From an uncultured Spirochaetota bacterium (GTDB lineage: Bacteria; Spirochaetota; Brevinematia; Brevinematales; JAOACQ01), in contig CAWAOD010000010.1 of assembly GCA_963783575.1 (NCBI GenBank), positions 32,001 through 96,000 of the forward strand: a stretch of DNA of 64,000 bases, read 5' to 3'. A program made the translations under genes and the position numbers. The notes beneath the pieces are model-generated. The model did not search any database, was not told the origin of the DNA, and was given only the letters and a program-made list of their open reading frames with translations. Shown here one piece after another: positions 1 to 64,000 of the stretch. How positions within the stretch are numbered: the first letter of the stretch is position 1; every line of letters starts with the position of its first letter.

Positions 1-853
1 CAGCCAGGCTTGGCCCCTTCAGATTTAAATAATAAGATAACCTTGCGGCCAAAATCGACATATCAGTGCCTAAAAATGTCTGCGAATTAATCTCCTGCTC
101 TGATAATGTCATTTCTTTATAATCAGAAGACCGTCCCCCAACAAATACCCCCACCTTTTTGCCAGATAACTGCTCTGAAGAATATCCCGCGTCTTCCAGT
201 GCTTTATATGCTTCTTCAAGGAATAACCTCTGCTGGGGGTCCATTCTTTCCGCTTCAATGGGAGAAATATTAAAAAATAAAGCGTCAAATTTATCAATAT
301 TCTCAAGCATCCCGCCCCATTTGCTAATCGATTTGTTTTTCTTCATAGGATCGGAACTATAATAATCCGATTCTTTCCAGCCCTTCCGGTTGATTTCCTT
401 TATACAGCTATCACCAGATTGCAAGTGGCTCCAGAATTCTTCCATAGTATTCGAACCGGCAAACCTGCCTGAAATACCGATTACAGCTACTCCAGGTATC
501 TCATTCTTTATTACATTTTCTGTCTCGGAATTATTATTCGTTTTTTTTGCAGAAGACCATTCTTTTGAACCGGAATTGCTCATTGTTTTTTCTTCACTTT
601 TGATGATCCCATATTGACTAGCTATTTGTTCTGCTAATTCCTTCGCCCCTTTATAATCGAAAACCGCATCCACTCCTAAATCAATACCCAATTTTTGATT
701 GACAGCTTCTATCAGGTCAACCGATAAAACTGAGTTGATGCCCAATTCTAAGAAACTCGCTTCTTCTATCAATGAGTTATCCTGAACATTTAATAAACCG
801 GCAATAATCGCTTTTATCGCATTTTCAATATCCTTAACATCATGAAATATCAT
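1..853 (-). CDS. Type I PKS N-terminus (ACP followed by KS), truncated by the window edge
   Basis: Manual translation of the minus strand (absent from the ORF track): ACP motif EFGINSV, then KS motifs VAVIGISGRF, FDALFFNISPIEAERMDPQQRL, RLSYYLNLKGPSLA. Confidence 0.9.
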   Translation of the reverse strand, partial: MIFHDVKDIENAIKAIIAGLLNVQDNSLIEEASFLELGINSVLSVDLIEAVNQKLGIDLGVDAVFDYKGAKELAEQIASQYGIIKSEEKTMSNSGSKEWSSAKKTNNNSETENVIKNEIPGVAVIGISGRFAGSNTMEEFWSHLQSGDSCIKEINRKGWKESDYYSSDPMKKNKSISKWGGMLENIDKFDALFFNISPIEAERMDPQQRLFLEEAYKALEDAGYSSEQLSGKKVGVFVGGRSSDYKEMTLSEQEINSQTFLGTDMSILAARLSYYLNLKGPSLA

Positions 854-868
854 ATACAATTTCTCCAA

Positions 869-1690
869 TTACATTATCTTTTCACCATAACACATAAACA
901 ATTGCCGGACGATCGCATGTGTCCCGCTTTTCAGCATATCTCGCCATTCTATAGATATTTTAGCCAGGGCTTTACTGGACAAATAACCATCCTTAACCAA
1001 TTTTGAGGGTATGCCTATCCCTTCAGATTTCTGGAATATTTCTTCTCCCAAAATCTCGCTATGAGCGCTAATAATTTCAAAATCAATATGAGAAAAACCG
1101 CCCTTTTTTAGGATAACGGGCAGTTCCCTTCCAATTTTTGGGTTTCCACCTTCAGCATATCTCGACTCACAATAAGCATCATAGAGATCTCTCAACATTA
1201 AAATTTGAGGATAGGTCATAATATGCATTTCAAAATCATTATCAATAAAAATGGCTTTCCCACCCGGTTTCAATATCCGGTATACTTCCCGGATTGCGCC
1301 AACCGGATCAGGCAAGTGTTCCAATAATAACCGAATAATAGCAAAATCAAAGGTATTATCCTCTAAACCTGTTTCCATAATCGATTTCTGAATAATTTTA
1401 AATCTATCATATTTCTTTTCTTTCAAATAGTTGTTAGCGTAATCAACGAGTATCGGCTCTATCTCGACTGAGGTTATATTCATGTTTTTAAACTTATCCA
1501 TCAAATTCTTAGTAATAAAACCAGGACCGGACCCAAGCTCAACTAAAACCATACCATCCTTTAACCCATACTCGATATAATGCTTTAATTCTTTACCCCA
1601 AAATAAATCCACCTGGGACTTTAGCCTCTCAATTTCCTTATTAATACTACTAGCGATTGTTTTAATTTGGTACGAACCCGGATTATTCAT
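869..1690 (-). CDS. Class I SAM-dependent methyltransferase
   Basis: ELGSGPG motif I; LEHLPDP...LKPGG. Confidence 0.9.
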   Translation of the reverse strand: MNNPGSYQIKTIASSINKEIERLKSQVDLFWGKELKHYIEYGLKDGMVLVELGSGPGFITKNLMDKFKNMNITSVEIEPILVDYANNYLKEKKYDRFKIIQKSIMETGLEDNTFDFAIIRLLLEHLPDPVGAIREVYRILKPGGKAIFIDNDFEMHIMTYPQILMLRDLYDAYCESRYAEGGNPKIGRELPVILKKGGFSHIDFEIISAHSEILGEEIFQKSEGIGIPSKLVKDGYLSSKALAKISIEWRDMLKSGTHAIVRQLFMCYGEKIM

Positions 1691-1709
1691 TTTTATTCAT
1701 CCCCTCGTT

Positions 1710-2491
1710 TTAATTCATATTTCCATTTAAAAAAGAAAGAATTTGATCGGCCGCTATAATCCAATTGGGATCCAGCATCATATCATGGGAAATATCAGGA
1801 AAAATAACCGGATTTGTATTGTAAACTCGCCCTATTCCGATGATTCTTTTTTCTGGCAGTAGCCAGTCTTTTCTGCTCCCAAGAATTAATATTGGTAATG
1901 TTGTAATTAAAGCCTCAGGCACTATTCTTTTCAAAGATTCCATTATGACAAGGTTGGATTCAGGTTGTAGCTGCCAGGTATATTTTTCTCTTTTTTCAAC
2001 CGACAGTTTTTTAGAAAAAAAACTCCTGTCGGAAAACTAATATTTTTACCCTGATTAAATAAATAGGCTTGTACGATCTTCTTAAAATGAATAAAAAATA
2101 ACCGAATAAAATCTTTCATCATACCTTCAGGTGGAAGAGGTGCCATTAAAACAATCGCCTTTATCTTATCCTGATGAAATTGTAATAGCTTTTGAACAAT
2201 CCCTCCGCCCAGAGAATGCCCAATTAAAACCGGTTTTTCGTTCATACTTTTCATAACATTAAGAACATCCAGCATATAATGATTGATTGTATAAGAATGA
2301 AGATCATTATACCCGGTGCTGTTTCCATGACCCCGTAAACTGAGAGCATAGGATGGAAAACCTTTAGATGAGAAATAGGGAAGAAAATTCTCCTTCCAGC
2401 ACCATGCCCCATGATTGATACCATGGATGAATAATAAAGAAGATTTCTTCGATTCTTTCTTGGGTAAATCTTTTATTACTTCCAATCCCAT
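1710..2491 (-). pseudogene. Alpha/beta hydrolase (thioesterase/lysophospholipase-like), frameshifted
   Basis: FIHG and GHSLG in ORF 1943-2557 (likely start 2491); catalytic D/H region (GSRKD, SHDMM) in ORF 1710-1943; frame change at the homopolymer run near 2006-2023. Could be a sequencing error. Confidence 0.75.
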
Positions 2492-2569
2492 ATATTCCCA
2501 ACCCTTTTTCATCATACACTGGAGAATTTTTAAATTTACAAAAGGATAATTAATCACTACTTCTTTAAT

Positions 2570-4117
2570 CTAAACGATTTCATTATGGAAACGGTTAAAT
2601 CGTTGATTGAGAATATCTGCGGTTTCATTTAATAGCTTTAACGCTATTTCATCCACATGCCTATTCCTCCAGTTTTCTAAATCAGTTCCTTTAACCCATT
2701 GATTAAATGCCCCTAAAGAAGGTCCGCAATGGATTTGATAATCGACTTTACTTTCCTCGCTGCCGGTAAGTGCAAGTTGAGTAGAATATCCAAAATACCA
2801 TCTAAAAATGATAGCCATTTTCATCTTTGGATTCTTTTCCGCTTTTTCAATTTCATTGGAATCTTGAGATTTAAAATAGGCTTTACAATCTTCATATATA
2901 CTGCTAAAACTTTTTTTAAAGTACTTTTCTTGTATCTGCGTTTTCGTCTTTTCATCAATCTCTTCCAGTGAATTGTATTGTCTGTAAAGATCATACAACT
3001 TGTTTGCCCTAGCCGGAAAAAACAAACCTTTTTTTAAAACCTGGACTTTAGCCCCGATTTCAAACATATCTCCAGCCGGAGCATAGTCTGTATCTTGAAC
3101 GTTCATCTGCTGAAGTAAATCTTTTGCTGCATCGCTCGTCCCTGCCTCAACGGTACATTGGTTTATTGATCCAGTGGTAATAAAGTCGGCTCCCAGAATA
3201 AAAGCTGCCGCAGCAGCCTCGGGAGTTCCAATCCCTCCAGCCGCTCCAATGTGAACTTTTTTTTGATTCGGATATTTTTTCATCATATCATCGCGCAGTT
3301 TAATCATAGCTGGCATTAATACATAAGCGATACCACCGTCTGTATGCCCTCCTGAATCAGCCTCAACACAAATATCATCCGCAATGGGAATTTCTTTTGA
3401 CAACTCGGCTTCTTCCTTTGTTATTTTATTTTCAGTTAAGAGTTTATTCAGAATCTGCTCGGACGCAGGGTTTAAAAAAAATTCTGCCACTTCCGGCCTT
3501 GACAATTTTGCAATAATCTTATTCGAAGAAGTTATCCTTCCAGATTGATCTTTTGATAACCCCTTTGCATGATATTTGACTAAAGCCGGAGTAACCATTA
3601 AATAAGCAGAAGCTTCAACATTCTTTACCCCATATTTTAGATAAAGGTCAACTGTTTTTTCTTCCATACTGGGATTATTTGGATTATGCAATAAGTTCAA
3701 TCCATAGGACTGACCGCCGGCAAGTTCTTTCTGTAAATATTGAATTGCATCTTCAATCTCGGATAGATTCATACCGCCTGTCCCAAGGAAACCCATCATA
3801 CCGGCTTTACCCATTTTTACAACCATTTGCTTTGATGCTATTCCGCGAACCATGCTCCCGGTAATATAGGGATATTTCAGACAGTATTCATTCTTAAAGT
3901 CTTGATCACCCAGAGAAGCAGCTGTTATACCCATTACTTTGGGAACTGGTATCATTTCACTTTGCATGAATTGTTTGTCCTGATTTTTTTCTACAACATC
4001 CGTAACATTCTGTTTTATTTTCACGGATTCGGAATTAACATCATTAATATCTTGGATATTTCTCATTTCTTTTTTAGCGCCTTCTATCATATCCTTCAGA
4101 ATTTCTGACCGTTTCAT
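2570..4117 (-). CDS. PfaD-family trans-acting enoyl reductase (PksE/BaeE ER-like domain)
   Basis: [34 protein letters not shown] motifs; ATG 4117 has a GGAGG RBS. Confidence 0.9.
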
Positions 4118-4118
4118 T

Positions 4119-4871
4119 TTATTCCTCCATAATCCCTTTTGAAATTTCAGCAAAAACAGGAATTGATTTTGATTTTGGAAAAACATCATAAAGCGGTTTT
4201 CCAAGAAGCTGAGAATCTTTTATCTTACTGTCTTGCGGAATAGTATATAATTTATAATTCATTTCATTAAACAACTCGCTCACTATATCATGCGAACTCA
4301 TTGAAGAATTTTTATTATTGATGATAACCTTCTCATGTTTCACATTTCGCCTTTCATATTTATTCAGATTTTTAATATCAATTGAAAGAGCGGATAAACC
4401 GGAAATACCATATTTTTCTGGTATAAATGGGCTTATAATTTCATCCAAAGTGATCGCTATCCCCTTCTCAAGAATTCCGAAATTTGGGGATAAATCGTAA
4501 AACACATACTCAAAACCTTGTTTCTCGAGGTCCTCATTTAATTCCTCAAAGAAATACCGTTGTTTATTAATCACTATATCCGAATCTTCCCTCAGTTCAG
4601 AGCCTTTTCCCTCTGTTTTTATAAAAAATAAATACTCATTATAACGGGATAAAGACTCCGCCGGACTCGCCTTATCATTAATGATATCCAGTAGCTGGTA
4701 TTGGCTGATATCCGCGCCTTTATATAGGCCATCCGTCGCATTCCCTTGAGGGTCAGCGTCAATTAAAACCGTTTTCTTTTTAAATTTTGTCGCAATGTAA
4801 TGTGCGACGGTCACTGTAAGGCTTGTTTTACCTACCCCGCCTTTTTTACAGAAGAATGAGATTTTTTTCAT
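4119..4871 (-). CDS. ParA/Soj family ATPase
   Basis: Deviant Walker A KGGVGKT; DADPQGN; YDLSP. Confidence 0.9.
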
Positions 4872-4912
4872 GATAATTCTCCTTCATACTGCCTATCAAA
4901 TATTAGTTTTCC

Positions 4913-5263
4913 TTATTTTTTAACATAAGTCACCAGAACCGGTAATACTTTTACGACATAGGGTAGAACAGAAATTGCGTAAACGCAAACGCTTAATGAC
5001 GTCAAGCTGAAAAGTATCCAAGAAACAGTTTTCTGGCTGATTTTTTTCGCTTCTTTCTGCTTATTGAACTGTCTTAAACTAAGAAAAACACCGATCACAA
5101 TTTCTATTGCAAAAGTGAGCATTAATAATATGGTCAATAGAAACTTTTCAGAAGTATACCCAATATATACAAACAAAAACATATAGATAGGCCAGGGAAA
5201 CAATAAAATATACAAAATAGTGCTTCCAACTACTACTGAGTTTAAAAATGATTTCATATTCAA
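4913..5263 (-). CDS. Small hypothetical membrane protein
   Basis: Three hydrophobic segments, GGAGG RBS. Confidence 0.6.
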   Translation of the reverse strand: MNMKSFLNSVVVGSTILYILLFPWPIYMFLFVYIGYTSEKFLLTILLMLTFAIEIVIGVFLSLRQFNKQKEAKKISQKTVSWILFSLTSLSVCVYAISVLPYVVKVLPVLVTYVKK

Positions 5264-5277
5264 TCCTCCATTAATTT

Positions 5278-6849
5278 TTATATCAATAATTCGGACAAAA
5301 ACTGTGAGGTTATGTCTTGAAAAATCTCATCATTCCAATAATCTTCGTCCACCACTTGTTTTTTGACTATTTTAGTATTTGCAAAAACAGGAGCTTCTAA
5401 AATTTTATTCAAAATGTTTTGCATAAATTCGCAAAGGCAGGTATTTGAACGTTCCAATGATAGAAAAAAATATTCCCGGAGAGGAGAGTTGATGATTCTA
5501 AATAATACCGATGTTAGTTTTGATAAATAATTCAATTCCTCTTCATCGATTGTACTTGTTGAATAAACGGTATGAGGCGCATTGAATGAATATTTTATTT
5601 CATATTTTTCACACAATCTCTCAAGATCGGAACCAGGCAATATTTGAAGACGGTGGATATTTAAAATATGGTCTGTATTCCTCAGGTAAGGTAAAATAAT
5701 CCCCAATCCATTAAAATAAGATCCAAATGTCTCCAAAGGCAAACCCAAAATCAGGTCAATTTTTAATACGATATTATATTTATTAATATTCGACATGAAC
5801 AGTTTAAATTTATTATCATCTATCTTATATCTACTGACAGCATTTAATGCTTCTTTATGAAAAGACTGTAATCCGATACAATTAATGACATTATAATCTT
5901 TAAGTAAATCTGAGTAATGTTGTGCCAAATCCAAAGGTATGGTATTGTTGGTATTAATAATCACTTCACGGTTTTTTAATTCTGCAGTTAATTGGATAAA
6001 CTCCTCGTCACAATCATAGCATGTAATTTCCCAATAAATCCAGGGAAGTTTTATACCGCTCTTTTTAATATGTATCAAATGCTTCATTATTTCTTTTGCT
6101 CTGGTAACATCAGACATAAAATCTGAATCAAATATTCTTAATGCAGAAATCTGTTTCTGAATAATGAGATGATCTATTTCTCTTTTGACTCTATCCAGAG
6201 AATTATAAGCGATTTTTTGGACGCCTTTATGATACAGGCAATACTTGCATTTAAAACGGCATCCCCTTTGAGTTTCCAAAAATGCCTGCTGCCTTGAATA
6301 TAATCTGTCTTCAATAATATTATCCAGGTATATTGATGGAATATCATCCAAATTGGTTATCTGGCCGCCATTTCCATTATAAATTAATTTTTCATCTTTC
6401 CAATACGCAAGGCCTTTTATCTCTTTTAATATTTCTTCATTTTGATGATTCATCAAATACTGCATTAGCCTTAATAATGTCCTTTCGCCCTCACCGATAA
6501 CATAGAAATCGCCCCTCTGTTTTTTTTCAAATTTTTCTACCCTTGTCGGATAGATTTCCGGGCCCCCTAGAAGATGTAATGCGTTTGTCATACCCTTTAA
6601 TTCTTCAATAAGCTTTAAAATGGTTTCAATATTCCAGATATAGGAACTATACCCAATAAAATCTGGATCAAGATATGCGATTTTTTCCATCATTTTTTTT
6701 AGAGGATATGTTTCATTAAAATTAAGAACATCCACATTTAATTCTTCGTTACCGATGTTTTTTTCTAAATATCCTTTTAAAATATAGGAAGAAATAAGAT
6801 ATTGTGCTATCGTGTTTACAGGGTAGATATTTACCAGAACCAATTCCAT
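5278..6849 (-). CDS. Cobalamin-binding radical SAM enzyme
   Basis: N-terminal B12-binding domain (SSYIWN, GGPE, GEGE); RGCRFKCKYC CxxxCxxC motif. Confidence 0.9.
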   Translation of the reverse strand: MELVLVNIYPVNTIAQYLISSYILKGYLEKNIGNEELNVDVLNFNETYPLKKMMEKIAYLDPDFIGYSSYIWNIETILKLIEELKGMTNALHLLGGPEIYPTRVEKFEKKQRGDFYVIGEGERTLLRLMQYLMNHQNEEILKEIKGLAYWKDEKLIYNGNGGQITNLDDIPSIYLDNIIEDRLYSRQQAFLETQRGCRFKCKYCLYHKGVQKIAYNSLDRVKREIDHLIIQKQISALRIFDSDFMSDVTRAKEIMKHLIHIKKSGIKLPWIYWEITCYDCDEEFIQLTAELKNREVIINTNNTIPLDLAQHYSDLLKDYNVINCIGLQSFHKEALNAVSRYKIDDNKFKLFMSNINKYNIVLKIDLILGLPLETFGSYFNGLGIILPYLRNTDHILNIHRLQILPGSDLERLCEKYEIKYSFNAPHTVYSTSTIDEEELNYLSKLTSVLFRIINSPLREYFFLSLERSNTCLCEFMQNILNKILEAPVFANTKIVKKQVVDEDYWNDEIFQDITSQFLSELLI

Positions 6850-6887
6850 ATTTATTTCTCCATTTTCATACAGATAATTATTAAATC

Positions 6888-9800
6888 TTATTTTCTTAAA
6901 CCCATGATACGTTGCCTCTGAAGTTCCCCTCTTTCTTTCATTTTCTTTAATTTATTATCAACCTCGCCTTTTGTTAAGAATTCCGCGAGTTTCCTGATGG
7001 TGGTATATTGAAATAAATCTGTTATTTGCAGCGCCTGATCAAACTCATTTTGTATTTTGCTTAAAAATTGAACCAATTGAATAGAATGCCCACCAAGATC
7101 GAAAAAGTTGTCGTCAATCCCGATTGAATCTTTATTTAAAACTTCCTTGATCAATCCTACAATTTTTTCCTGAACATCATTTGCCGGTTCAGCACTGGAT
7201 GAGGGAATTTCTGCGATCACAGGTCCTTTAATATTAATTTTATCAATACTATTGTAATTATTTAATATATCCAGTAATATTTCCTGATCATGTCTTTTGG
7301 TGCTACTTATTGTTTTCTTATCTTTAAGCTCTAAATTTTCTTCTTTGTTTAAAGAGGTTGGATTAAATTTTAAATCAATCATTTTTCCAGAAGAGTAATA
7401 AAATATTTCACTATCATTCACCTTGTCATTTTTTAAATACTCAATACTATTCAAGAAATTATATACAGGAATATTTTTTGATGTGGAGTGATAGGGTATC
7501 ATAATATCTTCAATATTACTCTTTTTTGCCAGTTCCGCGATTCCGCTCATAATTCTATGCTCAACCCCTTTCCCCAAAGTCCTGCAGCTTAGGATAAAGG
7601 ATTCAACTTTTAAATATTTGCCAATTAGAATATAGAAAACCGCCCCAACCAACCCGTATGAACCAAACCGGTCGCTCACTTTTACAGTTAAACATTTATT
7701 CTGCTTATTTGATATAAATTCGCTAATCTCTTGTTCCGTACGGCGCAAAGTGGTTGTATTAAATTGATTGGTCCTCAAAGTCAGCTGGCTAACCCTTAAC
7801 AGATCTTCATTTTTGATTTCCTCAATATCGATTTTCAGTTGTAGCGAATTTACAAACTCTTCAAACGAGATGTGTTTTTCGATTTCCTTATTGCGTAAGA
7901 TATCCTGTTTATACATAACAGTCCTAGCCCTGTCCTCTTCAGTGATCTTCAGATGGTCCCAGAACCAGCCATGTTTAATTAAATTATGAATGCTTTCCGG
8001 TTCCTGCGGAAATTGTAATGTAAGCACTTCCGGAATAGCGCCGGATACTTCCGCGCATTCCAGAGGATTATCATCAATAAAAATAAAACTGTCCAGGCCA
8101 AGATTCAGTTCTTTTGAAATCTTTATTATATTTTCAGACTTAGATTCCCAGTTAGCTTTGATTAACGTGATATGGTCAGCAGTTAAAATCATTCCGGATT
8201 TTTCCTGTAATGCTTTTAATATATCCGATTCTTCATTTTTGCTAACCAAACAAAGGACCATACCATTTCCCTTCTGTTCAGCCATCCATTTTTGAAATTC
8301 TGCCCTTTCGGGATCGATCTCAATTTTATCGATTCCGTCTTCACCGATAACACCTTTCCAGAGAGTATTATCACAATCTAATACAATCACTTTAAACGGT
8401 TTTCTTTTTATTGCATAGATTTTCCTGGAAATAGCTGTCCCCAGGGTTTTATAAAAGTCCACAGTATAGGGTAAATGCCCTTCTTTATCAGTCAACTCAT
8501 CGAAAATATGGGTGATTGGAAATGGGGTAAGTACTTCCTCATCTTTTAATAAATATATATTACTTAGTGGCATGATTCCTTTAATTATTTTTTCTTTTAG
8601 AATTTCAACATCTTCCTCTGCTATTAAGTTTGCTTCATTTCTCGAAGGTAAAATACTTAATATAACCGGGACTGTAAAGCTATTTGCAGCTTTCTGCAGG
8701 GACTTAATAAAATCATCACATATACTAAATATCTTTTCCTTAATATCTGAATTATTCCTATCATCCGTGCTATATCTGATCCAATCTTCCAACCTAATCA
8801 ATAAAACATTAATTCCATCCTTATTCATCATCATAAGTTGAGAGGGGTCTAAAAGCTGGTTAAACACTTGATTATAATCAGCGAGTTCAATGGAGGAAGG
8901 CATTTTCAGCTTATTCATCCAGAATGATAAGATTTCTTTAACCGGTTGATCGGAAAATGTTGAAGAAATAATGATCCTCTGTTTATAATTCTTTATGCTA
9001 TAATCATCAACTTTCTTTTGTAAGTCATCCGGAATCACTAATTCTTTTATTTTTATATCCGGTTTTTTTACAATTTGCTCGATTATGGATACATACCCCG
9101 ATATTATGGCTTGTGCGGTGCTGTCCAGAAATAATTCTTTTGAATAATCAAATGCGCCGACAATCCTTTGATTATTCACCCCCATTGATAAAAAGATATC
9201 ATAATCGGAATACCCGGAAAACAAATATAAATCTTCAACAGAAATATCATCTACAACAGGATATTCGCGGATTTGTATCAAATTAAACATAACTTGAAAC
9301 AATGGATTCATATTAAATTCATTCTTATTTGTTAGATTTTGAACTAAATTAAAGAACGGTATATCAGAATGATTAAACGCATTATTGCTGATATCTAAAT
9401 TAACTTTCATGAGATTCACAATATTTTGATCTGGGAAAAATTGATTCTTTAGAACCAGGGCATTGGCAAAATTACCAATTATTTTCTGAAAATCCGGTAA
9501 TTTACGATTTGCCATAGCACAGCCGATTAAAAATTCATTCTGCCTGCTAATAATGTAAAGCAAACTGGCAAATGCCGAATAGAGAAAATTAAATATGGTA
9601 ACTTTTAATTCCATGGTCAGTTTTATTATAGCTTGAACCGTTTCTTTATTTAAATCAAATACAATTTCTTCGGCCTGATAGGTTAAAGTTTTCGGCCTAT
9701 CAAAATCATAAGGCAAACTAATAGTAGTTGGGACATTTTTAAGTGTTTCTATCCAATATTCAACCAGCTGTTTTTCAGTTTTTCCCATTAATGCATTATG

Positions 9801-10649
9801 ATAATTAATATATTCCAGAAAATTGCTTTTTAATGGAACCAGTTCCATTCCCTGTTTTCCGCAAAGCTTAAAATATGTTTTAATTAAATCAGACAAAATT
9901 ATTTCAATCGACCAGAAATCAGAGATAATATGGTGGATATTAACAAATAAAATTTGATCATTTTCATTGATCCTAAAGATTTTAATTTTGATCAAATCAC
10001 CTTCAAAAAGGTTCATTCCTTTTTTGGCTTCAGTTTTTACTTTTATTTCAATTTCGCTTTCTTTAATTTCCTCAATAGGGACAATAACAGGTTCGGCATC
10101 TTTTATCATTTGAAACATTTTGTTGTTTTCAATAACAAAGTAAGCTCTTAACAATTCATGTCTGTTTAAAAGAAAATTGTAGCTTACATTTAGTAAATCT
10201 ATTTTAAATTTCCCTTTTATCCTCATAGCGGAATAGATATTAAATATAGGGGTCCCTGGATACAACCGGTCCAAGAAAAAAATCCTTTCCTGGTCGGATG
10301 ATATGGGCCATTTTTTATTATCTTGCATCATCGGTTTTGTATTTTGAATTATTGATCCGTAACTGGCATTATTTCCTTTACTTAAAATTTTATGGGTCGC
10401 ATATTCAATAAACTCAGCTATACTGCTGGTATCAACCAGTTTACCCGCATTGATCTCTATCGTAAATTTCTGATTAATTTCCCCAATTATCAAGGCTGCC
10501 GCGATGGAATTCCCTCCTAATTCTAAAAAATTTGCCTTTGGGTCTATTTTCATACCAGTCTTTTGTTCCATTATTAAAACAATATCATTAAAAATTTTTT
10601 CTTTATCCCCTAAAATTGCAGCGGAATAATTTTGATTAAAATCTTCCAT
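6888..10649 (-). CDS. NRPS-like protein, ACP-Condensation-FkbH-ACP
   Basis: LGGNSI carrier; HHIISD C domain; LDCDNTLW, FIDDNP, RTNQFN, LSCR FkbH motifs; LGGHSI carrier. Confidence 0.9.
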   Translation of the reverse strand: MEDFNQNYSAAILGDKEKIFNDIVLIMEQKTGMKIDPKANFLELGGNSIAAALIIGEINQKFTIEINAGKLVDTSSIAEFIEYATHKILSKGNNASYGSIIQNTKPMMQDNKKWPISSDQERIFFLDRLYPGTPIFNIYSAMRIKGKFKIDLLNVSYNFLLNRHELLRAYFVIENNKMFQMIKDAEPVIVPIEEIKESEIEIKVKTEAKKGMNLFEGDLIKIKIFRINENDQILFVNIHHIISDFWSIEIILSDLIKTYFKLCGKQGMELVPLKSNFLEYINYHNALMGKTEKQLVEYWIETLKNVPTTISLPYDFDRPKTLTYQAEEIVFDLNKETVQAIIKLTMELKVTIFNFLYSAFASLLYIISRQNEFLIGCAMANRKLPDFQKIIGNFANALVLKNQFFPDQNIVNLMKVNLDISNNAFNHSDIPFFNLVQNLTNKNEFNMNPLFQVMFNLIQIREYPVVDDISVEDLYLFSGYSDYDIFLSMGVNNQRIVGAFDYSKELFLDSTAQAIISGYVSIIEQIVKKPDIKIKELVIPDDLQKKVDDYSIKNYKQRIIISSTFSDQPVKEILSFWMNKLKMPSSIELADYNQVFNQLLDPSQLMMMNKDGINVLLIRLEDWIRYSTDDRNNSDIKEKIFSICDDFIKSLQKAANSFTVPVILSILPSRNEANLIAEEDVEILKEKIIKGIMPLSNIYLLKDEEVLTPFPITHIFDELTDKEGHLPYTVDFYKTLGTAISRKIYAIKRKPFKVIVLDCDNTLWKGVIGEDGIDKIEIDPERAEFQKWMAEQKGNGMVLCLVSKNEESDILKALQEKSGMILTADHITLIKANWESKSENIIKISKELNLGLDSFIFIDDNPLECAEVSGAIPEVLTLQFPQEPESIHNLIKHGWFWDHLKITEEDRARTVMYKQDILRNKEIEKHISFEEFVNSLQLKIDIEEIKNEDLLRVSQLTLRTNQFNTTTLRRTEQEISEFISNKQNKCLTVKVSDRFGSYGLVGAVFYILIGKYLKVESFILSCRTLGKGVEHRIMSGIAELAKKSNIEDIMIPYHSTSKNIPVYNFLNSIEYLKNDKVNDSEIFYYSSGKMIDLKFNPTSLNKEENLELKDKKTISSTKRHDQEILLDILNNYNSIDKINIKGPVIAEIPSSSAEPANDVQEKIVGLIKEVLNKDSIGIDDNFFDLGGHSIQLVQFLSKIQNEFDQALQITDLFQYTTIRKLAEFLTKGEVDNKLKKMKERGELQRQRIMGLRK

Positions 10650-10720
10650 AAAACATCTCCAATTTATTAAACTGTGGTATTTTTTTCAAATCTTTTTTTA
10701 TTTCATTCAAAATAATGAAT

Positions 10721-13700
10721 TTAGACTATATCCCTGATTTTATCACACATTTCCTTTTTTAATTCTTCAAAAATTTCCAGAATTTTATTGTTGCTGTTTT
10801 CACACATGGAATAGATTGAAAAATTAATATTCTTATCTGTAGTTCTAATATCCACATAAAATAAAAGCTTTTGCGCATCTATAGCCGATTCTTTTCTTCT
10901 TTCATCATCTAAGATGGATTCTTCTATAGAATAAATACGATAATTCCCTAAATAGTTGAATGCCATTAAAGCAGGTTGTTTCGTATGCTGTTGTTGAATT
11001 TTATCAGCATTTAACCTGGCATACGCATTATTGATGAAAACTAATCCTTCTTTAAATAAATAATTTATTTTCGCAAAAGCGTCTTCTGCCATTTTCATAG
11101 GGTCTTCTCTATTAATTGGAATGAGAAACGGTATGAAATCAAGGAAAAGCCCTATTGTCTTAAAATAGTATTTATTTTGATAATATCTTCCAAAATTAAC
11201 TATTTCAACAGGGATTTTATCTATCTGGAAATATTGAGATAAAAACAGCATATAAAAAATCAATGAATGCTTCCATAAAACATCTTCTTCCATGCTGTTT
11301 TTATATTTTAAATTATATTCCACTTTGAAAGCCTTATCCTGATTGGGAAGGACAATATTATTTTTAATAAATTGCTTAATTTTAACCTGGTATTGATAAA
11401 TTTCATAAAGATTAAATAATTTATTTAATTCATTAAAATCTGATAATCTATTGTCATTCTGTATACTGAAAACATATTCGTCATAAGTGTTTATTTTCTC
11501 GTTAATTATTTCTTTATGATTCAGGTAAGCATTATAATATTTAACAATATATCCCCTCAGTACATTTTCGCTAAGTACATCAAATATCAAATGAGATATA
11601 GATAAAAATAAACAATAATCCTTTAGATTCTTTTTAATTAAAATAAACTGGTATAAAAGCTCATTACTTTCATACATTCTCTTAAATACATCTTCAATGA
11701 TATTGTAAATAAAAAATGACTGCCTGTTGCTGTCATACATGGAAATATCGATTACCGGAATTTTAATGGAAGCAGGAGGAGAAAATACAGCCCATTGATT
11801 CCCTTCCTTATTTAGCATACTTCGAAAAACAAGCTGTTCTGAAATAATGATTAGTAAGGTCTGTTCAAGAATTTTAACATCAACAAAATAATCGAAAGAA
11901 AATACACTGCACATAGTTAAAGAGTCAAAAAGCTGCTTTTGACAAGGAGTAACAGGGTATTCAAGGACAATATCGTTTTTTTTAAAATATCCATTAAACT
12001 CTTTTTTATGTAACTCTATTTCTTGCCTTATCACATTATAGGTTGCTATACTATCTACATTTTTACATCCAATGATATCTTTTAAAATCGTATAACTTAT
12101 CTCCTGATTATCAGTTAATGCTTCAGGATAATAAGATAACGGCAGTATATAATTTGGAAAATTATTATTTGATATCTTATCTTTGAGTGTTTCAATGATT
12201 GAATCTATTAAAGGCTCATCCGCAAATAATAAATGGATTTTTTTGTTATTATTTTCAAGCTTCAATCTTAATTCTTTTGAAGTGAAATGACAGTTTTCAT
12301 GGATTAAACTGATTAAATCATTTGAATATGGATTATTTTTTTCGATTATTTTATTACTTTCAATAAAATTGCTCAACTCAACAGTAGACGGATGGTTAAA
12401 TATATCGCTAAATGATATTTTAAATCCGTGTTTCTGTAACTTATTTACAATTTTAATATTATGCAATGAGTTCAACCCCAATTCAATTACGGATTGGTCT
12501 ATACTAATCGGTTTAAAATTTAAGGATTCTTCAAAAACCTGATTAATAATTTTATGCAATTCGGTTTCAGGCAGCTTAATTTTTTCATTATAAATATATA
12601 AAGTTAATGGATCCGGAAGCATTTTTCTATCAATTTTTCCATTCCGGTTTAATGGAAGTTTTTCTAAATGGATAAAATAAGAAGGAACCATATAAACCGG
12701 CAGCTTTAAAGATAGAAAATCCCTCAATTCTTTGTTCGGAATATCCATATCCGACACATAGTATGCCGTTAGGAATTTATTCCCTTCACTATCTTCCCTC
12801 GTGAGTACAACCGCTTCCCAAATATCCTCATGCTTTAACATCTGGCTCTCTATATCTCCCAGTTCAATTCTGAAGCCTCTGATTTTCACCTGTTGGTCAA
12901 TTCTTCCTAAATACTCGATATTCCCATCCGGCATCCACCTTGCAAGATCTCCTGTCCGGTACATTTTTTCCCCTTTTTCATACGGGTTATCTACAAATTT
13001 CTCTGCCGTTATTACCGGACTATTCAAATACCCTCGTGCCAACCCATCTCCAGCTATGCATAATTCTCCGCTGACGCTTTTAGGCAAAAGATTCCCCGAT
13101 TGATCTAAGATATAAAGCCGGATATTATCTATCGGTTTCCCTATTGGCACTATTTCCGTTTCGTTATCTTTTTCACAATTGTAATATGTAACGTCGATTG
13201 CTGCTTCTGTAGGGCCGTATAAATTAATTAATCTTACGGCTTTTCTTTTTAGTAGCTTATTAAACAGATTTACATGTTTTGGAGTCAGCGGTTCTCCGCT
13301 CGAAAATACCTGTTTTAAACTGCCGAGCTGATCTATTGCTTTCTTTTCTTCCATTTGCTCTAAGAAAGCCCCCAGCATCGACGGGACAAAATGTATAGTA
13401 GTGACGCTATTCTTCTCTATCGCTTCCACAATCATTATCGGGTCCTTTTCTCCTCCCGGCTGTAGGCATCCAAACCCCTGCCCCGGTGAGCGACCACCAT
13501 ATCAATTCCCAGACCGACACATCAAAAGTATACGGTGTTTTTTGAAGAATAATATCAGTATCCCTGATAGGATATTTTTTTTGCATCCAATTGAGCCTGT
13601 TTATCAATGAATAATGTTCAATCATAACACCCTTGGGATTCCCAGTAGAACCGGACGTATAGATTACATACGCCAAATTCCTAGGCCCAGCTTTTTCTAG

Positions 13701-15764
13701 GGATTTATTGCTGACGTAATTTTCAAAGCTGTCGGAACCATACTGGAATTTATGTCTTTTAGTTGTTTCTTTCTCTTTAATTGATTGGTCCATTTCCATA
13801 ATACAATCATATCTATAAGTTGTTAATTCATTTACTATGGTATGGATTTTTTTAGAAAAAGTCACCTCTTTTACTACCTTCAAATCTAAAGCCAAATCCT
13901 CAAAAAAACCTTTTGAATAGAATAATTCATTGTTAAATTCTGTCTTTGTTCTTAATCCAGGGTTATTCTTCTTAAAATCGATGATTGAATTAATAAGCTC
14001 TGCTTTTCGATCGAGGTCCATTATATCGCCAACATATATAATACCTTTATCTCGTAAAAGAGAAACAATTTTCGATACAACATCTCTCAGGTAGTTATAT
14101 CCTGGAAATAATTGTATCACACTATTAATAATGACTATATCAAAATCTTTTTCACGGATTTTATCGATATCATGCGCTGCGAGGTATTCTAATTCTATAT
14201 TATTTATACCATTTTCTTTTATTTTAATTCTATTATTTTCAATCATTACCTTTGATAAATCGGTCCCATAATACATCTCAACATCTTGCGCAACCCTATA
14301 CATCGTTATACCTGATGCGCATCCTATTTCAAGTACTCTTGTCTTATTATTCAGGTAAGGCTTCAGCTTCTCGTATGTATTTTGTGCGTATTCTTCCATC
14401 TCTAGTTTTGAGAATTCTTCTCCCGTATAACTGCTTTTCCATCCCCCTTCACCGATTTCATTGGATGCTTCCTTCCCTATAGAATCCCAAAGCTTTTCAT
14501 CCATCAAACCGAATTCCTCTGCTTCTTCAGGCTGGTATATATCCGTACTATCTATACAAATAAATGAATTAAAAGCACTGCACTCCCATTGCAATTTATT
14601 AATTTTATTAATATCTTTTTTATCAATCACAACAACTTCAATTCCCGCATTATCTATAATAGATTTTATCCGCTCAATGGGAAACTCCGGGTCTATCGGC
14701 ACGTAAGCCCCTCCCGCTTTGAGTATACTGAGTATTCCTACAATCATATTTTCCGATCTTCTCATAAATAAACCGACAAGCGATTCCGGTTTTATCCCAT
14801 TTTTATCACTTAAAAAACCAGCTAATTTATTAACTTTTTCATTTAATTCCTGATATGTCAGTTTCCTGTCTTCAAAAACAACCGCAATATTTTCTGGCGT
14901 TCTCTGGACTTGTTCTTCAAATAATTCAACTACGGTCTTGTCCCTTGGGTAATCTTCTTTCGTATTATTGAATGTACTAAGCAGCTCTTCTTTTTCACTA
15001 TTTGTTAAAATATCAATCTCTGATAATTTCATAATTGGATTCATTATAGCCATCTCAATAAATCTCAATATATGTTCAACTATCTGGCTAACAAACTGGC
15101 TTTCATATTTATTCTTATTGTATTTAAGGTTTAGAACTTGTATGTTTTCCTGAATTGAAAAGAAAAAGCACATATCACATTTCAAATCGTCAAAATTTAC
15201 CTTGGTATGCATTTGCTCGAGCAATATAATAGTTTTGAAAAAAGATAACGGATCTGAAGAATCCTCAAGATTTAACAATACAGGAAGATTTTTATATGAA
15301 AAATGAGAATATATTCCAGATTCAGTGACATTATTTTCAATTTCTGTAAGGTAGTCTTGAATAGAAATATTCTCATGAATTAAACTTCTTAATAAAATGA
15401 GATTGTCATTAGTTTTAATGTCGGATTTACTATTTAAAACAGGCATACCTATATTGATATCTTGATTACCAGTATACCGAAATAACAAATAGTTCACTGC
15501 CGCCAATAAAACGATAAAGATATCCTGTAAAGAATTTTTATTTAAATCGAATAACGGTTCATCTTCTTTTCTATTAAGATGAAAGAACCGGGATATGTAT
15601 TCATAATCATAAATTGTATTTTTGTTTCGACTGGCTGGGAAAGTACTGATAACAATCTCCCCTTGAAGCTTTTCATGCCAATATTTTTTATCATCTTCAA
15701 ACTGAGAGTTTGATGCCGGAGTATTTTTTAAATTTTGATACATATACATCCGAGTCTCCTTCAC
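10721..15764 (-). CDS. NRPS: partial C - A(Ser-type, interrupted by a methyltransferase) - PCP - C-like; split by a frameshift near 13470
   Basis: ORFs 13407-15764 and 10721-13435 join inside the A domain (FDVSVWEL...GAGV / LQPGGEKDP...NLYGPTE). MT motif LEIGCASG lies between A2 (GGAYVPID) and A3 (YTSGSTGNPKG). PCP LGLNSL; terminal SHLIFD. Confidence 0.85.
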
Positions 15765-15825
15765 AAAATTATTTATAAACTACCCCATCTTCTTATGTTA
15801 TTAAAAAACGGATTATACTATATCT

Positions 15826-18800
15826 CTAGTTTTTATTTAAACTAATATATTCTGATATATCTGCGCTGTTTTGATGGTTCATTAAGAAATCAAGCCCTAT
15901 ATCTATTTGAGCAGTTTCTCTAATTTTTGTTACAAGCTGTATTGCCAGTAAAGAATGGCCTCCTAAATCAAAAAAACTATCCTTTCTTCCGATTGGTTGA
16001 ATATTTAAAAGCTTTTCCATCATAGCTATGATCTTTTTTTCATTTTCAGATATTGGAGCCTCATATGGTGTTGCCAATTCCGGACGCGGTTTTAATTTAT
16101 CGCTTTCATGCGAATTACTATCGACCTGCCCGGGATCCATTTTTATCCATATATCATAACGTTTGTAGAGGTCTGAACAGGAAATAATCATAGGATTAAA
16201 CTGCGCTTCAACACCTGACAATTTTTCCAAACATATATTTCCCTCATAGGTAGTTATCAAGCCTTCCAATATTCTTTCCGAACCTAATTGAAAACCGGCA
16301 GCCATGTTTTCTTCTACCAGGTCTTCAAACCATTCTGATTCAAGGGAATCCCAATTGAATACGGCCCAGGGCTTTTGTAAATAATTGTTTGCATCGAGGG
16401 CAGCACTTACCGCGATAGAATCTGCCGAACAGTAGGCGAAGAAACCCGGACCAGCCAGGACTGTACTTATAGATGTCCATAAATATCTGAAATCCAGCTC
16501 CTTATTCTTAAAAATCTCATTTATGATAACAAATGATCCTCCGATGGAAGAGAGATTATAATGGCATAATTTTTTTATCATATCAGCAGGATAAGAAAGA
16601 GTAGCTATTCTGCCAGCCGCGTATCCTCCGGCGGCATGTACAACTCCGTTAATAGGGCCAAACTGTTTTTCAAGATATTCTATCTTCTTTTCAAGTTTAT
16701 CTTTATCGTTGATAATATCCAGCTCATCTATAAATTCCGCACCTAAAGCTTTTAGTTTTTTTACTGTTTTAATCTTCAAGCTTTTAATTTCATTCGGACC
16801 ATGATTTTTCAGCCAATCTTCCCAATCTTTTTCTTTCGGAAGAGTAGGATCATCCATTATAATCAGCTGAGCTTGATATTTCCCAATAATATATTCATAT
16901 ATTGCGGGTATCCCGCCGGTTAAACCCCCAAAAGCAAAATAAACGCCTTTTTGCTTAAATACACTATTTTGTTTTATATTTTCATTCAATTTAATCTGGT
17001 TAAAATTCAGAACCCAGCGTTTATTACTACGATAGGAACAAACAATATCTTTATTGTCCGATAGAATTTCATTTACAACAAGATTAACCCTGTCTTTATA
17101 GGCTAGAAATTCTTTATTTATTTCTATTAACCGATTCCGGAAATTCGGATATTCCTGCTGAATTACTTTCAACGCGCTTACAATGGTTGATTTTTCAGGA
17201 TATACTTTTTCATTTCCATAAATATCAAAAACATTATTTACAAAAGAAAATAATTGAATGTTTCTTGTGATATTATGCGTATTAACTGCTTTAATTAAAT
17301 ATAAAAATGAATATAGTCCAAATTTCTGAAAGGATAAAATAGAATCTATTTGTTGAACAAAATTCTCATTTTTTAAATCAAATAAACTAAAAAAATGTAA
17401 GATTGAATCCGGTATATTATGATTCAATTCCAAGTCATTAAATAATAATAGATAGGATTCCGGGTTTTCCAAATCAATTTCGTAAGTATTGCTACTGGTT
17501 TTCAAGTATTCCTTACCGGCATATACATAAAAGGCCTTTTCTCCCCTATTTTTTAATTCCTCTCCAATAGAATACCCAAAGTTTAGATGGTCTACAAATA
17601 TCAGTCTCTTCAATACGGTTTTATTATCAGATTGGATAATAAAAGGAAGGGCGGTTTGATTCCATTTATTATAATAAAACCATTCATCCATATTATTAAT
17701 TTTATGAGCAATTGAATTGTCCTCTTGAATTTTGTCTTTATTTTTTGATTCAATCCAATAATAATCTTTTTCCAACGGATAAGTCGGAAGGCTTACCCGT
17801 TTCCTTTTTTCATCTTTATTAATATTTTTCCAATCGGCAATTCCTTCTTTAAACCAATCTCTCAGCTTATTGTTTGGTTCATTGCCATTGTTTACAATTT
17901 TTTCTTGGTAGTTATGGTTGTCAATCATTTTTTCCGGGTTCTTGCCTTTTAATATATCAATGGCATTTTCAATAGAATTTGTATAAAATGCAAGCTTGTT
18001 TTTAAAATCACGCCTTCCAACCTGCAGGGTATATGCAATATCCTGTACAGAAGAATTTCTGTGTTCTTCCATATATTTCAGTAAATTGTTTTTAACTTCA
18101 TTCAATTGTTTATCATTTTTTGCAGACAAAATAATAACCGATTCTTTTTCCGTTTTTTCTCCAACACTATCATCACAATATTCTTCCAAAATGATATGGG
18201 CATTGGTTCCTCCGACCCCAAGAGAACTCACTCCCATTCTTAACGGAGAAGATTTTGACTGCATATCACAAAGTTCCGTATTCACATAAAACGGCGAATT
18301 CTCGAAATTTATATTTTTATTTCCCTTTTTAAAATGAAGGCTGGCCGGAACCTGTTTTTTTTCTAAGGCTAAAACAGTTTTTATAAAACTAGCTATCCCT
18401 GCTGCCGCTCCCAGGTGCCCAAAGTTAGTTTTTACCGAACCTAATCCGCAAAATCTATCCTTCGTTGTAAATTCCCTGAAAGCCTTTGTTAAAGCTGCGA
18501 CTTCGATCGGATCGCCAATTTTTGTACCGGTGCCATGGGCTTCAATATAATCTATTGTTTCAGGAGACACTCCGGAAGAAGCATAAGCCTGTACAATCAC
18601 TTCAGATTGGCCTTCAATACTCGGCGCTGTATAACCTGCTTTGTTTGAACCATCATTATTTAATGCGGACCCTTTAATCACAGCCCTGATATGGTCCCCA
18701 TCCGCAACAGCATCGCTCAATCTCTTTAAAAGGACTACACCGCTCCCACTGCCCCATATAGTCCCATCCGAATCATCATCAAAAGCCCTGCAATAACCAT

Positions 18801-19491
18801 CGCGGGATAAAATACTATCTCTTTCATAAAAATATCCAACATTTTCAGGAATTATTATTGCTGCTCCTCCGGCTAAAACCATATCCGCATCTCCAAAAAG
18901 AAGCGCCTGCCTGGCCAGATGAATCGCAACCAAACTGGATGAGCATGCGGTGTTTACGTTAATGCTTGGGCCGGTCAAATTTAAAAGATAAGATGTTTGA
19001 GTAGGGAGACCGTCTTTTTCATTGCCTGTGATAATTTGAAGAGGTCCTACCATATTGACTATATCCGGATTATTATAAAGATTTTTGATATAAAAGTTGA
19101 TACCCGCGCTGCCGAATACCCCAATCTTACCATTATACTTTTCCGGGACATACCCGGCGTCTTCCAGCGCCTGCCAGCAGTTTTCTATAAACAACCTGCG
19201 TTGTGGGTCTAAAATACTTGCTTCGCTTGGATTCACATTAAAAAAAGAAGCATCGAAATATTTACTTCTGGAAAAATAAGGTGAAGCTTTGACATAATTC
19301 GGATGGTTAATCATTTCTTTATCAATGCCCCGATTCAATAACTCTTCATCAGAATAAAGCTTAACCGAGCAGATACCTTTAGACAGGTTATTCCAATACT
19401 CATCTATGTTATCCGCTTCCGGAAAATAACAAGCCATTCCAATGACGGCAATATCTAAAGGATTTATTTCATTCACAATTAATACCCTCAC
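15826..19491 (-). CDS. AT-less PKS module KS-KR(degenerate)-ACP
   Basis: NTACSSS, HGTGT and KTNFGH catalytic triad; no GHSxG AT; GVVHAAG KR region; LGGHSL ACP. Confidence 0.9.
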   Translation of the reverse strand: MRVLIVNEINPLDIAVIGMACYFPEADNIDEYWNNLSKGICSVKLYSDEELLNRGIDKEMINHPNYVKASPYFSRSKYFDASFFNVNPSEASILDPQRRLFIENCWQALEDAGYVPEKYNGKIGVFGSAGINFYIKNLYNNPDIVNMVGPLQIITGNEKDGLPTQTSYLLNLTGPSINVNTACSSSLVAIHLARQALLFGDADMVLAGGAAIIIPENVGYFYERDSILSRDGYCRAFDDDSDGTIWGSGSGVVLLKRLSDAVADGDHIRAVIKGSALNNDGSNKAGYTAPSIEGQSEVIVQAYASSGVSPETIDYIEAHGTGTKIGDPIEVAALTKAFREFTTKDRFCGLGSVKTNFGHLGAAAGIASFIKTVLALEKKQVPASLHFKKGNKNINFENSPFYVNTELCDMQSKSSPLRMGVSSLGVGGTNAHIILEEYCDDSVGEKTEKESVIILSAKNDKQLNEVKNNLLKYMEEHRNSSVQDIAYTLQVGRRDFKNKLAFYTNSIENAIDILKGKNPEKMIDNHNYQEKIVNNGNEPNNKLRDWFKEGIADWKNINKDEKRKRVSLPTYPLEKDYYWIESKNKDKIQEDNSIAHKINNMDEWFYYNKWNQTALPFIIQSDNKTVLKRLIFVDHLNFGYSIGEELKNRGEKAFYVYAGKEYLKTSSNTYEIDLENPESYLLLFNDLELNHNIPDSILHFFSLFDLKNENFVQQIDSILSFQKFGLYSFLYLIKAVNTHNITRNIQLFSFVNNVFDIYGNEKVYPEKSTIVSALKVIQQEYPNFRNRLIEINKEFLAYKDRVNLVVNEILSDNKDIVCSYRSNKRWVLNFNQIKLNENIKQNSVFKQKGVYFAFGGLTGGIPAIYEYIIGKYQAQLIIMDDPTLPKEKDWEDWLKNHGPNEIKSLKIKTVKKLKALGAEFIDELDIINDKDKLEKKIEYLEKQFGPINGVVHAAGGYAAGRIATLSYPADMIKKLCHYNLSSIGGSFVIINEIFKNKELDFRYLWTSISTVLAGPGFFAYCSADSIAVSAALDANNYLQKPWAVFNWDSLESEWFEDLVEENMAAGFQLGSERILEGLITTYEGNICLEKLSGVEAQFNPMIISCSDLYKRYDIWIKMDPGQVDSNSHESDKLKPRPELATPYEAPISENEKKIIAMMEKLLNIQPIGRKDSFFDLGGHSLLAIQLVTKIRETAQIDIGLDFLMNHQNSADISEYISLNKN

Positions 19492-19537
19492 TATTATTAT
19501 AAAATCTTCAATCCTTATCTTTTTTTATCATATCCCA

Positions 19538-20239
19538 TTACAAAACACACAAAGCCGCTATAAAATCGTATGAATAACCATAGCTGGAAGCCAATTTTTT
19601 AATTTTTAATTTACGTTCATCTAAAACTTTTATGAATTCGTTTTTATTTAAAAGCTCTCTGTAACCCAAATTCAATTCCGGATTTATTTCAAAATACGCC
19701 CTGGTTAACGGCGTATCTAAAGGCACAATAATCAACAGCTTCCCATCCGGTTTCATGAATTTTATATGGCAGTTGATCACCTCTTTTTTATCCGAAAAAT
19801 GCTCTATTAAACCAAAACTGCATACAATATCAAATCTATCTTTGATATCCAGTTGAAATAAATCCCGGATGATATATTTAATATTCGTTTTTTCCTTATC
19901 ATTCAATTTATCAAATTGATGATAAGACTCCTCGTTTTTATCCACCAGAACTCCTGACCCTTTATAAAGGCTTAAAACGCTCCGGGTAAGAAAACCGGAC
20001 CCTGCCCCTAGCTCTAAAACAGAAAGAGATACAATCTGTTCACCGGCAAATACTTCTTTTAAAACCTTATATAAAACCCCGCCCATTTTAAAATTATCTT
20101 CTTTGAGAAACAGTCTTACCTTTTGATAGATTTCTTCTATATTGATTTGAGCTGAAAATTCACGCTGCCTATTCTCGTTAAAATACTGTGGCCAATTAAA
20201 TCCGTCTTGCAATTCCAAAAAGTCTTTGGTGATATACAT
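19538..20239 (-). CDS. Class I SAM-dependent methyltransferase
   Basis: LELGAGSG; SFGLIEHF. Confidence 0.85.
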   Translation of the reverse strand: MYITKDFLELQDGFNWPQYFNENRQREFSAQINIEEIYQKVRLFLKEDNFKMGGVLYKVLKEVFAGEQIVSLSVLELGAGSGFLTRSVLSLYKGSGVLVDKNEESYHQFDKLNDKEKTNIKYIIRDLFQLDIKDRFDIVCSFGLIEHFSDKKEVINCHIKFMKPDGKLLIIVPLDTPLTRAYFEINPELNLGYRELLNKNEFIKVLDERKLKIKKLASSYGYSYDFIAALCVL

Positions 20240-20259
20240 GAAAACCTCTAATACTTTCT

Positions 20260-21234
20260 TTAAAACAAATCATGAATTAACTGTTTCGCCAGGAGAAACC
20301 GGATAATTTTTTCTCTATCTTCTTTATCATCAAACGAATAACATCTTATCTTTTTTGTGTTTTCGTTAAACAACCCTTTCATAGAACTTTGCGGTCCGAT
20401 CTCAAATGCAAAAGAAACATCCTGTCTTTCAAAATAGGAAACTGCTTGCCGCCATCTCACCGGAGTTACTAATTGAACCATCAGGTTTTTCTCGATTTCA
20501 TTATGGGAATTATAGGGAAGCCCGGTTACTGTAGATACAACATCCCATTTTAAAGGATGATAAACAAACGCTGTTAATTCTTTTTTAATGTCTTCTTCGA
20601 TAAAACTCATTAAAGTACTATGAAAAGGCGCGTCAACTTTCATCGGCATCATACTAAAGGGCACAAATTCTCCGTTAACTTTTTTAACAGATTTATCTAA
20701 AGCCTTCAGGGCATTTTCATCTCCTGAAACGACGAACTGCCTGGGTGAATTATAACAGCAAATTGAGGCAAAACCTATTTGGTCATTCACTTCCTTCACT
20801 GTCTTCTCGACAATTTCCTCTGTAATGTCCAAAATTAACGCCGTCCTTCCTTTTTTTTCACTGTATGCCCTCTGCATAATCGAACCCCTTTCCCTCGCAA
20901 ACCTAACCCCATCGTAAAATGCTATTCCTCCTGCTGCGATTAAAGCAGATATTTCACCTAGGCTATGTCCGGTACCGTAGTCCGGTAAAAAACCCGTTTC
21001 TTCAGTGAGCACTTTATATAAAGCATAACTCGCGGTAACCACAGCCGGCTGGGCATTTGCCAAATGCGTCAATTCCTGCATGTCCCCATCATTGATCATT
21101 TTTTGGATGTTATATCCGAGAGAATCATTCGCTTCTTTAAAAACCTGCGCCGCCGCAGGATAATTTTTAACCATGTCTTTACACATACCAATATATTGCG
21201 CTCCCTGCCCGGGAAAAAGCATAGCGATCTTCAA
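20260..21234 (-). CDS. Stand-alone (trans) acyltransferase, FabD-like
   Basis: FPGQG, GHSLG, APFHS, PVRW. Confidence 0.9.
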   Translation of the reverse strand: MKIAMLFPGQGAQYIGMCKDMVKNYPAAAQVFKEANDSLGYNIQKMINDGDMQELTHLANAQPAVVTASYALYKVLTEETGFLPDYGTGHSLGEISALIAAGGIAFYDGVRFARERGSIMQRAYSEKKGRTALILDITEEIVEKTVKEVNDQIGFASICCYNSPRQFVVSGDENALKALDKSVKKVNGEFVPFSMMPMKVDAPFHSTLMSFIEEDIKKELTAFVYHPLKWDVVSTVTGLPYNSHNEIEKNLMVQLVTPVRWRQAVSYFERQDVSFAFEIGPQSSMKGLFNENTKKIRCYSFDDKEDREKIIRFLLAKQLIHDLF

Positions 21235-21235
21235 T

Positions 21236-22381
21236 TTATTTTTTCCTTATATAATATTTGTTTAACCCAAAAGCCGCAATCATTTCCTGCTGAATTTGAG
21301 ATGTTCCTTCTATAATTTCCAGTACCTTTGCCTCCCGATACAATCGCTCTACCGTATAATGGTCTGTAAAACCATTTGCTCCATATACCTGCAGCGCATC
21401 ATTAGCCACTTCAACCGCTATCTTCGAAGTAAAATACTTCGCGATATTGGTTTCCATAATATTTTCCGGATCTTTTTCTTTCCTTAACTCGCCAGCCCTC
21501 AAACAAATCGCCTTGGCCGCGTGTACTTTTGTGACAGCGTCGCCGATTATACCCCTGATCAATTGAAAAGACCTCAGTTTTTCCCCAAATTGTTCCCGGT
21601 TTCTAGAATAGGAAACCATAGCTTCCATCGCTTCTTCAGCAATCGCGGCACCGCCCCAGGCTACACTGTACCTTCCATTATCAAGCGCGGTATTGACTAC
21701 ATATTCAAAACCATTATCAATCTTACCCAGGATATTCTCTTCCGGAACTTCAACATGATTCAATTCGATCTCCGCAAGATAGGTCGCCCTTCCCGCCATC
21801 AAACCTTCGATTTGCTTTGTTTTTAAACCAATGGATTTTCTTTCAACCAGGAATGCAGTCGCTTTCCCATTATTTGCCGCTATCACAATAAACAATTCAG
21901 CAATATGCCCAAAGGTAATCCATTTTTTTGTTCCATTAATAATGAATTTGTCTCCTTTTTTTATATAGGTTGTTTTTACACTTTTTGTATTCGAACCAAC
22001 TAGAGGTTCCGACAAAGCAAATGCCGCTATCACCTCTCCTTTCACTATTAAAGGAAGCCATTTATTCTTTTGTTCCTCATTACCCCATCTTAATAAAGTT
22101 TCTCCAACCAATGAAGTGTGCACAGTTAATAGGCTTCTAGTTGCAACACATGCTTTCCCAATCTCTTTCGTAAATAATCCATAGTATACTGGATCCAAAC
22201 CTAACCCACCGTATTTCGAAGGTATAGGAGCGCCTAAATACCCGTTAGATGCCAATTTATTAATTAAACTTCTTGAAACTCCTCCATTTTTTTCAAACTC
22301 CTGAACAAACGGCCTTATTTCACAGTCAGAAAACAATTTTACTTCGTTAATAATCCTTTCTTGCCTTTCATCCTTTACCAC
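21236..22381 (-). CDS. Acyl-CoA/ACP dehydrogenase (FkbI/ZmaE-like)
   Basis: FALSEP, NGTKKWIT, IIEGTSQIQ; adjacent to an ACP. Confidence 0.9.
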   Translation of the reverse strand: MVKDERQERIINEVKLFSDCEIRPFVQEFEKNGGVSRSLINKLASNGYLGAPIPSKYGGLGLDPVYYGLFTKEIGKACVATRSLLTVHTSLVGETLLRWGNEEQKNKWLPLIVKGEVIAAFALSEPLVGSNTKSVKTTYIKKGDKFIINGTKKWITFGHIAELFIVIAANNGKATAFLVERKSIGLKTKQIEGLMAGRATYLAEIELNHVEVPEENILGKIDNGFEYVVNTALDNGRYSVAWGGAAIAEEAMEAMVSYSRNREQFGEKLRSFQLIRGIIGDAVTKVHAAKAICLRAGELRKEKDPENIMETNIAKYFTSKIAVEVANDALQVYGANGFTDHYTVERLYREAKVLEIIEGTSQIQQEMIAAFGLNKYYIRKK

Positions 22382-22436
22382 ACTATCTCCTAATTACATG
22401 CCCAATAATACATCAATCCGATATCAATCTTCTTAC

Positions 22437-22676
22437 TTATTTCCTGTTGATTAAACTGATAATATTATTCACAGTATTAAAATTATTAATGTCCAGGTCA
22501 TCATTTTCAATTGCAATATTAAATTCTTTCTCAAGAAAATTTACTAATTTCATAGCAAATAATGAATTTACAAATCCAAGGGCAAAGAAATTATCACCAT
22601 CTGAAAATTCTATATTATCATCTGCTATAATAAAATTATTCTTAATAAATTCCCTAATTTTTTCTCTTTGTTCCAT
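22437..22676 (-). CDS. Acyl carrier protein (FkbJ/ZmaD-like)
   Basis: GFVNSLFAMKL motif typical of extender-unit ACPs. Confidence 0.9.
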   Translation of the reverse strand: MEQREKIREFIKNNFIIADDNIEFSDGDNFFALGFVNSLFAMKLVNFLEKEFNIAIENDDLDINNFNTVNNIISLINRK

Positions 22677-22691
22677 TTTTATTCTCCATTC

Positions 22692-23090
22692 CTAATTATA
22701 ATTTTTACTTCAATATGACTTGGAAATTCCAAATTATGAGTTAACTAATTTCCAAATATATAATTACCCTGCCCATTCGATGAAATCTCTTTAAAATTTG
22801 ATAACCGGAAGATCATATTAAAAATCAGCCCTGATTGGTCCTGATAGTTAACTCTTCCTCTCTTTTTAAATCCCCCTCCTCAGCTTCTTTAATAATAAAT
22901 TTCATATTTAAAGAAGCTAAAAAAGATTCCTTTGGGCCGACATAATTCCAATCAATTTCCGGATAAAGAAAATTCTCATGAATACCAAACTCCTTAATTC
23001 CATAGCAGTGGAGAAATCATTTTTATTGGATGGAATTTAAAATACAAATCCCAAACTACTCATTTGATTTCTTTATTTTTTTCATCCATA
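22692..23090 (-). pseudogene. Heavily deleted stand-alone FkbH remnant
   Basis: Fragments in shifting frames: MDEKNKEIK*VVWDL, EFGIHENFLYPEIDWN, FLASLNM, EELTIRTNQ, FPSHIEV. Confidence 0.65.
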
Positions 23091-23099
23091 AATTTATCT

Positions 23100-23215
23100 G
23101 CCTAATCTAATATATGTAAAATCTCTGGCCAGATTTCTCCCTAAAAGACCAGCATCCATCCCTTCCCTCAGTAAGGAACAGCATCAAAATTTGGAATCCT
23201 GATAACTTTCATAAA
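23100..23215 (-). pseudogene. C-terminal remnant of 3-hydroxyacyl-CoA dehydrogenase (FkbK/ZmaG-like)
   Basis: ESYQDSKF..CCSLLR..MDAGLLGR/KSGQRFYIY resembles the G.LG.K.G.GFY.Y C-terminal signature. Confidence 0.55.
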
Positions 23216-23260
23216 GAATATCACCTCCAATTTTTAGCCGATCAGATTTTTTCGACATTA

Positions 23261-23784
23261 TCATAATTCCAAGAAAGACCGATAATTAACGCATTCCATT
23301 TTTTCTAGTATTGGTAGGCAATCGGGATTCATCCCTCCTTTTATGCTTGAAACTATTGATAATACATAATTTCCATCTTTTATATGAACGTCTTCTAAAA
23401 TCCAATGTTCACCATTTAAACTATCGTTACGAGCTTCTATCGGCTTCATATTTGGATTAGGCGATACAGAAAAGTAGTCAAAGGACATATACAACCCTTC
23501 ACCAGTTGCTTAATAAAGGCTTCTTTCCATGTTCACCAAGTATTAAACACTCTTTTTCTTTTATCAGCAGGTACTTTTAGGTATTCCTCTATTTCTTTTT
23601 TATTTGCAAACCGTTTAATATCAAAAATAAACTGATTCACCTTGCCAATTTCTTGCCTTGATAAGATGTTCAGTAATAATGGCTTGTCATGTATAACTTT
23701 ATCCATATTGAATAACCAAATATGAACATTGTCATCACTAATATGAATTCTTTTTTGATAATAATTTCTGAACACTCTTTCCAT
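23261..23784 (-). pseudogene. Sfp-type 4'-phosphopantetheinyl transferase, disrupted
   Basis: VHIWL...LSRQE; W*TWKEAFIK then frameshift to ATGEGL; central region missing. Confidence 0.8.
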
Positions 23785-24443
23785 TTGTAATTCTACTTTT
23801 TTTATGGCATACCTATTTATAAAACAAAATACAGTGTTTAATATTTACCCAACTTTCCTGTTTCAGAGGTAAAAAAAGCAATAGAATAATTCGAGAAAGT
23901 AAGAAAGGCGGACAGATATCATTATTAACTTTTTTCATTATTCTATCATTTATTAATCAATTTGTCAATAGAACAAATTTGAACAAATTTGATTATGTGT
24001 CAAGCAAATTAAAATGTCCCCTTTTTTATTTATTTTAAAATGTCCCTTTTATTAAGCAACTTTTGATGCTTTCTGTCGCCAAAGCATTATATTACTATTT
24101 GTAAAGTCAGTAAAAAAGATTACTTTTCATGAAAATACACAAAATATCTAAAAAAGCTTATGCTTGAAATATCCACAGGCTGTACGTAGGAATTAACATG
24201 TTATCATAAAATTATTTGCTTTATATTAATAAATCTTTTAGTTTTGAAGAATGTTTGATATGAGATAACTACAGAATATCTTTAAATAAATAAGAAGATG
24301 ACAGCTCTCTTAAAAATTTAATTCTATCATTTCATTCACCATTAATCATTTCATCCGGAAGATGACCTCGTAAAAGAAAAACCTATTCCGAAACGGTGGA
24401 AAGTAGGTTCAATTCATAAAAGGTTAGAATTTGGTACTTTTTA

Positions 24444-26152
24444 CCTAAACTGAGCGATTCTTAACTATCCATAAAAATAAAACCATGCTAAAATAAAATG
24501 GGGTAAGGAAATGGTTACAGCCATCCTTACCCCGGAATAACACCCATTGGGTGCAAAAGCAGGTAAATTATGACTGAAAAAAATAAAAATCGCAAAATTC
24601 AGGGAAATGAGATTCAAAAAATCGGCATAACGAAAGATTGTCTTACCAGCCGCGGCGGGCTTACGTTTGTCCTGAGATATCTCAAGAATATTAAAGTTAT
24701 TCCCCTGATCAGCGAAGTATTTCAGGGAATTCGCAAGAGCCGCAAAGGTAAAGATATAGAAAAAATTATTTCTCAATTGATGCTGTTTTTCATAGATGGA
24801 AGCAAATTTACCATGACCCGGTTTGATGAATTGGCAAATGATATCGGGCACAGAAAGGCCATTGAATGCAGCAAAGACAATATGTGCTCATCCCATGTGA
24901 TAAAGAGATTTTTTTCAGTGGTAAAAAAGACAATGTTTAAAGAGCTTCAAAAGATTCTAATTAAGCTTTTTGTCTGGCGTCTCAAGATAAAGAACCCGAA
25001 AGTTATTATTCTCGGACTTGATACGATGGTACTGAATAATGATGACGCTAAAAAGCGAAACGGCGTGACTTATACCTACAAAAAGGTTAACGGGTATCAT
25101 CCGCTGCATATGTATTGGAATGGTTTTATCGTGAACCTGGCGTTCCACGAAGGAAGCGAATCCCCGAATCACGGTGACGATCTGTTTACAATGCTGGAAG
25201 AAACAGTGAAGGAAATCCGGAAATGCTATGACAAAGAGGTGCCGATTATCGTTGTGTCTGATAGCGGGTTTTTTGACCAAAAGTATTTTAAGAAGCTGGA
25301 AGACCTGAAACTGTTCTTTATATGCGGCGGGAGAATACTGGATTCAATCAAACTCGATTTGATGAAGCGATTGCCGGAAGAATGGAGAAGGTTTGAGAAA
25401 AAAGGAGATGTAATTGAATACCTGGACTTTCGGGACAGACGGGATAGCTGGGAAAAGGGATACCGTGCCATTTATACCAAATATGAATGTGAAGACGGGG
25501 TTTTCAGATTAGCGTTCGACAGGCCTGAAAATATTATTTATACAAATCTTGAAGAAGCGGAAGTATTGAAAGAAAAGGGGCTTGTGAAATATATGACGGC
25601 AGAGGAAATAGTGAGGCTCTATCATCTGAGGGCAAAAGATGAACTGGTGAACCGTGGAATAAAAGAATTCGTGGATGAAACACTGCCGTTTAAGAGTTTT
25701 GTATCAAACGGTGTATATTATTTTTTATCGATAATAGCGTATAATCTGCTGTCGGCTTATCAGGCGGATATGGATATACCGGAAATACCAGTGGAAAGTT
25801 ATCCGGATACGGTCAGGCGAATATTTATTGATATTGCGGGAAAGATTGTTAAAACAGGCGGGCGGGCTATTTTAAAATTCAGGGAAGAAGTAGTTGACAG
25901 GTTTAAATTGTTAGATTTGTGGGAGAAATGCGGAACGGTTACCCCGATTTAAAGATGCGCTCTGTTTTCATGGATTAATAAGGGGGTATTGCGCCAAAAA
26001 TTGAAAATATCTCAGAGATTGATGATTTTAGTGCTTTCAAACGCATAAATTCGGCAAATTAACCGGTGACAAAAAAATATATCCAAATTTTTATAAATTT
26101 TGGCTTTTATAAACCTGTTTTTGGTATTTATTAAAAAATCGCTCAGTTTGGG
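24444..26152 (+). mobile_element. IS1380-family insertion sequence
   Basis: IRs CCTAAACTGAGCGATT / AATCGCTCAGTTTGGG; TTTTA direct repeats at 24439-24443 and 26153-26157. Confidence 0.9.
24570..25952 (+). CDS. IS1380-family DDE transposase
   Basis: LDT, GYHPL, DSGF, YHLRAKDE motifs. Confidence 0.9.
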   Translation: MTEKNKNRKIQGNEIQKIGITKDCLTSRGGLTFVLRYLKNIKVIPLISEVFQGIRKSRKGKDIEKIISQLMLFFIDGSKFTMTRFDELANDIGHRKAIECSKDNMCSSHVIKRFFSVVKKTMFKELQKILIKLFVWRLKIKNPKVIILGLDTMVLNNDDAKKRNGVTYTYKKVNGYHPLHMYWNGFIVNLAFHEGSESPNHGDDLFTMLEETVKEIRKCYDKEVPIIVVSDSGFFDQKYFKKLEDLKLFFICGGRILDSIKLDLMKRLPEEWRRFEKKGDVIEYLDFRDRRDSWEKGYRAIYTKYECEDGVFRLAFDRPENIIYTNLEEAEVLKEKGLVKYMTAEEIVRLYHLRAKDELVNRGIKEFVDETLPFKSFVSNGVYYFLSIIAYNLLSAYQADMDIPEIPVESYPDTVRRIFIDIAGKIVKTGGRAILKFREEVVDRFKLLDLWEKCGTVTPI

Positions 26153-26167
26153 TTTTAGGAATTATAA

Positions 26168-26858
26168 TTGATACTTCCCTCTTATTTGTTTTTTATTGTA
26201 AATTATTATATGTATCTTTATAATTATTTTAAAGTATTATTAAAAGATTCATTCAGTCCAGTACTTCGTAATATCGCAATAAAAAATGGCGTAGAATACA
26301 CCAGGGAACTTGAAAGAAATGTATTTTCACGAGGACTTGCTGAAACAGCAGAATACATTAAAAAAAACTTTAATGTTAAAATTAATAAATTAAAACTATG
26401 GCGGGATTTTATAAAAGAAAGAAAACGATTGTGCAGTAATTCAAGGGGTTCCGGATTTTCTAGAATTATTAACCTCACTCAAAGTTAAATTAATCTGTTA
26501 TGGGGGAATGCCTAAATCAATGATAATAAAAGAATTTAGAAAGAAATATATGAAATATTTTGATCGCTATGTTTGTACCAGAGATATTAGACTAGGAATA
26601 AAAAAAATTGTTAAAGATATCTATAAACTTGATTATAATCAAGTTTTATTTCTGGATGATGTAAATACTTTTGCTGAAAATGCAAAAAAGCTGAATGTCT
26701 CTTTTATAGGGATACCGGCTTCTTTTCCCTGGGGTTTCCAGAAACAAGATATAATAGAATCAAAAGTACCATACATTCTAAATTCCGTAACGGATATAAC
26801 AAAGGAATTGTTGGAGAAAATTGATATCGAGGCAGGACTAGGTTCTTTTTGGAATTAA
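26168..26858 (+). pseudogene. HAD-like hydrolase, fragmented
   Basis: Two ORF pieces directly after IS1380; LFLDD motif IV-like. Confidence 0.45.
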
Positions 26859-26884
26859 ATAGATAATCACTACATTAAACATTT

Positions 26885-27232
26885 AAGGGCAGTTCCAAAA
26901 ACCGCCGATTTTAAAAACGCTTCCTAAAAATCAGGAAAAATTGCGAAATTTTCCTGTCATTAAGTTAAAAAATCTGGCTCTATCACCAAAATCTATCAAA
27001 ACACGAGCAATTTTATCCGCATTTTCAGCATATTAAGCCTTACTGGACGCAATTTGAGTCTGAATCGTTTCGTTGCGAGAAAGATTATAAACCAGATTCT
27101 TTATGCTGATTTGTCCTTTTGCCCTTTCTATTCCTATCGTCCATATCGCACTTTCATTCATACTGTTTTCAACAAAACCAAAAATATACTCTAACCGGAC
27201 CTGGATACGGCTTTTTCTCTTATTCTTAATTT
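26885..27232 (-). mobile_element. IS5-family transposase 3' remnant
   Basis: Minus strand reads KNKRKSRIQVRLEYIFGFVENSM...IGIERAKGQISIKNLVYNLSR. Confidence 0.65.
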
Positions 27233-27233
27233 T

Positions 27234-27700
27234 TTGTTTCTCTATAATGTTGAAAAATGGTCTTTAATCTTATTCCTACATGGGACGGGTAATCATGGAA
27301 CAAATGTATTGCTGCTGGCAAAGGAAAGCCCATATATGATGATCCTGGAAAAAGGCCCGCTCCCCTTTATTATTATTGTCCCGCTTTTAAAGCTATCAAA
27401 AGATTTATCGTTGTTTCCCGGACATTATCTCGAAGACGTGCTTGATGAAGTCATTGACAATTATAAGGTTGATGATAAGAGGGTTTATCTGACAGGGATT
27501 AATATAGGCGGTGAGACAAGTTATCGCTTTGCGCTGGAACACCCTGAAAAATTTACTGCAATTGCGTCTTTATTGGGATATATGGCAAAATATTTTTCCG
27601 CTTTTTATCGAGAAGAAACTGAGATGAAAGGCACTCCGATAAGCCGGTTAAAGTGAGTTCCGATCTGGGAGATACATGGATCGGAATAAGCAGTCGGTAA
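27234..27700 (+). pseudogene. Esterase/peptidase (alpha/beta hydrolase) fragment
   Basis: LILFLHG.G; RVYLTGINIGG lacks the nucleophile Ser; 5' end abuts the IS5 remnant; premature stop. Confidence 0.6.
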
Positions 27701-27902
27701 CAATTAAACACCTGCTGACTACCCGCAAGCAATTCCAAACTGTAAAAGCTACGGCTACTTGTGGTAGAACCTACCAAATAATTAGTATAATGCGCGGTTA
27801 TATTTTTGATAAGATTAATTTTTTGATTTTATTTTTCAGAAGGTTTATTATTTACCGGATTATCTTTACATTTAAAATATTTAAAAATGATAAGAAGAAG
27901 CT

Positions 27903-29153
27903 ATGAGTAAATATACGATTATTTCATTCTTTATCTCATTTTTATACATATATCTGGGAATAAAAACCCTCTTGAATGACCACAGGAATAAATTGAATAT
28001 CCTATTCAGTCTCATCTGCCTGTCCATATTAATCTGGACTTTATTGGGTGGTTTAGGGTATTCGCAAAAAAACAAAGAAATGATTTTTAATTTTCTTAAA
28101 TTCGCGTATATAGGCGCGTACCTTTATTACCCTATCAGCCTTCATTTTTATTTAACCCTCAGCAAAACGAAAACAAGATTATGGATACTCGTACTCAATT
28201 ATATACCGGCATTAATTCTAATAATAGCATGCTTTTTCGGGTATACATACGTATCGTATTTTATTATTTATAAGGATGAATGGCTTGGGCTCATTGATTT
28301 TAACAGCATTTGGGTATATTTATTTATTTTTTTCATATTGTTCTATCTGACCATTGTATTTTTGATCATTTTCAATTGGGGCAAGCGGTCAGGAATAAAT
28401 AAAGAAAAAATATATTCGATTTTTATTCTCATATCATATTTCATAACAACCGTGGGTTCCTTAATATTAACGATCCTGCTGCTTTATTTTAAGATTTATG
28501 ATTACCAGGGCATCGGCGGAGTCTTATTCAGTCTTTATATAATCGGATTATTTTACATTATTGTCAGATTAAGATTTATGAATATCAATTATTCCTTGAT
28601 GGCGAACGAAATCATATCCAAAATCAATGATATCGTGATACTACTGGATACCGAACTGAAAGTGATAGATATAAATAATAAATATACTGAGATTTTATCA
28701 ACAAAAATTAAAGAAATAAGGAAGAAAAGCTTTTTTGACCTGATTACTGAAAATGAATATTTAAAAAGTAAAATAAGGGATGTCATTGAATGCAGGATTG
28801 GGAATTTTAACCTGAATATAAATTATAAAAAAGATAAGGAATATATTATCACAAAATCATATTTTTCAGAGATAAAAGACAGGTTTGGAGATTTAACCGG
28901 ATTTTTGGTAATATCCACAGAAATAAAAGAGGTAAAACAATTTCAAAAATACTTTAAGATAACAAACAAGGAGTTGGAAATCATCGAATTGATTATTTCA
29001 GGTTTCACCTACATAGATACTTCAAGAAAATTGAATGTAACCGAAAAAACAATAGAAGCCCATTTAAATAATATTTATAATAAACTCAACATCAAAAATA
29101 AAATCGATCTTATCAGAATATCCGGCGTTTTCAATATTAAGCCTTATCATTAA
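27903..29153 (+). CDS. Membrane-anchored LuxR-family regulator (7TM sensor - PAS-like - LuxR HTH), copy 1
   Basis: About 7 hydrophobic helices; C-terminal ITNKELEII...EKTIEAHLNNIYNKL. Confidence 0.85.
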   Translation: MSKYTIISFFISFLYIYLGIKTLLNDHRNKLNILFSLICLSILIWTLLGGLGYSQKNKEMIFNFLKFAYIGAYLYYPISLHFYLTLSKTKTRLWILVLNYIPALILIIACFFGYTYVSYFIIYKDEWLGLIDFNSIWVYLFIFFILFYLTIVFLIIFNWGKRSGINKEKIYSIFILISYFITTVGSLILTILLLYFKIYDYQGIGGVLFSLYIIGLFYIIVRLRFMNINYSLMANEIISKINDIVILLDTELKVIDINNKYTEILSTKIKEIRKKSFFDLITENEYLKSKIRDVIECRIGNFNLNINYKKDKEYIITKSYFSEIKDRFGDLTGFLVISTEIKEVKQFQKYFKITNKELEIIELIISGFTYIDTSRKLNVTEKTIEAHLNNIYNKLNIKNKIDLIRISGVFNIKPYH

Positions 29154-29160
29154 AATTGAC

Positions 29161-29205
29161 CTTTTACAAAAAAAATCAAAACTTAGGGTTTTCCCCGATG
29201 ACAAA
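29161..29205 (+). promoter_or_regulatory. Putative LuxR-type operator, copy 1
   Basis: CAAAACTTAGGGTTTTCCCCGATGACAAAA is identical upstream of both lipoprotein genes. Confidence 0.5.
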
Positions 29206-29281
29206 AACTTTGAAAAAAGTTAAACTTTCATGATTCCTTATTAAATTTTTCAAAATATCCTATTAACCGGGAGGCAAAATT

Positions 29282-32200
29282 ATGAAAAGGGGAAATATTG
29301 TAGTAGTATCGGGGATCATTTTTATTCTGGGCCTTATCATTTATGCCTGTTCCACGGCGCCGACCGGGAACCGCAGTAATGATAGTAATAGTACAAGCAG
29401 CAGTGGAGGCGGAAGTGGATCTTTGGCCGGAATAAGCGGCTCTGTAAATTTACCAAACGGTGCTCCAGATGGCGACAATAACAGTGCAACGGTATATGTT
29501 ATCGGTCAGGAAAGCAGCGGAACAACTACCGACCCGAACGGAAATTATAATCTCAAAGTGGATTTAAATTCGAGTTTGAAGCTCGGTTTGAAAAGCATGT
29601 CAACAAAAGTAACAGTCACCGCGGTTTCAAACCTTCAATTAGTTGTTATAACACGCAGTAAAACATTCGGGATCAAGCATGACGGGATTATTGTAAACAA
29701 TGGCCAGACTACTTCTTTAGGGCCCCTGACGGTTAAAAAAATGGGATTGATTTCGGGTAAAATAACGCTGCAGAATGCTCCCAGTAATGATAATAGTTTT
29801 ATTCTGGTCGGTATACCGGGGACATCCTTCATGGCCAATACTGCGGCTGATGGAACCTATACCATTTCCGGAATACCAGAGGGCAATTATGATTATCTGC
29901 GTGCAGAAAAAGACGCCTATAATTATGGGATGCTGTCAGGCATAACCGTGACTGCGGACACCACTATGCAAGTCCAAAGCATGTACCTGCTCCTCTCGTC
30001 GGGGGCAAGCGGCAGTGTTGTTATTAACGGCGGCGATACCTACACTCCCTACCTTAAAGTTCATGTGGCACTCGCGGCTTCATCAAACGCAGTATTGATG
30101 AAAGTGGATGACAATGTCAACTTTACCAATGCATCAGCAATTTCCTGGTCTGCTCTTCAGTCTTCATTCGACTATACGTTTAATGCCCCCGGCAGTAGAA
30201 CACTGTATGTTGAGTTCAATGATATCAACGGATTGTCAAGTTCGCCTGTTCAGGCCTCAATCACCATTGACACCAATCCCCTTGTAATCCTGAACACACC
30301 GACAGGCACCATCAATGACACAAAGCCGGTATTCGACTGGACGGCGACACCCTTAAAGAATTCAACATACAAATTCCAACTTTCGGGCTATTCGTCTTTT
30401 GCGTCGACCATTGTAAGCACAAACTACCTCACAACAAACAGCTTCGCGCTTACGTCTTTCGCCTTGAGCAACAATACAACCAACTATTACAGGGTTGCCA
30501 TAGTCGGACCTGACGGTACAAACTGGAACTACACATCCCCGCAGAGCTTTATCATCGATTTGAGCGCTGTCTCGCTGACTAATCCGGTGAATAATGCTGT
30601 TATATCAAAGGTTCAGCCCTCATTCTCTTGGACAGCGACGAGTTTAGCAGGTGCGACATATGAATTCGTTCTTGCCGGTGACAGCAACTTTATTTCTATC
30701 ATAATGGATACCACCAATTCAACGCCTTCCGCGAATCTGACGCATACTTCGGTTGCCAACAACTCAACAAATTACTGGCGTGTCCGTGTATTCGATGCAT
30801 TCGGCATACCCGGAAGCTGGGCTGGTCCGGATAAATTCATTGTTGATACTGCCGGTCCATCGGTTACCGTCACATCTCCTGTAAACGGCTCAACGAACAA
30901 CAGTACATCTATAACCTACAATATATTGACCAATGACAATCAATCATCGATGGCTTCAGCATATTATAAAATAAACGGCGGTTCTTATACTGCGATCACG
31001 GGCTTAAGCTTTATCGCCAGTTTAACAAACGGCTGGAATACCATTTCGGTTTACGGCGTCGACTCCCTAGGTAACATCGGTCTCACAAATGCTTACACCA
31101 ACTTTGTGGATTCCATAGCTCCTGCATTAACTCTTAATATTTCGGACGGTGCTTTTACTAACGTAAATAGCTTTGTCATCGGCGGCACGACAAACGACGC
31201 GCTTCCTTCGTCCGGGATCAAGACATTCTGGATCAAGACAAACGGCACGCTGATCTCAAACTCGTACTGGAATGGAACTGTATTCAGTTTCGGTGCGGAT
31301 GGAGCATATACCATCAGCGTATACATAGAAGACAACGCCGGAAATAGTTCTAATATCAGCAAGACGATCACTGTGGACACGACACCTCCCAGTCTTTCAT
31401 TCCAGCCAAGCTTGAGCAATACATTCCAGAGCGGTTTAGGATCGGGATTAGCAGTGACGGTAACAGGAAGCGACGGAAGCGGCAGCGGCATCAGGCGCTG
31501 CTGGCTGGCGACAAATACCGGCCCATTCATCACATTCAATTATCCCTCAACAAATATTAAATTACATGAGGGGAGTTATCTCCTGAGGGTTAAAATCGAG
31601 GATAATGTCGGTAATGTGAGCGCTGAAATAAGCAATGATAATGTGACCATAATATCCAATACGGTTTATGTTTCAACAACAGGCAGCGATGCAAATTCCG
31701 GTATAAAATCCGCTCCTTTGAAAACAATACAGATAGCATTGGACAGGGCTGCAATGGTGAATGCTTCCAATGTTTACGTCGGAGCAGGACCATATACACC
31801 GGATAACGGACTTCTCGACCAATCGAATGAAGCGGGAATTATCTTGTCCAACAGCTACAACGGAATCAACCTGACCGGCGGATGGGACAGCAGCTTTACA
31901 GCTCATACCGGCTACAGCGAGCTCAATGGACAGTGGATTCTTATACACATCCTGCTCTTCGGATCGAGCCCGACCAATAACAATGTCGGTGCTATCTCGA
32001 ACATTACCCTGTCCGGGCTGATTATCGAAAACGGATATGCCAATCAGTCATCTGGAGGCGGAATCTATAGCCATGGCGGCGGCGACCCTGTTTCGTACAT
32101 TGTTATTACGAACTGCATAATTTCCAATAACTATGCTTATTATAATGGAGGAGGAATTTGTTTAAATAACTTTTACAGCAATACCATCAACGCTGTAATC

Positions 32201-32929
32201 ATAAATAACACTATCGATCCTGGCAGTAGCTATGGTAGCGCAGGGGGCGGGGGTATTAACTTAAACAACTCTTCCTCCAATCATATTTCCGGTACGATTG
32301 CCAGCAATTACTCACCCAGCTTGGGGGGCGGATTATATACTTGCGGCGACGTTAACGACTTAATCAGTTGTGATATCTATAGCAATTATTCAATTAATGG
32401 GGCGGGAATATATATCGTGGGGACTTCAAATTTTATCACAGGAAATATTTATAAAAATACTGCCGGCAATTCAGGAGGCGGCATAGTATTAGCAAACGGT
32501 GCAGGAGGATTCGATACTGTTAGTGCCACTGTTTACAATAACACGGCCGGCAATAAGAGCGGTGGAGTTTCTTTTTATCAAACTGTTATTTCCCCCAGGA
32601 TCATCAATTCCATTATTACCAACAATACTACCACATCCGGGATGAATGCCGCCATTTACTTTTCTGATGTAGAAACAGCCAATCTCGTGATTTCAAACAA
32701 CCTGATAGGCGGTCCGAATAACGGCTCAAGTGTTTACGGTATTTATGAAGATGGTTTAGTCTCCAATCATATCTTGATAAACAATATTTTCATTACAAAC
32801 AAATTGGGCTACCTTTACCATGATTCTCTCAGTAACGATGCAGCCGTAACGGAAATCAATACTAAGGTCAATATTGCGAGCTACTCCGGCGCCAAGACAG
32901 CCAGCGGAAATATAGATACCAATTTATAA
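29282..32929 (+). CDS. Large surface lipoprotein: Ig-like/carboxypeptidase-regulatory repeats plus C-terminal right-handed beta-helix (DUF1565-like)
   Basis: Lipobox IIYAC; Ser/Gly linker; VDT.P repeats; YVSTTGSDANSG...PLKTIQ; GGGI repeats. Confidence 0.8.
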   Translation: MKRGNIVVVSGIIFILGLIIYACSTAPTGNRSNDSNSTSSSGGGSGSLAGISGSVNLPNGAPDGDNNSATVYVIGQESSGTTTDPNGNYNLKVDLNSSLKLGLKSMSTKVTVTAVSNLQLVVITRSKTFGIKHDGIIVNNGQTTSLGPLTVKKMGLISGKITLQNAPSNDNSFILVGIPGTSFMANTAADGTYTISGIPEGNYDYLRAEKDAYNYGMLSGITVTADTTMQVQSMYLLLSSGASGSVVINGGDTYTPYLKVHVALAASSNAVLMKVDDNVNFTNASAISWSALQSSFDYTFNAPGSRTLYVEFNDINGLSSSPVQASITIDTNPLVILNTPTGTINDTKPVFDWTATPLKNSTYKFQLSGYSSFASTIVSTNYLTTNSFALTSFALSNNTTNYYRVAIVGPDGTNWNYTSPQSFIIDLSAVSLTNPVNNAVISKVQPSFSWTATSLAGATYEFVLAGDSNFISIIMDTTNSTPSANLTHTSVANNSTNYWRVRVFDAFGIPGSWAGPDKFIVDTAGPSVTVTSPVNGSTNNSTSITYNILTNDNQSSMASAYYKINGGSYTAITGLSFIASLTNGWNTISVYGVDSLGNIGLTNAYTNFVDSIAPALTLNISDGAFTNVNSFVIGGTTNDALPSSGIKTFWIKTNGTLISNSYWNGTVFSFGADGAYTISVYIEDNAGNSSNISKTITVDTTPPSLSFQPSLSNTFQSGLGSGLAVTVTGSDGSGSGIRRCWLATNTGPFITFNYPSTNIKLHEGSYLLRVKIEDNVGNVSAEISNDNVTIISNTVYVSTTGSDANSGIKSAPLKTIQIALDRAAMVNASNVYVGAGPYTPDNGLLDQSNEAGIILSNSYNGINLTGGWDSSFTAHTGYSELNGQWILIHILLFGSSPTNNNVGAISNITLSGLIIENGYANQSSGGGIYSHGGGDPVSYIVITNCIISNNYAYYNGGGICLNNFYSNTINAVIINNTIDPGSSYGSAGGGGINLNNSSSNHISGTIASNYSPSLGGGLYTCGDVNDLISCDIYSNYSINGAGIYIVGTSNFITGNIYKNTAGNSGGGIVLANGAGGFDTVSATVYNNTAGNKSGGVSFYQTVISPRIINSIITNNTTTSGMNAAIYFSDVETANLVISNNLIGGPNNGSSVYGIYEDGLVSNHILINNIFITNKLGYLYHDSLSNDAAVTEINTKVNIASYSGAKTASGNIDTNL

Positions 32930-32938
32930 ATCCATAAC

Positions 32939-32972
32939 GCCGGCGCTCATCTTGGAGCGCCGGTCCTTTTTT
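32939..32972 (+). terminator. Rho-independent terminator
   Basis: CCGGCGCTC...GAGCGCCGG hairpin followed by a T run. Confidence 0.8.
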
Positions 32973-33086
32973 CTTCCGGACCCAGCCTAAGATTTAATCT
33001 GAATTCAGTTGTAAAAATAATTTTACTATTTTAATGATGTAATCTACAATATGTAAAATACTCCGGAAATTCAGGTTAAAGATAAA

Positions 33087-34337
33087 ATGAGTACGTATGC
33101 AGTGATTGCATTTATCATCTTATTGTTATATCTTTATTTGGGATTAAAAACTCTTCTGAATGACCGCGGGAATAAATTGAATATATTATTCAGTTTGATC
33201 TGCTTTGCAATGGTAATCTGGACTTTATCAGCCGGGTTAATTTATTCACAAAAAAACAATGAACATCTTTTTATAATCGGGAAGATTGGTTATGTCGGCA
33301 TATTTTTTTATTTCCCGTTAAATCTGCATTTTCATTTAATACTGAGCAAAATAAAAACAAATATTCGTCTAATCATCCTCTATTACATGCCGGCAGTATT
33401 ACTAAATGTATACCATGTACTGGGTTATTCGTTTATTACAAAGTTCATTAAATATAAAGGCGAATGGGTAGGAATAGTTGACCCTAATAATGTCGTACTT
33501 TATCTCTATTGTTTATATATTTTATTCTGCCTGGTAATTTCTGTTATTGCGCTCTACAAATGGGGCAGACGGACAACCATAAATAAAGAAAAAAAATATT
33601 CAAGATTTATACTAATTTCATACATGTTTGCGAATCTCACTTCATTCTTAATGACACTTGTTTTGCCAATTTTGCGAATTTATGATTACCAGGCCGTGGG
33701 TGTTTCCTTTTTTTATTTATATGTCATTGCATTATTTTATATTATCGTCAAATTACGGTTCTTGAATATCAATTATTCCTTGATGGCGGAAGAAATTATA
33801 TCCAAAATCAATGATATCGTGATACTGCTTGATACTGAAATGAAAGTGATAGATATAAATAATAAATATACTGAGGTTCTATCAACAACAATTAAAGAAA
33901 TAAGGAAGAAAAGCTTTTTCGACCTGATTGTTGAGAATGAATATTTAAAAAGTAGAATCAATGATATCATAGAAAAACGGATTGGTAATTTTAGCCTGAA
34001 TATAAATTATAAAAAAGACAATGAATATATTATTACAAAATCATATTTTTCGGAGATTAAAGACAGGTTCGGTGATTTAACCGGTTTTTTGGTAATATCC
34101 ACTGAAATAAAAGAGGTTAAACAATTTCAAAAATATTTCAAGATAACGAACAAGGAATTGGAAATCATTGAATTGATTATTTCCGGTTTCACTTACAAAG
34201 ATACTTCCAGTAAATTGAATGTAACCGAAAAAACGATAGAAGCCCATTTAACCAATATTTATAATAAACTTAACATCAATAATAAAATCGATCTTATCAG
34301 AATATCCGGCGATTTCAATATCAAGCCTTGTCAATAA
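33087..34337 (+). CDS. Membrane-anchored LuxR-family regulator, copy 2
   Basis: Same length (416 aa) and architecture as copy 1; C-terminal half nearly identical. Confidence 0.85.
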   Translation: MSTYAVIAFIILLLYLYLGLKTLLNDRGNKLNILFSLICFAMVIWTLSAGLIYSQKNNEHLFIIGKIGYVGIFFYFPLNLHFHLILSKIKTNIRLIILYYMPAVLLNVYHVLGYSFITKFIKYKGEWVGIVDPNNVVLYLYCLYILFCLVISVIALYKWGRRTTINKEKKYSRFILISYMFANLTSFLMTLVLPILRIYDYQAVGVSFFYLYVIALFYIIVKLRFLNINYSLMAEEIISKINDIVILLDTEMKVIDINNKYTEVLSTTIKEIRKKSFFDLIVENEYLKSRINDIIEKRIGNFSLNINYKKDNEYIITKSYFSEIKDRFGDLTGFLVISTEIKEVKQFQKYFKITNKELEIIELIISGFTYKDTSSKLNVTEKTIEAHLTNIYNKLNINNKIDLIRISGDFNIKPCQ

Positions 34338-34344
34338 AATAGAT

Positions 34345-34390
34345 CTTTTACAAAAAAATTCAAAACTTAGGGTTTTCCCCGATGACAAAA
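34345..34390 (+). promoter_or_regulatory. Putative LuxR-type operator, copy 2
   Basis: Same motif as 29161-29205. Confidence 0.5.
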
Positions 34391-34481
34391 TCGGATAAAA
34401 AAAGTTATACTCTTTTGAAAAATTAAACTTCAGTATATTTTCATAGAATTTAAAAATGATTTTTTGGATAGGAGGAGAATT

Positions 34482-36068
34482 ATGAACGGAAAAAAAATAG
34501 TATTAGTATCGGGTATGGTTTTTATGCTGGGCTTTTTGCTCTATTCATGTTCCACAACACCAGCCAGCAATAGCAGCAACAGTTCCAATAACAGCAAAAG
34601 TAGCAGCACGTCAAGCCAGGTAAGCTCAACTGGCAGCATGTCAAGCCAGGCAAGTTCAAGCAGCAGCATCGCTTCCCTGGCTCCCGTAATTTATGTAGCA
34701 GCGACCGGCAACGATACGAACAGCGGAACGAATGCTTCCGGTCCGCTTATGACCATCCAGGCCGGCGTCAGCGAGGCCGCGGCTCTGGGCTCAACCAACA
34801 TCTATGTCGCCGCCGGTGTTTACCTGCCGGGCAGTGGCTTGAATTCGACCGTAAACGGCTTGCTGATATCGAACAATAACATCAATCTCCTCGGCGGTTT
34901 TTCACCCGGTTTCACAAGCCGCACCGGAAAAAGCGAATTGAACGGCACCAACGGCATTTATCATATTATCATGATCTCGAACGCGCAGTATGTCAGGATC
35001 GACGGGTTTATCCTGGAAAACGGAAAATCGGTCGGCGTCGGGCCGAATGGCCTCGCCGGCGGTTTATATATGAATAATGCCGGTAACTGCATAATAAGCA
35101 ATACTGTGATCAGCAATAATTACGGAACAGGCGGCTGGGGAGGAGGGGTTACTCTCGACGGTTCATACCAAAACAGCATCATCGCCGTAATAGCTGGTAA
35201 CAATGTCAACGGTTACGGCGGCGGCATGTTCATTAACAATGGTTCGGGCAATTTTATCGATTGCGATTTCATATCGAATATCGGCCAGCAGGGAGCCGGC
35301 GGCCTCTTTCTGAATACTGGCGTCAATAACGTCATCTGCGGCACTTTCATCGGCAATAACGGAGGCACGGGTTCTTATACCGGCGGCGGAATCTATTGCT
35401 ACGGGAACAATAATACTGTCTCCAACGTGGTCATACAGGGAAACAGCGCAGGTTACGGAGGTGGAATATACTTCGATACGGGCGCCAATAACTGCATGGT
35501 TTACGGCGGGACGATCGCCAGCAATACCGCAGATAGCGGCAACGGCGGCGGGATATACTGCAACAGCCGGAGCCTGTTCGTTACCAATACGGCAATCTTA
35601 TACAACATTGCGCAGGCCCGCGGTGGCGGTTTATATTTCGACAGCCAGGCCTCAAACTGCACCGTCATCGGAGGGCAAATTATCGGCAATTCCGCTGTCA
35701 CCAGTTATGGAGGCGCGATTTATCATTATTGTGATACAAATATCCAGGTCAGGGATTCTGTTATCACGAATAACGCGGACGGAAACGCCGGAATAATCTG
35801 TCTTTATACGACAGGATATATTATGCTTTCGAACTGCATGATAGGCGGAACCAATAATTATAACGGTTTCGGGATATTCGAGACCGGCGGCGATTCAACC
35901 GGCCAGACCCTGCTGAACAATATCTTCCTTACCAATACTATTCCATCTTATCTTTATCATGACGTTAATAACGGTTCTATATCGACTGGAGCCGACTGGA
36001 CCAATATCAATGTTGCCGGTTTCACCGGCGCGGCAGCCGCCGGAGGAAATATAATGACAAATTTATAA
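34482..36068 (+). CDS. Surface lipoprotein with right-handed beta-helix (DUF1565-like)
   Basis: Start after GGAGG; lipobox LLYSC; Ser-rich linker; YVAATGNDTNSG; GGG[ILM]Y repeats; paralogous to the C-terminal part of 29282-32929. Confidence 0.8.
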   Translation: MNGKKIVLVSGMVFMLGFLLYSCSTTPASNSSNSSNNSKSSSTSSQVSSTGSMSSQASSSSSIASLAPVIYVAATGNDTNSGTNASGPLMTIQAGVSEAAALGSTNIYVAAGVYLPGSGLNSTVNGLLISNNNINLLGGFSPGFTSRTGKSELNGTNGIYHIIMISNAQYVRIDGFILENGKSVGVGPNGLAGGLYMNNAGNCIISNTVISNNYGTGGWGGGVTLDGSYQNSIIAVIAGNNVNGYGGGMFINNGSGNFIDCDFISNIGQQGAGGLFLNTGVNNVICGTFIGNNGGTGSYTGGGIYCYGNNNTVSNVVIQGNSAGYGGGIYFDTGANNCMVYGGTIASNTADSGNGGGIYCNSRSLFVTNTAILYNIAQARGGGLYFDSQASNCTVIGGQIIGNSAVTSYGGAIYHYCDTNIQVRDSVITNNADGNAGIICLYTTGYIMLSNCMIGGTNNYNGFGIFETGGDSTGQTLLNNIFLTNTIPSYLYHDVNNGSISTGADWTNINVAGFTGAAAAGGNIMTNL

Positions 36069-36133
36069 ATTAATAAAAAATCCGGGGCAGGAGTTGCCGG
36101 CAGGAATGATGAGACCAATATATAAAGCAAGGC

Positions 36134-36170
36134 AACACCGGCGGAACGAAAGGAGTTCGCCGGTGTTTTC
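36134..36170 (+). terminator. Probable terminator hairpin
   Basis: AACACCGGCG...CGCCGGTGTT followed by T. Confidence 0.6.
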
Positions 36171-36527
36171 CCCGATAGATGAGTTTTATAATATTATGTA
36201 GAATCTTATCATGAGATTTCTTGTAAATTTTATAGAAGGAATGCTGCAACCATAAATATTGAATTGTTCATTATATAAATAATCGTGATAAAAATACTTG
36301 AAATCAGTTAATCAAAACTTTTGTCATCCTGAACAGAGGCCAACATTTCTGAAAGACTTTTCATTTACTAAATGTTATTTTACAATCTTTCTCCGATCAA
36401 TAAATAGATTAAAGTTAATCATTTATTTTTTGAAAAATTTGTGGTATTTTATCTCTATGATTTTTTAAGAATGATTTCTAAAGATTTATTTCTAAAGATC
36501 ATACAAAAATATTGCCGGGAGACTTCA

Positions 36528-37862
36528 ATGGGAAAGAGAATTTATCGTTCAAGAAGGAACAAGGTTATTTCGGGGGTTTGCGGCGGGATTGCAGAATATT
36601 ACAATGTAGATCCGGTTGTTGTAAGGATAATTTTTGCTGTGTCGCTTTTGCTTCTTCATATTATAGCTTTTACAGCTTATATCGTACTATGTGTTGTTCT
36701 TCCAGTAGAACCTAACGAAGGGGTTGAAACTGACAAAACTGTAACTATACAGAAACCTCCTGAGGAAAAAAAAGATCAACCGGTTTCAATCTTCGCATCA
36801 ATTGCCGCCGCACTGGTATTGATAATTGCGGGAATTTTGTTTCTTGTTCCCGGTTCGGTTTTCGGCGTATGGGATATCACTTTCTTTGCTGCTGCGTTAA
36901 TCCTCATTTTGATAGGCGGAAAAGCCGGTTTCGATATGATAAATGAGAATGATCATTCATTAATTAAACTAAGCCTGGTTTTTATTACAATTACATATGG
37001 AATTTTTATTATATTAAACAGGTTTCAAATTATCGGCGCTGGGATTTACTTCGAATATGCCAAGAACCTTGTTCCTGCATTGCTGATTCTGATCGGTATA
37101 GACATAATTTTTAAAAAAATATCAAATAAATTACCGGCTATAATACTTGGCATACTGATATTTATCTTAATCGGCGCATATTCATACACAAGAGGCAACT
37201 GTAAGCCCGGATGGTTTTTCAATAGAATTTTCAATGAGGGATTTAATCCCTGGACCTGGCATGGTTACAGGCTTCATAAACGGAACAGATGGAATTTCAT
37301 GAATTTTTCAGGTTCTTACGATATACCTAAAAATATTTCAAACATCAATTTTAATATAAGAAATTCGGGTGGAAATCTGACTGTGGGCGATTCAGGTAAA
37401 CTTGCCGAATACAACGGAGAGGGAATCGCCCCCGAAATTTCCACGAATTATAACGGAACTTCATTAATTGTCGATTTTGCAAGCCATGCAGCAAATACAA
37501 AACTCTTTGTCAGCCGGGAAAAGATCTCAAATATTGAATTATATGTCTCTGCCGGAAACCTTGACGGCAATCTCGAAAATATAGACATCCGGAACTTAAG
37601 AGTTTCTGTAAGCGGAGGAAGCACATCACTCAGGATTAGTGATAAAACAAGAGAGGCAGAAATTGAAGGAAATGCCGGAAATACCAAAATCGGGCTTCCC
37701 AGAAACGTCCAGATAAGGATCAAAGCCGAAGGGACATTTTCCCGCATAGAAATTCCGGATGATTTCCACTTGATAAATGGCGAATATATTTATAACGGCG
37801 GTGAAGGAAAAATGTCAATCACAGCCAGTGTAAATATGGGGAATCTAAATTTTCATTTTTAA
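36528..37862 (+). CDS. PspC-domain membrane protein with C-terminal adhesin/LiaF-like region
   Basis: IYRSRRNKVISGVCGGIAEYYNVDPVVVR PspC signature. Confidence 0.85.
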   Translation: MGKRIYRSRRNKVISGVCGGIAEYYNVDPVVVRIIFAVSLLLLHIIAFTAYIVLCVVLPVEPNEGVETDKTVTIQKPPEEKKDQPVSIFASIAAALVLIIAGILFLVPGSVFGVWDITFFAAALILILIGGKAGFDMINENDHSLIKLSLVFITITYGIFIILNRFQIIGAGIYFEYAKNLVPALLILIGIDIIFKKISNKLPAIILGILIFILIGAYSYTRGNCKPGWFFNRIFNEGFNPWTWHGYRLHKRNRWNFMNFSGSYDIPKNISNINFNIRNSGGNLTVGDSGKLAEYNGEGIAPEISTNYNGTSLIVDFASHAANTKLFVSREKISNIELYVSAGNLDGNLENIDIRNLRVSVSGGSTSLRISDKTREAEIEGNAGNTKIGLPRNVQIRIKAEGTFSRIEIPDDFHLINGEYIYNGGEGKMSITASVNMGNLNFHF

Positions 37863-37999
37863 GGTTTTCCCGGCAATTGTGTAAAAAATCTATTTTTACG
37901 CCAAAACCAAAAAAGAATATTATTGACAAAGGTATAATTTATAATAACCAGTGGTTATAAATAAAATAACAGCGGAACAGATTATTGAAACATCGCTGA

Positions 38000-38253
38000 A
38001 TGAGGTCACTTGGATAAAATGGTGGAGTCTATTGAAGGTGGGATGTTCCTCTGAATCATATTACCCATCGGCGTCTCTTCATTGAAATTATTCAATATAG
38101 CCATACGTGAAAATGTCGCATTTGTTCCGGGTGATTCCTTTTATGTGACGAGGAGAATGTCAACACTTTGAGGCTGAATTATTCATGCGAGAATGAAGCA
38201 ACGATCGAGGAAGGAATCAAGAGGCTTGCAAGGCGATAGAAGAAATTATTTAA
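38000..38253 (+). pseudogene. C-terminal remnant of PLP-dependent aminotransferase (MocR/ARO8-like)
   Basis: EGGMFL*...ENVAFVPGDSFY.../NTLRLNYS...IEEGIKRL with stop and frameshift. Confidence 0.7.
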
Positions 38254-38443
38254 ATCTTTAATTTATTCCAATTCCTGCGGTGGTATTCATGCTTTGCCGA
38301 TTCAGTGCATGGCTGTTTTGACCTTTCTAAGTTATTACTCTATAGTAATCACTTAAAAGTGGTTATTTTTATTCCTTGCTAGAAATAGTAAAAAATTTTG
38401 AGAAATAACTTGAAAATAATTAGATATCAAACTATATTATTGT

Positions 38444-38597
38444 ATGAAAATTGATAATACATTTTTTCTCATTGGAAGAATAAAGGAACATTATAAGGCT
38501 TTTCTTGAAAAAGAATTAAAAAAGAGAGGGATGAAGAATCTCGTTACTTCTCATGCCGATATTATTGTTGCGCTTAAAATATGCGGAGAACTAACCC
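38444..38597 (+). pseudogene. MarR-family regulator truncated by IS21
   Basis: FLEKELKKRGMKNLVTSHADIIVAL..GELT then IS end; the 3' part is not found on the far side of the IS. Confidence 0.75.
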
Positions 38598-38740
38598 TGT
38601 GGAAATGTCAAGAGTTTTTCCCATATCTGCGCTCGGGTAATTTCCCACCCCTTCCACAAGAGTATTTCCCATATGCTTCACAAGAGTTTTCCCCATACCT
38701 TCCACGTGAGTATTTCCCATAGTGAGGAGGCAAAGAATGG

Positions 38741-39490
38741 TTACTCAACCTCCTTATTCAAATTTTGTATTCTGTAAGATTCTCCGCTCAAGTTATAAAT
38801 ATTTGAATGATGTAAAAGCCTATCCAGAAGAGCGGTTGTCATAATCGGGTCTCCCATCATTTCAGCCCAATCCTGAAATCCCTTATTCGATGTTATCACA
38901 ATTGATGTCTTTTCATACAATTCACTTACAAGACTAAAGAATAGATTTGCCTCCTTCTTTTCGATAGGTGTGTAACCTATCTCATCAATGATTAATAAGT
39001 GTGACTTCATCATCCGGTTCAGCCTGAAAGCAGAGCTTCTCTGGATGTCCGCCGTTTTCAGAAACTTAATGAGAGTAGTCATCCTTTCAAAGCAGACAAT
39101 ATATCCCTTTTCAACTGCCCGGATTCCGATACTAATTGCCAGATGCGTTTTCCCCAGCCCCGGAGACCCAAAGAACAACAGGTTATGATGATTATCAATC
39201 CAGCAGAAATCCAATAGCTGTGAAACATCCATTTTAGATATTCCATTCACTTTTTCAAAATTAAAACCTTCCACATCTTTGCGGACCGGGAAGTGTGCTC
39301 CTGCCATATTCCGCTGAAAACGTTTTTCCACTCTATAATTCAATTCCAGAGAAAGCAGCCTCTGCAGAAAACTCAGATAAGACTCTTTTGCCTTTTCAGC
39401 CTCACCAATTTCCTCATCAATCCGTTTTATCATACCCTTCAACCCGAGAGTTGTAAGCGCAGTTATGATTTGTTCTCTTATCTTCAACAT
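38741..39490 (-). CDS. istB: IS21 helper ATPase
   Basis: GSPGLGKT, LIIDEIGY, LDRLLHH. Confidence 0.95.
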   Translation of the reverse strand: MLKIREQIITALTTLGLKGMIKRIDEEIGEAEKAKESYLSFLQRLLSLELNYRVEKRFQRNMAGAHFPVRKDVEGFNFEKVNGISKMDVSQLLDFCWIDNHHNLLFFGSPGLGKTHLAISIGIRAVEKGYIVCFERMTTLIKFLKTADIQRSSAFRLNRMMKSHLLIIDEIGYTPIEKKEANLFFSLVSELYEKTSIVITSNKGFQDWAEMMGDPIMTTALLDRLLHHSNIYNLSGESYRIQNLNKEVE

Positions 39491-41037
39491 TGCCGGCCCC
39501 CGATGGAGTCACAGAAACTCTGGTATTTCCCGATGTCTGATTTAGCTACTTCAAGATAGTGTTCAGGATTCACTGAAGGCCTGACAATCTTTTCAACATT
39601 CAAGGGTATTTCTGCCTTTTCTGTTATAAAACAGTTCAGGTAATTATCCCACAAATCCTTCATGGAATAACTATCACTCTCCAGGCAGTTTGAGATCGCT
39701 TGTGTAAGCTTCCCGGTATCAATTATCTTGTCCCTGAAGTATTTTCTTCCGGAAAGACATTGGTCCCTTACATAACGATTGAACTTCCTGAAATTACATT
39801 CAAGAAAATCCTTCCAGCCGGGAATATCAAAGTACCCGCTTACTTCTTCTTTCAATAACTGCACACTCTTTCCCATTTCCCGGATCATTGCCCTGTTGGT
39901 TACAATCTGCCCCGGAATCACTGAAAGCCGGTATTCGGCGATTTGCTCTCCCGTTATCCTGTCAAAGACAAAAAGCCGACTGCCCGTCTTGTAGATGTCC
40001 ACCGAACCGTTCCTGTATTTTTCGGGAATATCATACTGGCTTGCATCAACTGCGATCCGGCATTTATCGCTTACACTGCGCTCTTCCCTTGCTCCTATCC
40101 TGTCTTTACGGAATATCGAATTCCTGACAGATTGGAGATATGGTCTTTCCGTTTCAATCTCTATCAGTGGTATTTTCATTGTAGCCTGGGATATTCTCCC
40201 GTTGGCTTTTCTTTCCAGCCATTTCATCAGGCTTTCTTCCGCTTCCATTAAACTGTTGAACTCCCGGACTGAGAAGAAACCGTGCTTGATGAATTTGACT
40301 ACGTTTTCAATCTTTCCCTTACTTTCCGGGTCAGCAGGTCGGCACACATACATTTTAAGACCCATTTCCCCGATGAAATACTGAAAGTCTTTCGTGTAGA
40401 TGATATCGCCTGAGTTCTCACTCGCAACCATCGTGCAGTCCTGATCGATGACAAGTTCATGCGGTATCCCGCCCATATATGCGAAACAGTCCAACAGATG
40501 ATTGATAAGGTCTTCTGTCCGGAATGGCCTCTCCTGGAGGGCCGCATACTTAAAACGACTGGCGGATAACACCGCGGCAAATATGTAATACCTTCTGCCA
40601 TATCTGTCGGTATATTGACCGAAATCAAGCTGGAGCTGCTTTCCATATGGCATGTCAGGCACTTTTGTGTAATACCGTCGCTTTTCATTCAAGGTAAGCT
40701 GCCCGCTTTCAATCAGGTAATGTACGAAATTCCTCATCGTATTTTCATTCGCCGGTAGTTTGCCTTTTACCTCCAATAAATAGTCATACAAAGCAGACAT
40801 ATTCAGCCGGATGTAATCATTCTTTGCATATACTTTCAATATGTCTGTTTTTATTCCTTCGAATTCTTTTTCACGGAAAGAGAATTCCATCAGGCTTTTC
40901 TGGTATTCGGAATCGTTCATAGCCCAATATTTTCGGACTGTCTTAATATCTATTGACAGTTCCCGGGATACACCATTTTTACTTTTCCCCAAAAGTTTCA
41001 GTTTTTTTATGTCCTGATACATAATATTTTTCACCAT
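39484..41037 (-). CDS. istA: IS21 transposase
   Basis: QLDFG, SRFKY, DQD, PESKGKIE. Confidence 0.95.
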   Translation of the reverse strand: MVKNIMYQDIKKLKLLGKSKNGVSRELSIDIKTVRKYWAMNDSEYQKSLMEFSFREKEFEGIKTDILKVYAKNDYIRLNMSALYDYLLEVKGKLPANENTMRNFVHYLIESGQLTLNEKRRYYTKVPDMPYGKQLQLDFGQYTDRYGRRYYIFAAVLSASRFKYAALQERPFRTEDLINHLLDCFAYMGGIPHELVIDQDCTMVASENSGDIIYTKDFQYFIGEMGLKMYVCRPADPESKGKIENVVKFIKHGFFSVREFNSLMEAEESLMKWLERKANGRISQATMKIPLIEIETERPYLQSVRNSIFRKDRIGAREERSVSDKCRIAVDASQYDIPEKYRNGSVDIYKTGSRLFVFDRITGEQIAEYRLSVIPGQIVTNRAMIREMGKSVQLLKEEVSGYFDIPGWKDFLECNFRKFNRYVRDQCLSGRKYFRDKIIDTGKLTQAISNCLESDSYSMKDLWDNYLNCFITEKAEIPLNVEKIVRPSVNPEHYLEVAKSDIGKYQSFCDSIGGRQC

Positions 41038-41163
41038 TCCTGCCTTCCTTTAATGAATTTTCATTAAAGTTTAACTTCTATTTCCCCCTATGGGAAATCT
41101 GTTTGTGACAGGTATGGGAATTTCATTTATTGCTACCCTGGTAAATTAGTTTATCATTTCCAC

Positions 41164-41413
41164 GTAAACGGAGAAGAAGAAAAAGTTTTTCCTGCGCTCC
41201 TCGGGTTCGCCCAAGAACAGCAAGGAGAAAAGCTACGGCTGCGGTGCTCAGGCTTCGCCACATTTGCCTTTGGCATCTTTTTTGCTAATTTTGAAAATTA
41301 ATGAAAAGGGTTATGAAATGAAATGCTTTCAAATATTTAAAAGCCGGTTCTGGAATTGCAAAAAAGACGCCAATCGTTAACGCGAACGGCAAACGTCGCC
41401 AAGCCGCACCGTT
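41164..41413 (+). repeat. attC-like inter-cassette repeat 1 (5'-truncated by IS21; hybrid of type A and type B)
   Basis: Starts mid-repeat with type-A sequence (AGTTTTTCCTGCGCTCCTCGGGTTCGCCC), continues with type-B core, ends AGCCGCACC-GTT. Confidence 0.8.
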
Positions 41414-41480
41414 AGCTGAAATGTGCGGGAAAATGAATATTTATAAATCGCAGCATCCTTGCTGCGAAAAAGGAGCGAAT

Positions 41481-42710
41481 ATGTATAATAACAAAGAAAA
41501 TGGTACTTTTCATACAGGTGATTTCGTCAGTTATAACGCATGCGTTGGATATAATGGAACAAACGATCTTGAAACATATGAAATTGGATATGATATTGCA
41601 GTAAAGCAATTAATTAATTCGACTAAGTCTAGCCATATTCCAGTTGATGCTATTATTTATCCTATTGCATTTTGTGCCAGACAAAAGCTTGAATTATTTT
41701 TAAAAGATATGATTAAACATTTAGGCTATATTAAATATCTTATAAATAACTGTGAGAAAGAAAACTTAAAGTTAAAACATGAATTAGATAAATTATTTCA
41801 AAAGTTTTCAGAATTGACTCTTATTGATTCAAGATGCCAAAAAGATATAACTATAATAGAAAAATTTGTGAAAGATTTTCATGATATTGATCCAACAGGA
41901 CAAACATTTAGATATCCAGAAAGTACAGAAAATACTCAACATTTAATAGATTTATCATGTATTAATATTATTGACTTTGAAAAAATATACATTCCTTTTA
42001 GTGCATATTGTGAAAAATTTAGAGTTATGATTGAATTTTTAATTGAAGAATACATACAAAAAACTTTTATTGATGGTGTATCAAGAAATGATATTTTTGA
42101 AATTTCAAAAATGCTTCCTCAAAGATATGATTGGGGTAAACCTGAATTTTTGGTTATAAAGAAACAGATTATGGAAAAATTCAAAATTAGCTCAAATAAA
42201 TTTTCAAAAGTTTTAAATATTATACAAAAACATACTTATTTTTCATTAAATATTGGAATTGAAAATAAAATAAAAACTATATCAAGTTCAGAATTCAACA
42301 ATTATTTGGGATTATACTCGGATTTTATTAAGAGAATTGAAAATGAGTCATTTAATAAAGTTCAAAATGAAATTTCAAACAAAATAATTAAATTATTACC
42401 TAAAAAAGTAATTTATTCTTTATGTTCTTTGAAAGAAATTGGAAATCAAAATTTATATCCTGAATATCATGAGCAATTATTCACATATTATTCAAAATTA
42501 AATTTATTTTCTATTGTATTTGATAGATTAGTTAGGACCGGTTATCTTCTGTTTTATCTTAAAAAAGGTTTATTAGCTTGTGGGCAAAAAACTTTATTAG
42601 AGGAATTGGAGCAATTTGTAAAGAGTAATCCACATTTATTAGACAGTTATGATATCAGTAGACGGCCTGCCATTACAGAAGTTGATTTCAATGAATTATT
42701 TAAAAAATAA
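41481..42710 (+). CDS. Hypothetical cassette protein, possibly HEPN-like fold
   Basis: AAGGAG RBS before 41481; YPIAFCARQKLELFLK...KHEL...DPTGQTFRYP. Confidence 0.6.
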   Translation: MYNNKENGTFHTGDFVSYNACVGYNGTNDLETYEIGYDIAVKQLINSTKSSHIPVDAIIYPIAFCARQKLELFLKDMIKHLGYIKYLINNCEKENLKLKHELDKLFQKFSELTLIDSRCQKDITIIEKFVKDFHDIDPTGQTFRYPESTENTQHLIDLSCINIIDFEKIYIPFSAYCEKFRVMIEFLIEEYIQKTFIDGVSRNDIFEISKMLPQRYDWGKPEFLVIKKQIMEKFKISSNKFSKVLNIIQKHTYFSLNIGIENKIKTISSSEFNNYLGLYSDFIKRIENESFNKVQNEISNKIIKLLPKKVIYSLCSLKEIGNQNLYPEYHEQLFTYYSKLNLFSIVFDRLVRTGYLLFYLKKGLLACGQKTLLEELEQFVKSNPHLLDSYDISRRPAITEVDFNELFKK

Positions 42711-42773
42711 CTGTGTTATAACAACGCCATCCTTGGCTTTGCTAGTTGTGCCGACTTCCCGCACCCTTCAGCT

Positions 42774-43016
42774 AACAGCGGCTATATCGCTCCGGTGCTC
42801 GAAAAAACTTTTCAGGGCGTAACGGAGGAGAAGAGAAAAGTTTTTCCTGCGCTCCTCGGGTTCGCCCGTTTTTGATTTTGTAAAAAGAGAAAGGAGTTCA
42901 ACTTGACTATGATGATTATTAAAATAGAAGTCATTATTTACGGGCTCACCACATTTTCGGGCCTAAGAGCGCGGGGCTAGCTCTAAGGCCCGAAAACGTC
43001 GTATAGCCGCACCGTT
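42774..43016 (+). repeat. attC-like repeat 2 (type A, 243 bp)
   Basis: AAC-AGCGGCTATA ... TATAGCCGC-ACC-GTT terminal stem. Confidence 0.9.
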
Positions 43017-43069
43017 CTACGCCATTACGGGCACAAGCTTGTTTTAAAAAAAAAGTGAGGTTAAATAAT

Positions 43070-43648
43070 ATGGAAAAAAAGAAGAATATCTATCAATTGA
43101 AAATCAATTTAATGGATACAAAACCACCAATTTGGAGAAGAATTTTAGTTGAATCAAATGTAAAATTACCTGATTTACATAAAATTATTCAATCAACAAT
43201 GGGCTGGACGAACTCACATTTGCATGATTTTATCATTAATGGAATGACTTACACATTGCCTGATGAAGACAATGAATTGGAATATATAGATTACAGAAAA
43301 ATAAAATTAAATAAACTAATTGAAAATGAAGGTGCAAAATTCAACTATATTTATGATTTTGGTGATGATTGGAACCACAAAATTGAACTTGAAGAAATAT
43401 TGCCATATGATTCTGCTAGAAAATATCCTATATGTATAGCTGGAAAAAGAAGATGTCCACCAGAAGATTGTGGTGGGACAGGTGGTTTTGAAGACTTACT
43501 TAAAATTATTAAAGATCCAAAAAATGAAGAATATGAAGATATGATGAATTGGTTACCTGATAATTTTGATCCTGAACATTTTAATATAAATGAAATAAAT
43601 GAATTATTACAAAAAAAGGATTATGGTTGCATAACAATTTATGATTAA
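43070..43648 (+). CDS. Plasmid pRiA4b ORF-3 family protein
   Basis: PPIWRRI, GW.NSHLH, YDFGDDW, CPPEDCGG. Confidence 0.9.
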   Translation: MEKKKNIYQLKINLMDTKPPIWRRILVESNVKLPDLHKIIQSTMGWTNSHLHDFIINGMTYTLPDEDNELEYIDYRKIKLNKLIENEGAKFNYIYDFGDDWNHKIELEEILPYDSARKYPICIAGKRRCPPEDCGGTGGFEDLLKIIKDPKNEEYEDMMNWLPDNFDPEHFNINEINELLQKKDYGCITIYD

Positions 43649-43674
43649 ACATTGTGCCCGTAACGGCGCAGAAC

Positions 43675-45468
43675 GGCCATGTAGAAAAAGTTAATTTCAG
43701 GTAATAATCCTCCATTCCCAAACAGTTTGTTTTTTTTGATCTGTCTGGAATCACTTTTTTATATAAAACCGGGCTGAATTTACCGGCAAAACTGCTTTTA
43801 TTCCATCACTATGCCATTATATACCTCCATAGACCTGAATTTTCCCGATATTGTGCACAGTATTATATAATACCCATTGAATATTCACTTTTACCTTTCC
43901 CCTCAGCGTAAATCGATCCATACCTTTACATGCCCTTATATTCCCGAATACAGGCTCAACTATAGCCATTCTTTTCGCATAAAGCTTTCTGCCTTCAGGT
44001 GTATCTATGAACTTTCTCATTTCGTCCGAGTAATGTCTGTTATCCGCATTCAATGGCCTTTGCAACATCGTGTTGCTGTCGAACTAACGTTCGACGGCCT
44101 TTTTGGCTATATAGTAGCTCTTATGGAACCTCCGTGTTCCCAAGGTTGTTTGATTTTATTTTAATTCTTCAGGAAGTCTTTCCGGAATGGACAATTACGG
44201 CAGGACAATAACCGGCAGATATACTTCGCGTATGTAATATGATTCACCGTATGGTTATTTCTGAACCGGAGTTCCTCTCCTTTCTTGCATATATAGACAT
44301 TCCTTATTGGGTCATATTGAAAATCATCGATTGTATACTGCCCTTTCTTCGCAGGCTTATGTCTGTCAGCGGTTTCAAACCTGCAATCGCGCTTCCTGAA
44401 ATTCGTATCCGGGATGACCGGTTTCATACCGTTTTGCGAAATATATTTCAGGTTCTTTTCGCTGAAATAATTGGTGTCCGCGGTGATTATTTTATCCTTT
44501 AAATCTTTTCCCAATTCTACTTTTGCTTTACGGATCATCCCTTTCAGGAATTCCCCCTCAGACCCGCTCCCAAAAGCTTCGGGATATACCACAACCTGAT
44601 ATTTCGAATCCACGACCGATAAGCCATTGTATCCCTGGATTACACCGTGCGATGATTTTATTTTCGCGCTCTGGTTATCAGTGACATTGGACTGCTTTTC
44701 ACCATGCCTTGATTTATCTTTCGGTTTTTCACTTTCCAGAAACTTTTCTATCTTTTCAGCTTTCTTTAAAATCTTCTCGATCCGTGCCAGATCTTTTTCC
44801 TTATCCTTCTCAGGAAAATCGCCGTCCTGATCACGCTTTTCATGTTCATCAAGCATTTCCTTAACCAGGTTTTCCAGCTTCTCTTTTTTCTTCTTCAAAT
44901 CCTTAAATGTTCCGCTCCATTCCTTTGATGCATTTGACGATAGTTTGCACCCGTCCAGCGCGAACATATCCCCGCCTATGAGATTCAGTTCGTCACAAAC
45001 CATCAATGTATTCAGGAATACGGTATTTATCTCATTTTTCATCGAAGAAACAAAATCGGCGATTGAAGTAAAGTGCGGTATTGAATTGGCGGAAAGGGCT
45101 TTGGCTATAATATTCGTTTTACACAAATACTCGATTTCACGTGATGTAAAAATACCGCGGGAATAGCTGTAGAGTATTATTTTGAGCATAACCCGCGGAT
45201 TATAAGCCGGGGCACCGGTAGCATCGTTCTTATACTTATTCTCAAAGATTTTAAGATCAATTCTGTTGTCAACAAGAAAACTGAGTGTATATTCGAATGT
45301 TCCCGGTATAATCTGCTCATCGAATGAGACAGGTATGAGTTCCATTTGATCGTAATTAACTTTCTTATATCTTGCCATAATTGCTTTTACCTCTTGATTT
45401 TATTTCCAATATATTTTAAAGTATATACGATATTCTGTACATGAATGACGGACTTTTTCTACAGGCTC
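43675..45468 (-). mobile_element. IS1182-family element, copy 1
   Basis: IRs GGCCATGTAGAAAAAGT / ACTTTTTCTACAGGCTC; AAC duplicated on both sides. Confidence 0.9.
43817..45378 (-). pseudogene. IS1182 transposase split into 405-aa and 83-aa ORFs
   Basis: GAPAYNP, SREIE, LDG.K, ADTNY in ORF1; RMAIVEPVFGNI in ORF2. Confidence 0.8.
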
Positions 45469-45685
45469 AACAAGGCATAGCTGTTGCGCTCCGTCCTCAC
45501 TAGCGTTCCGGGCGGTGCTCAGCCTTCGGCACATTTGCCTTTGTCATCTTTTTTGCAGAATTTGAAATTTAATGAAAAGGGTTATAAAAATGAAATACTT
45601 TATTATATTTAAAGTCTGGTTCTGGAATTGCAAAAAAGACACCAATCGCTAACGCGACCGGCAAACGTCAGCTATGCCTGCCGTT
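45469..45685 (+). repeat. attC-like repeat 3 (type B, 217 bp)
   Basis: AAC-AAGGCATAGCTG ... CAGCTATGCCT-GCC-GTT. Confidence 0.85.
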
Positions 45686-45727
45686 AAACGAAAGGCATGG
45701 CAGACTTTAATTATAAAGAGGTATTTT

Positions 45728-46957
45728 ATGAAAAATTTTATGATTATTTATGCACTACTTATGATATCAATTTTTTCTAATTTCATTTATTCAAATGATA
45801 TCCTGAATCAAACTAACAAATTTCCTTCAAATATTTTAGATTTTTATCTTAACCTCCCTAATGAACCTTTATTAGGTGATGTAGGTACAGATATTCAAAA
45901 TAGAATTGATTATTTAACTAATAATAATAACCATGATTCTTATTCACCAATAATAATTGATATAAAAAATGGATTTATTTCAATGAGATCTGAAATCAAT
46001 CATAATTATTTTATATTGAATGAATATGCTTTATTTACAACTAAAAATTTAAAATACATAGCTTGTGTTTTTAGGATGAACGATGCTGAATTTCCAGGCT
46101 ATATTATTTCCAATACTTTTATTATTTATCAATTCACAAATAATAATTTCATAGATGTAACAAAAGCTGTATTTCCAAGAATAGAATATTCTATGTTTTT
46201 TGATGATTTCGACATGAAAGGTAAGTATCTTTCAAATATACCAAATGATAAAATTTTCTATAAATTGCCTAGGTTTGGAACAAAGATTGAAGCAAATATT
46301 GAAATAAGTGAATTAACAACCCAAAGAAATTATGATTGGTCAGAGCTATATCTTGCATTTAAAACTAACAAAATAAATATTGATTTTAATTCAAAAAGTG
46401 GAGAATTTTATATAGTAAAATCAAAAGAGCAAAAGTATTTCAAGAATAATGATGAAATAGCATTATATTCTTGTAAAAATTATGTAAATATCATCAAACC
46501 AATAGAAGAAATAATTTCCTCAACATCAAATTTTAACTTTCATAATAAATTACCTGTTAATAATGTATATGAAGCATATTTTAGTAAAAGTGTATATGTA
46601 AGAATTGAAATAGAACCTTTTGATTCAAAAAATAAAGTATATACAAATGATCATGATTATAAAGATTTTGTAAATGGTGAGCGTATTTTCGGTTGTAACT
46701 TAGATAAACCTTTTCATGAATTTAAATCAGCAGACTTGTTTTATGACAATAAAAAATTTACAATTCCTACTAAGAATTTATATAATCCTTTTTCAATTAA
46801 TGGAAAAAATTGTATTAAATTTCTTAAAATTAAAGATGATTTTTATATTCTTGGTGATTTCTCAGATGGTGCTGGTGCTTATTCAATTTTATGGAAATTA
46901 TATGAGAATAAAATTTCTATAATAAAAATATTCAATTTATATGGTGATTTATTTTAG
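45728..46957 (+). CDS. Secreted hypothetical cassette protein
   Basis: GAGG RBS; signal peptide MKNFMIIYALLMISIFSNFIYS; YKLPRFGT; FSDGAGAY. Confidence 0.75.
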   Translation: MKNFMIIYALLMISIFSNFIYSNDILNQTNKFPSNILDFYLNLPNEPLLGDVGTDIQNRIDYLTNNNNHDSYSPIIIDIKNGFISMRSEINHNYFILNEYALFTTKNLKYIACVFRMNDAEFPGYIISNTFIIYQFTNNNFIDVTKAVFPRIEYSMFFDDFDMKGKYLSNIPNDKIFYKLPRFGTKIEANIEISELTTQRNYDWSELYLAFKTNKINIDFNSKSGEFYIVKSKEQKYFKNNDEIALYSCKNYVNIIKPIEEIISSTSNFNFHNKLPVNNVYEAYFSKSVYVRIEIEPFDSKNKVYTNDHDYKDFVNGERIFGCNLDKPFHEFKSADLFYDNKKFTIPTKNLYNPFSINGKNCIKFLKIKDDFYILGDFSDGAGAYSILWKLYENKISIIKIFNLYGDLF

Positions 46958-46992
46958 CCACTTAATGTTTGATACTGCCAGGCCCTTCGTTT

Positions 46993-47232
46993 AACCGTGG
47001 CTATATCGCTCCGGTGCTCGAAAAAACTTTTCAGGGCGTATGGAAATGTCAAGAGTTTTTCCTGCGCTCCTCGGGTTCGCCCGTTTTAGATTTTGGTAAA
47101 AAGAGAAAGGAGTTCAAATTGACTATGATGATTAATAAAATAAAGGTCATTATTTACGGGCTCACCAAACCCGTAAACCTAAGCGCGCGGGGCTGGCGCT
47201 AAGGTTTGCGGGCTTCGTATAGCCTCACCGTT
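46993..47232 (+). repeat. attC-like repeat 4 (type A variant, 240 bp)
   Basis: AAC-CGTGGCTATA ... TATAGCCTC-ACC-GTT. Confidence 0.9.
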
Positions 47233-47261
47233 ATATGCAATGCTGGCTGCACGGATTATTC

Positions 47262-47290
47262 TTGACAATATGGCTGATTGTATGTATTAT
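47262..47290 (+). promoter_or_regulatory. Sigma70 promoter of the brnTA cassette
   Basis: TTGACA-17 bp-TATTAT; ATG 7 nt downstream, no RBS. Confidence 0.75.
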
Positions 47291-47297
47291 TATATGT

Positions 47298-47573
47298 ATG
47301 ATATTTGAATGGGATGAAAATAAAAACAAAACTAACATTGAAAAACATAATATTTCTTTTGATTATGCCCAGCTTGCATTTCTTGATGATAAAAGAATTA
47401 TTGCGGAAGACTTGAAACATAGTGATACTGATGAAAAACGTTACTTTTGCTTTGGAAAAATAGATGATACAATCATTACTGTTAGATTTACTTACAGAAA
47501 AAATAGAATAAGAATATTCGGAGCTGGTGCATGGCGAGAAGGAAGGAGGATATATGAACAAGAAAACAATTAA
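47298..47573 (+). CDS. BrnT-family toxin (DUF497)
   Basis: MIFEWDENKN..NIEKH.ISF; HS..E.R; VRFT.R..IRI. Confidence 0.9.
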   Translation: MIFEWDENKNKTNIEKHNISFDYAQLAFLDDKRIIAEDLKHSDTDEKRYFCFGKIDDTIITVRFTYRKNRIRIFGAGAWREGRRIYEQENN

Positions 47574-47811
47574 ATATACTAAAGCACCAAAAGAAATATC
47601 TGATGCCATTAACAATTCAATAATAATAAAGGATTTCTTACCATCTCCTAAAGAACTGATACTTAAAGAAAAAACAAAAAAAATTACTATTAATTTAAGT
47701 GAAAAAAGTTTAATTTTTTTCAAAAATTCTGCTAAAAAAAATCATGTTTCATATCAACAAATGATTAAAGAAATTCTTGATAAATATTCAGATTATTATA
47801 AATACAATTAA
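47554..47811 (+). CDS. CopG/BrnA-like antitoxin
   Basis: Overlaps the toxin; GGAGG RBS; KITINL...FFK..A...SYQQMI RHH-like. Confidence 0.8.
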   Translation: MNKKTIKYTKAPKEISDAINNSIIIKDFLPSPKELILKEKTKKITINLSEKSLIFFKNSAKKNHVSYQQMIKEILDKYSDYYKYN

Positions 47812-47833
47812 AGAGTGCAGCCAAACTGCGTAT

Positions 47834-48076
47834 ATCAGCGGCTATATCGCTCCGGTGCTCGAAAAAACTTTTCAGGGCATAACGAAGAAGAAGAAAAAGT
47901 TTTTCCTGCGCTCCTCGGGTTCGCCCGTTTTAGATTTTGGTAAAAAGAGAAAGGAGTTCAAATTGACTATGATGATTAATAAAATAAAGGTCATTATTTA
48001 CGGGCTCACCACATTTTCGGGCCTAAGAGCGCGGGGCTAGCTCTAAGGTCCGAAAACGTCGTATAGCCACACCGTT
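47834..48076 (+). repeat. attC-like repeat 5 (type A, 243 bp; AAC changed to ATC)
   Basis: ATC-AGCGGCTATA ... TATAGCCAC-ACC-GTT; near-identical to repeat 2. Confidence 0.9.
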
Positions 48077-48115
48077 GTACGCAAGTCTGGCCGCAGCTTT
48101 TATTTATACTAACTA

Positions 48116-48144
48116 TTGACATTAGTAACTATATATGTTAGTAT
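48116..48144 (+). promoter_or_regulatory. Sigma70 promoter of the higBA cassette
   Basis: TTGACA-17 bp-TAGTAT; ATG at 48150; ATACTAAC/GTTAGTAT inverted repeat overlaps it. Confidence 0.7.
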
Positions 48145-48149
48145 TATAT

Positions 48150-48431
48150 ATGATAAAGTCTTTTAAAGATGACGAAACGAGTTTAATTTGGTTTGGTATT
48201 AAATCAAGAAAATTACCACCAAATATTCAAGATGTTGCTCGACGAAAATTAAGAATGCTTAATAATGCTCATGCTTTATCTGATTTATTAATACCACCAT
48301 CAAATAAATTAGAATCTTTAAAAGGAAATAGAAAAGGTCAACATAGCATTAGAATAAATGATAAATATAGAATTTGTTTCATTTGGAAATCTAATGATGC
48401 CTATAGTGTTGAAATTATTGATTATCATTAA
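48150..48431 (+). CDS. higB: HigB (RelE/ParE-family) toxin
   Basis: MIKSF; PPSNKLE.L.G.RKGQHSIRINDKYRICF; VEIIDYH. Confidence 0.9.
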   Translation: MIKSFKDDETSLIWFGIKSRKLPPNIQDVARRKLRMLNNAHALSDLLIPPSNKLESLKGNRKGQHSIRINDKYRICFIWKSNDAYSVEIIDYH

Positions 48432-48449
48432 ATATTAAAGAGGTAAAAT

Positions 48450-48761
48450 ATGACTGAAAGATTAAAAAACATACATCCTGGTGAAATCTTAAAAGAAGAA
48501 TTTTTATTGCCTTTAAATATTACAGCTTATAGACTATCAAAAGAAACAGGCATACCGCAAACGGCAATATCTGAAATAGTAAAAGAAAAAAGAAGAATCA
48601 CTGCACCTGTAGCCTTAAAATTCTCAAAATTTTTTGGTACTACTCCTCAATTTTGGTTAGGTCTTCAAGATGATTATGATCTAGAAGAGGAAGAAATCCA
48701 TATAAAAAAAGAATTGGATAATATTCATTCAATAAAAGACTTACATTTAGTTAATGCCTAA
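48450..48761 (+). CDS. higA: HigA antitoxin
   Basis: IHPGEILKEEFL; FWLGLQ..YDL. Confidence 0.9.
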   Translation: MTERLKNIHPGEILKEEFLLPLNITAYRLSKETGIPQTAISEIVKEKRRITAPVALKFSKFFGTTPQFWLGLQDDYDLEEEEIHIKKELDNIHSIKDLHLVNA

Positions 48762-48793
48762 TTCTAGAACTTGCTGCACCGCCATCGCCTAAC

Positions 48794-50588
48794 GGCCATG
48801 TAGAAAAAGTTAATTTCAGGTAATAATCCTCCCTTTCCAAACAGTATGTTTTTTTTGATCTGTCTGGAATTACTTTATTTTTATAAAACCGGGCTGAATT
48901 TACCGGCAAAACTGTTTTTATTCCATCACTATGCCATTATATCCCTCCATAGACCTGAATTTTCCCGATATTATGCACAGTATTATATAATACCCATTGA
49001 ATATTCACTTTTCCCTTTCCCCTCAGCGTAAATCGATCCATACCTTTACATGCCCTTATATTCCCGAATACAGGCTCAACTATAGCCATTCTTTTCGCAT
49101 AAAGCTTTCTGCCTTCAGGCGTATCTATGAACTTTCTCATTTCGTCCGAGTAATGTCTGTTATCCGCATTCAACGGCCTTTGCAACATCGTGTTGCTGTC
49201 GAACTAACGTTCGACGGCCTTTTTGGCTATATAGTAGCTCTTATGGAACCTCCGTGTTCCCAAGGTTGTTTGATTTTATTTTAATTCTTCAGGAAGTCTT
49301 TCTGGAATGGACAATTACGGCAGGCCGATAACCGGCAGATATACTTCGCGTATGTAATATGATTCACCGTATGGTTATTTCTGAACCGGAGTTCCTCTCC
49401 TTTCTTGCATATATAGACATTCCTTATTGGGTCATATTGAAAATCATCGATTGTATACTGCCCTTTCTTCGCAGGCTTATGTCTGTCAGCGGTTTCAAAC
49501 CTGCAATCGCGCTTCCTGAAATTCGTATCCGGGATGACCGGTTTCATACCGTTTTGCGAAATATATTTCAGGTTCTTTTCGCTGAAATAATTGGTGTCCG
49601 CAGTGATTATTTTATCCTTTAAATCTTTTCCCAATTCTACTTTTGCTTTACGGATCATCCCTTTCAGGAATTCCCCCTCAGACCCGCTCCCAAAAGCTTC
49701 GGGATATACCACAACCTGATATTTCGAATCCACGACCGATAAGCCATTGTATCCCTGGATTACACCGTGCGATGATTTTATTTTCGCGCTCTGGTTATCA
49801 GTGACATTGGACTGCTTTTCACCATGCCTTGATTTATCTTTCGGTTTTTCACTTTCCAGAAACTTTTCTATCTTTTCAGCTTTCTTTAAAATCTTCTCGA
49901 TCCGTGCCAGATCTTTTTCCTTATCCTTCTCAGGAAAACCGCCGTCCTGATCACGCTTTTCATGTTCATCAAGCATTTCCTTAACCAGGTTTTCCAGCTT
50001 CTCTTTTTTCTTCTTCAAATCCTTAAATGTTCCGCTCCATTCCTTTGATGCATTTGACGATAGTTTGCACCCGTCCAGCGCGAACATATCCCCGCCTATG
50101 AGATTCAGTTCGTCACAAACCATCAATATATTCAGGAATACGGTATTTATCTCATTTTTCATCGAAGAAACAAAATCGGCGATTGAAGTAAATTGCGGTA
50201 TTGAATTGGCGGAAATGGCTTTGGCTATAATATTCGTTTTACACAAATATTCGATTTCACGTGATGTAAAAATGCCGCGGGAATAGCTGTAGAGTATTAT
50301 CTTCAGCATAACCCGCGGATTATAAGCCGGGGCACCGGTAGCATCGTTCTTATACTTATTCTCAAAGATTTTAAGATCAATTCTGCTGTCAACAAGAAAA
50401 CTGAGTGTATATTCAAATGTTCCCGGTATAATCTGCTCATCGAATGAGACAGGTATGAGTTCCATTTGATCGTAATTAACTTTCTTATATCTTGCCATAT
50501 TTTCTTCTCCGACTTGATTTTATTTACAATATATTTTAAAGTATATACGATATTCTGTACATGAATGACGGACTTTTTCTACAGGCTC
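48794..50588 (-). mobile_element. IS1182-family element, copy 2
   Basis: Same IRs as copy 1; AAC duplicated; scattered SNPs relative to copy 1. Confidence 0.9.
48937..50498 (-). pseudogene. IS1182 transposase, same split as copy 1
   Basis: ORFs 49281-50498 and 48937-49188. Confidence 0.8.
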
Positions 50589-50771
50589 AACAACAGCTAT
50601 ACCGCTGCGGTGCTCGACTCCCCTGGCACTACGTCTGTGCTCCTCGGGTGCAGCTAGTTTTTTGTATAAAAAGTAAAATGGGGTTAAAATTATTTATGAT
50701 TATAATTAAAGAGAATACTTTGGTAAAAGAGGCTGCACTAAGCCTCACGGGCTTCGTATAGCCGCACCGTT
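50589..50771 (+). repeat. attC-like repeat 6 (divergent type C, 183 bp)
   Basis: AAC-AACAGCTATAC ... GTATAGCCGC-ACC-GTT; shares GGTGCTCGA, GCTCCTCGGGT and GGGCTTCGTATAG modules with type A. Confidence 0.8.
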
Positions 50772-50801
50772 GTACGAAAGAATAAAGCAAGGGGTAAATA
50801 T

Positions 50802-51707
50802 ATGGAAGTTATTGATGAAATAAAAACTTTAATGTTTAATAAAAATTGGAAAATTAAAATTTTATCTATTTAATATTTAAATAATTTAAAAGATAATTTG
50901 GAAAAAAATTTCAAGGTACTGGAAAATAAAGAGTTTGTTGATTATATCAGTAAATGTTTTAGTTTTAATTCCAAAGAAATAGTAAATTATGCAAAGTCAC
51001 TAATTATTATTGCGATACCGAGCCCAATAATATCTATCACTGTAATTTGGAATAATATTGAGAAAAAAATAATTATTCCACCAGCATATATCAATATGCG
51101 TTCGGCAATTGAAGAAGCGGAGATATTATTATCGAATATATTAAATAAAAATAATCATAGTATAAAAAGAGTTGCAATACCTGAAAAATTATTAGCAGTT
51201 CATAGTGGTTTGGGAAAATATGGTAAAAATAATATATGCTATATTGAAGGGATGGGTAGTTTTTTCAGATTAGTCTCATTTATAAGTAATATTCAAGAGA
51301 TTAATTCTGATTGGGATGATATTAATATTATGGAATCATGCAGCAAATGTAATATCTGCTTAAAAAGATGCCCAACTGGTGCGATTAGAGAAGATAGATA
51401 CTTAATCGATGGCTATAAATGCCTGACATTTTTTAATGAAAGACCAGGGGAATTTCCTAAATGGATAGATAATTCAGCTCATCACTGTCTGGTTGGTTGT
51501 TTATTCTGCCAGGATAAGTGTCCACAAAATAAAAAAGTTATAAATAATATAAATGAATGTGAATTCTTCAGTGAAAGAGAATTAATAGCAATTATGAATA
51601 TAAAAGAATTTGAGAAATTGGATATAAATATAAGGTTCAAATTAATAAAATTGAATATGGATGTATACTATAATGTCTTATCGAGGAATTTAAAAGTATT
51701 ATTATGA
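50802..51707 (+). CDS. Epoxyqueuosine reductase (QueG)-like 4Fe-4S protein with in-frame TAA at 50871
   Basis: SGLGKYGKNNI; CSKCNICLKRCP; GCLFCQDKCP; ATG 50802 is in frame with ORF 50898-51707. Confidence 0.75.
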
Positions 51708-51730
51708 AAATGCCCCGCCCATCGTACAAC

Positions 51731-51842
51731 GGCCTTGTAGAAAAAGTTAATTTCAGGTAATAATCCTCCCTTTCCAAACAGTATGTTTTTTATCGATCTG
51801 TCCGGAATCACTTTTTTATATAAAATCGGGCTTAATTTACCG
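51731..51842 (-). mobile_element. IS1182 terminal fragment
   Basis: GGCCTTGTAGAAAAAGTT directly after AAC; matches the first ~110 bp of the full copies. Confidence 0.85.
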
Positions 51843-52047
51843 CATTTTGCCGATAAAAAGGGTGGAATACTGCCTTGTCAGCTTATAAAAGGAGAATTTC
51901 GGAGTGTTTTTATAATTCTTCAATCAAATTTTAGTTTGACATACCTATTGGGACGGGATATAATGAATTTGGATGTAAAAGATGCCCCAAATGCATCAAA
52001 ATGAAAAGCCATTTGGGAAATATCAGATAAAATGAGGAGGAAGAACC

Positions 52048-52362
52048 ATGAAATGGTACCATTATTTAGCTTGTTTCTTTGCAGGTATGTTTCTTGTGAA
52101 TACCGTACCGCATTTTATTCATGGGGTATCAGGCGAGTTATTTCCTACACCATTCGCAAATCCACCAGGGAAGGGGCTTTCATCACCAACAATAAATATT
52201 CTTTGGGCACTTGTAAATCTTGTGGTTGGATATATTCTTTTTAATATTGGCAAGGTTAACAAGCCGGATAAGTGGTGGAGCTGGCCAAGGGTCATATTTT
52301 TTGTTGGGATTATTGTAATGAGTATTATGTCAAGTTTTGCTTTCTCACAAATTAATAGGTAG
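52048..52362 (+). CDS. Hypothetical membrane protein
   Basis: GGAGG RBS; PHFIHGVSG..FPTPFANPPG; hydrophobic segments. Confidence 0.75.
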   Translation: MKWYHYLACFFAGMFLVNTVPHFIHGVSGELFPTPFANPPGKGLSSPTINILWALVNLVVGYILFNIGKVNKPDKWWSWPRVIFFVGIIVMSIMSSFAFSQINR

Positions 52363-52426
52363 GCTTTTTAACCTATTATATTGTTTCAAAAATTAAAAAG
52401 TTCATATATTAGGTGACAGTAAAGTT

Positions 52427-53188
52427 ATGTTATTTAAAAATAGTATGAGATTTATATTATTAACGCTATTTTTTATCAATGTATTAATTTCGTGCAGTAG
52501 CAAATTTATTAAAATGGATAAGACAGGCATTAGTATCAAAGAGACGGATTTAATTGACAAGCAAGAAGTAGAAAGAATAACAAAAAAGATAAATGATATC
52601 GAAGAAACATTTAATACTATATTTAAAACAAGATTACAATTTACAATTGAATTAGTTAAACAGAATGAAACAGATGCATGCATAAAAATAATAGATGGTA
52701 AGGAAGGAATACTTCTTAATGATAAATATATTAAAAATTATTTAGACACTGAGTTAGCAATAACTCTTTCGCATGAATATTTTCATATTTATCAAAATAA
52801 TAAAATACAACCTGAAAAATGGAATTATACAATTGTTCGAAGATTATATGAAGAAGGTTCGGCTTGTTTTGCTCCATCATTAATTATCAGTGGGATGGAA
52901 GATTGGAAATATATATCACCTTTTAGAAATGATAATAAAGAGTTCATAGCATTTGAAAAATATGAGGGGGAAGCAAAAGAATATATATTAACAAATTTGT
53001 ATAGTAAAGATATTGAGGTGGATAGACATTTATTTTCAGGAAATATGAATTTTTCTAAACCTTGGCCTCCAAGAATTGGATATTATTTTGGTTATAAATT
53101 AATAAAAAAAATGTATCAACAAAATGGAATGAAAGTATTTCAATTAAGTGAGTATGAAATTATTAAAGAGATTAATAATGAGTTATAG
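52427..53188 (+). CDS. Putative Zn-dependent protease lipoprotein (DUF2268-like)
   Basis: LISC lipobox; HEYFH; EEGSA; IGYYFGY. Confidence 0.7.
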   Translation: MLFKNSMRFILLTLFFINVLISCSSKFIKMDKTGISIKETDLIDKQEVERITKKINDIEETFNTIFKTRLQFTIELVKQNETDACIKIIDGKEGILLNDKYIKNYLDTELAITLSHEYFHIYQNNKIQPEKWNYTIVRRLYEEGSACFAPSLIISGMEDWKYISPFRNDNKEFIAFEKYEGEAKEYILTNLYSKDIEVDRHLFSGNMNFSKPWPPRIGYYFGYKLIKKMYQQNGMKVFQLSEYEIIKEINNEL

Positions 53189-53194
53189 AAGGCG

Positions 53195-53372
53195 CCTTCC
53201 GCGCCTCGGCATTGTGCCATATTTGCCTTTGTAACAGTTATTGCAGGTTTTGTTATTTTATAAAAAATGATATAAAATGGAATACTTTAATCTAAATGAA
53301 AGCTGGTTCTGGAATTGCAAAAAAGACAATAATCGCTGGCACGAACGGTACATTGCCAAGCTATACCGTCGC
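53195..53372 (+). repeat. Degenerate type-B attC-like repeat
   Basis: ATTTGCCTTTGT...GGTTCTGGAATTGCAAAAAAGAC...ACC-GTC (GTT changed); 5' end lost. Confidence 0.7.
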
Positions 53373-53410
53373 ACGGCATGCTATACAAATAATATAAAAG
53401 GAGAAAAATA

Positions 53411-54022
53411 ATGTTGAAAGAATATATCGCCGTTTCAATATTTAAACCATCATCTATTTATGTTAATTTATTTCATGATAAAAGAAAGGTACTAATATCC
53501 TTCTCAATGCTAATGGTATTAGGGATTCTCTATACTATAACTGTAATATTTGGTTATAAAAATGGTTTTGGTGCGATAGTTAAACCTATCTTATCAATTC
53601 CAAGTAATAAATATTATTTTTATGAAATATTTTTCGGAATTCCTGTTTTTTTTCTAATATCAATAGTTTTTGCCGGAACAAGTAGATTGTTATCAACATT
53701 ATTAGGCGGCGAAGGTTCTTTTGAGAATAATTTTGTTATTTATTGTACTTCAGCATTTATTCCAACTCTTTTAACTCTATGGTTACCAGAAACATTATTG
53801 ATTGTCTTTTTTCCGGATTTACGGGCAACTCCGCTTGACGGTTTTAAAATATTACCTGCTTATATTGATTTTATTCGACAAATATTAGGTGTGTTATGGC
53901 CGATGTTTATTTCAGTAATTGGAATCAGAGTATCGGAAAATGTAACTTACCTAAAGAGCAGTATCATTACTTTTATTTCTTTTATTTTATGTGGAATTAT
54001 TATGATAATATTTATTCGATAA
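53411..54022 (+). CDS. Yip1-like multi-pass membrane protein
   Basis: AGGAG RBS; IFKP N-terminus; LLGGEGSF; five TM segments. Confidence 0.7.
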   Translation: MLKEYIAVSIFKPSSIYVNLFHDKRKVLISFSMLMVLGILYTITVIFGYKNGFGAIVKPILSIPSNKYYFYEIFFGIPVFFLISIVFAGTSRLLSTLLGGEGSFENNFVIYCTSAFIPTLLTLWLPETLLIVFFPDLRATPLDGFKILPAYIDFIRQILGVLWPMFISVIGIRVSENVTYLKSSIITFISFILCGIIMIIFIR

Positions 54023-54050
54023 TATTATATATTGCACGCCGCCAACAACC

Positions 54051-54278
54051 ATCCCTCCATAGACCTGATTTTACCAATGGATTCGGCAGGCTCACCAAAA
54101 GTATTATACATAGTATTATAGATCATCCACTGAATATAACTTTTCCCAACTCCAATTGTTTGTAATTGACTTTCTTAAACCTTGCCATAATTGCTTTTAC
54201 CTCTTGATTTTATTTACAATATATTTTAAAGTATACACGATATTCCGTACATGCATGACGGACTTTTTCTACAGTCTC
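54051..54278 (-). mobile_element. Internally deleted IS1182 remnant
   Basis: Transposase 3' end fused to its 5' end; terminal ACTTTTTCTACAGTCTC, then AAC-AGCGGCTATA. Confidence 0.8.
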
Positions 54279-54335
54279 AACAGCGGCTATAACGCTCATA
54301 AATATCTTGTATTCTTGCTGTTATGCGGTATTTAA

Positions 54336-55346
<1,011 letters not shown>

Positions 55347-55521
55347 GAGGTTGGGGAAGGATTCGATGGACACGTAAAGTGTCGTTAAAAGAAATGATTA
55401 TTGATTATCTACAATATCTTATGGCGCGTATTAGTGAAATTAATGAACCGATAAATATAAAATAATTTTTAATAATATGTGAATTTGTTAGTATAACAAT
55501 CTTAACTTAATGGAGTTATAA

Positions 55522-56040
55522 ATGATAAATAAGATCTTGATATGCTTATTTATTATTTTCAATTGTTTTACTTATATTTATTCCGATACTAACCAACGGC
55601 CATTCAGTGTTGTAAAAATTGATTTAATATTTCCAGCATCATCTATGTTTTTAATTTTAAAGAACTCAGTAAGTCAAGACAGAACAGATTTTTCTATAAT
55701 AGTTCCAATAGAATACCAATGGGCATTTACCAGATACACTACAATAAATTTTAATATTTGGAATTTTTATTATCATAATTATCAAAGTAACAATATGGAT
55801 TTATATGATCCTACACCTGGAAGCGGTATTAGCTTATTTCCTTTTGGCAAAGCACCAGATGGTTTGTATATTGGAGCTGATTTTTTATGCCCTCATAATC
55901 TTAATATTTATTATAGGTTAAATATTGGTTACCAATTTATTTTTAATAATTTTGTTTTGGATATTGGCGGTAGTTGGTATATATTTAAAGATTTTAATAA
56001 TGCCACAATCTTAAATATATTTACTGGATTTGCTTTTTAA
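55522..56040 (+). CDS. Secreted, probable small outer-membrane beta-barrel protein
   Basis: Signal peptide; alternating aromatic strands; C-terminal F. Confidence 0.6.
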   Translation: MINKILICLFIIFNCFTYIYSDTNQRPFSVVKIDLIFPASSMFLILKNSVSQDRTDFSIIVPIEYQWAFTRYTTINFNIWNFYYHNYQSNNMDLYDPTPGSGISLFPFGKAPDGLYIGADFLCPHNLNIYYRLNIGYQFIFNNFVLDIGGSWYIFKDFNNATILNIFTGFAF

Positions 56041-56115
56041 AATTTACAATTACAGTATAATATAATATTTCCCTTAATTCATAAAATTTAATATTATTTA
56101 ACAAGGAGGAAATCT

Positions 56116-57037
56116 ATGGAAAAGAAAACAGTCCTTGTTGTAGGTGGCACAGGCACCCTGGGTTTGAAAATTGTTAAAGCCCTCATTGACCAGGGGGCTA
56201 ATGTAAGGGCTCTGGTCAGGTCCGGCAGTAACCGCGCTAATCTTGAATCTTTGGGTGTCAATGATTTTGTCGCAGGCGACATGATGGATCCGGAATCTCT
56301 GAAGGCCGCATTCGCTTATGGTCCAAAAGCCGATGCAATAGTTGCAAGTGCCGCAGGTTATACCGGGCATACAAAAGGGGATTCTTCCAAAACAGATACA
56401 ATAGGTTACAGAAACCTTGTTGACGCCGCAAAGGAAGCAGGGATTCAAAGGTTTGTTCTCTTATCAATTCTGGAATGTGATATAGCAAAATCTGTCCCGC
56501 ATTTTCACAATAAATATCTCATTGAAGAATATTTAAAGGAGAAAAAACAACCTTACATTGCCCTGCGTGCCGGAGCATTTCTCGACCAGCCGAGGGACTT
56601 TGTGCTGCCGGAGTTAAATAAAGGGTTTTATCCTGCATTTTTTCCCGGAGTATCACTGGGGATGATTTACACTCCGGACCTTGCTCGTTACATGGCTATT
56701 GCCGCATTAAACCTTCCGGATAGCGCCCTATGGAGCTCGGTAGATGTCGGCTGGGAAACTTCAGCCAACGGAATAACACTTGGCCCATGCATTTTCACGA
56801 ATCCTGAATAAACCGATAATAACAAAGCCTGCTTTTCCCCCTTTTTTAACTAATTTTATAATGCCCTTCTTTGGATTATTTGTTCCGGGATTTAGGGATA
56901 TGACAGCCATGATTCGGTGGATTAAAAAAGGTGACTATGTGAGTAAGAATCCCCGGAAACAAAAAGAACTTTTCGGAGATCTTCCCTCTGTTGAAGAAGC
57001 AGTTTTGAGGTACTGCAGGGATCGGGGATTGTTTTAA
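56116..57037 (+). pseudogene. NmrA/SDR NAD(P)-binding protein, frameshifted near 56780
   Basis: VGGTGTLG; continues in ORF 56780-57037. Confidence 0.75.
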
Positions 57038-57163
57038 GCAAATTAATTCATTTTAAATTACGTAGTCAATGTGCCGGACAGCTATACGGTTACTTGAATG
57101 AGAGGCCCATGAAATTCACATTTTTAAGCTGAATAGAATAGATTATTAAAGTGAGGTAATACT

Positions 57164-57613
57164 ATGACAAAAGAAATATTCCTTCTTTTAAATCTGGTAC
57201 TTGCATTTTATAATATCGGTACTATTTGGGCAATGGAAATTGATATTTTCCGGAATTGGAAAGTCCTTGACCCAAAGAATTTTCATTCAATACAGGATGT
57301 TCATTGGAAAAAACTTCCCTTTTGGATCTTTATTCCTATTGCACTTGCATTAATTGGCTCAATAGTATTATTTTGGTACCATCCTGACAAAATTCCCAAT
57401 TGGGAAATTTTTTTCCCGTTCGGATTTCAATTTATCTCACATATTCTTACTGCAATTTTTTGGGGGCAATGGCAGTATAAACTTTCAAAAGATGATTCTG
57501 GAGGTAAAAGCCAATATCTTATTAAAATATTGAAGACACATTGGATTAGAACGGCACTATGGAATGTTTGCGGTCTGATGCTTCTTTATATGACTATACA
57601 AACTTTATCATAA
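57164..57613 (+). CDS. Hypothetical membrane protein
   Basis: Four TM segments; THWIRT. Confidence 0.7.
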   Translation: MTKEIFLLLNLVLAFYNIGTIWAMEIDIFRNWKVLDPKNFHSIQDVHWKKLPFWIFIPIALALIGSIVLFWYHPDKIPNWEIFFPFGFQFISHILTAIFWGQWQYKLSKDDSGGKSQYLIKILKTHWIRTALWNVCGLMLLYMTIQTLS

Positions 57614-57755
57614 AACTTTATATAAAATAATGACATTAAACATACCCGGCTTACAATGAATATAGTTTCTAAATATTCAAGAAAATTTTATTATTATTTT
57701 AATAGTTGTTCAGTGTAATCTATAATATAATAATCGACTAAAGGAGGAATTTATC

Positions 57756-58151
57756 ATGAGTATAGCAGAAAATAAAAAAGCGGTATTTCGATGTATTGAA
57801 TTATTCAATAAGTGCACTCTAGAATGGGTTGATACATGCTATTCAAAAGAATTAGTTTGGAATGAACTCCCAACACGAAGTTTTCCGAAGGGCAGAACAG
57901 GTGGATTTGAGTCATTTCGAAATACTGCCGATCAAGTATTGAGAATATTTCCAGATCGAACTTTAATTGTAAATAGATGTGTAGCTGAAGAGGACTATGT
58001 TGTATTTGAACAAGAATGGAAAGGAACGATAGCAATTTTAACTGGAAATTATAAGATCGGTGAGAAAATTAATATGAAAATAGTTTCGTTCTTTAAACTT
58101 AGAAATGGTTTGATTGTTGAACAAACTGATTTTCCTATATCAATAATATAA
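57756..58151 (+). CDS. NTF2/SnoaL-like protein
   Basis: ENKKAV; FPD; VAEED.VV; FFKLRNGLIVE. Confidence 0.8.
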   Translation: MSIAENKKAVFRCIELFNKCTLEWVDTCYSKELVWNELPTRSFPKGRTGGFESFRNTADQVLRIFPDRTLIVNRCVAEEDYVVFEQEWKGTIAILTGNYKIGEKINMKIVSFFKLRNGLIVEQTDFPISII

Positions 58152-58221
58152 TCAAGTTGTACCGTTTTATATTTACTGTAAAACAAAAAATCGACGCAAT
58201 TCAAGTGCCATTGCTTCCGGG

Positions 58222-59094
58222 TTAAAGGCAGGATTTCACAGCGAAATAAGCCTCTATTCCCTTAACGATTTCCATTGTTATATCCGGTTCAACAAAGTTC
58301 ATAGTTCCGATACTTACAAATTTTGCCCCTGCTATAATAAATTCAATAGCGTCTTCTGCGCTTGAAATCCCTCCTGATGCAATAACAGGTATTTTAACCG
58401 CCTGGGAAATGCGGTATGTATTGTAAAGGGCAACCGGCTTAACTGCGGGACCGGAATATCCCGCGGTTTTATTCTTAAAAACAAATTTTCCGGTTTTTAT
58501 GTTAATTGCCATACCTATAAAAGTGTTTGAAATTGTAACAGCATGGCTACCCATGTCTTCGGCGAGTTTTGCATTTCCTGTAATGTCCTGTGAAGGGCTT
58601 AATTTAACTGAAAACGGCTTTTTACTTACCCTGGAAACACCCTTGATTACTTTACTGATTACATCCTGGTTTGAATCGAAAGTGGCGCCGCATTCATGGA
58701 TATTAGGACAGCTCAAATTAAGTTCAAACATAGAAATGCCCTCAATTTCAGAAAAAGCTTCCGCCATATTTGTAAAATCTTCAGGATAGTCACCTGCTAT
58801 GCTGAAAATTACCCTTGTGTCATATTTTTTCAAATGGTCCGATTTTTTAAGCGAGGTAAATATTTTTTCAAAACCCTCGTTTTCCAATCCAATTGAATTA
58901 AGAAGCCCGGCAGGCGTTTCAAGAATCCTGGGAGGAGGATTTCCCTTTCTGGGAGAACGTGTGACAGTTTTCAGGGTTATCCCCCCAAGTTTTGAATAAT
59001 CGATAAAATCTTCAAACAAATCCCCCATCCCGAAAGTTCCCGATGCTGTAATGACAGGGTTTCTAAAAGAAACACCCCCAATATTTAACTGCAA
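58222..59094 (-). CDS. pyrD: Dihydroorotate dehydrogenase (family 1B catalytic subunit)
   Basis: TASGTFG, NSIGLEN, ELNLSCPN, GYSGPAVKP. Confidence 0.95.
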   Translation of the reverse strand: MQLNIGGVSFRNPVITASGTFGMGDLFEDFIDYSKLGGITLKTVTRSPRKGNPPPRILETPAGLLNSIGLENEGFEKIFTSLKKSDHLKKYDTRVIFSIAGDYPEDFTNMAEAFSEIEGISMFELNLSCPNIHECGATFDSNQDVISKVIKGVSRVSKKPFSVKLSPSQDITGNAKLAEDMGSHAVTISNTFIGMAINIKTGKFVFKNKTAGYSGPAVKPVALYNTYRISQAVKIPVIASGGISSAEDAIEFIIAGAKFVSIGTMNFVEPDITMEIVKGIEAYFAVKSCL

Positions 59095-59111
59095 TCCCGG
59101 CTCCTTTTTTC

Positions 59112-59582
59112 CTATCTATCAGTCATCATTGCTGTCATCTCGGCCTCTGCTGCGGCCTCTCCGTCAACCCTTGCGGTTCCGGCAAATTTTGCCACTTTGG
59201 AACTTAGCTTGATGATCTTTATTTCATAATCAAGCCTGTCGCCCGGTAAAACCTGTCTTCTGAACTTGGCTTTATCGATCATCATAAAAAGAATGATTTT
59301 TCCCTTAGTCGCATCATAATCAATGCCGCCTTTCATTTCAAGTACTTTTAGAGCGATAAATCCTGAACATTGCGCCATACCTTCAATGATTAAAACTCCA
59401 GGCATGATCGGTTTTCCGGGAAAATGCCCCTGAAAGAACTCTTCATTCATAGTTATGTTTTTATAACCTTTCCCGCCTTCCTCGGTTACTTCAGTGACCC
59501 TATCGATCAGTAAAAAAGGGTACCTGTGCGGCAGCGCATTCATGATATCGTGAATATCATAAATTTTAGATTCACCAGCCAT
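59112..59582 (-). CDS. fabZ: 3-hydroxyacyl-ACP dehydratase
   Basis: LPHRYPFLLIDR; FQGHFP..PIMPGVLIIE. Confidence 0.97.
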   Translation of the reverse strand: MAGESKIYDIHDIMNALPHRYPFLLIDRVTEVTEEGGKGYKNITMNEEFFQGHFPGKPIMPGVLIIEGMAQCSGFIALKVLEMKGGIDYDATKGKIILFMMIDKAKFRRQVLPGDRLDYEIKIIKLSSKVAKFAGTARVDGEAAAEAEMTAMMTDR

Positions 59583-59838
59583 ATTACTTCACCTCCATAG
59601 ATAAAAAAACCAATTAAATATTATATGGATATAAATAAAAAATTGTAAAATTTATAATAACTGATTTCAACAGCCTTCAGGCAGCCTTTGATAAAATTGG
59701 TAATAGGATAAAAGAATTTTCAACCGGCGTCAACTATTTCCTGCTTTAATTTCCAGCAGGAAAGACAATTATTTGAAATAAAACATTTTTATCTATATAA
59801 TTTTAATCAATAATATAAATAATTTATTGGAGGGAATT

Positions 59839-61602
59839 ATGTATCTTTTAAGAGGAATTCCCATATCGCGCGGCATAGCGGTAGGCAGTATTTTAATAAG
59901 ATATGACGTAACAAAAATGATAAGGTACTACAGGATAGAAGAAAACCAGAAGGAAAATGAAATTAATAAATATCTCAAGGCGATTAATGATGTAAAAAAT
60001 GAAATAGAGATACTCAAGAATAATTCACATAATCCCCTTAGCGCCGAACATGAAAAAATCGTGAACTATCTTAACATGCTTTTAAATGAGGATTTTTTTG
60101 TAAAAAACGTAATTAACCGTATTAACAGCGATTTTTATCCGGCTGATGTCGCACTGGTTTATGAACTGGATATCATAAAAAAGCAGTTCGATAAACTGGA
60201 AGGCGATTATTTTCAAAGCCGATTTCTTGATTTTAAAGCAATTGCCGACAGGATCATAAGAAAAATTTACGGCGACATCGACCTTTCATCGGTAAATGAA
60301 CCGGTTGTTATCGTATCTGAGGAAGTTTCTCCCGCCGAAGTTCTTCATATCCCGAAAGACTTTGTTCTCGGTATAGCGACCGAATCGGGGAGCACAACAT
60401 CCCATGCCGCTATCATCGTGGAATCACTGGAAATCCCGGCCGTATTCGGCCTCAAAGACCTGTTCAATTACATCAAAAAAGACGACAAGGTAATTGTAGA
60501 CGGGTATAAAGGAATTGTCATAGTAAACCCCGATGAAAGTACGGTTAACGATTATATCCATCTGCAGAAAAACTATAATCTCAGGGAACAGGAGATTTTC
60601 AGTGTTGTCGGACTTCCTTCCAAAACCGAAGACGATGTTGACATAAAAATCTATGCGAATGTTTCCAACTCTATGGAACTCAATATTGCCCGGCGCCATG
60701 GTGCTGAGGGAATCGGATTGCTCAGGACCGAACTGATTTTTATTGCCAATGAGAAATTTTTAAACGAAAATGAACAATTCGAGGTATATAAAGAATATCT
60801 GCTTCTCTTCCAGGATAAGGAAGTTGTAATCAGAACACTGGATATGGGTGGAGATAAATTCATAACGGGAAACAAGACAAGTTCCGATCCCAATCCTTTC
60901 CTGGGATGGCGTTCCATACGGGTGCTTTTGAAGGAAATAGAGAAATTCAAGCAGCAGCTTCGCGCTATAATAAGAGCAAGCGTATTCAATGATAATGTTA
61001 AGATTATGATCCCAATGATATCAAGCATTGATGAAGTAAGAAGGGTCAAAGAGATTTATGAGGAATGCAAGCTGGAAATCAAGAAGGAAGGCAAGCCTTT
61101 TAAATACAACATACCGATAGGAATTATGGTAGAAATACCTTCAGCTGCTATAATGTCAAACCAGCTCGCTAAAGAAGTAAATTTTTTCAGCCTGGGAACA
61201 AATGACCTTGTACAGTATACACTTGCCGTCGACAGGAACAACCAGGCAGTCGCCGAATTTTATCAGCCTCTGAATCCCGCAGTGCTTTCACTTATAAAAT
61301 ATACCGTTCGAAACGCCAGCAGCAACCATATCCCTGTTTCGGTATGCGGTGAAATTGCAAGAAACCCCCTTTATATCAGGCTTCTGCTTGGATTGGGTTT
61401 AAGGAATTTCAGCGTCAATCCGACATATATTCCTCTTGTAAAATCAATCCTTGTAAAATCTAAGACTTCGGATACAAAAGAAATTTGGAAGACCGTTAGG
61501 ACAAAAACCAGCGCTTCGGAAATTGAGGAAATCTTGAAAATCGATTTAAAAAAGAATTTCCCCGATATTTACGAATCTTATTTCTATGAAGATAAATTTT
61601 GA
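59839..61602 (+). CDS. ptsI: Phosphoenolpyruvate-protein phosphotransferase (PTS enzyme I)
   Basis: TSHAAI, GIGLLRTE, RTLDMGGDK, GTNDLVQY. Confidence 0.95.
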   Translation: MYLLRGIPISRGIAVGSILIRYDVTKMIRYYRIEENQKENEINKYLKAINDVKNEIEILKNNSHNPLSAEHEKIVNYLNMLLNEDFFVKNVINRINSDFYPADVALVYELDIIKKQFDKLEGDYFQSRFLDFKAIADRIIRKIYGDIDLSSVNEPVVIVSEEVSPAEVLHIPKDFVLGIATESGSTTSHAAIIVESLEIPAVFGLKDLFNYIKKDDKVIVDGYKGIVIVNPDESTVNDYIHLQKNYNLREQEIFSVVGLPSKTEDDVDIKIYANVSNSMELNIARRHGAEGIGLLRTELIFIANEKFLNENEQFEVYKEYLLLFQDKEVVIRTLDMGGDKFITGNKTSSDPNPFLGWRSIRVLLKEIEKFKQQLRAIIRASVFNDNVKIMIPMISSIDEVRRVKEIYEECKLEIKKEGKPFKYNIPIGIMVEIPSAAIMSNQLAKEVNFFSLGTNDLVQYTLAVDRNNQAVAEFYQPLNPAVLSLIKYTVRNASSNHIPVSVCGEIARNPLYIRLLLGLGLRNFSVNPTYIPLVKSILVKSKTSDTKEIWKTVRTKTSASEIEEILKIDLKKNFPDIYESYFYEDKF

Positions 61603-61633
61603 GTCTTAAGTAATTATATTAAAGGATAGAATT

Positions 61634-62500
61634 ATGCTTACTCCAAAAAAAGAAACCGCGGCTCTTCTTCTTTCATGTCCCGATCAAAAGGGAATTGTGG
61701 CGGAAATATCAAGCTTTATATATCAATATAATGGAAATATCATTCATTCCGACCAGCACACCGACTTTGAAACCAACACTTTTTTTATGCGAATAGAATG
61801 GGAACTTGAGGGTTTTCAAATCCCGTCAAATAAAATCGGCGATGCTTTCAGTTTAATAGCCGGAAAATTTAAAATGGACTGGTCACTCCATTTTTCAACA
61901 ACAATTCCGCGTTTAGCGGTTATGGTTTCACAGCTTGACCACTGTCTTTTTGAAATTATGCTGAAGGTTAAAGCAGGCGAGTTGAAGGCCGAAATTCCGG
62001 TTATAATAAGCAATCATGACTCGCTTAAGCCTGTTGCCGATTATTTTCAAACGGATTTTATTTATCTTCCGGTCAATAAACAAAACAAAGCCGATATTGA
62101 AAATCAGGAAATCGAACTTTTAAAGAAATACAGGATTGATGCAGTTATACTTGCAAGATATATGCAGATCCTTAGCACCGGTTTTATTAACGAATTCTCC
62201 AACCGAATCATAAATATACACCATTCCTTTCTTCCGGCCTTCGTCGGCGCGAAGCCTTACCACCAGGCTTATAATCGCGGAGTAAAGCTGATTGGCGCAA
62301 CCAGTCATTATGTCACCGCCGAGCTTGATAACGGGCCCATTATAGAACAGGATGTAATAAGAATAAGCCACAGGGATTCGCTTGAAGACCTGATCAGGAA
62401 AGGAAAAGAGCTTGAAAAGATCGTACTTACAAGAGCGGTCAAATACCATCTTGAAAACAAAACCCTGATCTTTGGAAATAAGACAGTAATTTTTGATTAG
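61634..62500 (+). CDS. purU: Formyltetrahydrofolate deformylase
   Basis: CPDQKGIV ACT domain; LARYMQ; INIHHSFLP. Confidence 0.97.
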   Translation: MLTPKKETAALLLSCPDQKGIVAEISSFIYQYNGNIIHSDQHTDFETNTFFMRIEWELEGFQIPSNKIGDAFSLIAGKFKMDWSLHFSTTIPRLAVMVSQLDHCLFEIMLKVKAGELKAEIPVIISNHDSLKPVADYFQTDFIYLPVNKQNKADIENQEIELLKKYRIDAVILARYMQILSTGFINEFSNRIINIHHSFLPAFVGAKPYHQAYNRGVKLIGATSHYVTAELDNGPIIEQDVIRISHRDSLEDLIRKGKELEKIVLTRAVKYHLENKTLIFGNKTVIFD

Positions 62501-62788
62501 CATTGGAATCAGGAACAGCATAATGCTGTGCTCAAATAAATTGTAACTATTGTAAAGTATTTAGATCCTTCCGGTTTTTGCATACTTTTTGCAACTTTTA
62601 AGAGAATATTTTCAGTTGCGAGTATGCGTGTTTTTTACTGGAAGGCAGGAAGGAGCCTTGACACGAATGGATTCGGCATAACTCACCACAAGCTGTACTA
62701 CTTAACACGAATAAAACTAAATTAGCGATAATTCGTGTAATAAGTGGCTACTTATCCGCCGTAGTCTCATATATTAAAATATGATTTA

Positions 62789-63895
62789 TTGTATGGTGGG
62801 CAAACGGGAGTAAATGTGAAATTTCTAAATTTGAAAAATGGAAAATGGCTTTATTATTTGTTTATTATAAGTTTTCTAATCACCGCTGATGCTAAACTTT
62901 TCGGATGGAGAAGCTTTTCACGTTATAACCTGGGAGCCGATGCCGACGGAGTCGGAGGGGCTTATGTCGGAGATTCCTCCTCCGAGATAGCTATGAATTA
63001 CAATCCGGCCGGGCTTGTACAGCTTGATAATAACTGGATTGACAGCCGTCTGACAACAAAATCACCTTCGAACCATAACTGTTTCTTAATGTATGAAGTT
63101 TCATCAAGCGTCCGGATTCTTGATATCCTGGCATGGAATGTTTCTTTCAAATTCAATTATTTCCCGTTTTTCGGCATAGCTTACTCTCTCGGCAAAATCA
63201 AGGTCGGAGCATCCGTTTCGACGGTTTTCGATTCAGACGGAATACTAAGCGATCTTTCGGTACGTTCGGTGAAGGCGACATTCGCATATCCATTACTGGA
63301 TAACCTGGCCATAGGATTCGGAATCGGGCCGGTTATCGCAACGGAAAGCAGCGGTAGCGGATATTCCTATGATTATAATATCGGGCTTCTCTGGAAGGCT
63401 TTCGATAAAATCCAGTTCGGAATAAATTATAATTCGCCGATAAACATTACATGGACAAAAACCATAGCCGGAACTTCATTAAAGGAAAACTACCCCTTCA
63501 TCGCCGAGATTGGAATGAGCTATCTTGTTAACGACAGGCTCTTTTTCTATTCCGATTTTGATTATACGGATATTGACAGTATAAAATATATTCTTGACGG
63601 CAATGATTATTCCCCTCATTTCGACAACAATATTTTTTCAAGACTGCATCCCCACCTGGGAATCAGATTCCTTGAGGAAAATACCGGTGCCCATATCAGC
63701 CTTGGCTTTATGTTTAACAGCTCTTATTATGAAAGCGGAAGCGTTAATCAATACCTCATAACCGCAGGTATTCGGGCCTATGGGCAGAATGTTATCTACA
63801 GGGCTTCAATTATAGATTCTCTCCTTTTTGGCCTTTTTTATCCTGACAACATTCCGAACGAGCAAATCAATGTAAGCTTTAGTTTCTTACTTTAA
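62789..63895 (+). CDS. Outer-membrane beta-barrel protein (FadL/PorV-like)
   Basis: Signal peptide; GGAYVG...YNPAGL; start uncertain. Confidence 0.6.
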   Translation: MYGGQTGVNVKFLNLKNGKWLYYLFIISFLITADAKLFGWRSFSRYNLGADADGVGGAYVGDSSSEIAMNYNPAGLVQLDNNWIDSRLTTKSPSNHNCFLMYEVSSSVRILDILAWNVSFKFNYFPFFGIAYSLGKIKVGASVSTVFDSDGILSDLSVRSVKATFAYPLLDNLAIGFGIGPVIATESSGSGYSYDYNIGLLWKAFDKIQFGINYNSPINITWTKTIAGTSLKENYPFIAEIGMSYLVNDRLFFYSDFDYTDIDSIKYILDGNDYSPHFDNNIFSRLHPHLGIRFLEENTGAHISLGFMFNSSYYESGSVNQYLITAGIRAYGQNVIYRASIIDSLLFGLFYPDNIPNEQINVSFSFLL

Positions 63896-64000
63896 TAATC
63901 AAATCATAAAAAATATTTTTTATTTTTGAATCCTTTTTACAAAAATATTCCTTATATAAATTAATACCATTATTATAAACCGGGTTATTTTATTTTATAC

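Follow-up and report, generated by a model that had tools for sequence, protein, structure and literature searches.

Integron surveys, in the available text of two of them, take the IntI insertion as the hallmark of the integrase and detect recombination sites with canonical attC models (PMC9668308, PMC4889954), and the insertion is described as essential to integron function in the accessible portions of PMC8138268 and PMC9668308. The attC sites of integrons are about 56-141 bp long, and the origin of the cassettes has been called largely unknown (PMC5371416). Reverse-oriented chromosomal integrons have been reported in Treponema (PMC3607928, accessible text). The available part of the description of 'integron-like' simple tyrosine recombinases draws no link between the insertion-less members and cassette arrays (PMC8138268).

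The array analyzed here resembles sedentary integrons (PMC3607928) and CALINs (PMC4889954), as characterized in the available sections of these papers, in that the recombinase is transcribed toward attI, the cassettes are co-oriented and AT-rich, with AAC/GTT cores and exchange at G|TT, toxin-antitoxin cassettes carry promoter boxes, and erosion accompanies integrase damage. Unlike sedentary integrons, it combines a recombinase lacking the IntI insertion and bearing a HARP-like N-terminus with a GTT arm longer by 2-3 nt, cassette ends that pair over about 20 nt (8 in sedentary integrons) with a fixed mismatch at position 11, sites of 152-245 nt, and several integrase-less promoter-attI platforms within one genome. 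The system is integron-like in build, with predicted activity, but its enzyme falls outside IntI; a literature search found no description of it.

Layout of the array

The window, that is, the whole 64,000-nt stretch of DNA analyzed, lies on contig C10 of the source genome (G000), which also includes contigs C5 and C9 discussed below. Each cassette unit begins at G|TT, includes the gene and ends with the AAC and the site that follows. The features, in window positions, are as follows; all coordinates in the preliminary description proved correct.

38444..38599, + strand: gene interrupted by IS21, 5' part; probable 3' part (MarR domain) at G000:C5:110129, after another IS21 copy
38600..41162, - strand: IS21 (istA 39484-41037, istB 38741-39490); rearranged junction bounding the array
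41163..41413, + strand: attC-like site, 5'-truncated, chimeric (R' GTT 41411-41413; mini-ORF 41318-41380)
41411..42776, + strand: cassette 1, hypothetical protein (ORF 41421-42710; end pairing 14/16)
42774..43016, + strand: attC-like site, 243 nt (mini-ORF 42903/42909-42980)
43014..43674, + strand: cassette 2, pRiA4b ORF3-like gene 43070-43648 (end pairing 14/16)
43675..45468, - strand: IS1182-family element directly 3' of AAC, AAC duplicated (NF033551 match below cut-off)
45469..45685, + strand: attC-like site, 217 nt (mini-ORF 45590-45652)
45683..46995, + strand: cassette 3, protein with signal-peptide-like start (ORF end 46957; end pairing 14/16)
46993..47232, + strand: attC-like site, 240 nt (mini-ORF 47119/47125-47202)
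47230..47836, + strand: cassette 4, brnT-brnA (promoter-like box 47262-47290; ends 1 nt out of register; ATC replaces AAC)
47834..48076, + strand: attC-like site, 243 nt (mini-ORF 47963/47969-48040)
48074..48793, + strand: cassette 5, higB-higA (promoter-like box 48116-48144)
48794..50588, - strand: IS1182-family element, second copy, 3' of AAC, AAC duplicated
50589..50771, + strand: attC-like site, 183 nt (mini-ORF 50696-50761; weak fold, z -1.1)
50769..51730, + strand: cassette 6, QueG-like 4Fe-4S gene (pairing limited to the first 9 nt of the ends)
51731..51842, no strand given: IS1182 left-end stub, 3' of AAC
52048..53188, + strand: two genes (104-aa protein; DUF2268 Zn-protease-like), cassette start lost
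53195..53370, + strand: degenerate site, 5' arm gone, GTC at end
53368..54049, + strand: degraded Yip1 cassette (gene 53411-54022)
54151..54297, + strand: IS1182 right-end stub (to 54278), then left-arm stub of a site from 54279; array end

Among the gene labels assigned previously, pRiA4b ORF3, BrnT, HigB and Yip1 exceed the Pfam cut-offs and HigA the NCBIfam cut-off, but BrnA and QueG fall below cut-off; the QueG-like unit is present, although its gene is interrupted by an in-frame stop at codon 23. The cassette 1 protein has no match in Pfam, NCBIfam or PADLOC and belongs to unnamed clusters in Atlas, and the cassette 3 product, with its putative signal peptide, is a candidate secreted protein. 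The two ends of cassette 5 are mismatched (hybrid or decayed), and the site at 46993-47232 holds a 22-nt piece matching an IS21 end. The list of units had to be extended by the two genes that precede the site at 53195, which are themselves preceded by a perfect promoter-like box (51936-51964). The repeat at 41164, previously listed with the others, is a 5'-truncated, chimeric site: its AAC is internal, and IS21 ends at 41162. The intact repeats were said to open with AAC, which holds except for the site at 47834, which opens with ATC. The GC content of the cassettes is 22-28%, compared to 37-39% for the genome.

A recombinase without the IntI insertion

A PF00589 search of contig C10 yielded no match; the window array has sites without a neighboring integrase, as in a CALIN. 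The preliminary description placed the recombinase elsewhere and suggested looking for it, together with an attI-like site, beside other copies of the repeats; both were found on C5, where a frameshifted tyrosine recombinase gene (G000:C5:457129-458194) is located directly 5' of an attI-like site and 12 site matches, all co-oriented, and heads another array of the same sites. No other integrase copy was found in G000, and this one is broken at approximately residues 111-114 and 320; intact homologs, with the catalytic residues R, K, H, R, H, Y conserved, are found beside attI and arrays in relatives.

The closest sequence and structure match of the recombinase is VchIntIA (2a3v), with which, as with the 'integron-like' simple tyrosine recombinases (PMC8138268), it shares the N-terminal SAM domain family PF13495. 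However, the C5 recombinase scores below the TIGR02249 cut-off, matching in two stretches, and is about 42 residues shorter than VchIntIA at the insertion (I2, ~42 aa), with 24 versus 66 unaligned residues. Of the 181 homologs, 166 have a K-to-H distance of 64-65, compared to 106 in all 9 measurable IntIs. In the phylogenetic tree, IntI is nested among the insertion-less enzymes, with monophyly of the short enzymes not rejected (p-AU 0.114), and an IS91-linked Clostridium integrase groups with the insertion-less homologs; classical IntI may be derived from the short-enzyme group.

The Pfam HARP family (PF07443) matches 14 of 21 N-termini at E <=0.1 (best 6e-6), below the Pfam cut-off where scores are given, and a profile matches the HARP domain of SMARCAL1 (4o66; E 2.3e-5). 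One to four copies of the module are present in 123 of 150 representatives and none in the remaining 27. In structural comparison, the module aligns with the N-terminus of UvsW (Z 5.0, rmsd 3.0, 58 aligned), with unrelated folds scoring equally, and a Foldseek search retrieved nothing at E <=0.001. We refer to the N-terminus as a HARP-like module, with weak structural support. In contrast to the HARP domains of SMARCAL1 and T4 UvsW, it is fused to a recombinase, and its DNA binding is putative.

Cassette sites and paired cassette ends

Judged from their sequence, the repeats are cassette recombination sites (AAC...GTT) of an integron-like system. The full sites in G000 (152-245 nt, n=19) fall outside the attC length range given in PMC5371416, and those of relatives span 82-226 nt, so that length is not constant across the family. 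Sites of 135-150 nt also account for 11 of 44 in spirochaete arrays with canonical IntI; the G000 sites are longer than canonical attC, as originally proposed, but length alone is not distinctive, and the distinguishing traits are the geometry of the arms, the extended pairing of the cassette ends and the recombinase itself. In all 17 long sites, the extra length is made up of an AT-rich loop carrying a ribosome-binding site and an ORF of 20-27 codons.

The proposed register, with 1 nt between AAC and the inner stem and 3 nt on the GTT side, was borne out: 152 of the 171 inner-stem cells of the 19 full G000 sites are paired, dropping to 18-63 with one arm shifted by 1-2 nt, with two-sided changes contributed by 2-3 sites only. 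A sequence-blind scan of G000 for the 1/3 register showed no enrichment by itself (11 matches versus 2-12 for ten other registers), and 8 of the 11 matches were the cassette sites. The GTT arm exceeds that of canonical attC by 2-3 nt: 17 of 19 G000 sites have an arm offset of +2 and 49 of 54 in relatives one of +2 to +4, compared to 0 in 36 of 44 canonical sites, so the G000 sites lack canonical attC geometry. A left-arm bulge is present in 12 of the 19 sites, absent in 5 and unclear in 2.

Compared with shuffled sequences, the fold has a z-score of -4.5 in both window sites tested (200 shuffles) and of -3 or below in 15 of the 19 G000 sites (30 shuffles each). Of the two strands, the bottom one folds more stably in 9 of 9 circularized sites and in only 13 of the 19 array sites, and the R-box pairing probability is <=0.2 in 5 of 9 array sites and >=0.94 in 9 of 9 circularized sites. 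An Rfam search with the sites produced a single match, at chance level.

The repeat ends had been noted to base-pair, and the cassette ends are complementary over approximately 20 nt. The core and inverse core (positions 4-7) match at 3.63 of 4 positions in cognate pairs compared to 1.96 (30 cassettes), the RRRY consensus being loose (T at position 5 in 20/30). Pairing continues into positions 12-19, with 6.43 of 8 matches in the 30 cognate pairs versus 2.64 in non-cognate ones; none of 20000 permutations reached the observed total, and the canonical control gave 1.6 versus 1.95 (43 cassettes). Position 11 is unpaired in 30 of 30 G000 pairs and is A.C (bottom-strand G.T) in 66 of 72 cassettes of relatives. 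The flanks of each gene pair with one another and not with those of other genes.

It could be argued that the short recombinase moves cassettes as a double-strand, Xer-like enzyme, with the paired ends serving as inverted binding sites and the hairpin being secondary. The catalytic domain aligns gap-free to archaeal XerA (4a8e, 5hxy) and NF040815 is the best-scoring model, there are ~20-nt inverted repeats at the cassette ends, and the sites have a right arm similar to the attI core. Yet the C5 fragment scores 183 against the NF040815 family cut-off of 220 bits, and the two Xer-like genes of G000 are separate, with no downstream arrays. Two-step double-strand exchange requires a shared overlap region, but the bases directly 5' of GTT are not the same in attI and in the sites, and they vary from site to site; furthermore, the inner stem is paired in register, and the mismatches are skewed to G.T on one strand (bottom-strand wobble, 31 versus 4). 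We consider double-strand exchange unlikely.

attI-like sites and cassette exchange

In the favored integron-like reading, cassettes are joined at attI with the crossover at G|TT. The arrays of G000 begin at attI-like sites, of which six copies were aligned, one linked to the integrase and five without an integrase. Four of these five have a predicted perfect sigma-70 box 140-183 nt upstream (0.003 expected for each); none was found within 260 nt of the integrase-linked copy. In the related genome G011 (loci L023 and L024), different first cassettes follow an identical attI: two integrase-attI heads are identical over 1036 nt and diverge 3 nt past the G, and a 589-nt stretch made up of one cassette and its site occurs again with 0 nt in common upstream. 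Cassette-precise exchange, proposed as a check, thus occurs exactly at G|TT; the three heads of G011 may be strain variants or assembly products. In G000 itself, a two-cassette block is repeated on C5 and C9, starting 2 nt 5' of GTT.

Chained sites are present at 12 of 18 homolog loci with >=3 kb downstream, compared to none of 174 control windows and none of the 8 other G000 recombinase loci. Neither chained sites nor a first cassette were found at 5 of 18 spirochaete homolog loci and, under strict tests on a mainly Bacteroidota set, only 2 of 20 loci head arrays; not every insertion-less homolog heads an array. Clustered co-oriented sites, the array-heading recombinase with attI and exchange at G|TT support the non-canonical cassette system originally proposed.

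The same locus might be an ordinary CALIN with long canonical attC sites, its classical IntI missing from the assembly and the short recombinase a bystander. At 89.85% completeness, the assembly may lack a further enzyme; the AAC/GTT cores and toxin-antitoxin cassettes are integron-like, and canonical reverse-oriented integrons (Treponema; PMC3607928, accessible text) and 135-150-nt sites in canonical arrays occur in spirochaetes. Nevertheless, no TIGR02249 match over the cut-off, that is, no classical IntI, was found in G000, in 10 family members or in 35 genomes of the array-carrying family f15, and, among 251 sampled Spirochaetota genomes, the short enzyme is present in 47 and IntI in 23, with both in a single genome (G104). 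The site geometry and cassette ends are unlike those of the canonical control, and the attI-like core beside the short enzyme is identical to the cores heading other arrays; we consider this reading very improbable.

Insertion sequences and decay of the array

The integron-like array in the window contains two whole copies and two stubs of IS1182-family elements, each exactly at the AAC of a site; overall, left-end motifs are located 3' of AAC in 18 of 20 cases and right ends 5' of AAC in 9 of 9. The IS1111-attC group and the group IIC-attC introns likewise target a fixed position of cassette sites, opposite to the cassette genes, but the element here is a DDE transposon that generates a 3-bp AAC duplication. 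No report of IS1182-family insertion at a cassette-site AAC was found among the papers listed by a literature search.

The window IS21 lacks its own target duplication, unlike 9 of 12 full IS21 copies, and the same 5-nt duplication is found to its left and to the right of a C5 copy. The rearranged junction is compatible with the alternative guess of the preliminary description that the recombinase was removed there; the array in the window probably lost its attI head through a cut at IS21, with only one of two expected duplication matches found for a link to the C5 head. The C5 part at 110129 matches Pfam MarR from profile position 21, and the 38444-38599 part has no MarR match.

That the repeats are MITE/REP-like elements or IS debris in an AT-rich island is exceedingly improbable: IS21 and IS1182 pieces abound and some of the 43 site-matching regions are small pieces lying apart from the main arrays, but the sites are grouped in arrays and co-oriented with the genes, attI-like sites stand at array starts, IS1182 tracks the sites, and the reading is contradicted by the pairing of cognate flanks and the exchange at G|TT.

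Proposed mechanism and implications

The region, mechanism included, is likely to be the detached, decaying far part of an integron-like cassette array. The enzyme would cut the folded bottom strand of the site as IntI does, one strand would be exchanged with double-stranded attI, and replication would resolve the junction. The hairpin read would be a different one, with an AAC arm of attI-like spacing and the 2-3 extra nucleotides of the GTT arm beside the cut, above a branched body; the HARP module may take over from the I2 insertion in binding this hairpin. The ~20-nt paired ends would clamp the fold only once the cassette is excised, favoring insertion over excision, and the mini-ORF of the long sites could load ribosomes through the hairpin, relieving polarity. 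A single integrase would have served several promoter-attI platforms in trans; with this integrase now frameshifted in G000, IS1182 and IS21 would be eroding the arrays.

The combination of a recombinase devoid of the segment described as essential to integrons with another putative DNA-binding module points to a second kind of integron. We lean, by a small degree, toward a second, widespread integron class defined by an insertion-less recombinase, 1-4 HARP-like junction-binding modules, differently shaped folded single-stranded sites, fold-locking ~20-nt repeats and stand-alone promoter-attI platforms. If so, cassette systems without the IntI insertion would have been largely overlooked by current surveys, integron counts in spirochaetes and Bacteroidota would change, and an unmined cassette pool would open; in the sampled Spirochaetota, the new class would be about twice as common as classical IntI. 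This would add a second mode by which tyrosine recombinases recognize folded single-stranded DNA, and the insertion-less enzyme would be a candidate for the stage before IntI. The cassette-specific paired ends of ~20 nt, a much larger signal than the classical 7-8 nt, bear on how cassettes are made.

Recombination sites and their distribution

The repeats delimiting the cassette array of the window (about 41164 to 54300) proved to be correctly positioned in the preliminary description and are part of a genome-wide set. A BLAST search of the whole source genome (G000) yielded 43 merged regions matching the repeats, the majority in co-oriented clusters on contigs C4, C5, C9, C10 (the window contig; the window is C10:32001-96000) and C16. 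Full attC-like sites, running from AAC to GTT, number 19 and are 152 to 245 nt long; 15 of them fold with a z-score of -3 or lower. With one nucleotide on one side and three on the other separating AAC and GTT from the inner stem (the 1/3 register), 152 of the 171 cells of the inner stem are paired, compared to 18-63 when the arm is slid, and only 2 of 10000 arm shuffles reached 152. By itself, the 1/3 register shows no enrichment in a sequence-blind scan of the genome. The single Rfam match was at chance level (23 bits, the cut-off being 58), and PADLOC matched none of the eight cassette proteins searched. A resemblance by eye to the long interiors of Treponema-type attC sites was rejected because no BLAST match at E < 0.01 was obtained in a comparison of 10 such sites with the 19 sites described here.

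Among 41 relatives searched with the site pattern, multiple copies were found only in the source genome (19) and in G011 (9), a relative with integrase-attI heads; the remaining relatives gave single hits with 1-2 mismatches, near the control level. The pattern is too lineage-specific for co-occurrence to be judged from it.

Insertion sequences and decay of the arrays

Insertion sequences and other features of the window include the following.

43675-45468 and 48794-50588: IS1182-family element, also present at 18 genome positions, inserted directly after AAC with a 3-bp duplication
47041-47062: 22 nt identical to an IS21 end, inside the otherwise intact site at 46993
38641-38721: three 24-nt tandem repeats within an IS21 end; one genome copy lacks one unit
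869-22381, minus strand: PKS/NRPS cluster with genes for PfaD-like, B12 radical SAM, FkbH, ACP malonyltransferase and acyl-CoA dehydrogenase proteins
13407-15764 and 10721-13435: overlapping NRPS ORFs that look like a single gene in two pieces
27903-36068: LuxR/PAS 7TM regulator gene duplicated with a 5.2-kb spacing, each copy followed by a gene for a large repeat-domain protein

Because the ends of IS1182 abut AAC (left-end motifs follow it in 18 of 20 cases and right ends precede it in 9 of 9), this element targets the inverse core and parts sites from their cassettes. Many short IS1182 end stubs are also present, as well as a miniature copy of about 110 bp (G000:C16:118829-118937), and an IS21 copy lies inside a site with a 5-nt duplication (G000:C9:125000-127559). 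The higBA and QueG-like cassettes of the window have mismatched ends, and the latter also contains an internal stop.

A short tyrosine recombinase and its attI-like site

The preliminary description held that the recombinase must lie elsewhere or had been removed at the IS21 junction, and recommended looking beside other repeat copies for a tyrosine recombinase and an attI-like site. Contig C10 indeed encodes no candidate, and both were found on C5: one of the 15 PF00589 matches in the genome (C5:457129-458194) immediately precedes a second array of the same sites and has the same orientation, and the integrase is directly followed by a conserved core that terminates in AG|TT. Two frame changes interrupt this gene, at about residues 111-114 and 320 in the numbering of its homologue; both fall in short base runs. 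Given that IS copies totalling about 34.6 kb showed only one singleton 1-nt indel, these breaks are more likely to be real than assembly errors. No second piece of integrase DNA is present in the assembly.

Homologs of this enzyme were identified in 9 of the 41 relatives (counting the source genome). They are also encoded by 47 of the 251 phylum genomes searched and by 20 of 121 from the phylum to which a Mangrovimonas record belongs. The classical integron integrase (IntI) was not found in the source genome; it is encoded by 23 of the 251 phylum genomes and by no family member (0 of 10), and only one of the 251 genomes encodes both enzymes. Another family that carries such arrays (f15), possibly Leptospiraceae, matched no family-specific model above its cut-off. 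The intact homologs of the short enzyme retain the catalytic residues and are about 42 residues short at the position of the insertion in VchIntIA (PDB 2a3v): 166 of 181 short-enzyme sequences have a K-to-H distance of 64-65, compared to 106 in all 9 measurable classical IntIs.

The approximately 70 N-terminal residues of the short enzyme are HARP-like: Pfam HARP was matched by 14 of 21 sequences at E <= 0.1, the N-terminal profile matches 4o66 (E 2.3e-5), and the module is present one to four times in 123 of 150 representatives. Fold searches are no more than compatible with HARP, with UvsW (Z 5.0, rmsd 3.0, 58 aligned residues) tied with unrelated folds, and the Atlas search with the N-terminal module offers only a lead, all hits being below 0.9. 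The activity of the short enzyme and a role of its HARP-like module are predictions.

In a tree of 25 rows, the classical IntIs form a clade (100/100) nested inside a group of short enzymes (98/96) that also contains an IS91-linked Clostridium integrase; a topology that unites all short enzymes in one clade could not be rejected (p-AU 0.114). An integrase from a record titled as a Bacillota MAG (L026, 78-2150) groups with those of G000 and G011 (99/95) and is accompanied by a nearly identical attI, which could reflect either transfer between phyla or a binning error.

Site geometry

Across 30 cassettes delimited by site motifs, positions 12-19 of the cassette ends match the cognate end at 6.43 of 8 positions versus 2.64 for non-cognate ends; for 43 cassettes of classical-IntI arrays, the same comparison gives 1.6 versus 1.95. 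Position 11 is paired in none of the 30 cassettes and, in 66 of 72 cassettes from relatives, is A.C on the top strand and hence G.T on the bottom strand; a bottom-strand G.T bias of attC is described in PMC5027507. The GTT arm carries 2 additional nt in 17 of the 19 sites of the source genome; among 54 sites from relatives, it is 2-4 nt longer in 49. By comparison, 36 of 44 canonical sites show no arm offset. As read from the sequences, TATA precedes GTT by 6 nt both in attI and in the AAC arm (bottom strand), compared to 8 nt in the GTT arm. Folding models give the core a pairing probability of no more than 0.2 for 5 of the 9 array sites, versus at least 0.94 for all 9 circularized cassettes; low folding probability lowers excision, according to PMC5371416.

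Integrase-less platforms and the probable origin of the window array

Five further copies of the attI-like core are present in the genome, all without an integrase. Four of these are preceded, at a distance of 140-183 nt, by a perfect sigma-70 box (expected 0.003 each). Short GC-rich segments that follow IS1182 stubs on C12 (near 23450) and C13 (near 203560, 204600 and 208470) end in attI-like ...CGAG|(T/A/G)T and precede single cassettes, possibly representing a further platform type.

The IS21 copy of the window lacks a target duplication. The sequence on its left agrees with that on the right of an IS21 copy on C5, where a MarR domain continues; upstream of the C5 copy, a tRNA-Arg and an attI-like site are present together with two cassettes and a cut site. 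The matching flanks, the continuing MarR domain and the attI-like head suggest that the window array is probably the far part of this C5 array, separated from it by IS21-IS21 recombination or by misassembly. We infer this link rather than observe it because the reciprocal duplication does not match.

Cassette movement and linkage to the recombinase

Cassette-precise variation at G|TT, which the preliminary description had singled out as informative, is apparent as exchange between G011 heads: two heads are identical over 1036 nt and differ from 3 nt past the G. Also in G011, a unit of 589 nt that comprises a cassette and its site occurs again with 0 nt shared upstream. The G011 contigs concerned may be strain variants. 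In the source genome, a two-cassette block starting at GTT is found on both C5 and C9, its 3' end hidden by IS1182. At two G011 loci, L023 and L024, a 428-nt cassette without a listed ORF of at least 75 aa occurs five times in total, including tandem copies.

For the linkage analysis, 20 of 52 homolog matches from the phylum were extended and two further loci added; 18 of these 22 have at least 3 kb downstream. Chained sites follow the short-enzyme homolog at 12 of the 18 loci, which are not independent (three are from G011 and several from one family), compared to none of the 174 array-free control windows and none of the 8 loci of other recombinases; the opposite strand is not a valid control, since GTT...AAC reads alike on both strands. 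Of 20 loci in a set drawn mainly from Bacteroidota, only 2 pass strict tests; at several others, the cassettes have paired ends that are shorter, again with the mismatch at position 11. On a Chryseobacterium plasmid (L029, 11956-25000), the homolog precedes small genes in the same orientation, an IS110 and a group II intron in reverse orientation, with a 38-nt hairpin (GTT start, AAC end) repeated at unit boundaries. Genes downstream of another homolog (L072, 3109-5692) gave partial matches, far below the cut-off, to the TIR-retron and Dsr2 anti-phage models.

Mini-ORFs in the long sites

All 17 sites longer than 175 nt contain an AT-rich loop, a Shine-Dalgarno-like motif, a start codon and an ORF of 20-27 codons that ends 10-36 nt before the site end. 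The mini-ORF is absent from both 152-nt sites and from the reverse strand (0 of 17). Fourteen of the 17 sites belong to one class, and the feature occurs in five largely unrelated insert types, with shuffle rates of 2-6% each. Short ORFs within attC are reported (PMC8876359, section 3.2) to relieve the hairpin block on downstream translation. The mini-ORF is lineage-specific: among 16 long sites from relatives, a single one carries it.

Relationship to known integrons

The system departs from integrons in two defining features, having neither the IntI insertion nor sites of canonical attC geometry. Members without the insertion are mentioned for an integron-like subgroup in PMC8138268, in passages that do not tie them to arrays, and the literature searched, with subscription papers mostly outside its reach, contained no description of this system. 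In its working, the system is integron-like, and its nearest counterparts are the reverse-oriented integrons of Treponema (PMC3607928). Taken together, the analysis bears out the initial interpretation of the region as an integron-like cassette array, which probably belongs to a cassette system with the short enzyme.

Follow-up and report, generated by a model that had tools for sequence, protein, structure and literature searches.

The window, the whole 64,000-nucleotide stretch analysed from the genome of an uncultured Spirochaetota bacterium (G000), contains an integron-like array of six co-oriented gene cassettes, C1 to C6, set between palindromic AAC...GTT sites; orientation is uniform among the paired cassettes of every array scanned. 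Cassettes, arms, reading frames and attC-like bodies described here all lie on the + strand. An IS21-family element (38639–41123) sits just upstream of a mosaic, left-truncated attC-like site (41167–41413) that closes with the C1 crossover point, G|TT. The C1 start arm, comprising R' and an extension (41411–41431), has its counterpart in an end arm (42756–42776) whose last bases are AAC (R''); the C1 reading frame (41421–42710) encodes at most 429 amino acids that match no Pfam or NCBIfam family, and its true start is probably an ATG near 41481, outside the arm. A type A attC-like body (42774–43016), measuring 243 nt from AAC to GTT and containing an 11-bp inner (L) stem, leads into C2, in which a pRiA4b ORF-3-like gene (PF07929; 43055–43648) lies between a start arm at 43014–43036 and an end arm at 43652–43674, the latter again ending in AAC. 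C3, with arms at 45683–45703 and 46975–46995, carries a single ORF of ~410 amino acids without a family and is followed by a 240-nt type A body (46993–47232). The C4 cargo (start arm 47230–47252, end arm 47815–47836) is a BrnT/BrnA-like toxin-antitoxin pair, and beyond it lie another type A body of 243 nt (47834–48076), C5 (48074–48793) with a HigB/HigA-like pair and C6 (50769–51730) with an iron-sulphur (QueG-like) gene. The letters and coordinates claimed for the C1–C4 arm pairs in a preliminary description are borne out in the window, with the qualification that the C4 arms, although correctly placed, need one gap to pair and end in ATC instead of AAC. That description was also right that the C5 arms match poorly and those of C6 over nine bases; C4, C5 and C6 are degenerate members of the array.

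Three of the six cassettes are separated from their own attC by IS1182, a circumstance the preliminary description had overlooked: directly after the ends of C2, C5 and C6 lies an IS1182-like insertion at AAC and not an attC body. The element at C2 (43675–45468, − strand) is flanked by a duplicated AAC and splits the C2 arm from its own type B body (45469–45685); a second copy (48794–50588, − strand) occupies the AAC of C5, with a 183-nt type C body following at 50589–50771, and a left-end remnant marks the AAC of C6. The transposase is divided between two ORFs whose best family is NF033551 (216 and 60 bits, against a cut-off of 270 set for the whole protein), and DUF772 and DDE_Tnp_1_6 domains are present together with terminal inverted repeats. 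No Rfam family reaches its gathering score in the window, where counts from a promoter and terminator scan are near the shuffle level and promoter-like sites near chance. Read by eye rather than with a covariance model, the 60 listed sites contain no conserved bulged (extrahelical) G on L'', and a bulged T appears in type A sites only.

For the comparison of start and end arms, cassette ends were placed by the attC body or IS end alone, with the arms playing no part, and an initial loose PWM scan that proved too noisy was replaced by a tightened version. The pooled set of 79 distinct cassettes, drawn from G000 and eight relatives, matches at 7.33 of the 10 positions from 12 to 21 within a cassette versus 3.03 between cassettes permuted within genomes (p=5e-5). 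The six window cassettes alone give 6.3 of 11 within versus 3.7 between over positions 12–22 (permutation p=0.011). Results are given for all spans and for those up to 1.5–1.6 kb because long unpaired spans are partly composite; one 2.2-kb apparent failure consists of two cassettes, each with matched arms. Across the G000 genome, 28 start/end pairs match at 7.4 positions within versus 3.4 between (p ~1e-5), and the 22 of these no longer than 1.5 kb at 8.05 versus 3.44; 20 of those 22 have A/G at position 11. The relative G011, from which two spans terminating at an IS right end were left out, contributes 14 distinct cassettes (8.0 versus 3.4, positions 12–21), and seven further genomes contribute 49 (6.8 versus 2.9). 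The proposal that arms pair within a cassette beyond the level of shuffled pairs thus holds in each of these larger sets.

The A/G mismatch at position 11, ascribed earlier to all four quoted arm pairs, extends to 71 of the 79 cassettes, with a Watson-Crick pair in one, and position 8 is G:C in 78. Positions 12–21 have little sequence consensus, yet they covary within cassettes, and all four Watson-Crick pairs are found there. Collapsing the 79 cassettes to 35 arm clusters preserves the pattern (7.0 versus 2.7 matches; A/G in 30 of 35). Homologous cassettes that are 82% alike differ by three compensated and no one-sided arm changes, those 88% alike by two and none, and a 260-nt cassette family contains compensated changes at positions 6, 9, 10 and 13; one homologous pair in G000 has two one-sided changes. 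Compensation, together with the near-invariant position-11 mismatch, indicates that constraint on the arms continues.

These data bear on the earlier suggestion that the arms merely reflect how cassettes are made. In its fullest form, new genes would be captured in an empty chassis that can be used again (arm, hairpin ... hairpin, arm, attC), leaving complementarity as an inherited feature dispensable for recombination. A single arm pair, mostly followed by a small hairpin, does head unrelated cargoes at nine starts in three of 401 genomes, among them a Fur/bacterioferritin/catalase-peroxidase/DUF4491 cluster, a DUF3842 cluster and several other genes, so the arms pair within a cassette as described but are not private to one. 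Short arm-bearing cassettes of 131–295 nt occur, and in 21 of 22 G000 cassettes the cargo ORF stops at least 23 bases before the cassette end. Because homologous cassettes compensate arm changes after birth, a cassette-making origin is insufficient by itself, even though the reuse of an arm pair is compatible with the idea; the continuing constraint at position 11 and the many chassis that 35 clusters among 79 cassettes would demand further make the purely inherited version improbable.

Canonical arrays of the same phylum provide the control. The median stem is 18 here and 8 in 70 canonical IntI cassettes, which come from seven loci of one family, nine other IntI loci having no usable array; stems in arm-bearing cassettes span 18–21 bp and reach about 25–29. 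Self-pairing past R'/R'' to 9–11 nt has been described for most cassettes of canonical integrons (PMC2727003). In most cassettes of the array the ~20-base arms exceed the match seen in the canonical control more than twofold. Complementarity between neighbouring cassette ends is not above the shuffled level (68 pairs), suggesting that pairing in the array is not under selection. Cassette length and arm strength are likewise uncorrelated (pooled rho −0.02, n=77), as expected if pairing occurs in the circle.

Equilibrium fold predictions, made without SSB or supercoiling, agree with the earlier proposal that an excised circle folds into a longer hairpin: the predicted difference between circle and array is −10.7 kcal/mol (n=60), compared with −2.2 for canonical cassettes (n=58). 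Predicted R-box pairing over 60 junctions is 0.97 in circles versus 0.46 in arrays, and for C1, C2 and C3 it is 0.98–0.99 versus 0.00–0.06. The position-11 mismatch had been read as a bottom-strand wobble, and in the C1–C3 circles its predicted pairing is indeed 0.83–0.98 on the bottom strand and 0 on the top. The bottom strand also gives the more stable predicted fold in 55 of 60 junctions, and other wobbles at positions 4–18 lean the same way (34 versus 15, p=0.009), although an exposed bottom strand that suffers C-to-T damage could also produce this bias. For the arm duplex alone the predicted bottom-strand gain is only 1.3 kcal/mol, and the R box is predicted to pair on either strand of the circle (0.97 each). 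A role in the transcript, with the cassette mRNA pairing its 5' end to its 3' end, would suit arms that lie in untranslated flanks and a top strand that is also able to pair. Position 11, however, is A-C on the transcribed strand, the wobbles favour the other strand and the stem is anchored exactly on the crossover triplet, which together render this explanation very unlikely.

The unit of movement runs from GTT to GTT, as previously proposed, because identical G011 cassettes sit behind different neighbours: these copies of 587–589 nt start at G|TT and end at the next GTT, with identity beginning 1–2 bases before GTT. G000 also contains a duplicated block of two cassettes whose outer arms differ, and it likewise begins at G|TT. 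In G000 and 10 relative loci, the G|TT of the first cassette lies 70–164 bases past the recombinase gene, and an attI-like site consisting of inverted arm, 6-bp centre and arm is present in G000, G011 and several others; at five of the 18 loci listed, no attI-like start was found after the recombinase gene. The positions 1–11 consensus recurs in this double-stranded site, which invites the explanation that the arms serve as inverted binding sites in double-stranded form, of the invertase or transposon-end type, acting without folding. Covariation at positions 12–21 despite little consensus, the uniform orientation in scanned arrays and the movement of units from GTT to GTT all speak against that explanation, leaving it with very little probability.

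A Xer-like recombinase without the I2 insertion of integron integrases precedes the arrays, and its N-terminus is HARP-like; that this enzyme is not IntI had escaped the preliminary description. Patch II is 58–62 residues from H-x-x-R, versus 100 in IntI, and alignment to VchIntIA (2a3v) leaves a gap of ~42 residues. The intact G011 enzyme scores 212 bits to TIGR02249 (cut-off 265), and G000 contains no IntI over the cut-off. Scores of 183 bits to TIGR02224 and TIGR02225 fall below the cut-offs of ~330 that define housekeeping XerC/D, and in the tree the Xer-like genes of G000 itself fall outside (100/100), the cassette recombinase being nearer IntI. No long gap interrupts the alignment of the catalytic domain with XerA-type enzymes, and NF040815 is over its cut-off. 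Of 113 homologues, 70 match HARP (PF07443) at E<=0.05 (best 2.4e-6), the G011 protein itself being unmatched, and the top matches to an N-terminal model include MotA-C, UvsW and SMARCAL1 HARP at middling Z of 4.1–5.4, within the common range. The G000 copy has two frameshifts and lies on a contig (contig C5) other than that of the window array, in an assembly that is 90% complete. Four short loci at contig ends aside, 16 newly fetched recombinase loci were scanned, of which eight have arrays, one a single site and seven none; a metagenome pattern scan yielded 10 loci, only one resembling a true site, with no paired end in view, and none of these entered the cassette set. The enzyme likely reads the arms, the link between the two being adjacency.

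The explanation favoured here, held with moderate confidence, is that the arms form the outer half of each cassette's own recombination site, folded from the bottom strand, cut at G|TT by the I2-less Xer-like enzyme and marked for strand by the T-G pair. It builds on arms that covary, a unit running from GTT to GTT, arrays headed by an I2-less enzyme and the arm/6-bp centre/arm attI-like site. In the excised circle the two cassette ends would meet and the arms zip into an 18–21-bp bottom-strand stem, such that the complete site would exist only in the circle, with the R box mostly open in the array according to the fold models. The recombinase, without I2, would then cut the folded site at G|TT. 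Positions 2–11 (TT-RNN-YG-MM-A) are the putative binding arm of the enzyme, because their YG motif is found again in attI and in the inner L stem, and positions 12–21 a putative stem clamp. Position 11, through its fixed T-G wobble, likely marks which strand is used, in place of the strand choice made by extrahelical bases and I2 in IntI: the A of the start arm would form a normal A:T pair once the cassette occupies attI, while the C at the end would spoil the top-strand fold (A-C) and be tolerated on the bottom (T-G). Such a system would favour the retention and re-insertion of intact cassettes over their excision. If sites in the array do fold poorly, the start of excision is outside the reach of this model.

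A pre-excision role for the arms, compatible with the favoured explanation, would come from a pre-formed four-way junction, a possibility we regard as doubtful. A cassette's own arms would pair across the gene in single-stranded array DNA, and two inner L stems with a flank-to-flank duplex would complete a Holliday-like junction, in which a single exchange of strands, at the two AA|C points, would yield a fully paired circle and a deleted array; the I2 helix would be unneeded, and reading or annealing of the junction would fall to the HARP-like domain. The geometry of the strands, derived by hand, permits this, own-arm R pairing is predicted at 0.90–0.99 on the bottom strand in five of six whole-cassette folds (at most 0.09 in the array), and the HARP matches in 70 homologues and the middling MotA-C, UvsW and SMARCAL1 HARP fold matches would be in line with such a domain. 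The full form is nevertheless predicted in only one of six folds, as are both L stems, longer cassettes do not have stronger arms, and pairing across 0.6–3.7 kb of SSB-coated DNA is kinetically doubtful. The duplicated G000 block with different outer arms further implies that strict one-cassette guidance is not universal.

Several features are shared with canonical integrons (IntI, attI, attC): promoter-poor cassettes in one orientation, AAC...GTT hairpin sites, a G|TT crossover, the order of recombinase, attI-like site and array, toxin-antitoxin cassettes and detached (CALIN-like) arrays. The closest type is the sedentary chromosomal integron with intI co-oriented with the array, as in Treponema denticola. 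Unlike canonical integrons, the present system has an 18–21-bp stem with a fixed T-G at position 11, versus ~8 in the same phylum, sites of 90–245 nt versus 57–141 published, an I2-less enzyme with a HARP-like N-terminus, and no conserved extrahelical G on L'' in the listed sites. Xer/dif sites have two inverted arms around 6 bp, and the attP substrate of CTX phage is a folded single strand. The XerA-type catalytic domain and the attI-like inverted arms around 6 bp resemble the Xer recombinases (XerC/D, archaeal XerA), whereas a dedicated enzyme at the head of a cassette array, distinct from the XerC/D-like genes of the genome, does not. PMC9345347 notes that tyrosine recombinases integrate CTX into dif, and it also treats SEs, with imperfect 19-bp terminal inverted repeats, strand-biased circles and tyrosine recombinases. 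Terminal inverted repeats and tyrosine recombinases are common to SEs and the cassettes, for which circles are a prediction. SEs, unlike the cassettes, encode their own four genes and leave a donor copy, without an attC-like hairpin or array; the cargo here is passive and the arms differ from cassette to cassette. A literature search, mostly of open-access journals, found no account of 18–21-bp arms on cassettes, of a cassette recombinase with a HARP domain or of attC as a target of IS1182.

The I2 helix has been credited with letting a tyrosine recombinase use single-stranded sites (PMC7790495), and integron detection tools demand it (PMC4889954, PMC9176274). The visibly shuffled arrays here follow an I2-less enzyme and have a longer covarying stem and a fixed wobble. 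Close homologues of that enzyme occur in 71 of 301 sampled genomes of the phylum, versus 36 with canonical IntI, which suggests that I2-based screens miss a large cassette reservoir. Tentatively, the system may represent a second, I2-less integron lineage, sister to IntI, in which zipper arms pre-assemble a Holliday-like junction that HARP-Xer resolves in one step, the T-G wobble replaces extrahelical bases and an arm-plus-hairpin chassis captures whole chromosomal operons; if true, this would expose a visible route to the birth of gene cassettes. PMC4889954 describes cassette genesis as unknown, and the fact that unrelated operons share one arm pair is relevant to it. The arms may also serve as simple handles on strand choice and on direction, whether insertion or excision.

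Six cassettes (C1–C6) lie in the same orientation at window positions 41,411–51,730, separated by attC-like bodies of 183–243 nt running from AAC to GTT. Among the genes they carry are a pRiA4b-ORF3-like one, two pairs (BrnT/BrnA-like and HigB/HigA-like), one for an iron-sulphur protein, and two orphans. Upstream, the array is truncated by an IS21-family element, and decayed cassettes prolong it at 52427–54300 (a DUF2268 gene, a type-B site with GTC for GTT, a Yip1 gene, and an IS remnant ending in AAC and an L stem, the inner stem of the attC-like body). No recombinase was found adjoining this array, and an Rfam search of the window returned no family. The IS21 left end (38598–38722) contains three repeats at 24-bp spacing; a 22-nt motif preceding it also occurs in one type-A attC-like body and has many genomic copies.

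The start of each cassette (R' plus an extension, here termed the arm and numbered from the first base of GTT) was compared with the reverse complement of its own end. Starts were called from the right end of the attC-like site and ends from its left end or an IS end, the arms themselves never being used; the window arm sequences quoted in the preliminary description are exact. Over positions 12–22, 28 start/end pairs from G000, the genome holding the window, match at 7.4 of 11 positions within a cassette versus 3.4 between cassettes (p ~1e-5), and those no longer than 1.5 kb (22 pairs) at 8.05 versus 3.44. For the six cassettes of the window alone, the values are 6.3 versus 3.7 (p=0.011). Some long non-pairing spans are composites, and one of 2.2 kb comprises two cassettes, each with matched arms. 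In G011, a relative with an intact enzyme, 14 distinct cassettes give 8.0 versus 3.4 over positions 12–21. Further regions downstream of recombinase genes were chosen via a protein search for homologues of the G011 recombinase; 16 were newly fetched, of which eight contain arrays, one a single site, and seven none, and seven of the eight yielded 57 cassettes. The earlier proposal that a larger set would show more complementarity within cassettes than between shuffled partners is borne out by 79 distinct pooled cassettes of at most 1.6 kb (7.33 versus 3.03), and collapse to 35 arm clusters still leaves 7.0 versus 2.7. The pooled signal stops past position 21. All four base pairs are seen at positions 12–21, position 8 is G:C in 78 of the 79, and the A/G mismatch at position 11, first noted in the window, recurs in 20/22 of the shorter G000 pairs, 14/14 G011 cassettes, and 71/79 of the pool. 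The first cassette of an Ignavibacteriales locus has the same arm pattern, its end being chosen there by best match. Very short armed cassettes (131–279 nt), some in tandem families, occur at L086 11192–14410, L092 9862, and L093 11775 and 15354. A loose end of sequencing run X1 at window 45678 (one contig, depth ~4) leads from a variant type-B body to another cassette start, which shares the arm consensus.

Canonical IntI arrays of one family in the same phylum (70 distinct cassettes, seven loci, six genomes) pair over 7–8 bases and reach background from position 9, with 2.64 within versus 2.40 between at positions 12–22 (p=0.05); the median stem is 8, versus 18 in arm-bearing cassettes. The self-pairing principle is already known: in published work, most cassettes self-pair out to 9–11 nt (PMC2727003), and the variable four bases of R' may mismatch R'' within arrays (PMC5371416). 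No description of such arm length or of a fixed mismatch was found in the literature searched.

Pairing is also maintained. Arm changes are compensated in 3/3 cases between homologous cassettes of 82% body identity and 2/2 at 88%, and a short cassette family has compensated changes at positions 6, 9, 10, and 13; one homologous G000 pair has two one-sided changes. In 68 pairs, the ends of neighbouring cassettes show no excess of complementarity over shuffled ends, and arm strength shows no relation to cassette length. The constraint bears on the meeting of a cassette's own two ends.

The proposed unit of movement, GTT to GTT, holds in G011, where identical 587–589-nt cassettes sit behind different attC bodies, each copy starting at G|TT and stopping at the next GTT. 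The largest G000 array lies on contig C5, downstream of a co-oriented gene for a tyrosine recombinase (457150–458200; L001, L104). This gene has two frame breaks, attributable to mutation and decay or to sequencing error, such as that of long reads. No IntI above cut-off was found in G000 (assembly 90% complete). Alignment of the recombinase with XerA-type proteins needs no long gap; relative to VchIntIA, the enzyme is ~42 residues short. Intact relatives have 58–62 residues where IntI has 100, the region of the I2 insertion that marks IntI integrases. In a 26-row tree these relatives cluster (91/74, not starred) beside IntI (99/97) and away from three Xer-like rows. Close homologues of the G011 enzyme were found by protein search in 71/301 genomes of the phylum, and 70/113 homologues weakly match HARP (PF07443). 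The structure model is confident overall (pLDDT 90), and its isolated N-terminus gives middling matches to MotA-C, UvsW, and SMARCAL1 HARP. Repeated adjacent pairs of tyrosine recombinase genes on G000 contigs C5 (3150–32371) and C15 (6582–27999) are unrelated to the arrays.

The first cassette begins 70–164 bases past the recombinase gene; several genomes have an inverted arm 6 bp ahead of its TT. This attI-like site is a double-stranded arm-centre-arm, the geometry of Xer/dif sites, with the YG motif that also occurs in cassette arms and in the inner L stem. Extra direct and inverted arm-motif copies resembling accessory sites lie upstream of the core at contig C5:458190–458260, and relatives carry similar repeats.

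Across 60 junctions, the bottom strand of the circular form is predicted to be 10.7 kcal/mol more stable than in-array, with R-box pairing of 0.97 versus 0.46; canonical sites (n=58) gain 2.2 kcal/mol (0.93 versus 0.75). The longer hairpin first suggested for circularised window sites is predicted for C1, C2 (folded with its IS omitted), and C3 (R-box 0.98–0.99, versus ≤0.06 in-array); in C4 and C5 the site does not form. The position 11 mismatch is a bottom-strand wobble, as proposed, with predicted pairing on that strand only. Other wobbles share the bias (34 versus 15, p=0.009), which could come from selection or from damage on the exposed strand; for the arm duplex alone, the advantage of the bottom strand is only 1.3 kcal/mol (71/79). 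On the favored reading, the arm is probably the outer half of a folded site that would be completed in the circle. Positions 2–11 would be the binding arm of the recombinase and positions 12–21 a clamp, and T-G at position 11 would mark the strand for an enzyme unable to dock extrahelical bases, a docking role ascribed to I2 in PMC7790495.

Tyrosine recombinases resolve Holliday junctions. A bolder, rather unlikely addition is that a cassette's arms might also pair across the gene within a single-stranded array, where the two L stems and the flanks would complete a four-way junction that a single strand exchange resolves. Own-arm pairing prevails in 5/6 whole-cassette folds, with in-array R boxes at ≤0.09, but the full junction is predicted in only 1/6, and a duplicated block of two cassettes that begins at a G|TT has outer arms that differ from each other. 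Still more doubtful is that the arms are a birth mark of cassette formation, a reading that rests on one arm pair heading unrelated cargoes (nine starts, 3/401 genomes), including a Fur/bacterioferritin/catalase-peroxidase cluster. This sharing suggests a reusable chassis. The shared pair (L043, L044, L045, L051, L105, L113; G000 contigs C5:473048 and C9:384706) mostly has a small hairpin behind it, and its cargoes, such as the oxidative-stress operon and a DUF3842 cluster, are often large.

IS1182-like elements occupy the ends of C2, C5, and C6 (43675–45468, 48794–50588, and 51731 onward), inserting at the cassette-end AAC, which becomes duplicated. All eight right ends in G000 read AAC, then attC body; of 38 loose left-end matches, 24 were judged true by their terminal letters, with AAC before 23 and cassette-end-like sequence before all 24. 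Related elements occupy the same cassette spot in G011. Both copies in the window carry a split transposase, through decay or long-read error. Insertion parts the arm from its L stem and would immobilise the cassette. Three 100% identical copies of a 1.3-kb element bounded by terminal inverted repeats interrupt the start arm near position 17–18 in three different G011 cassettes (reverse-strand positions L043:-16372, L046:-13233, and L048:-11143).

The arms are real and constrained; the canonical arrays tested lack them, and the recombinase with which they are associated has no I2. Judged by sequence, the system appears integron-like in its working, yet falls outside IntI by the defining test.
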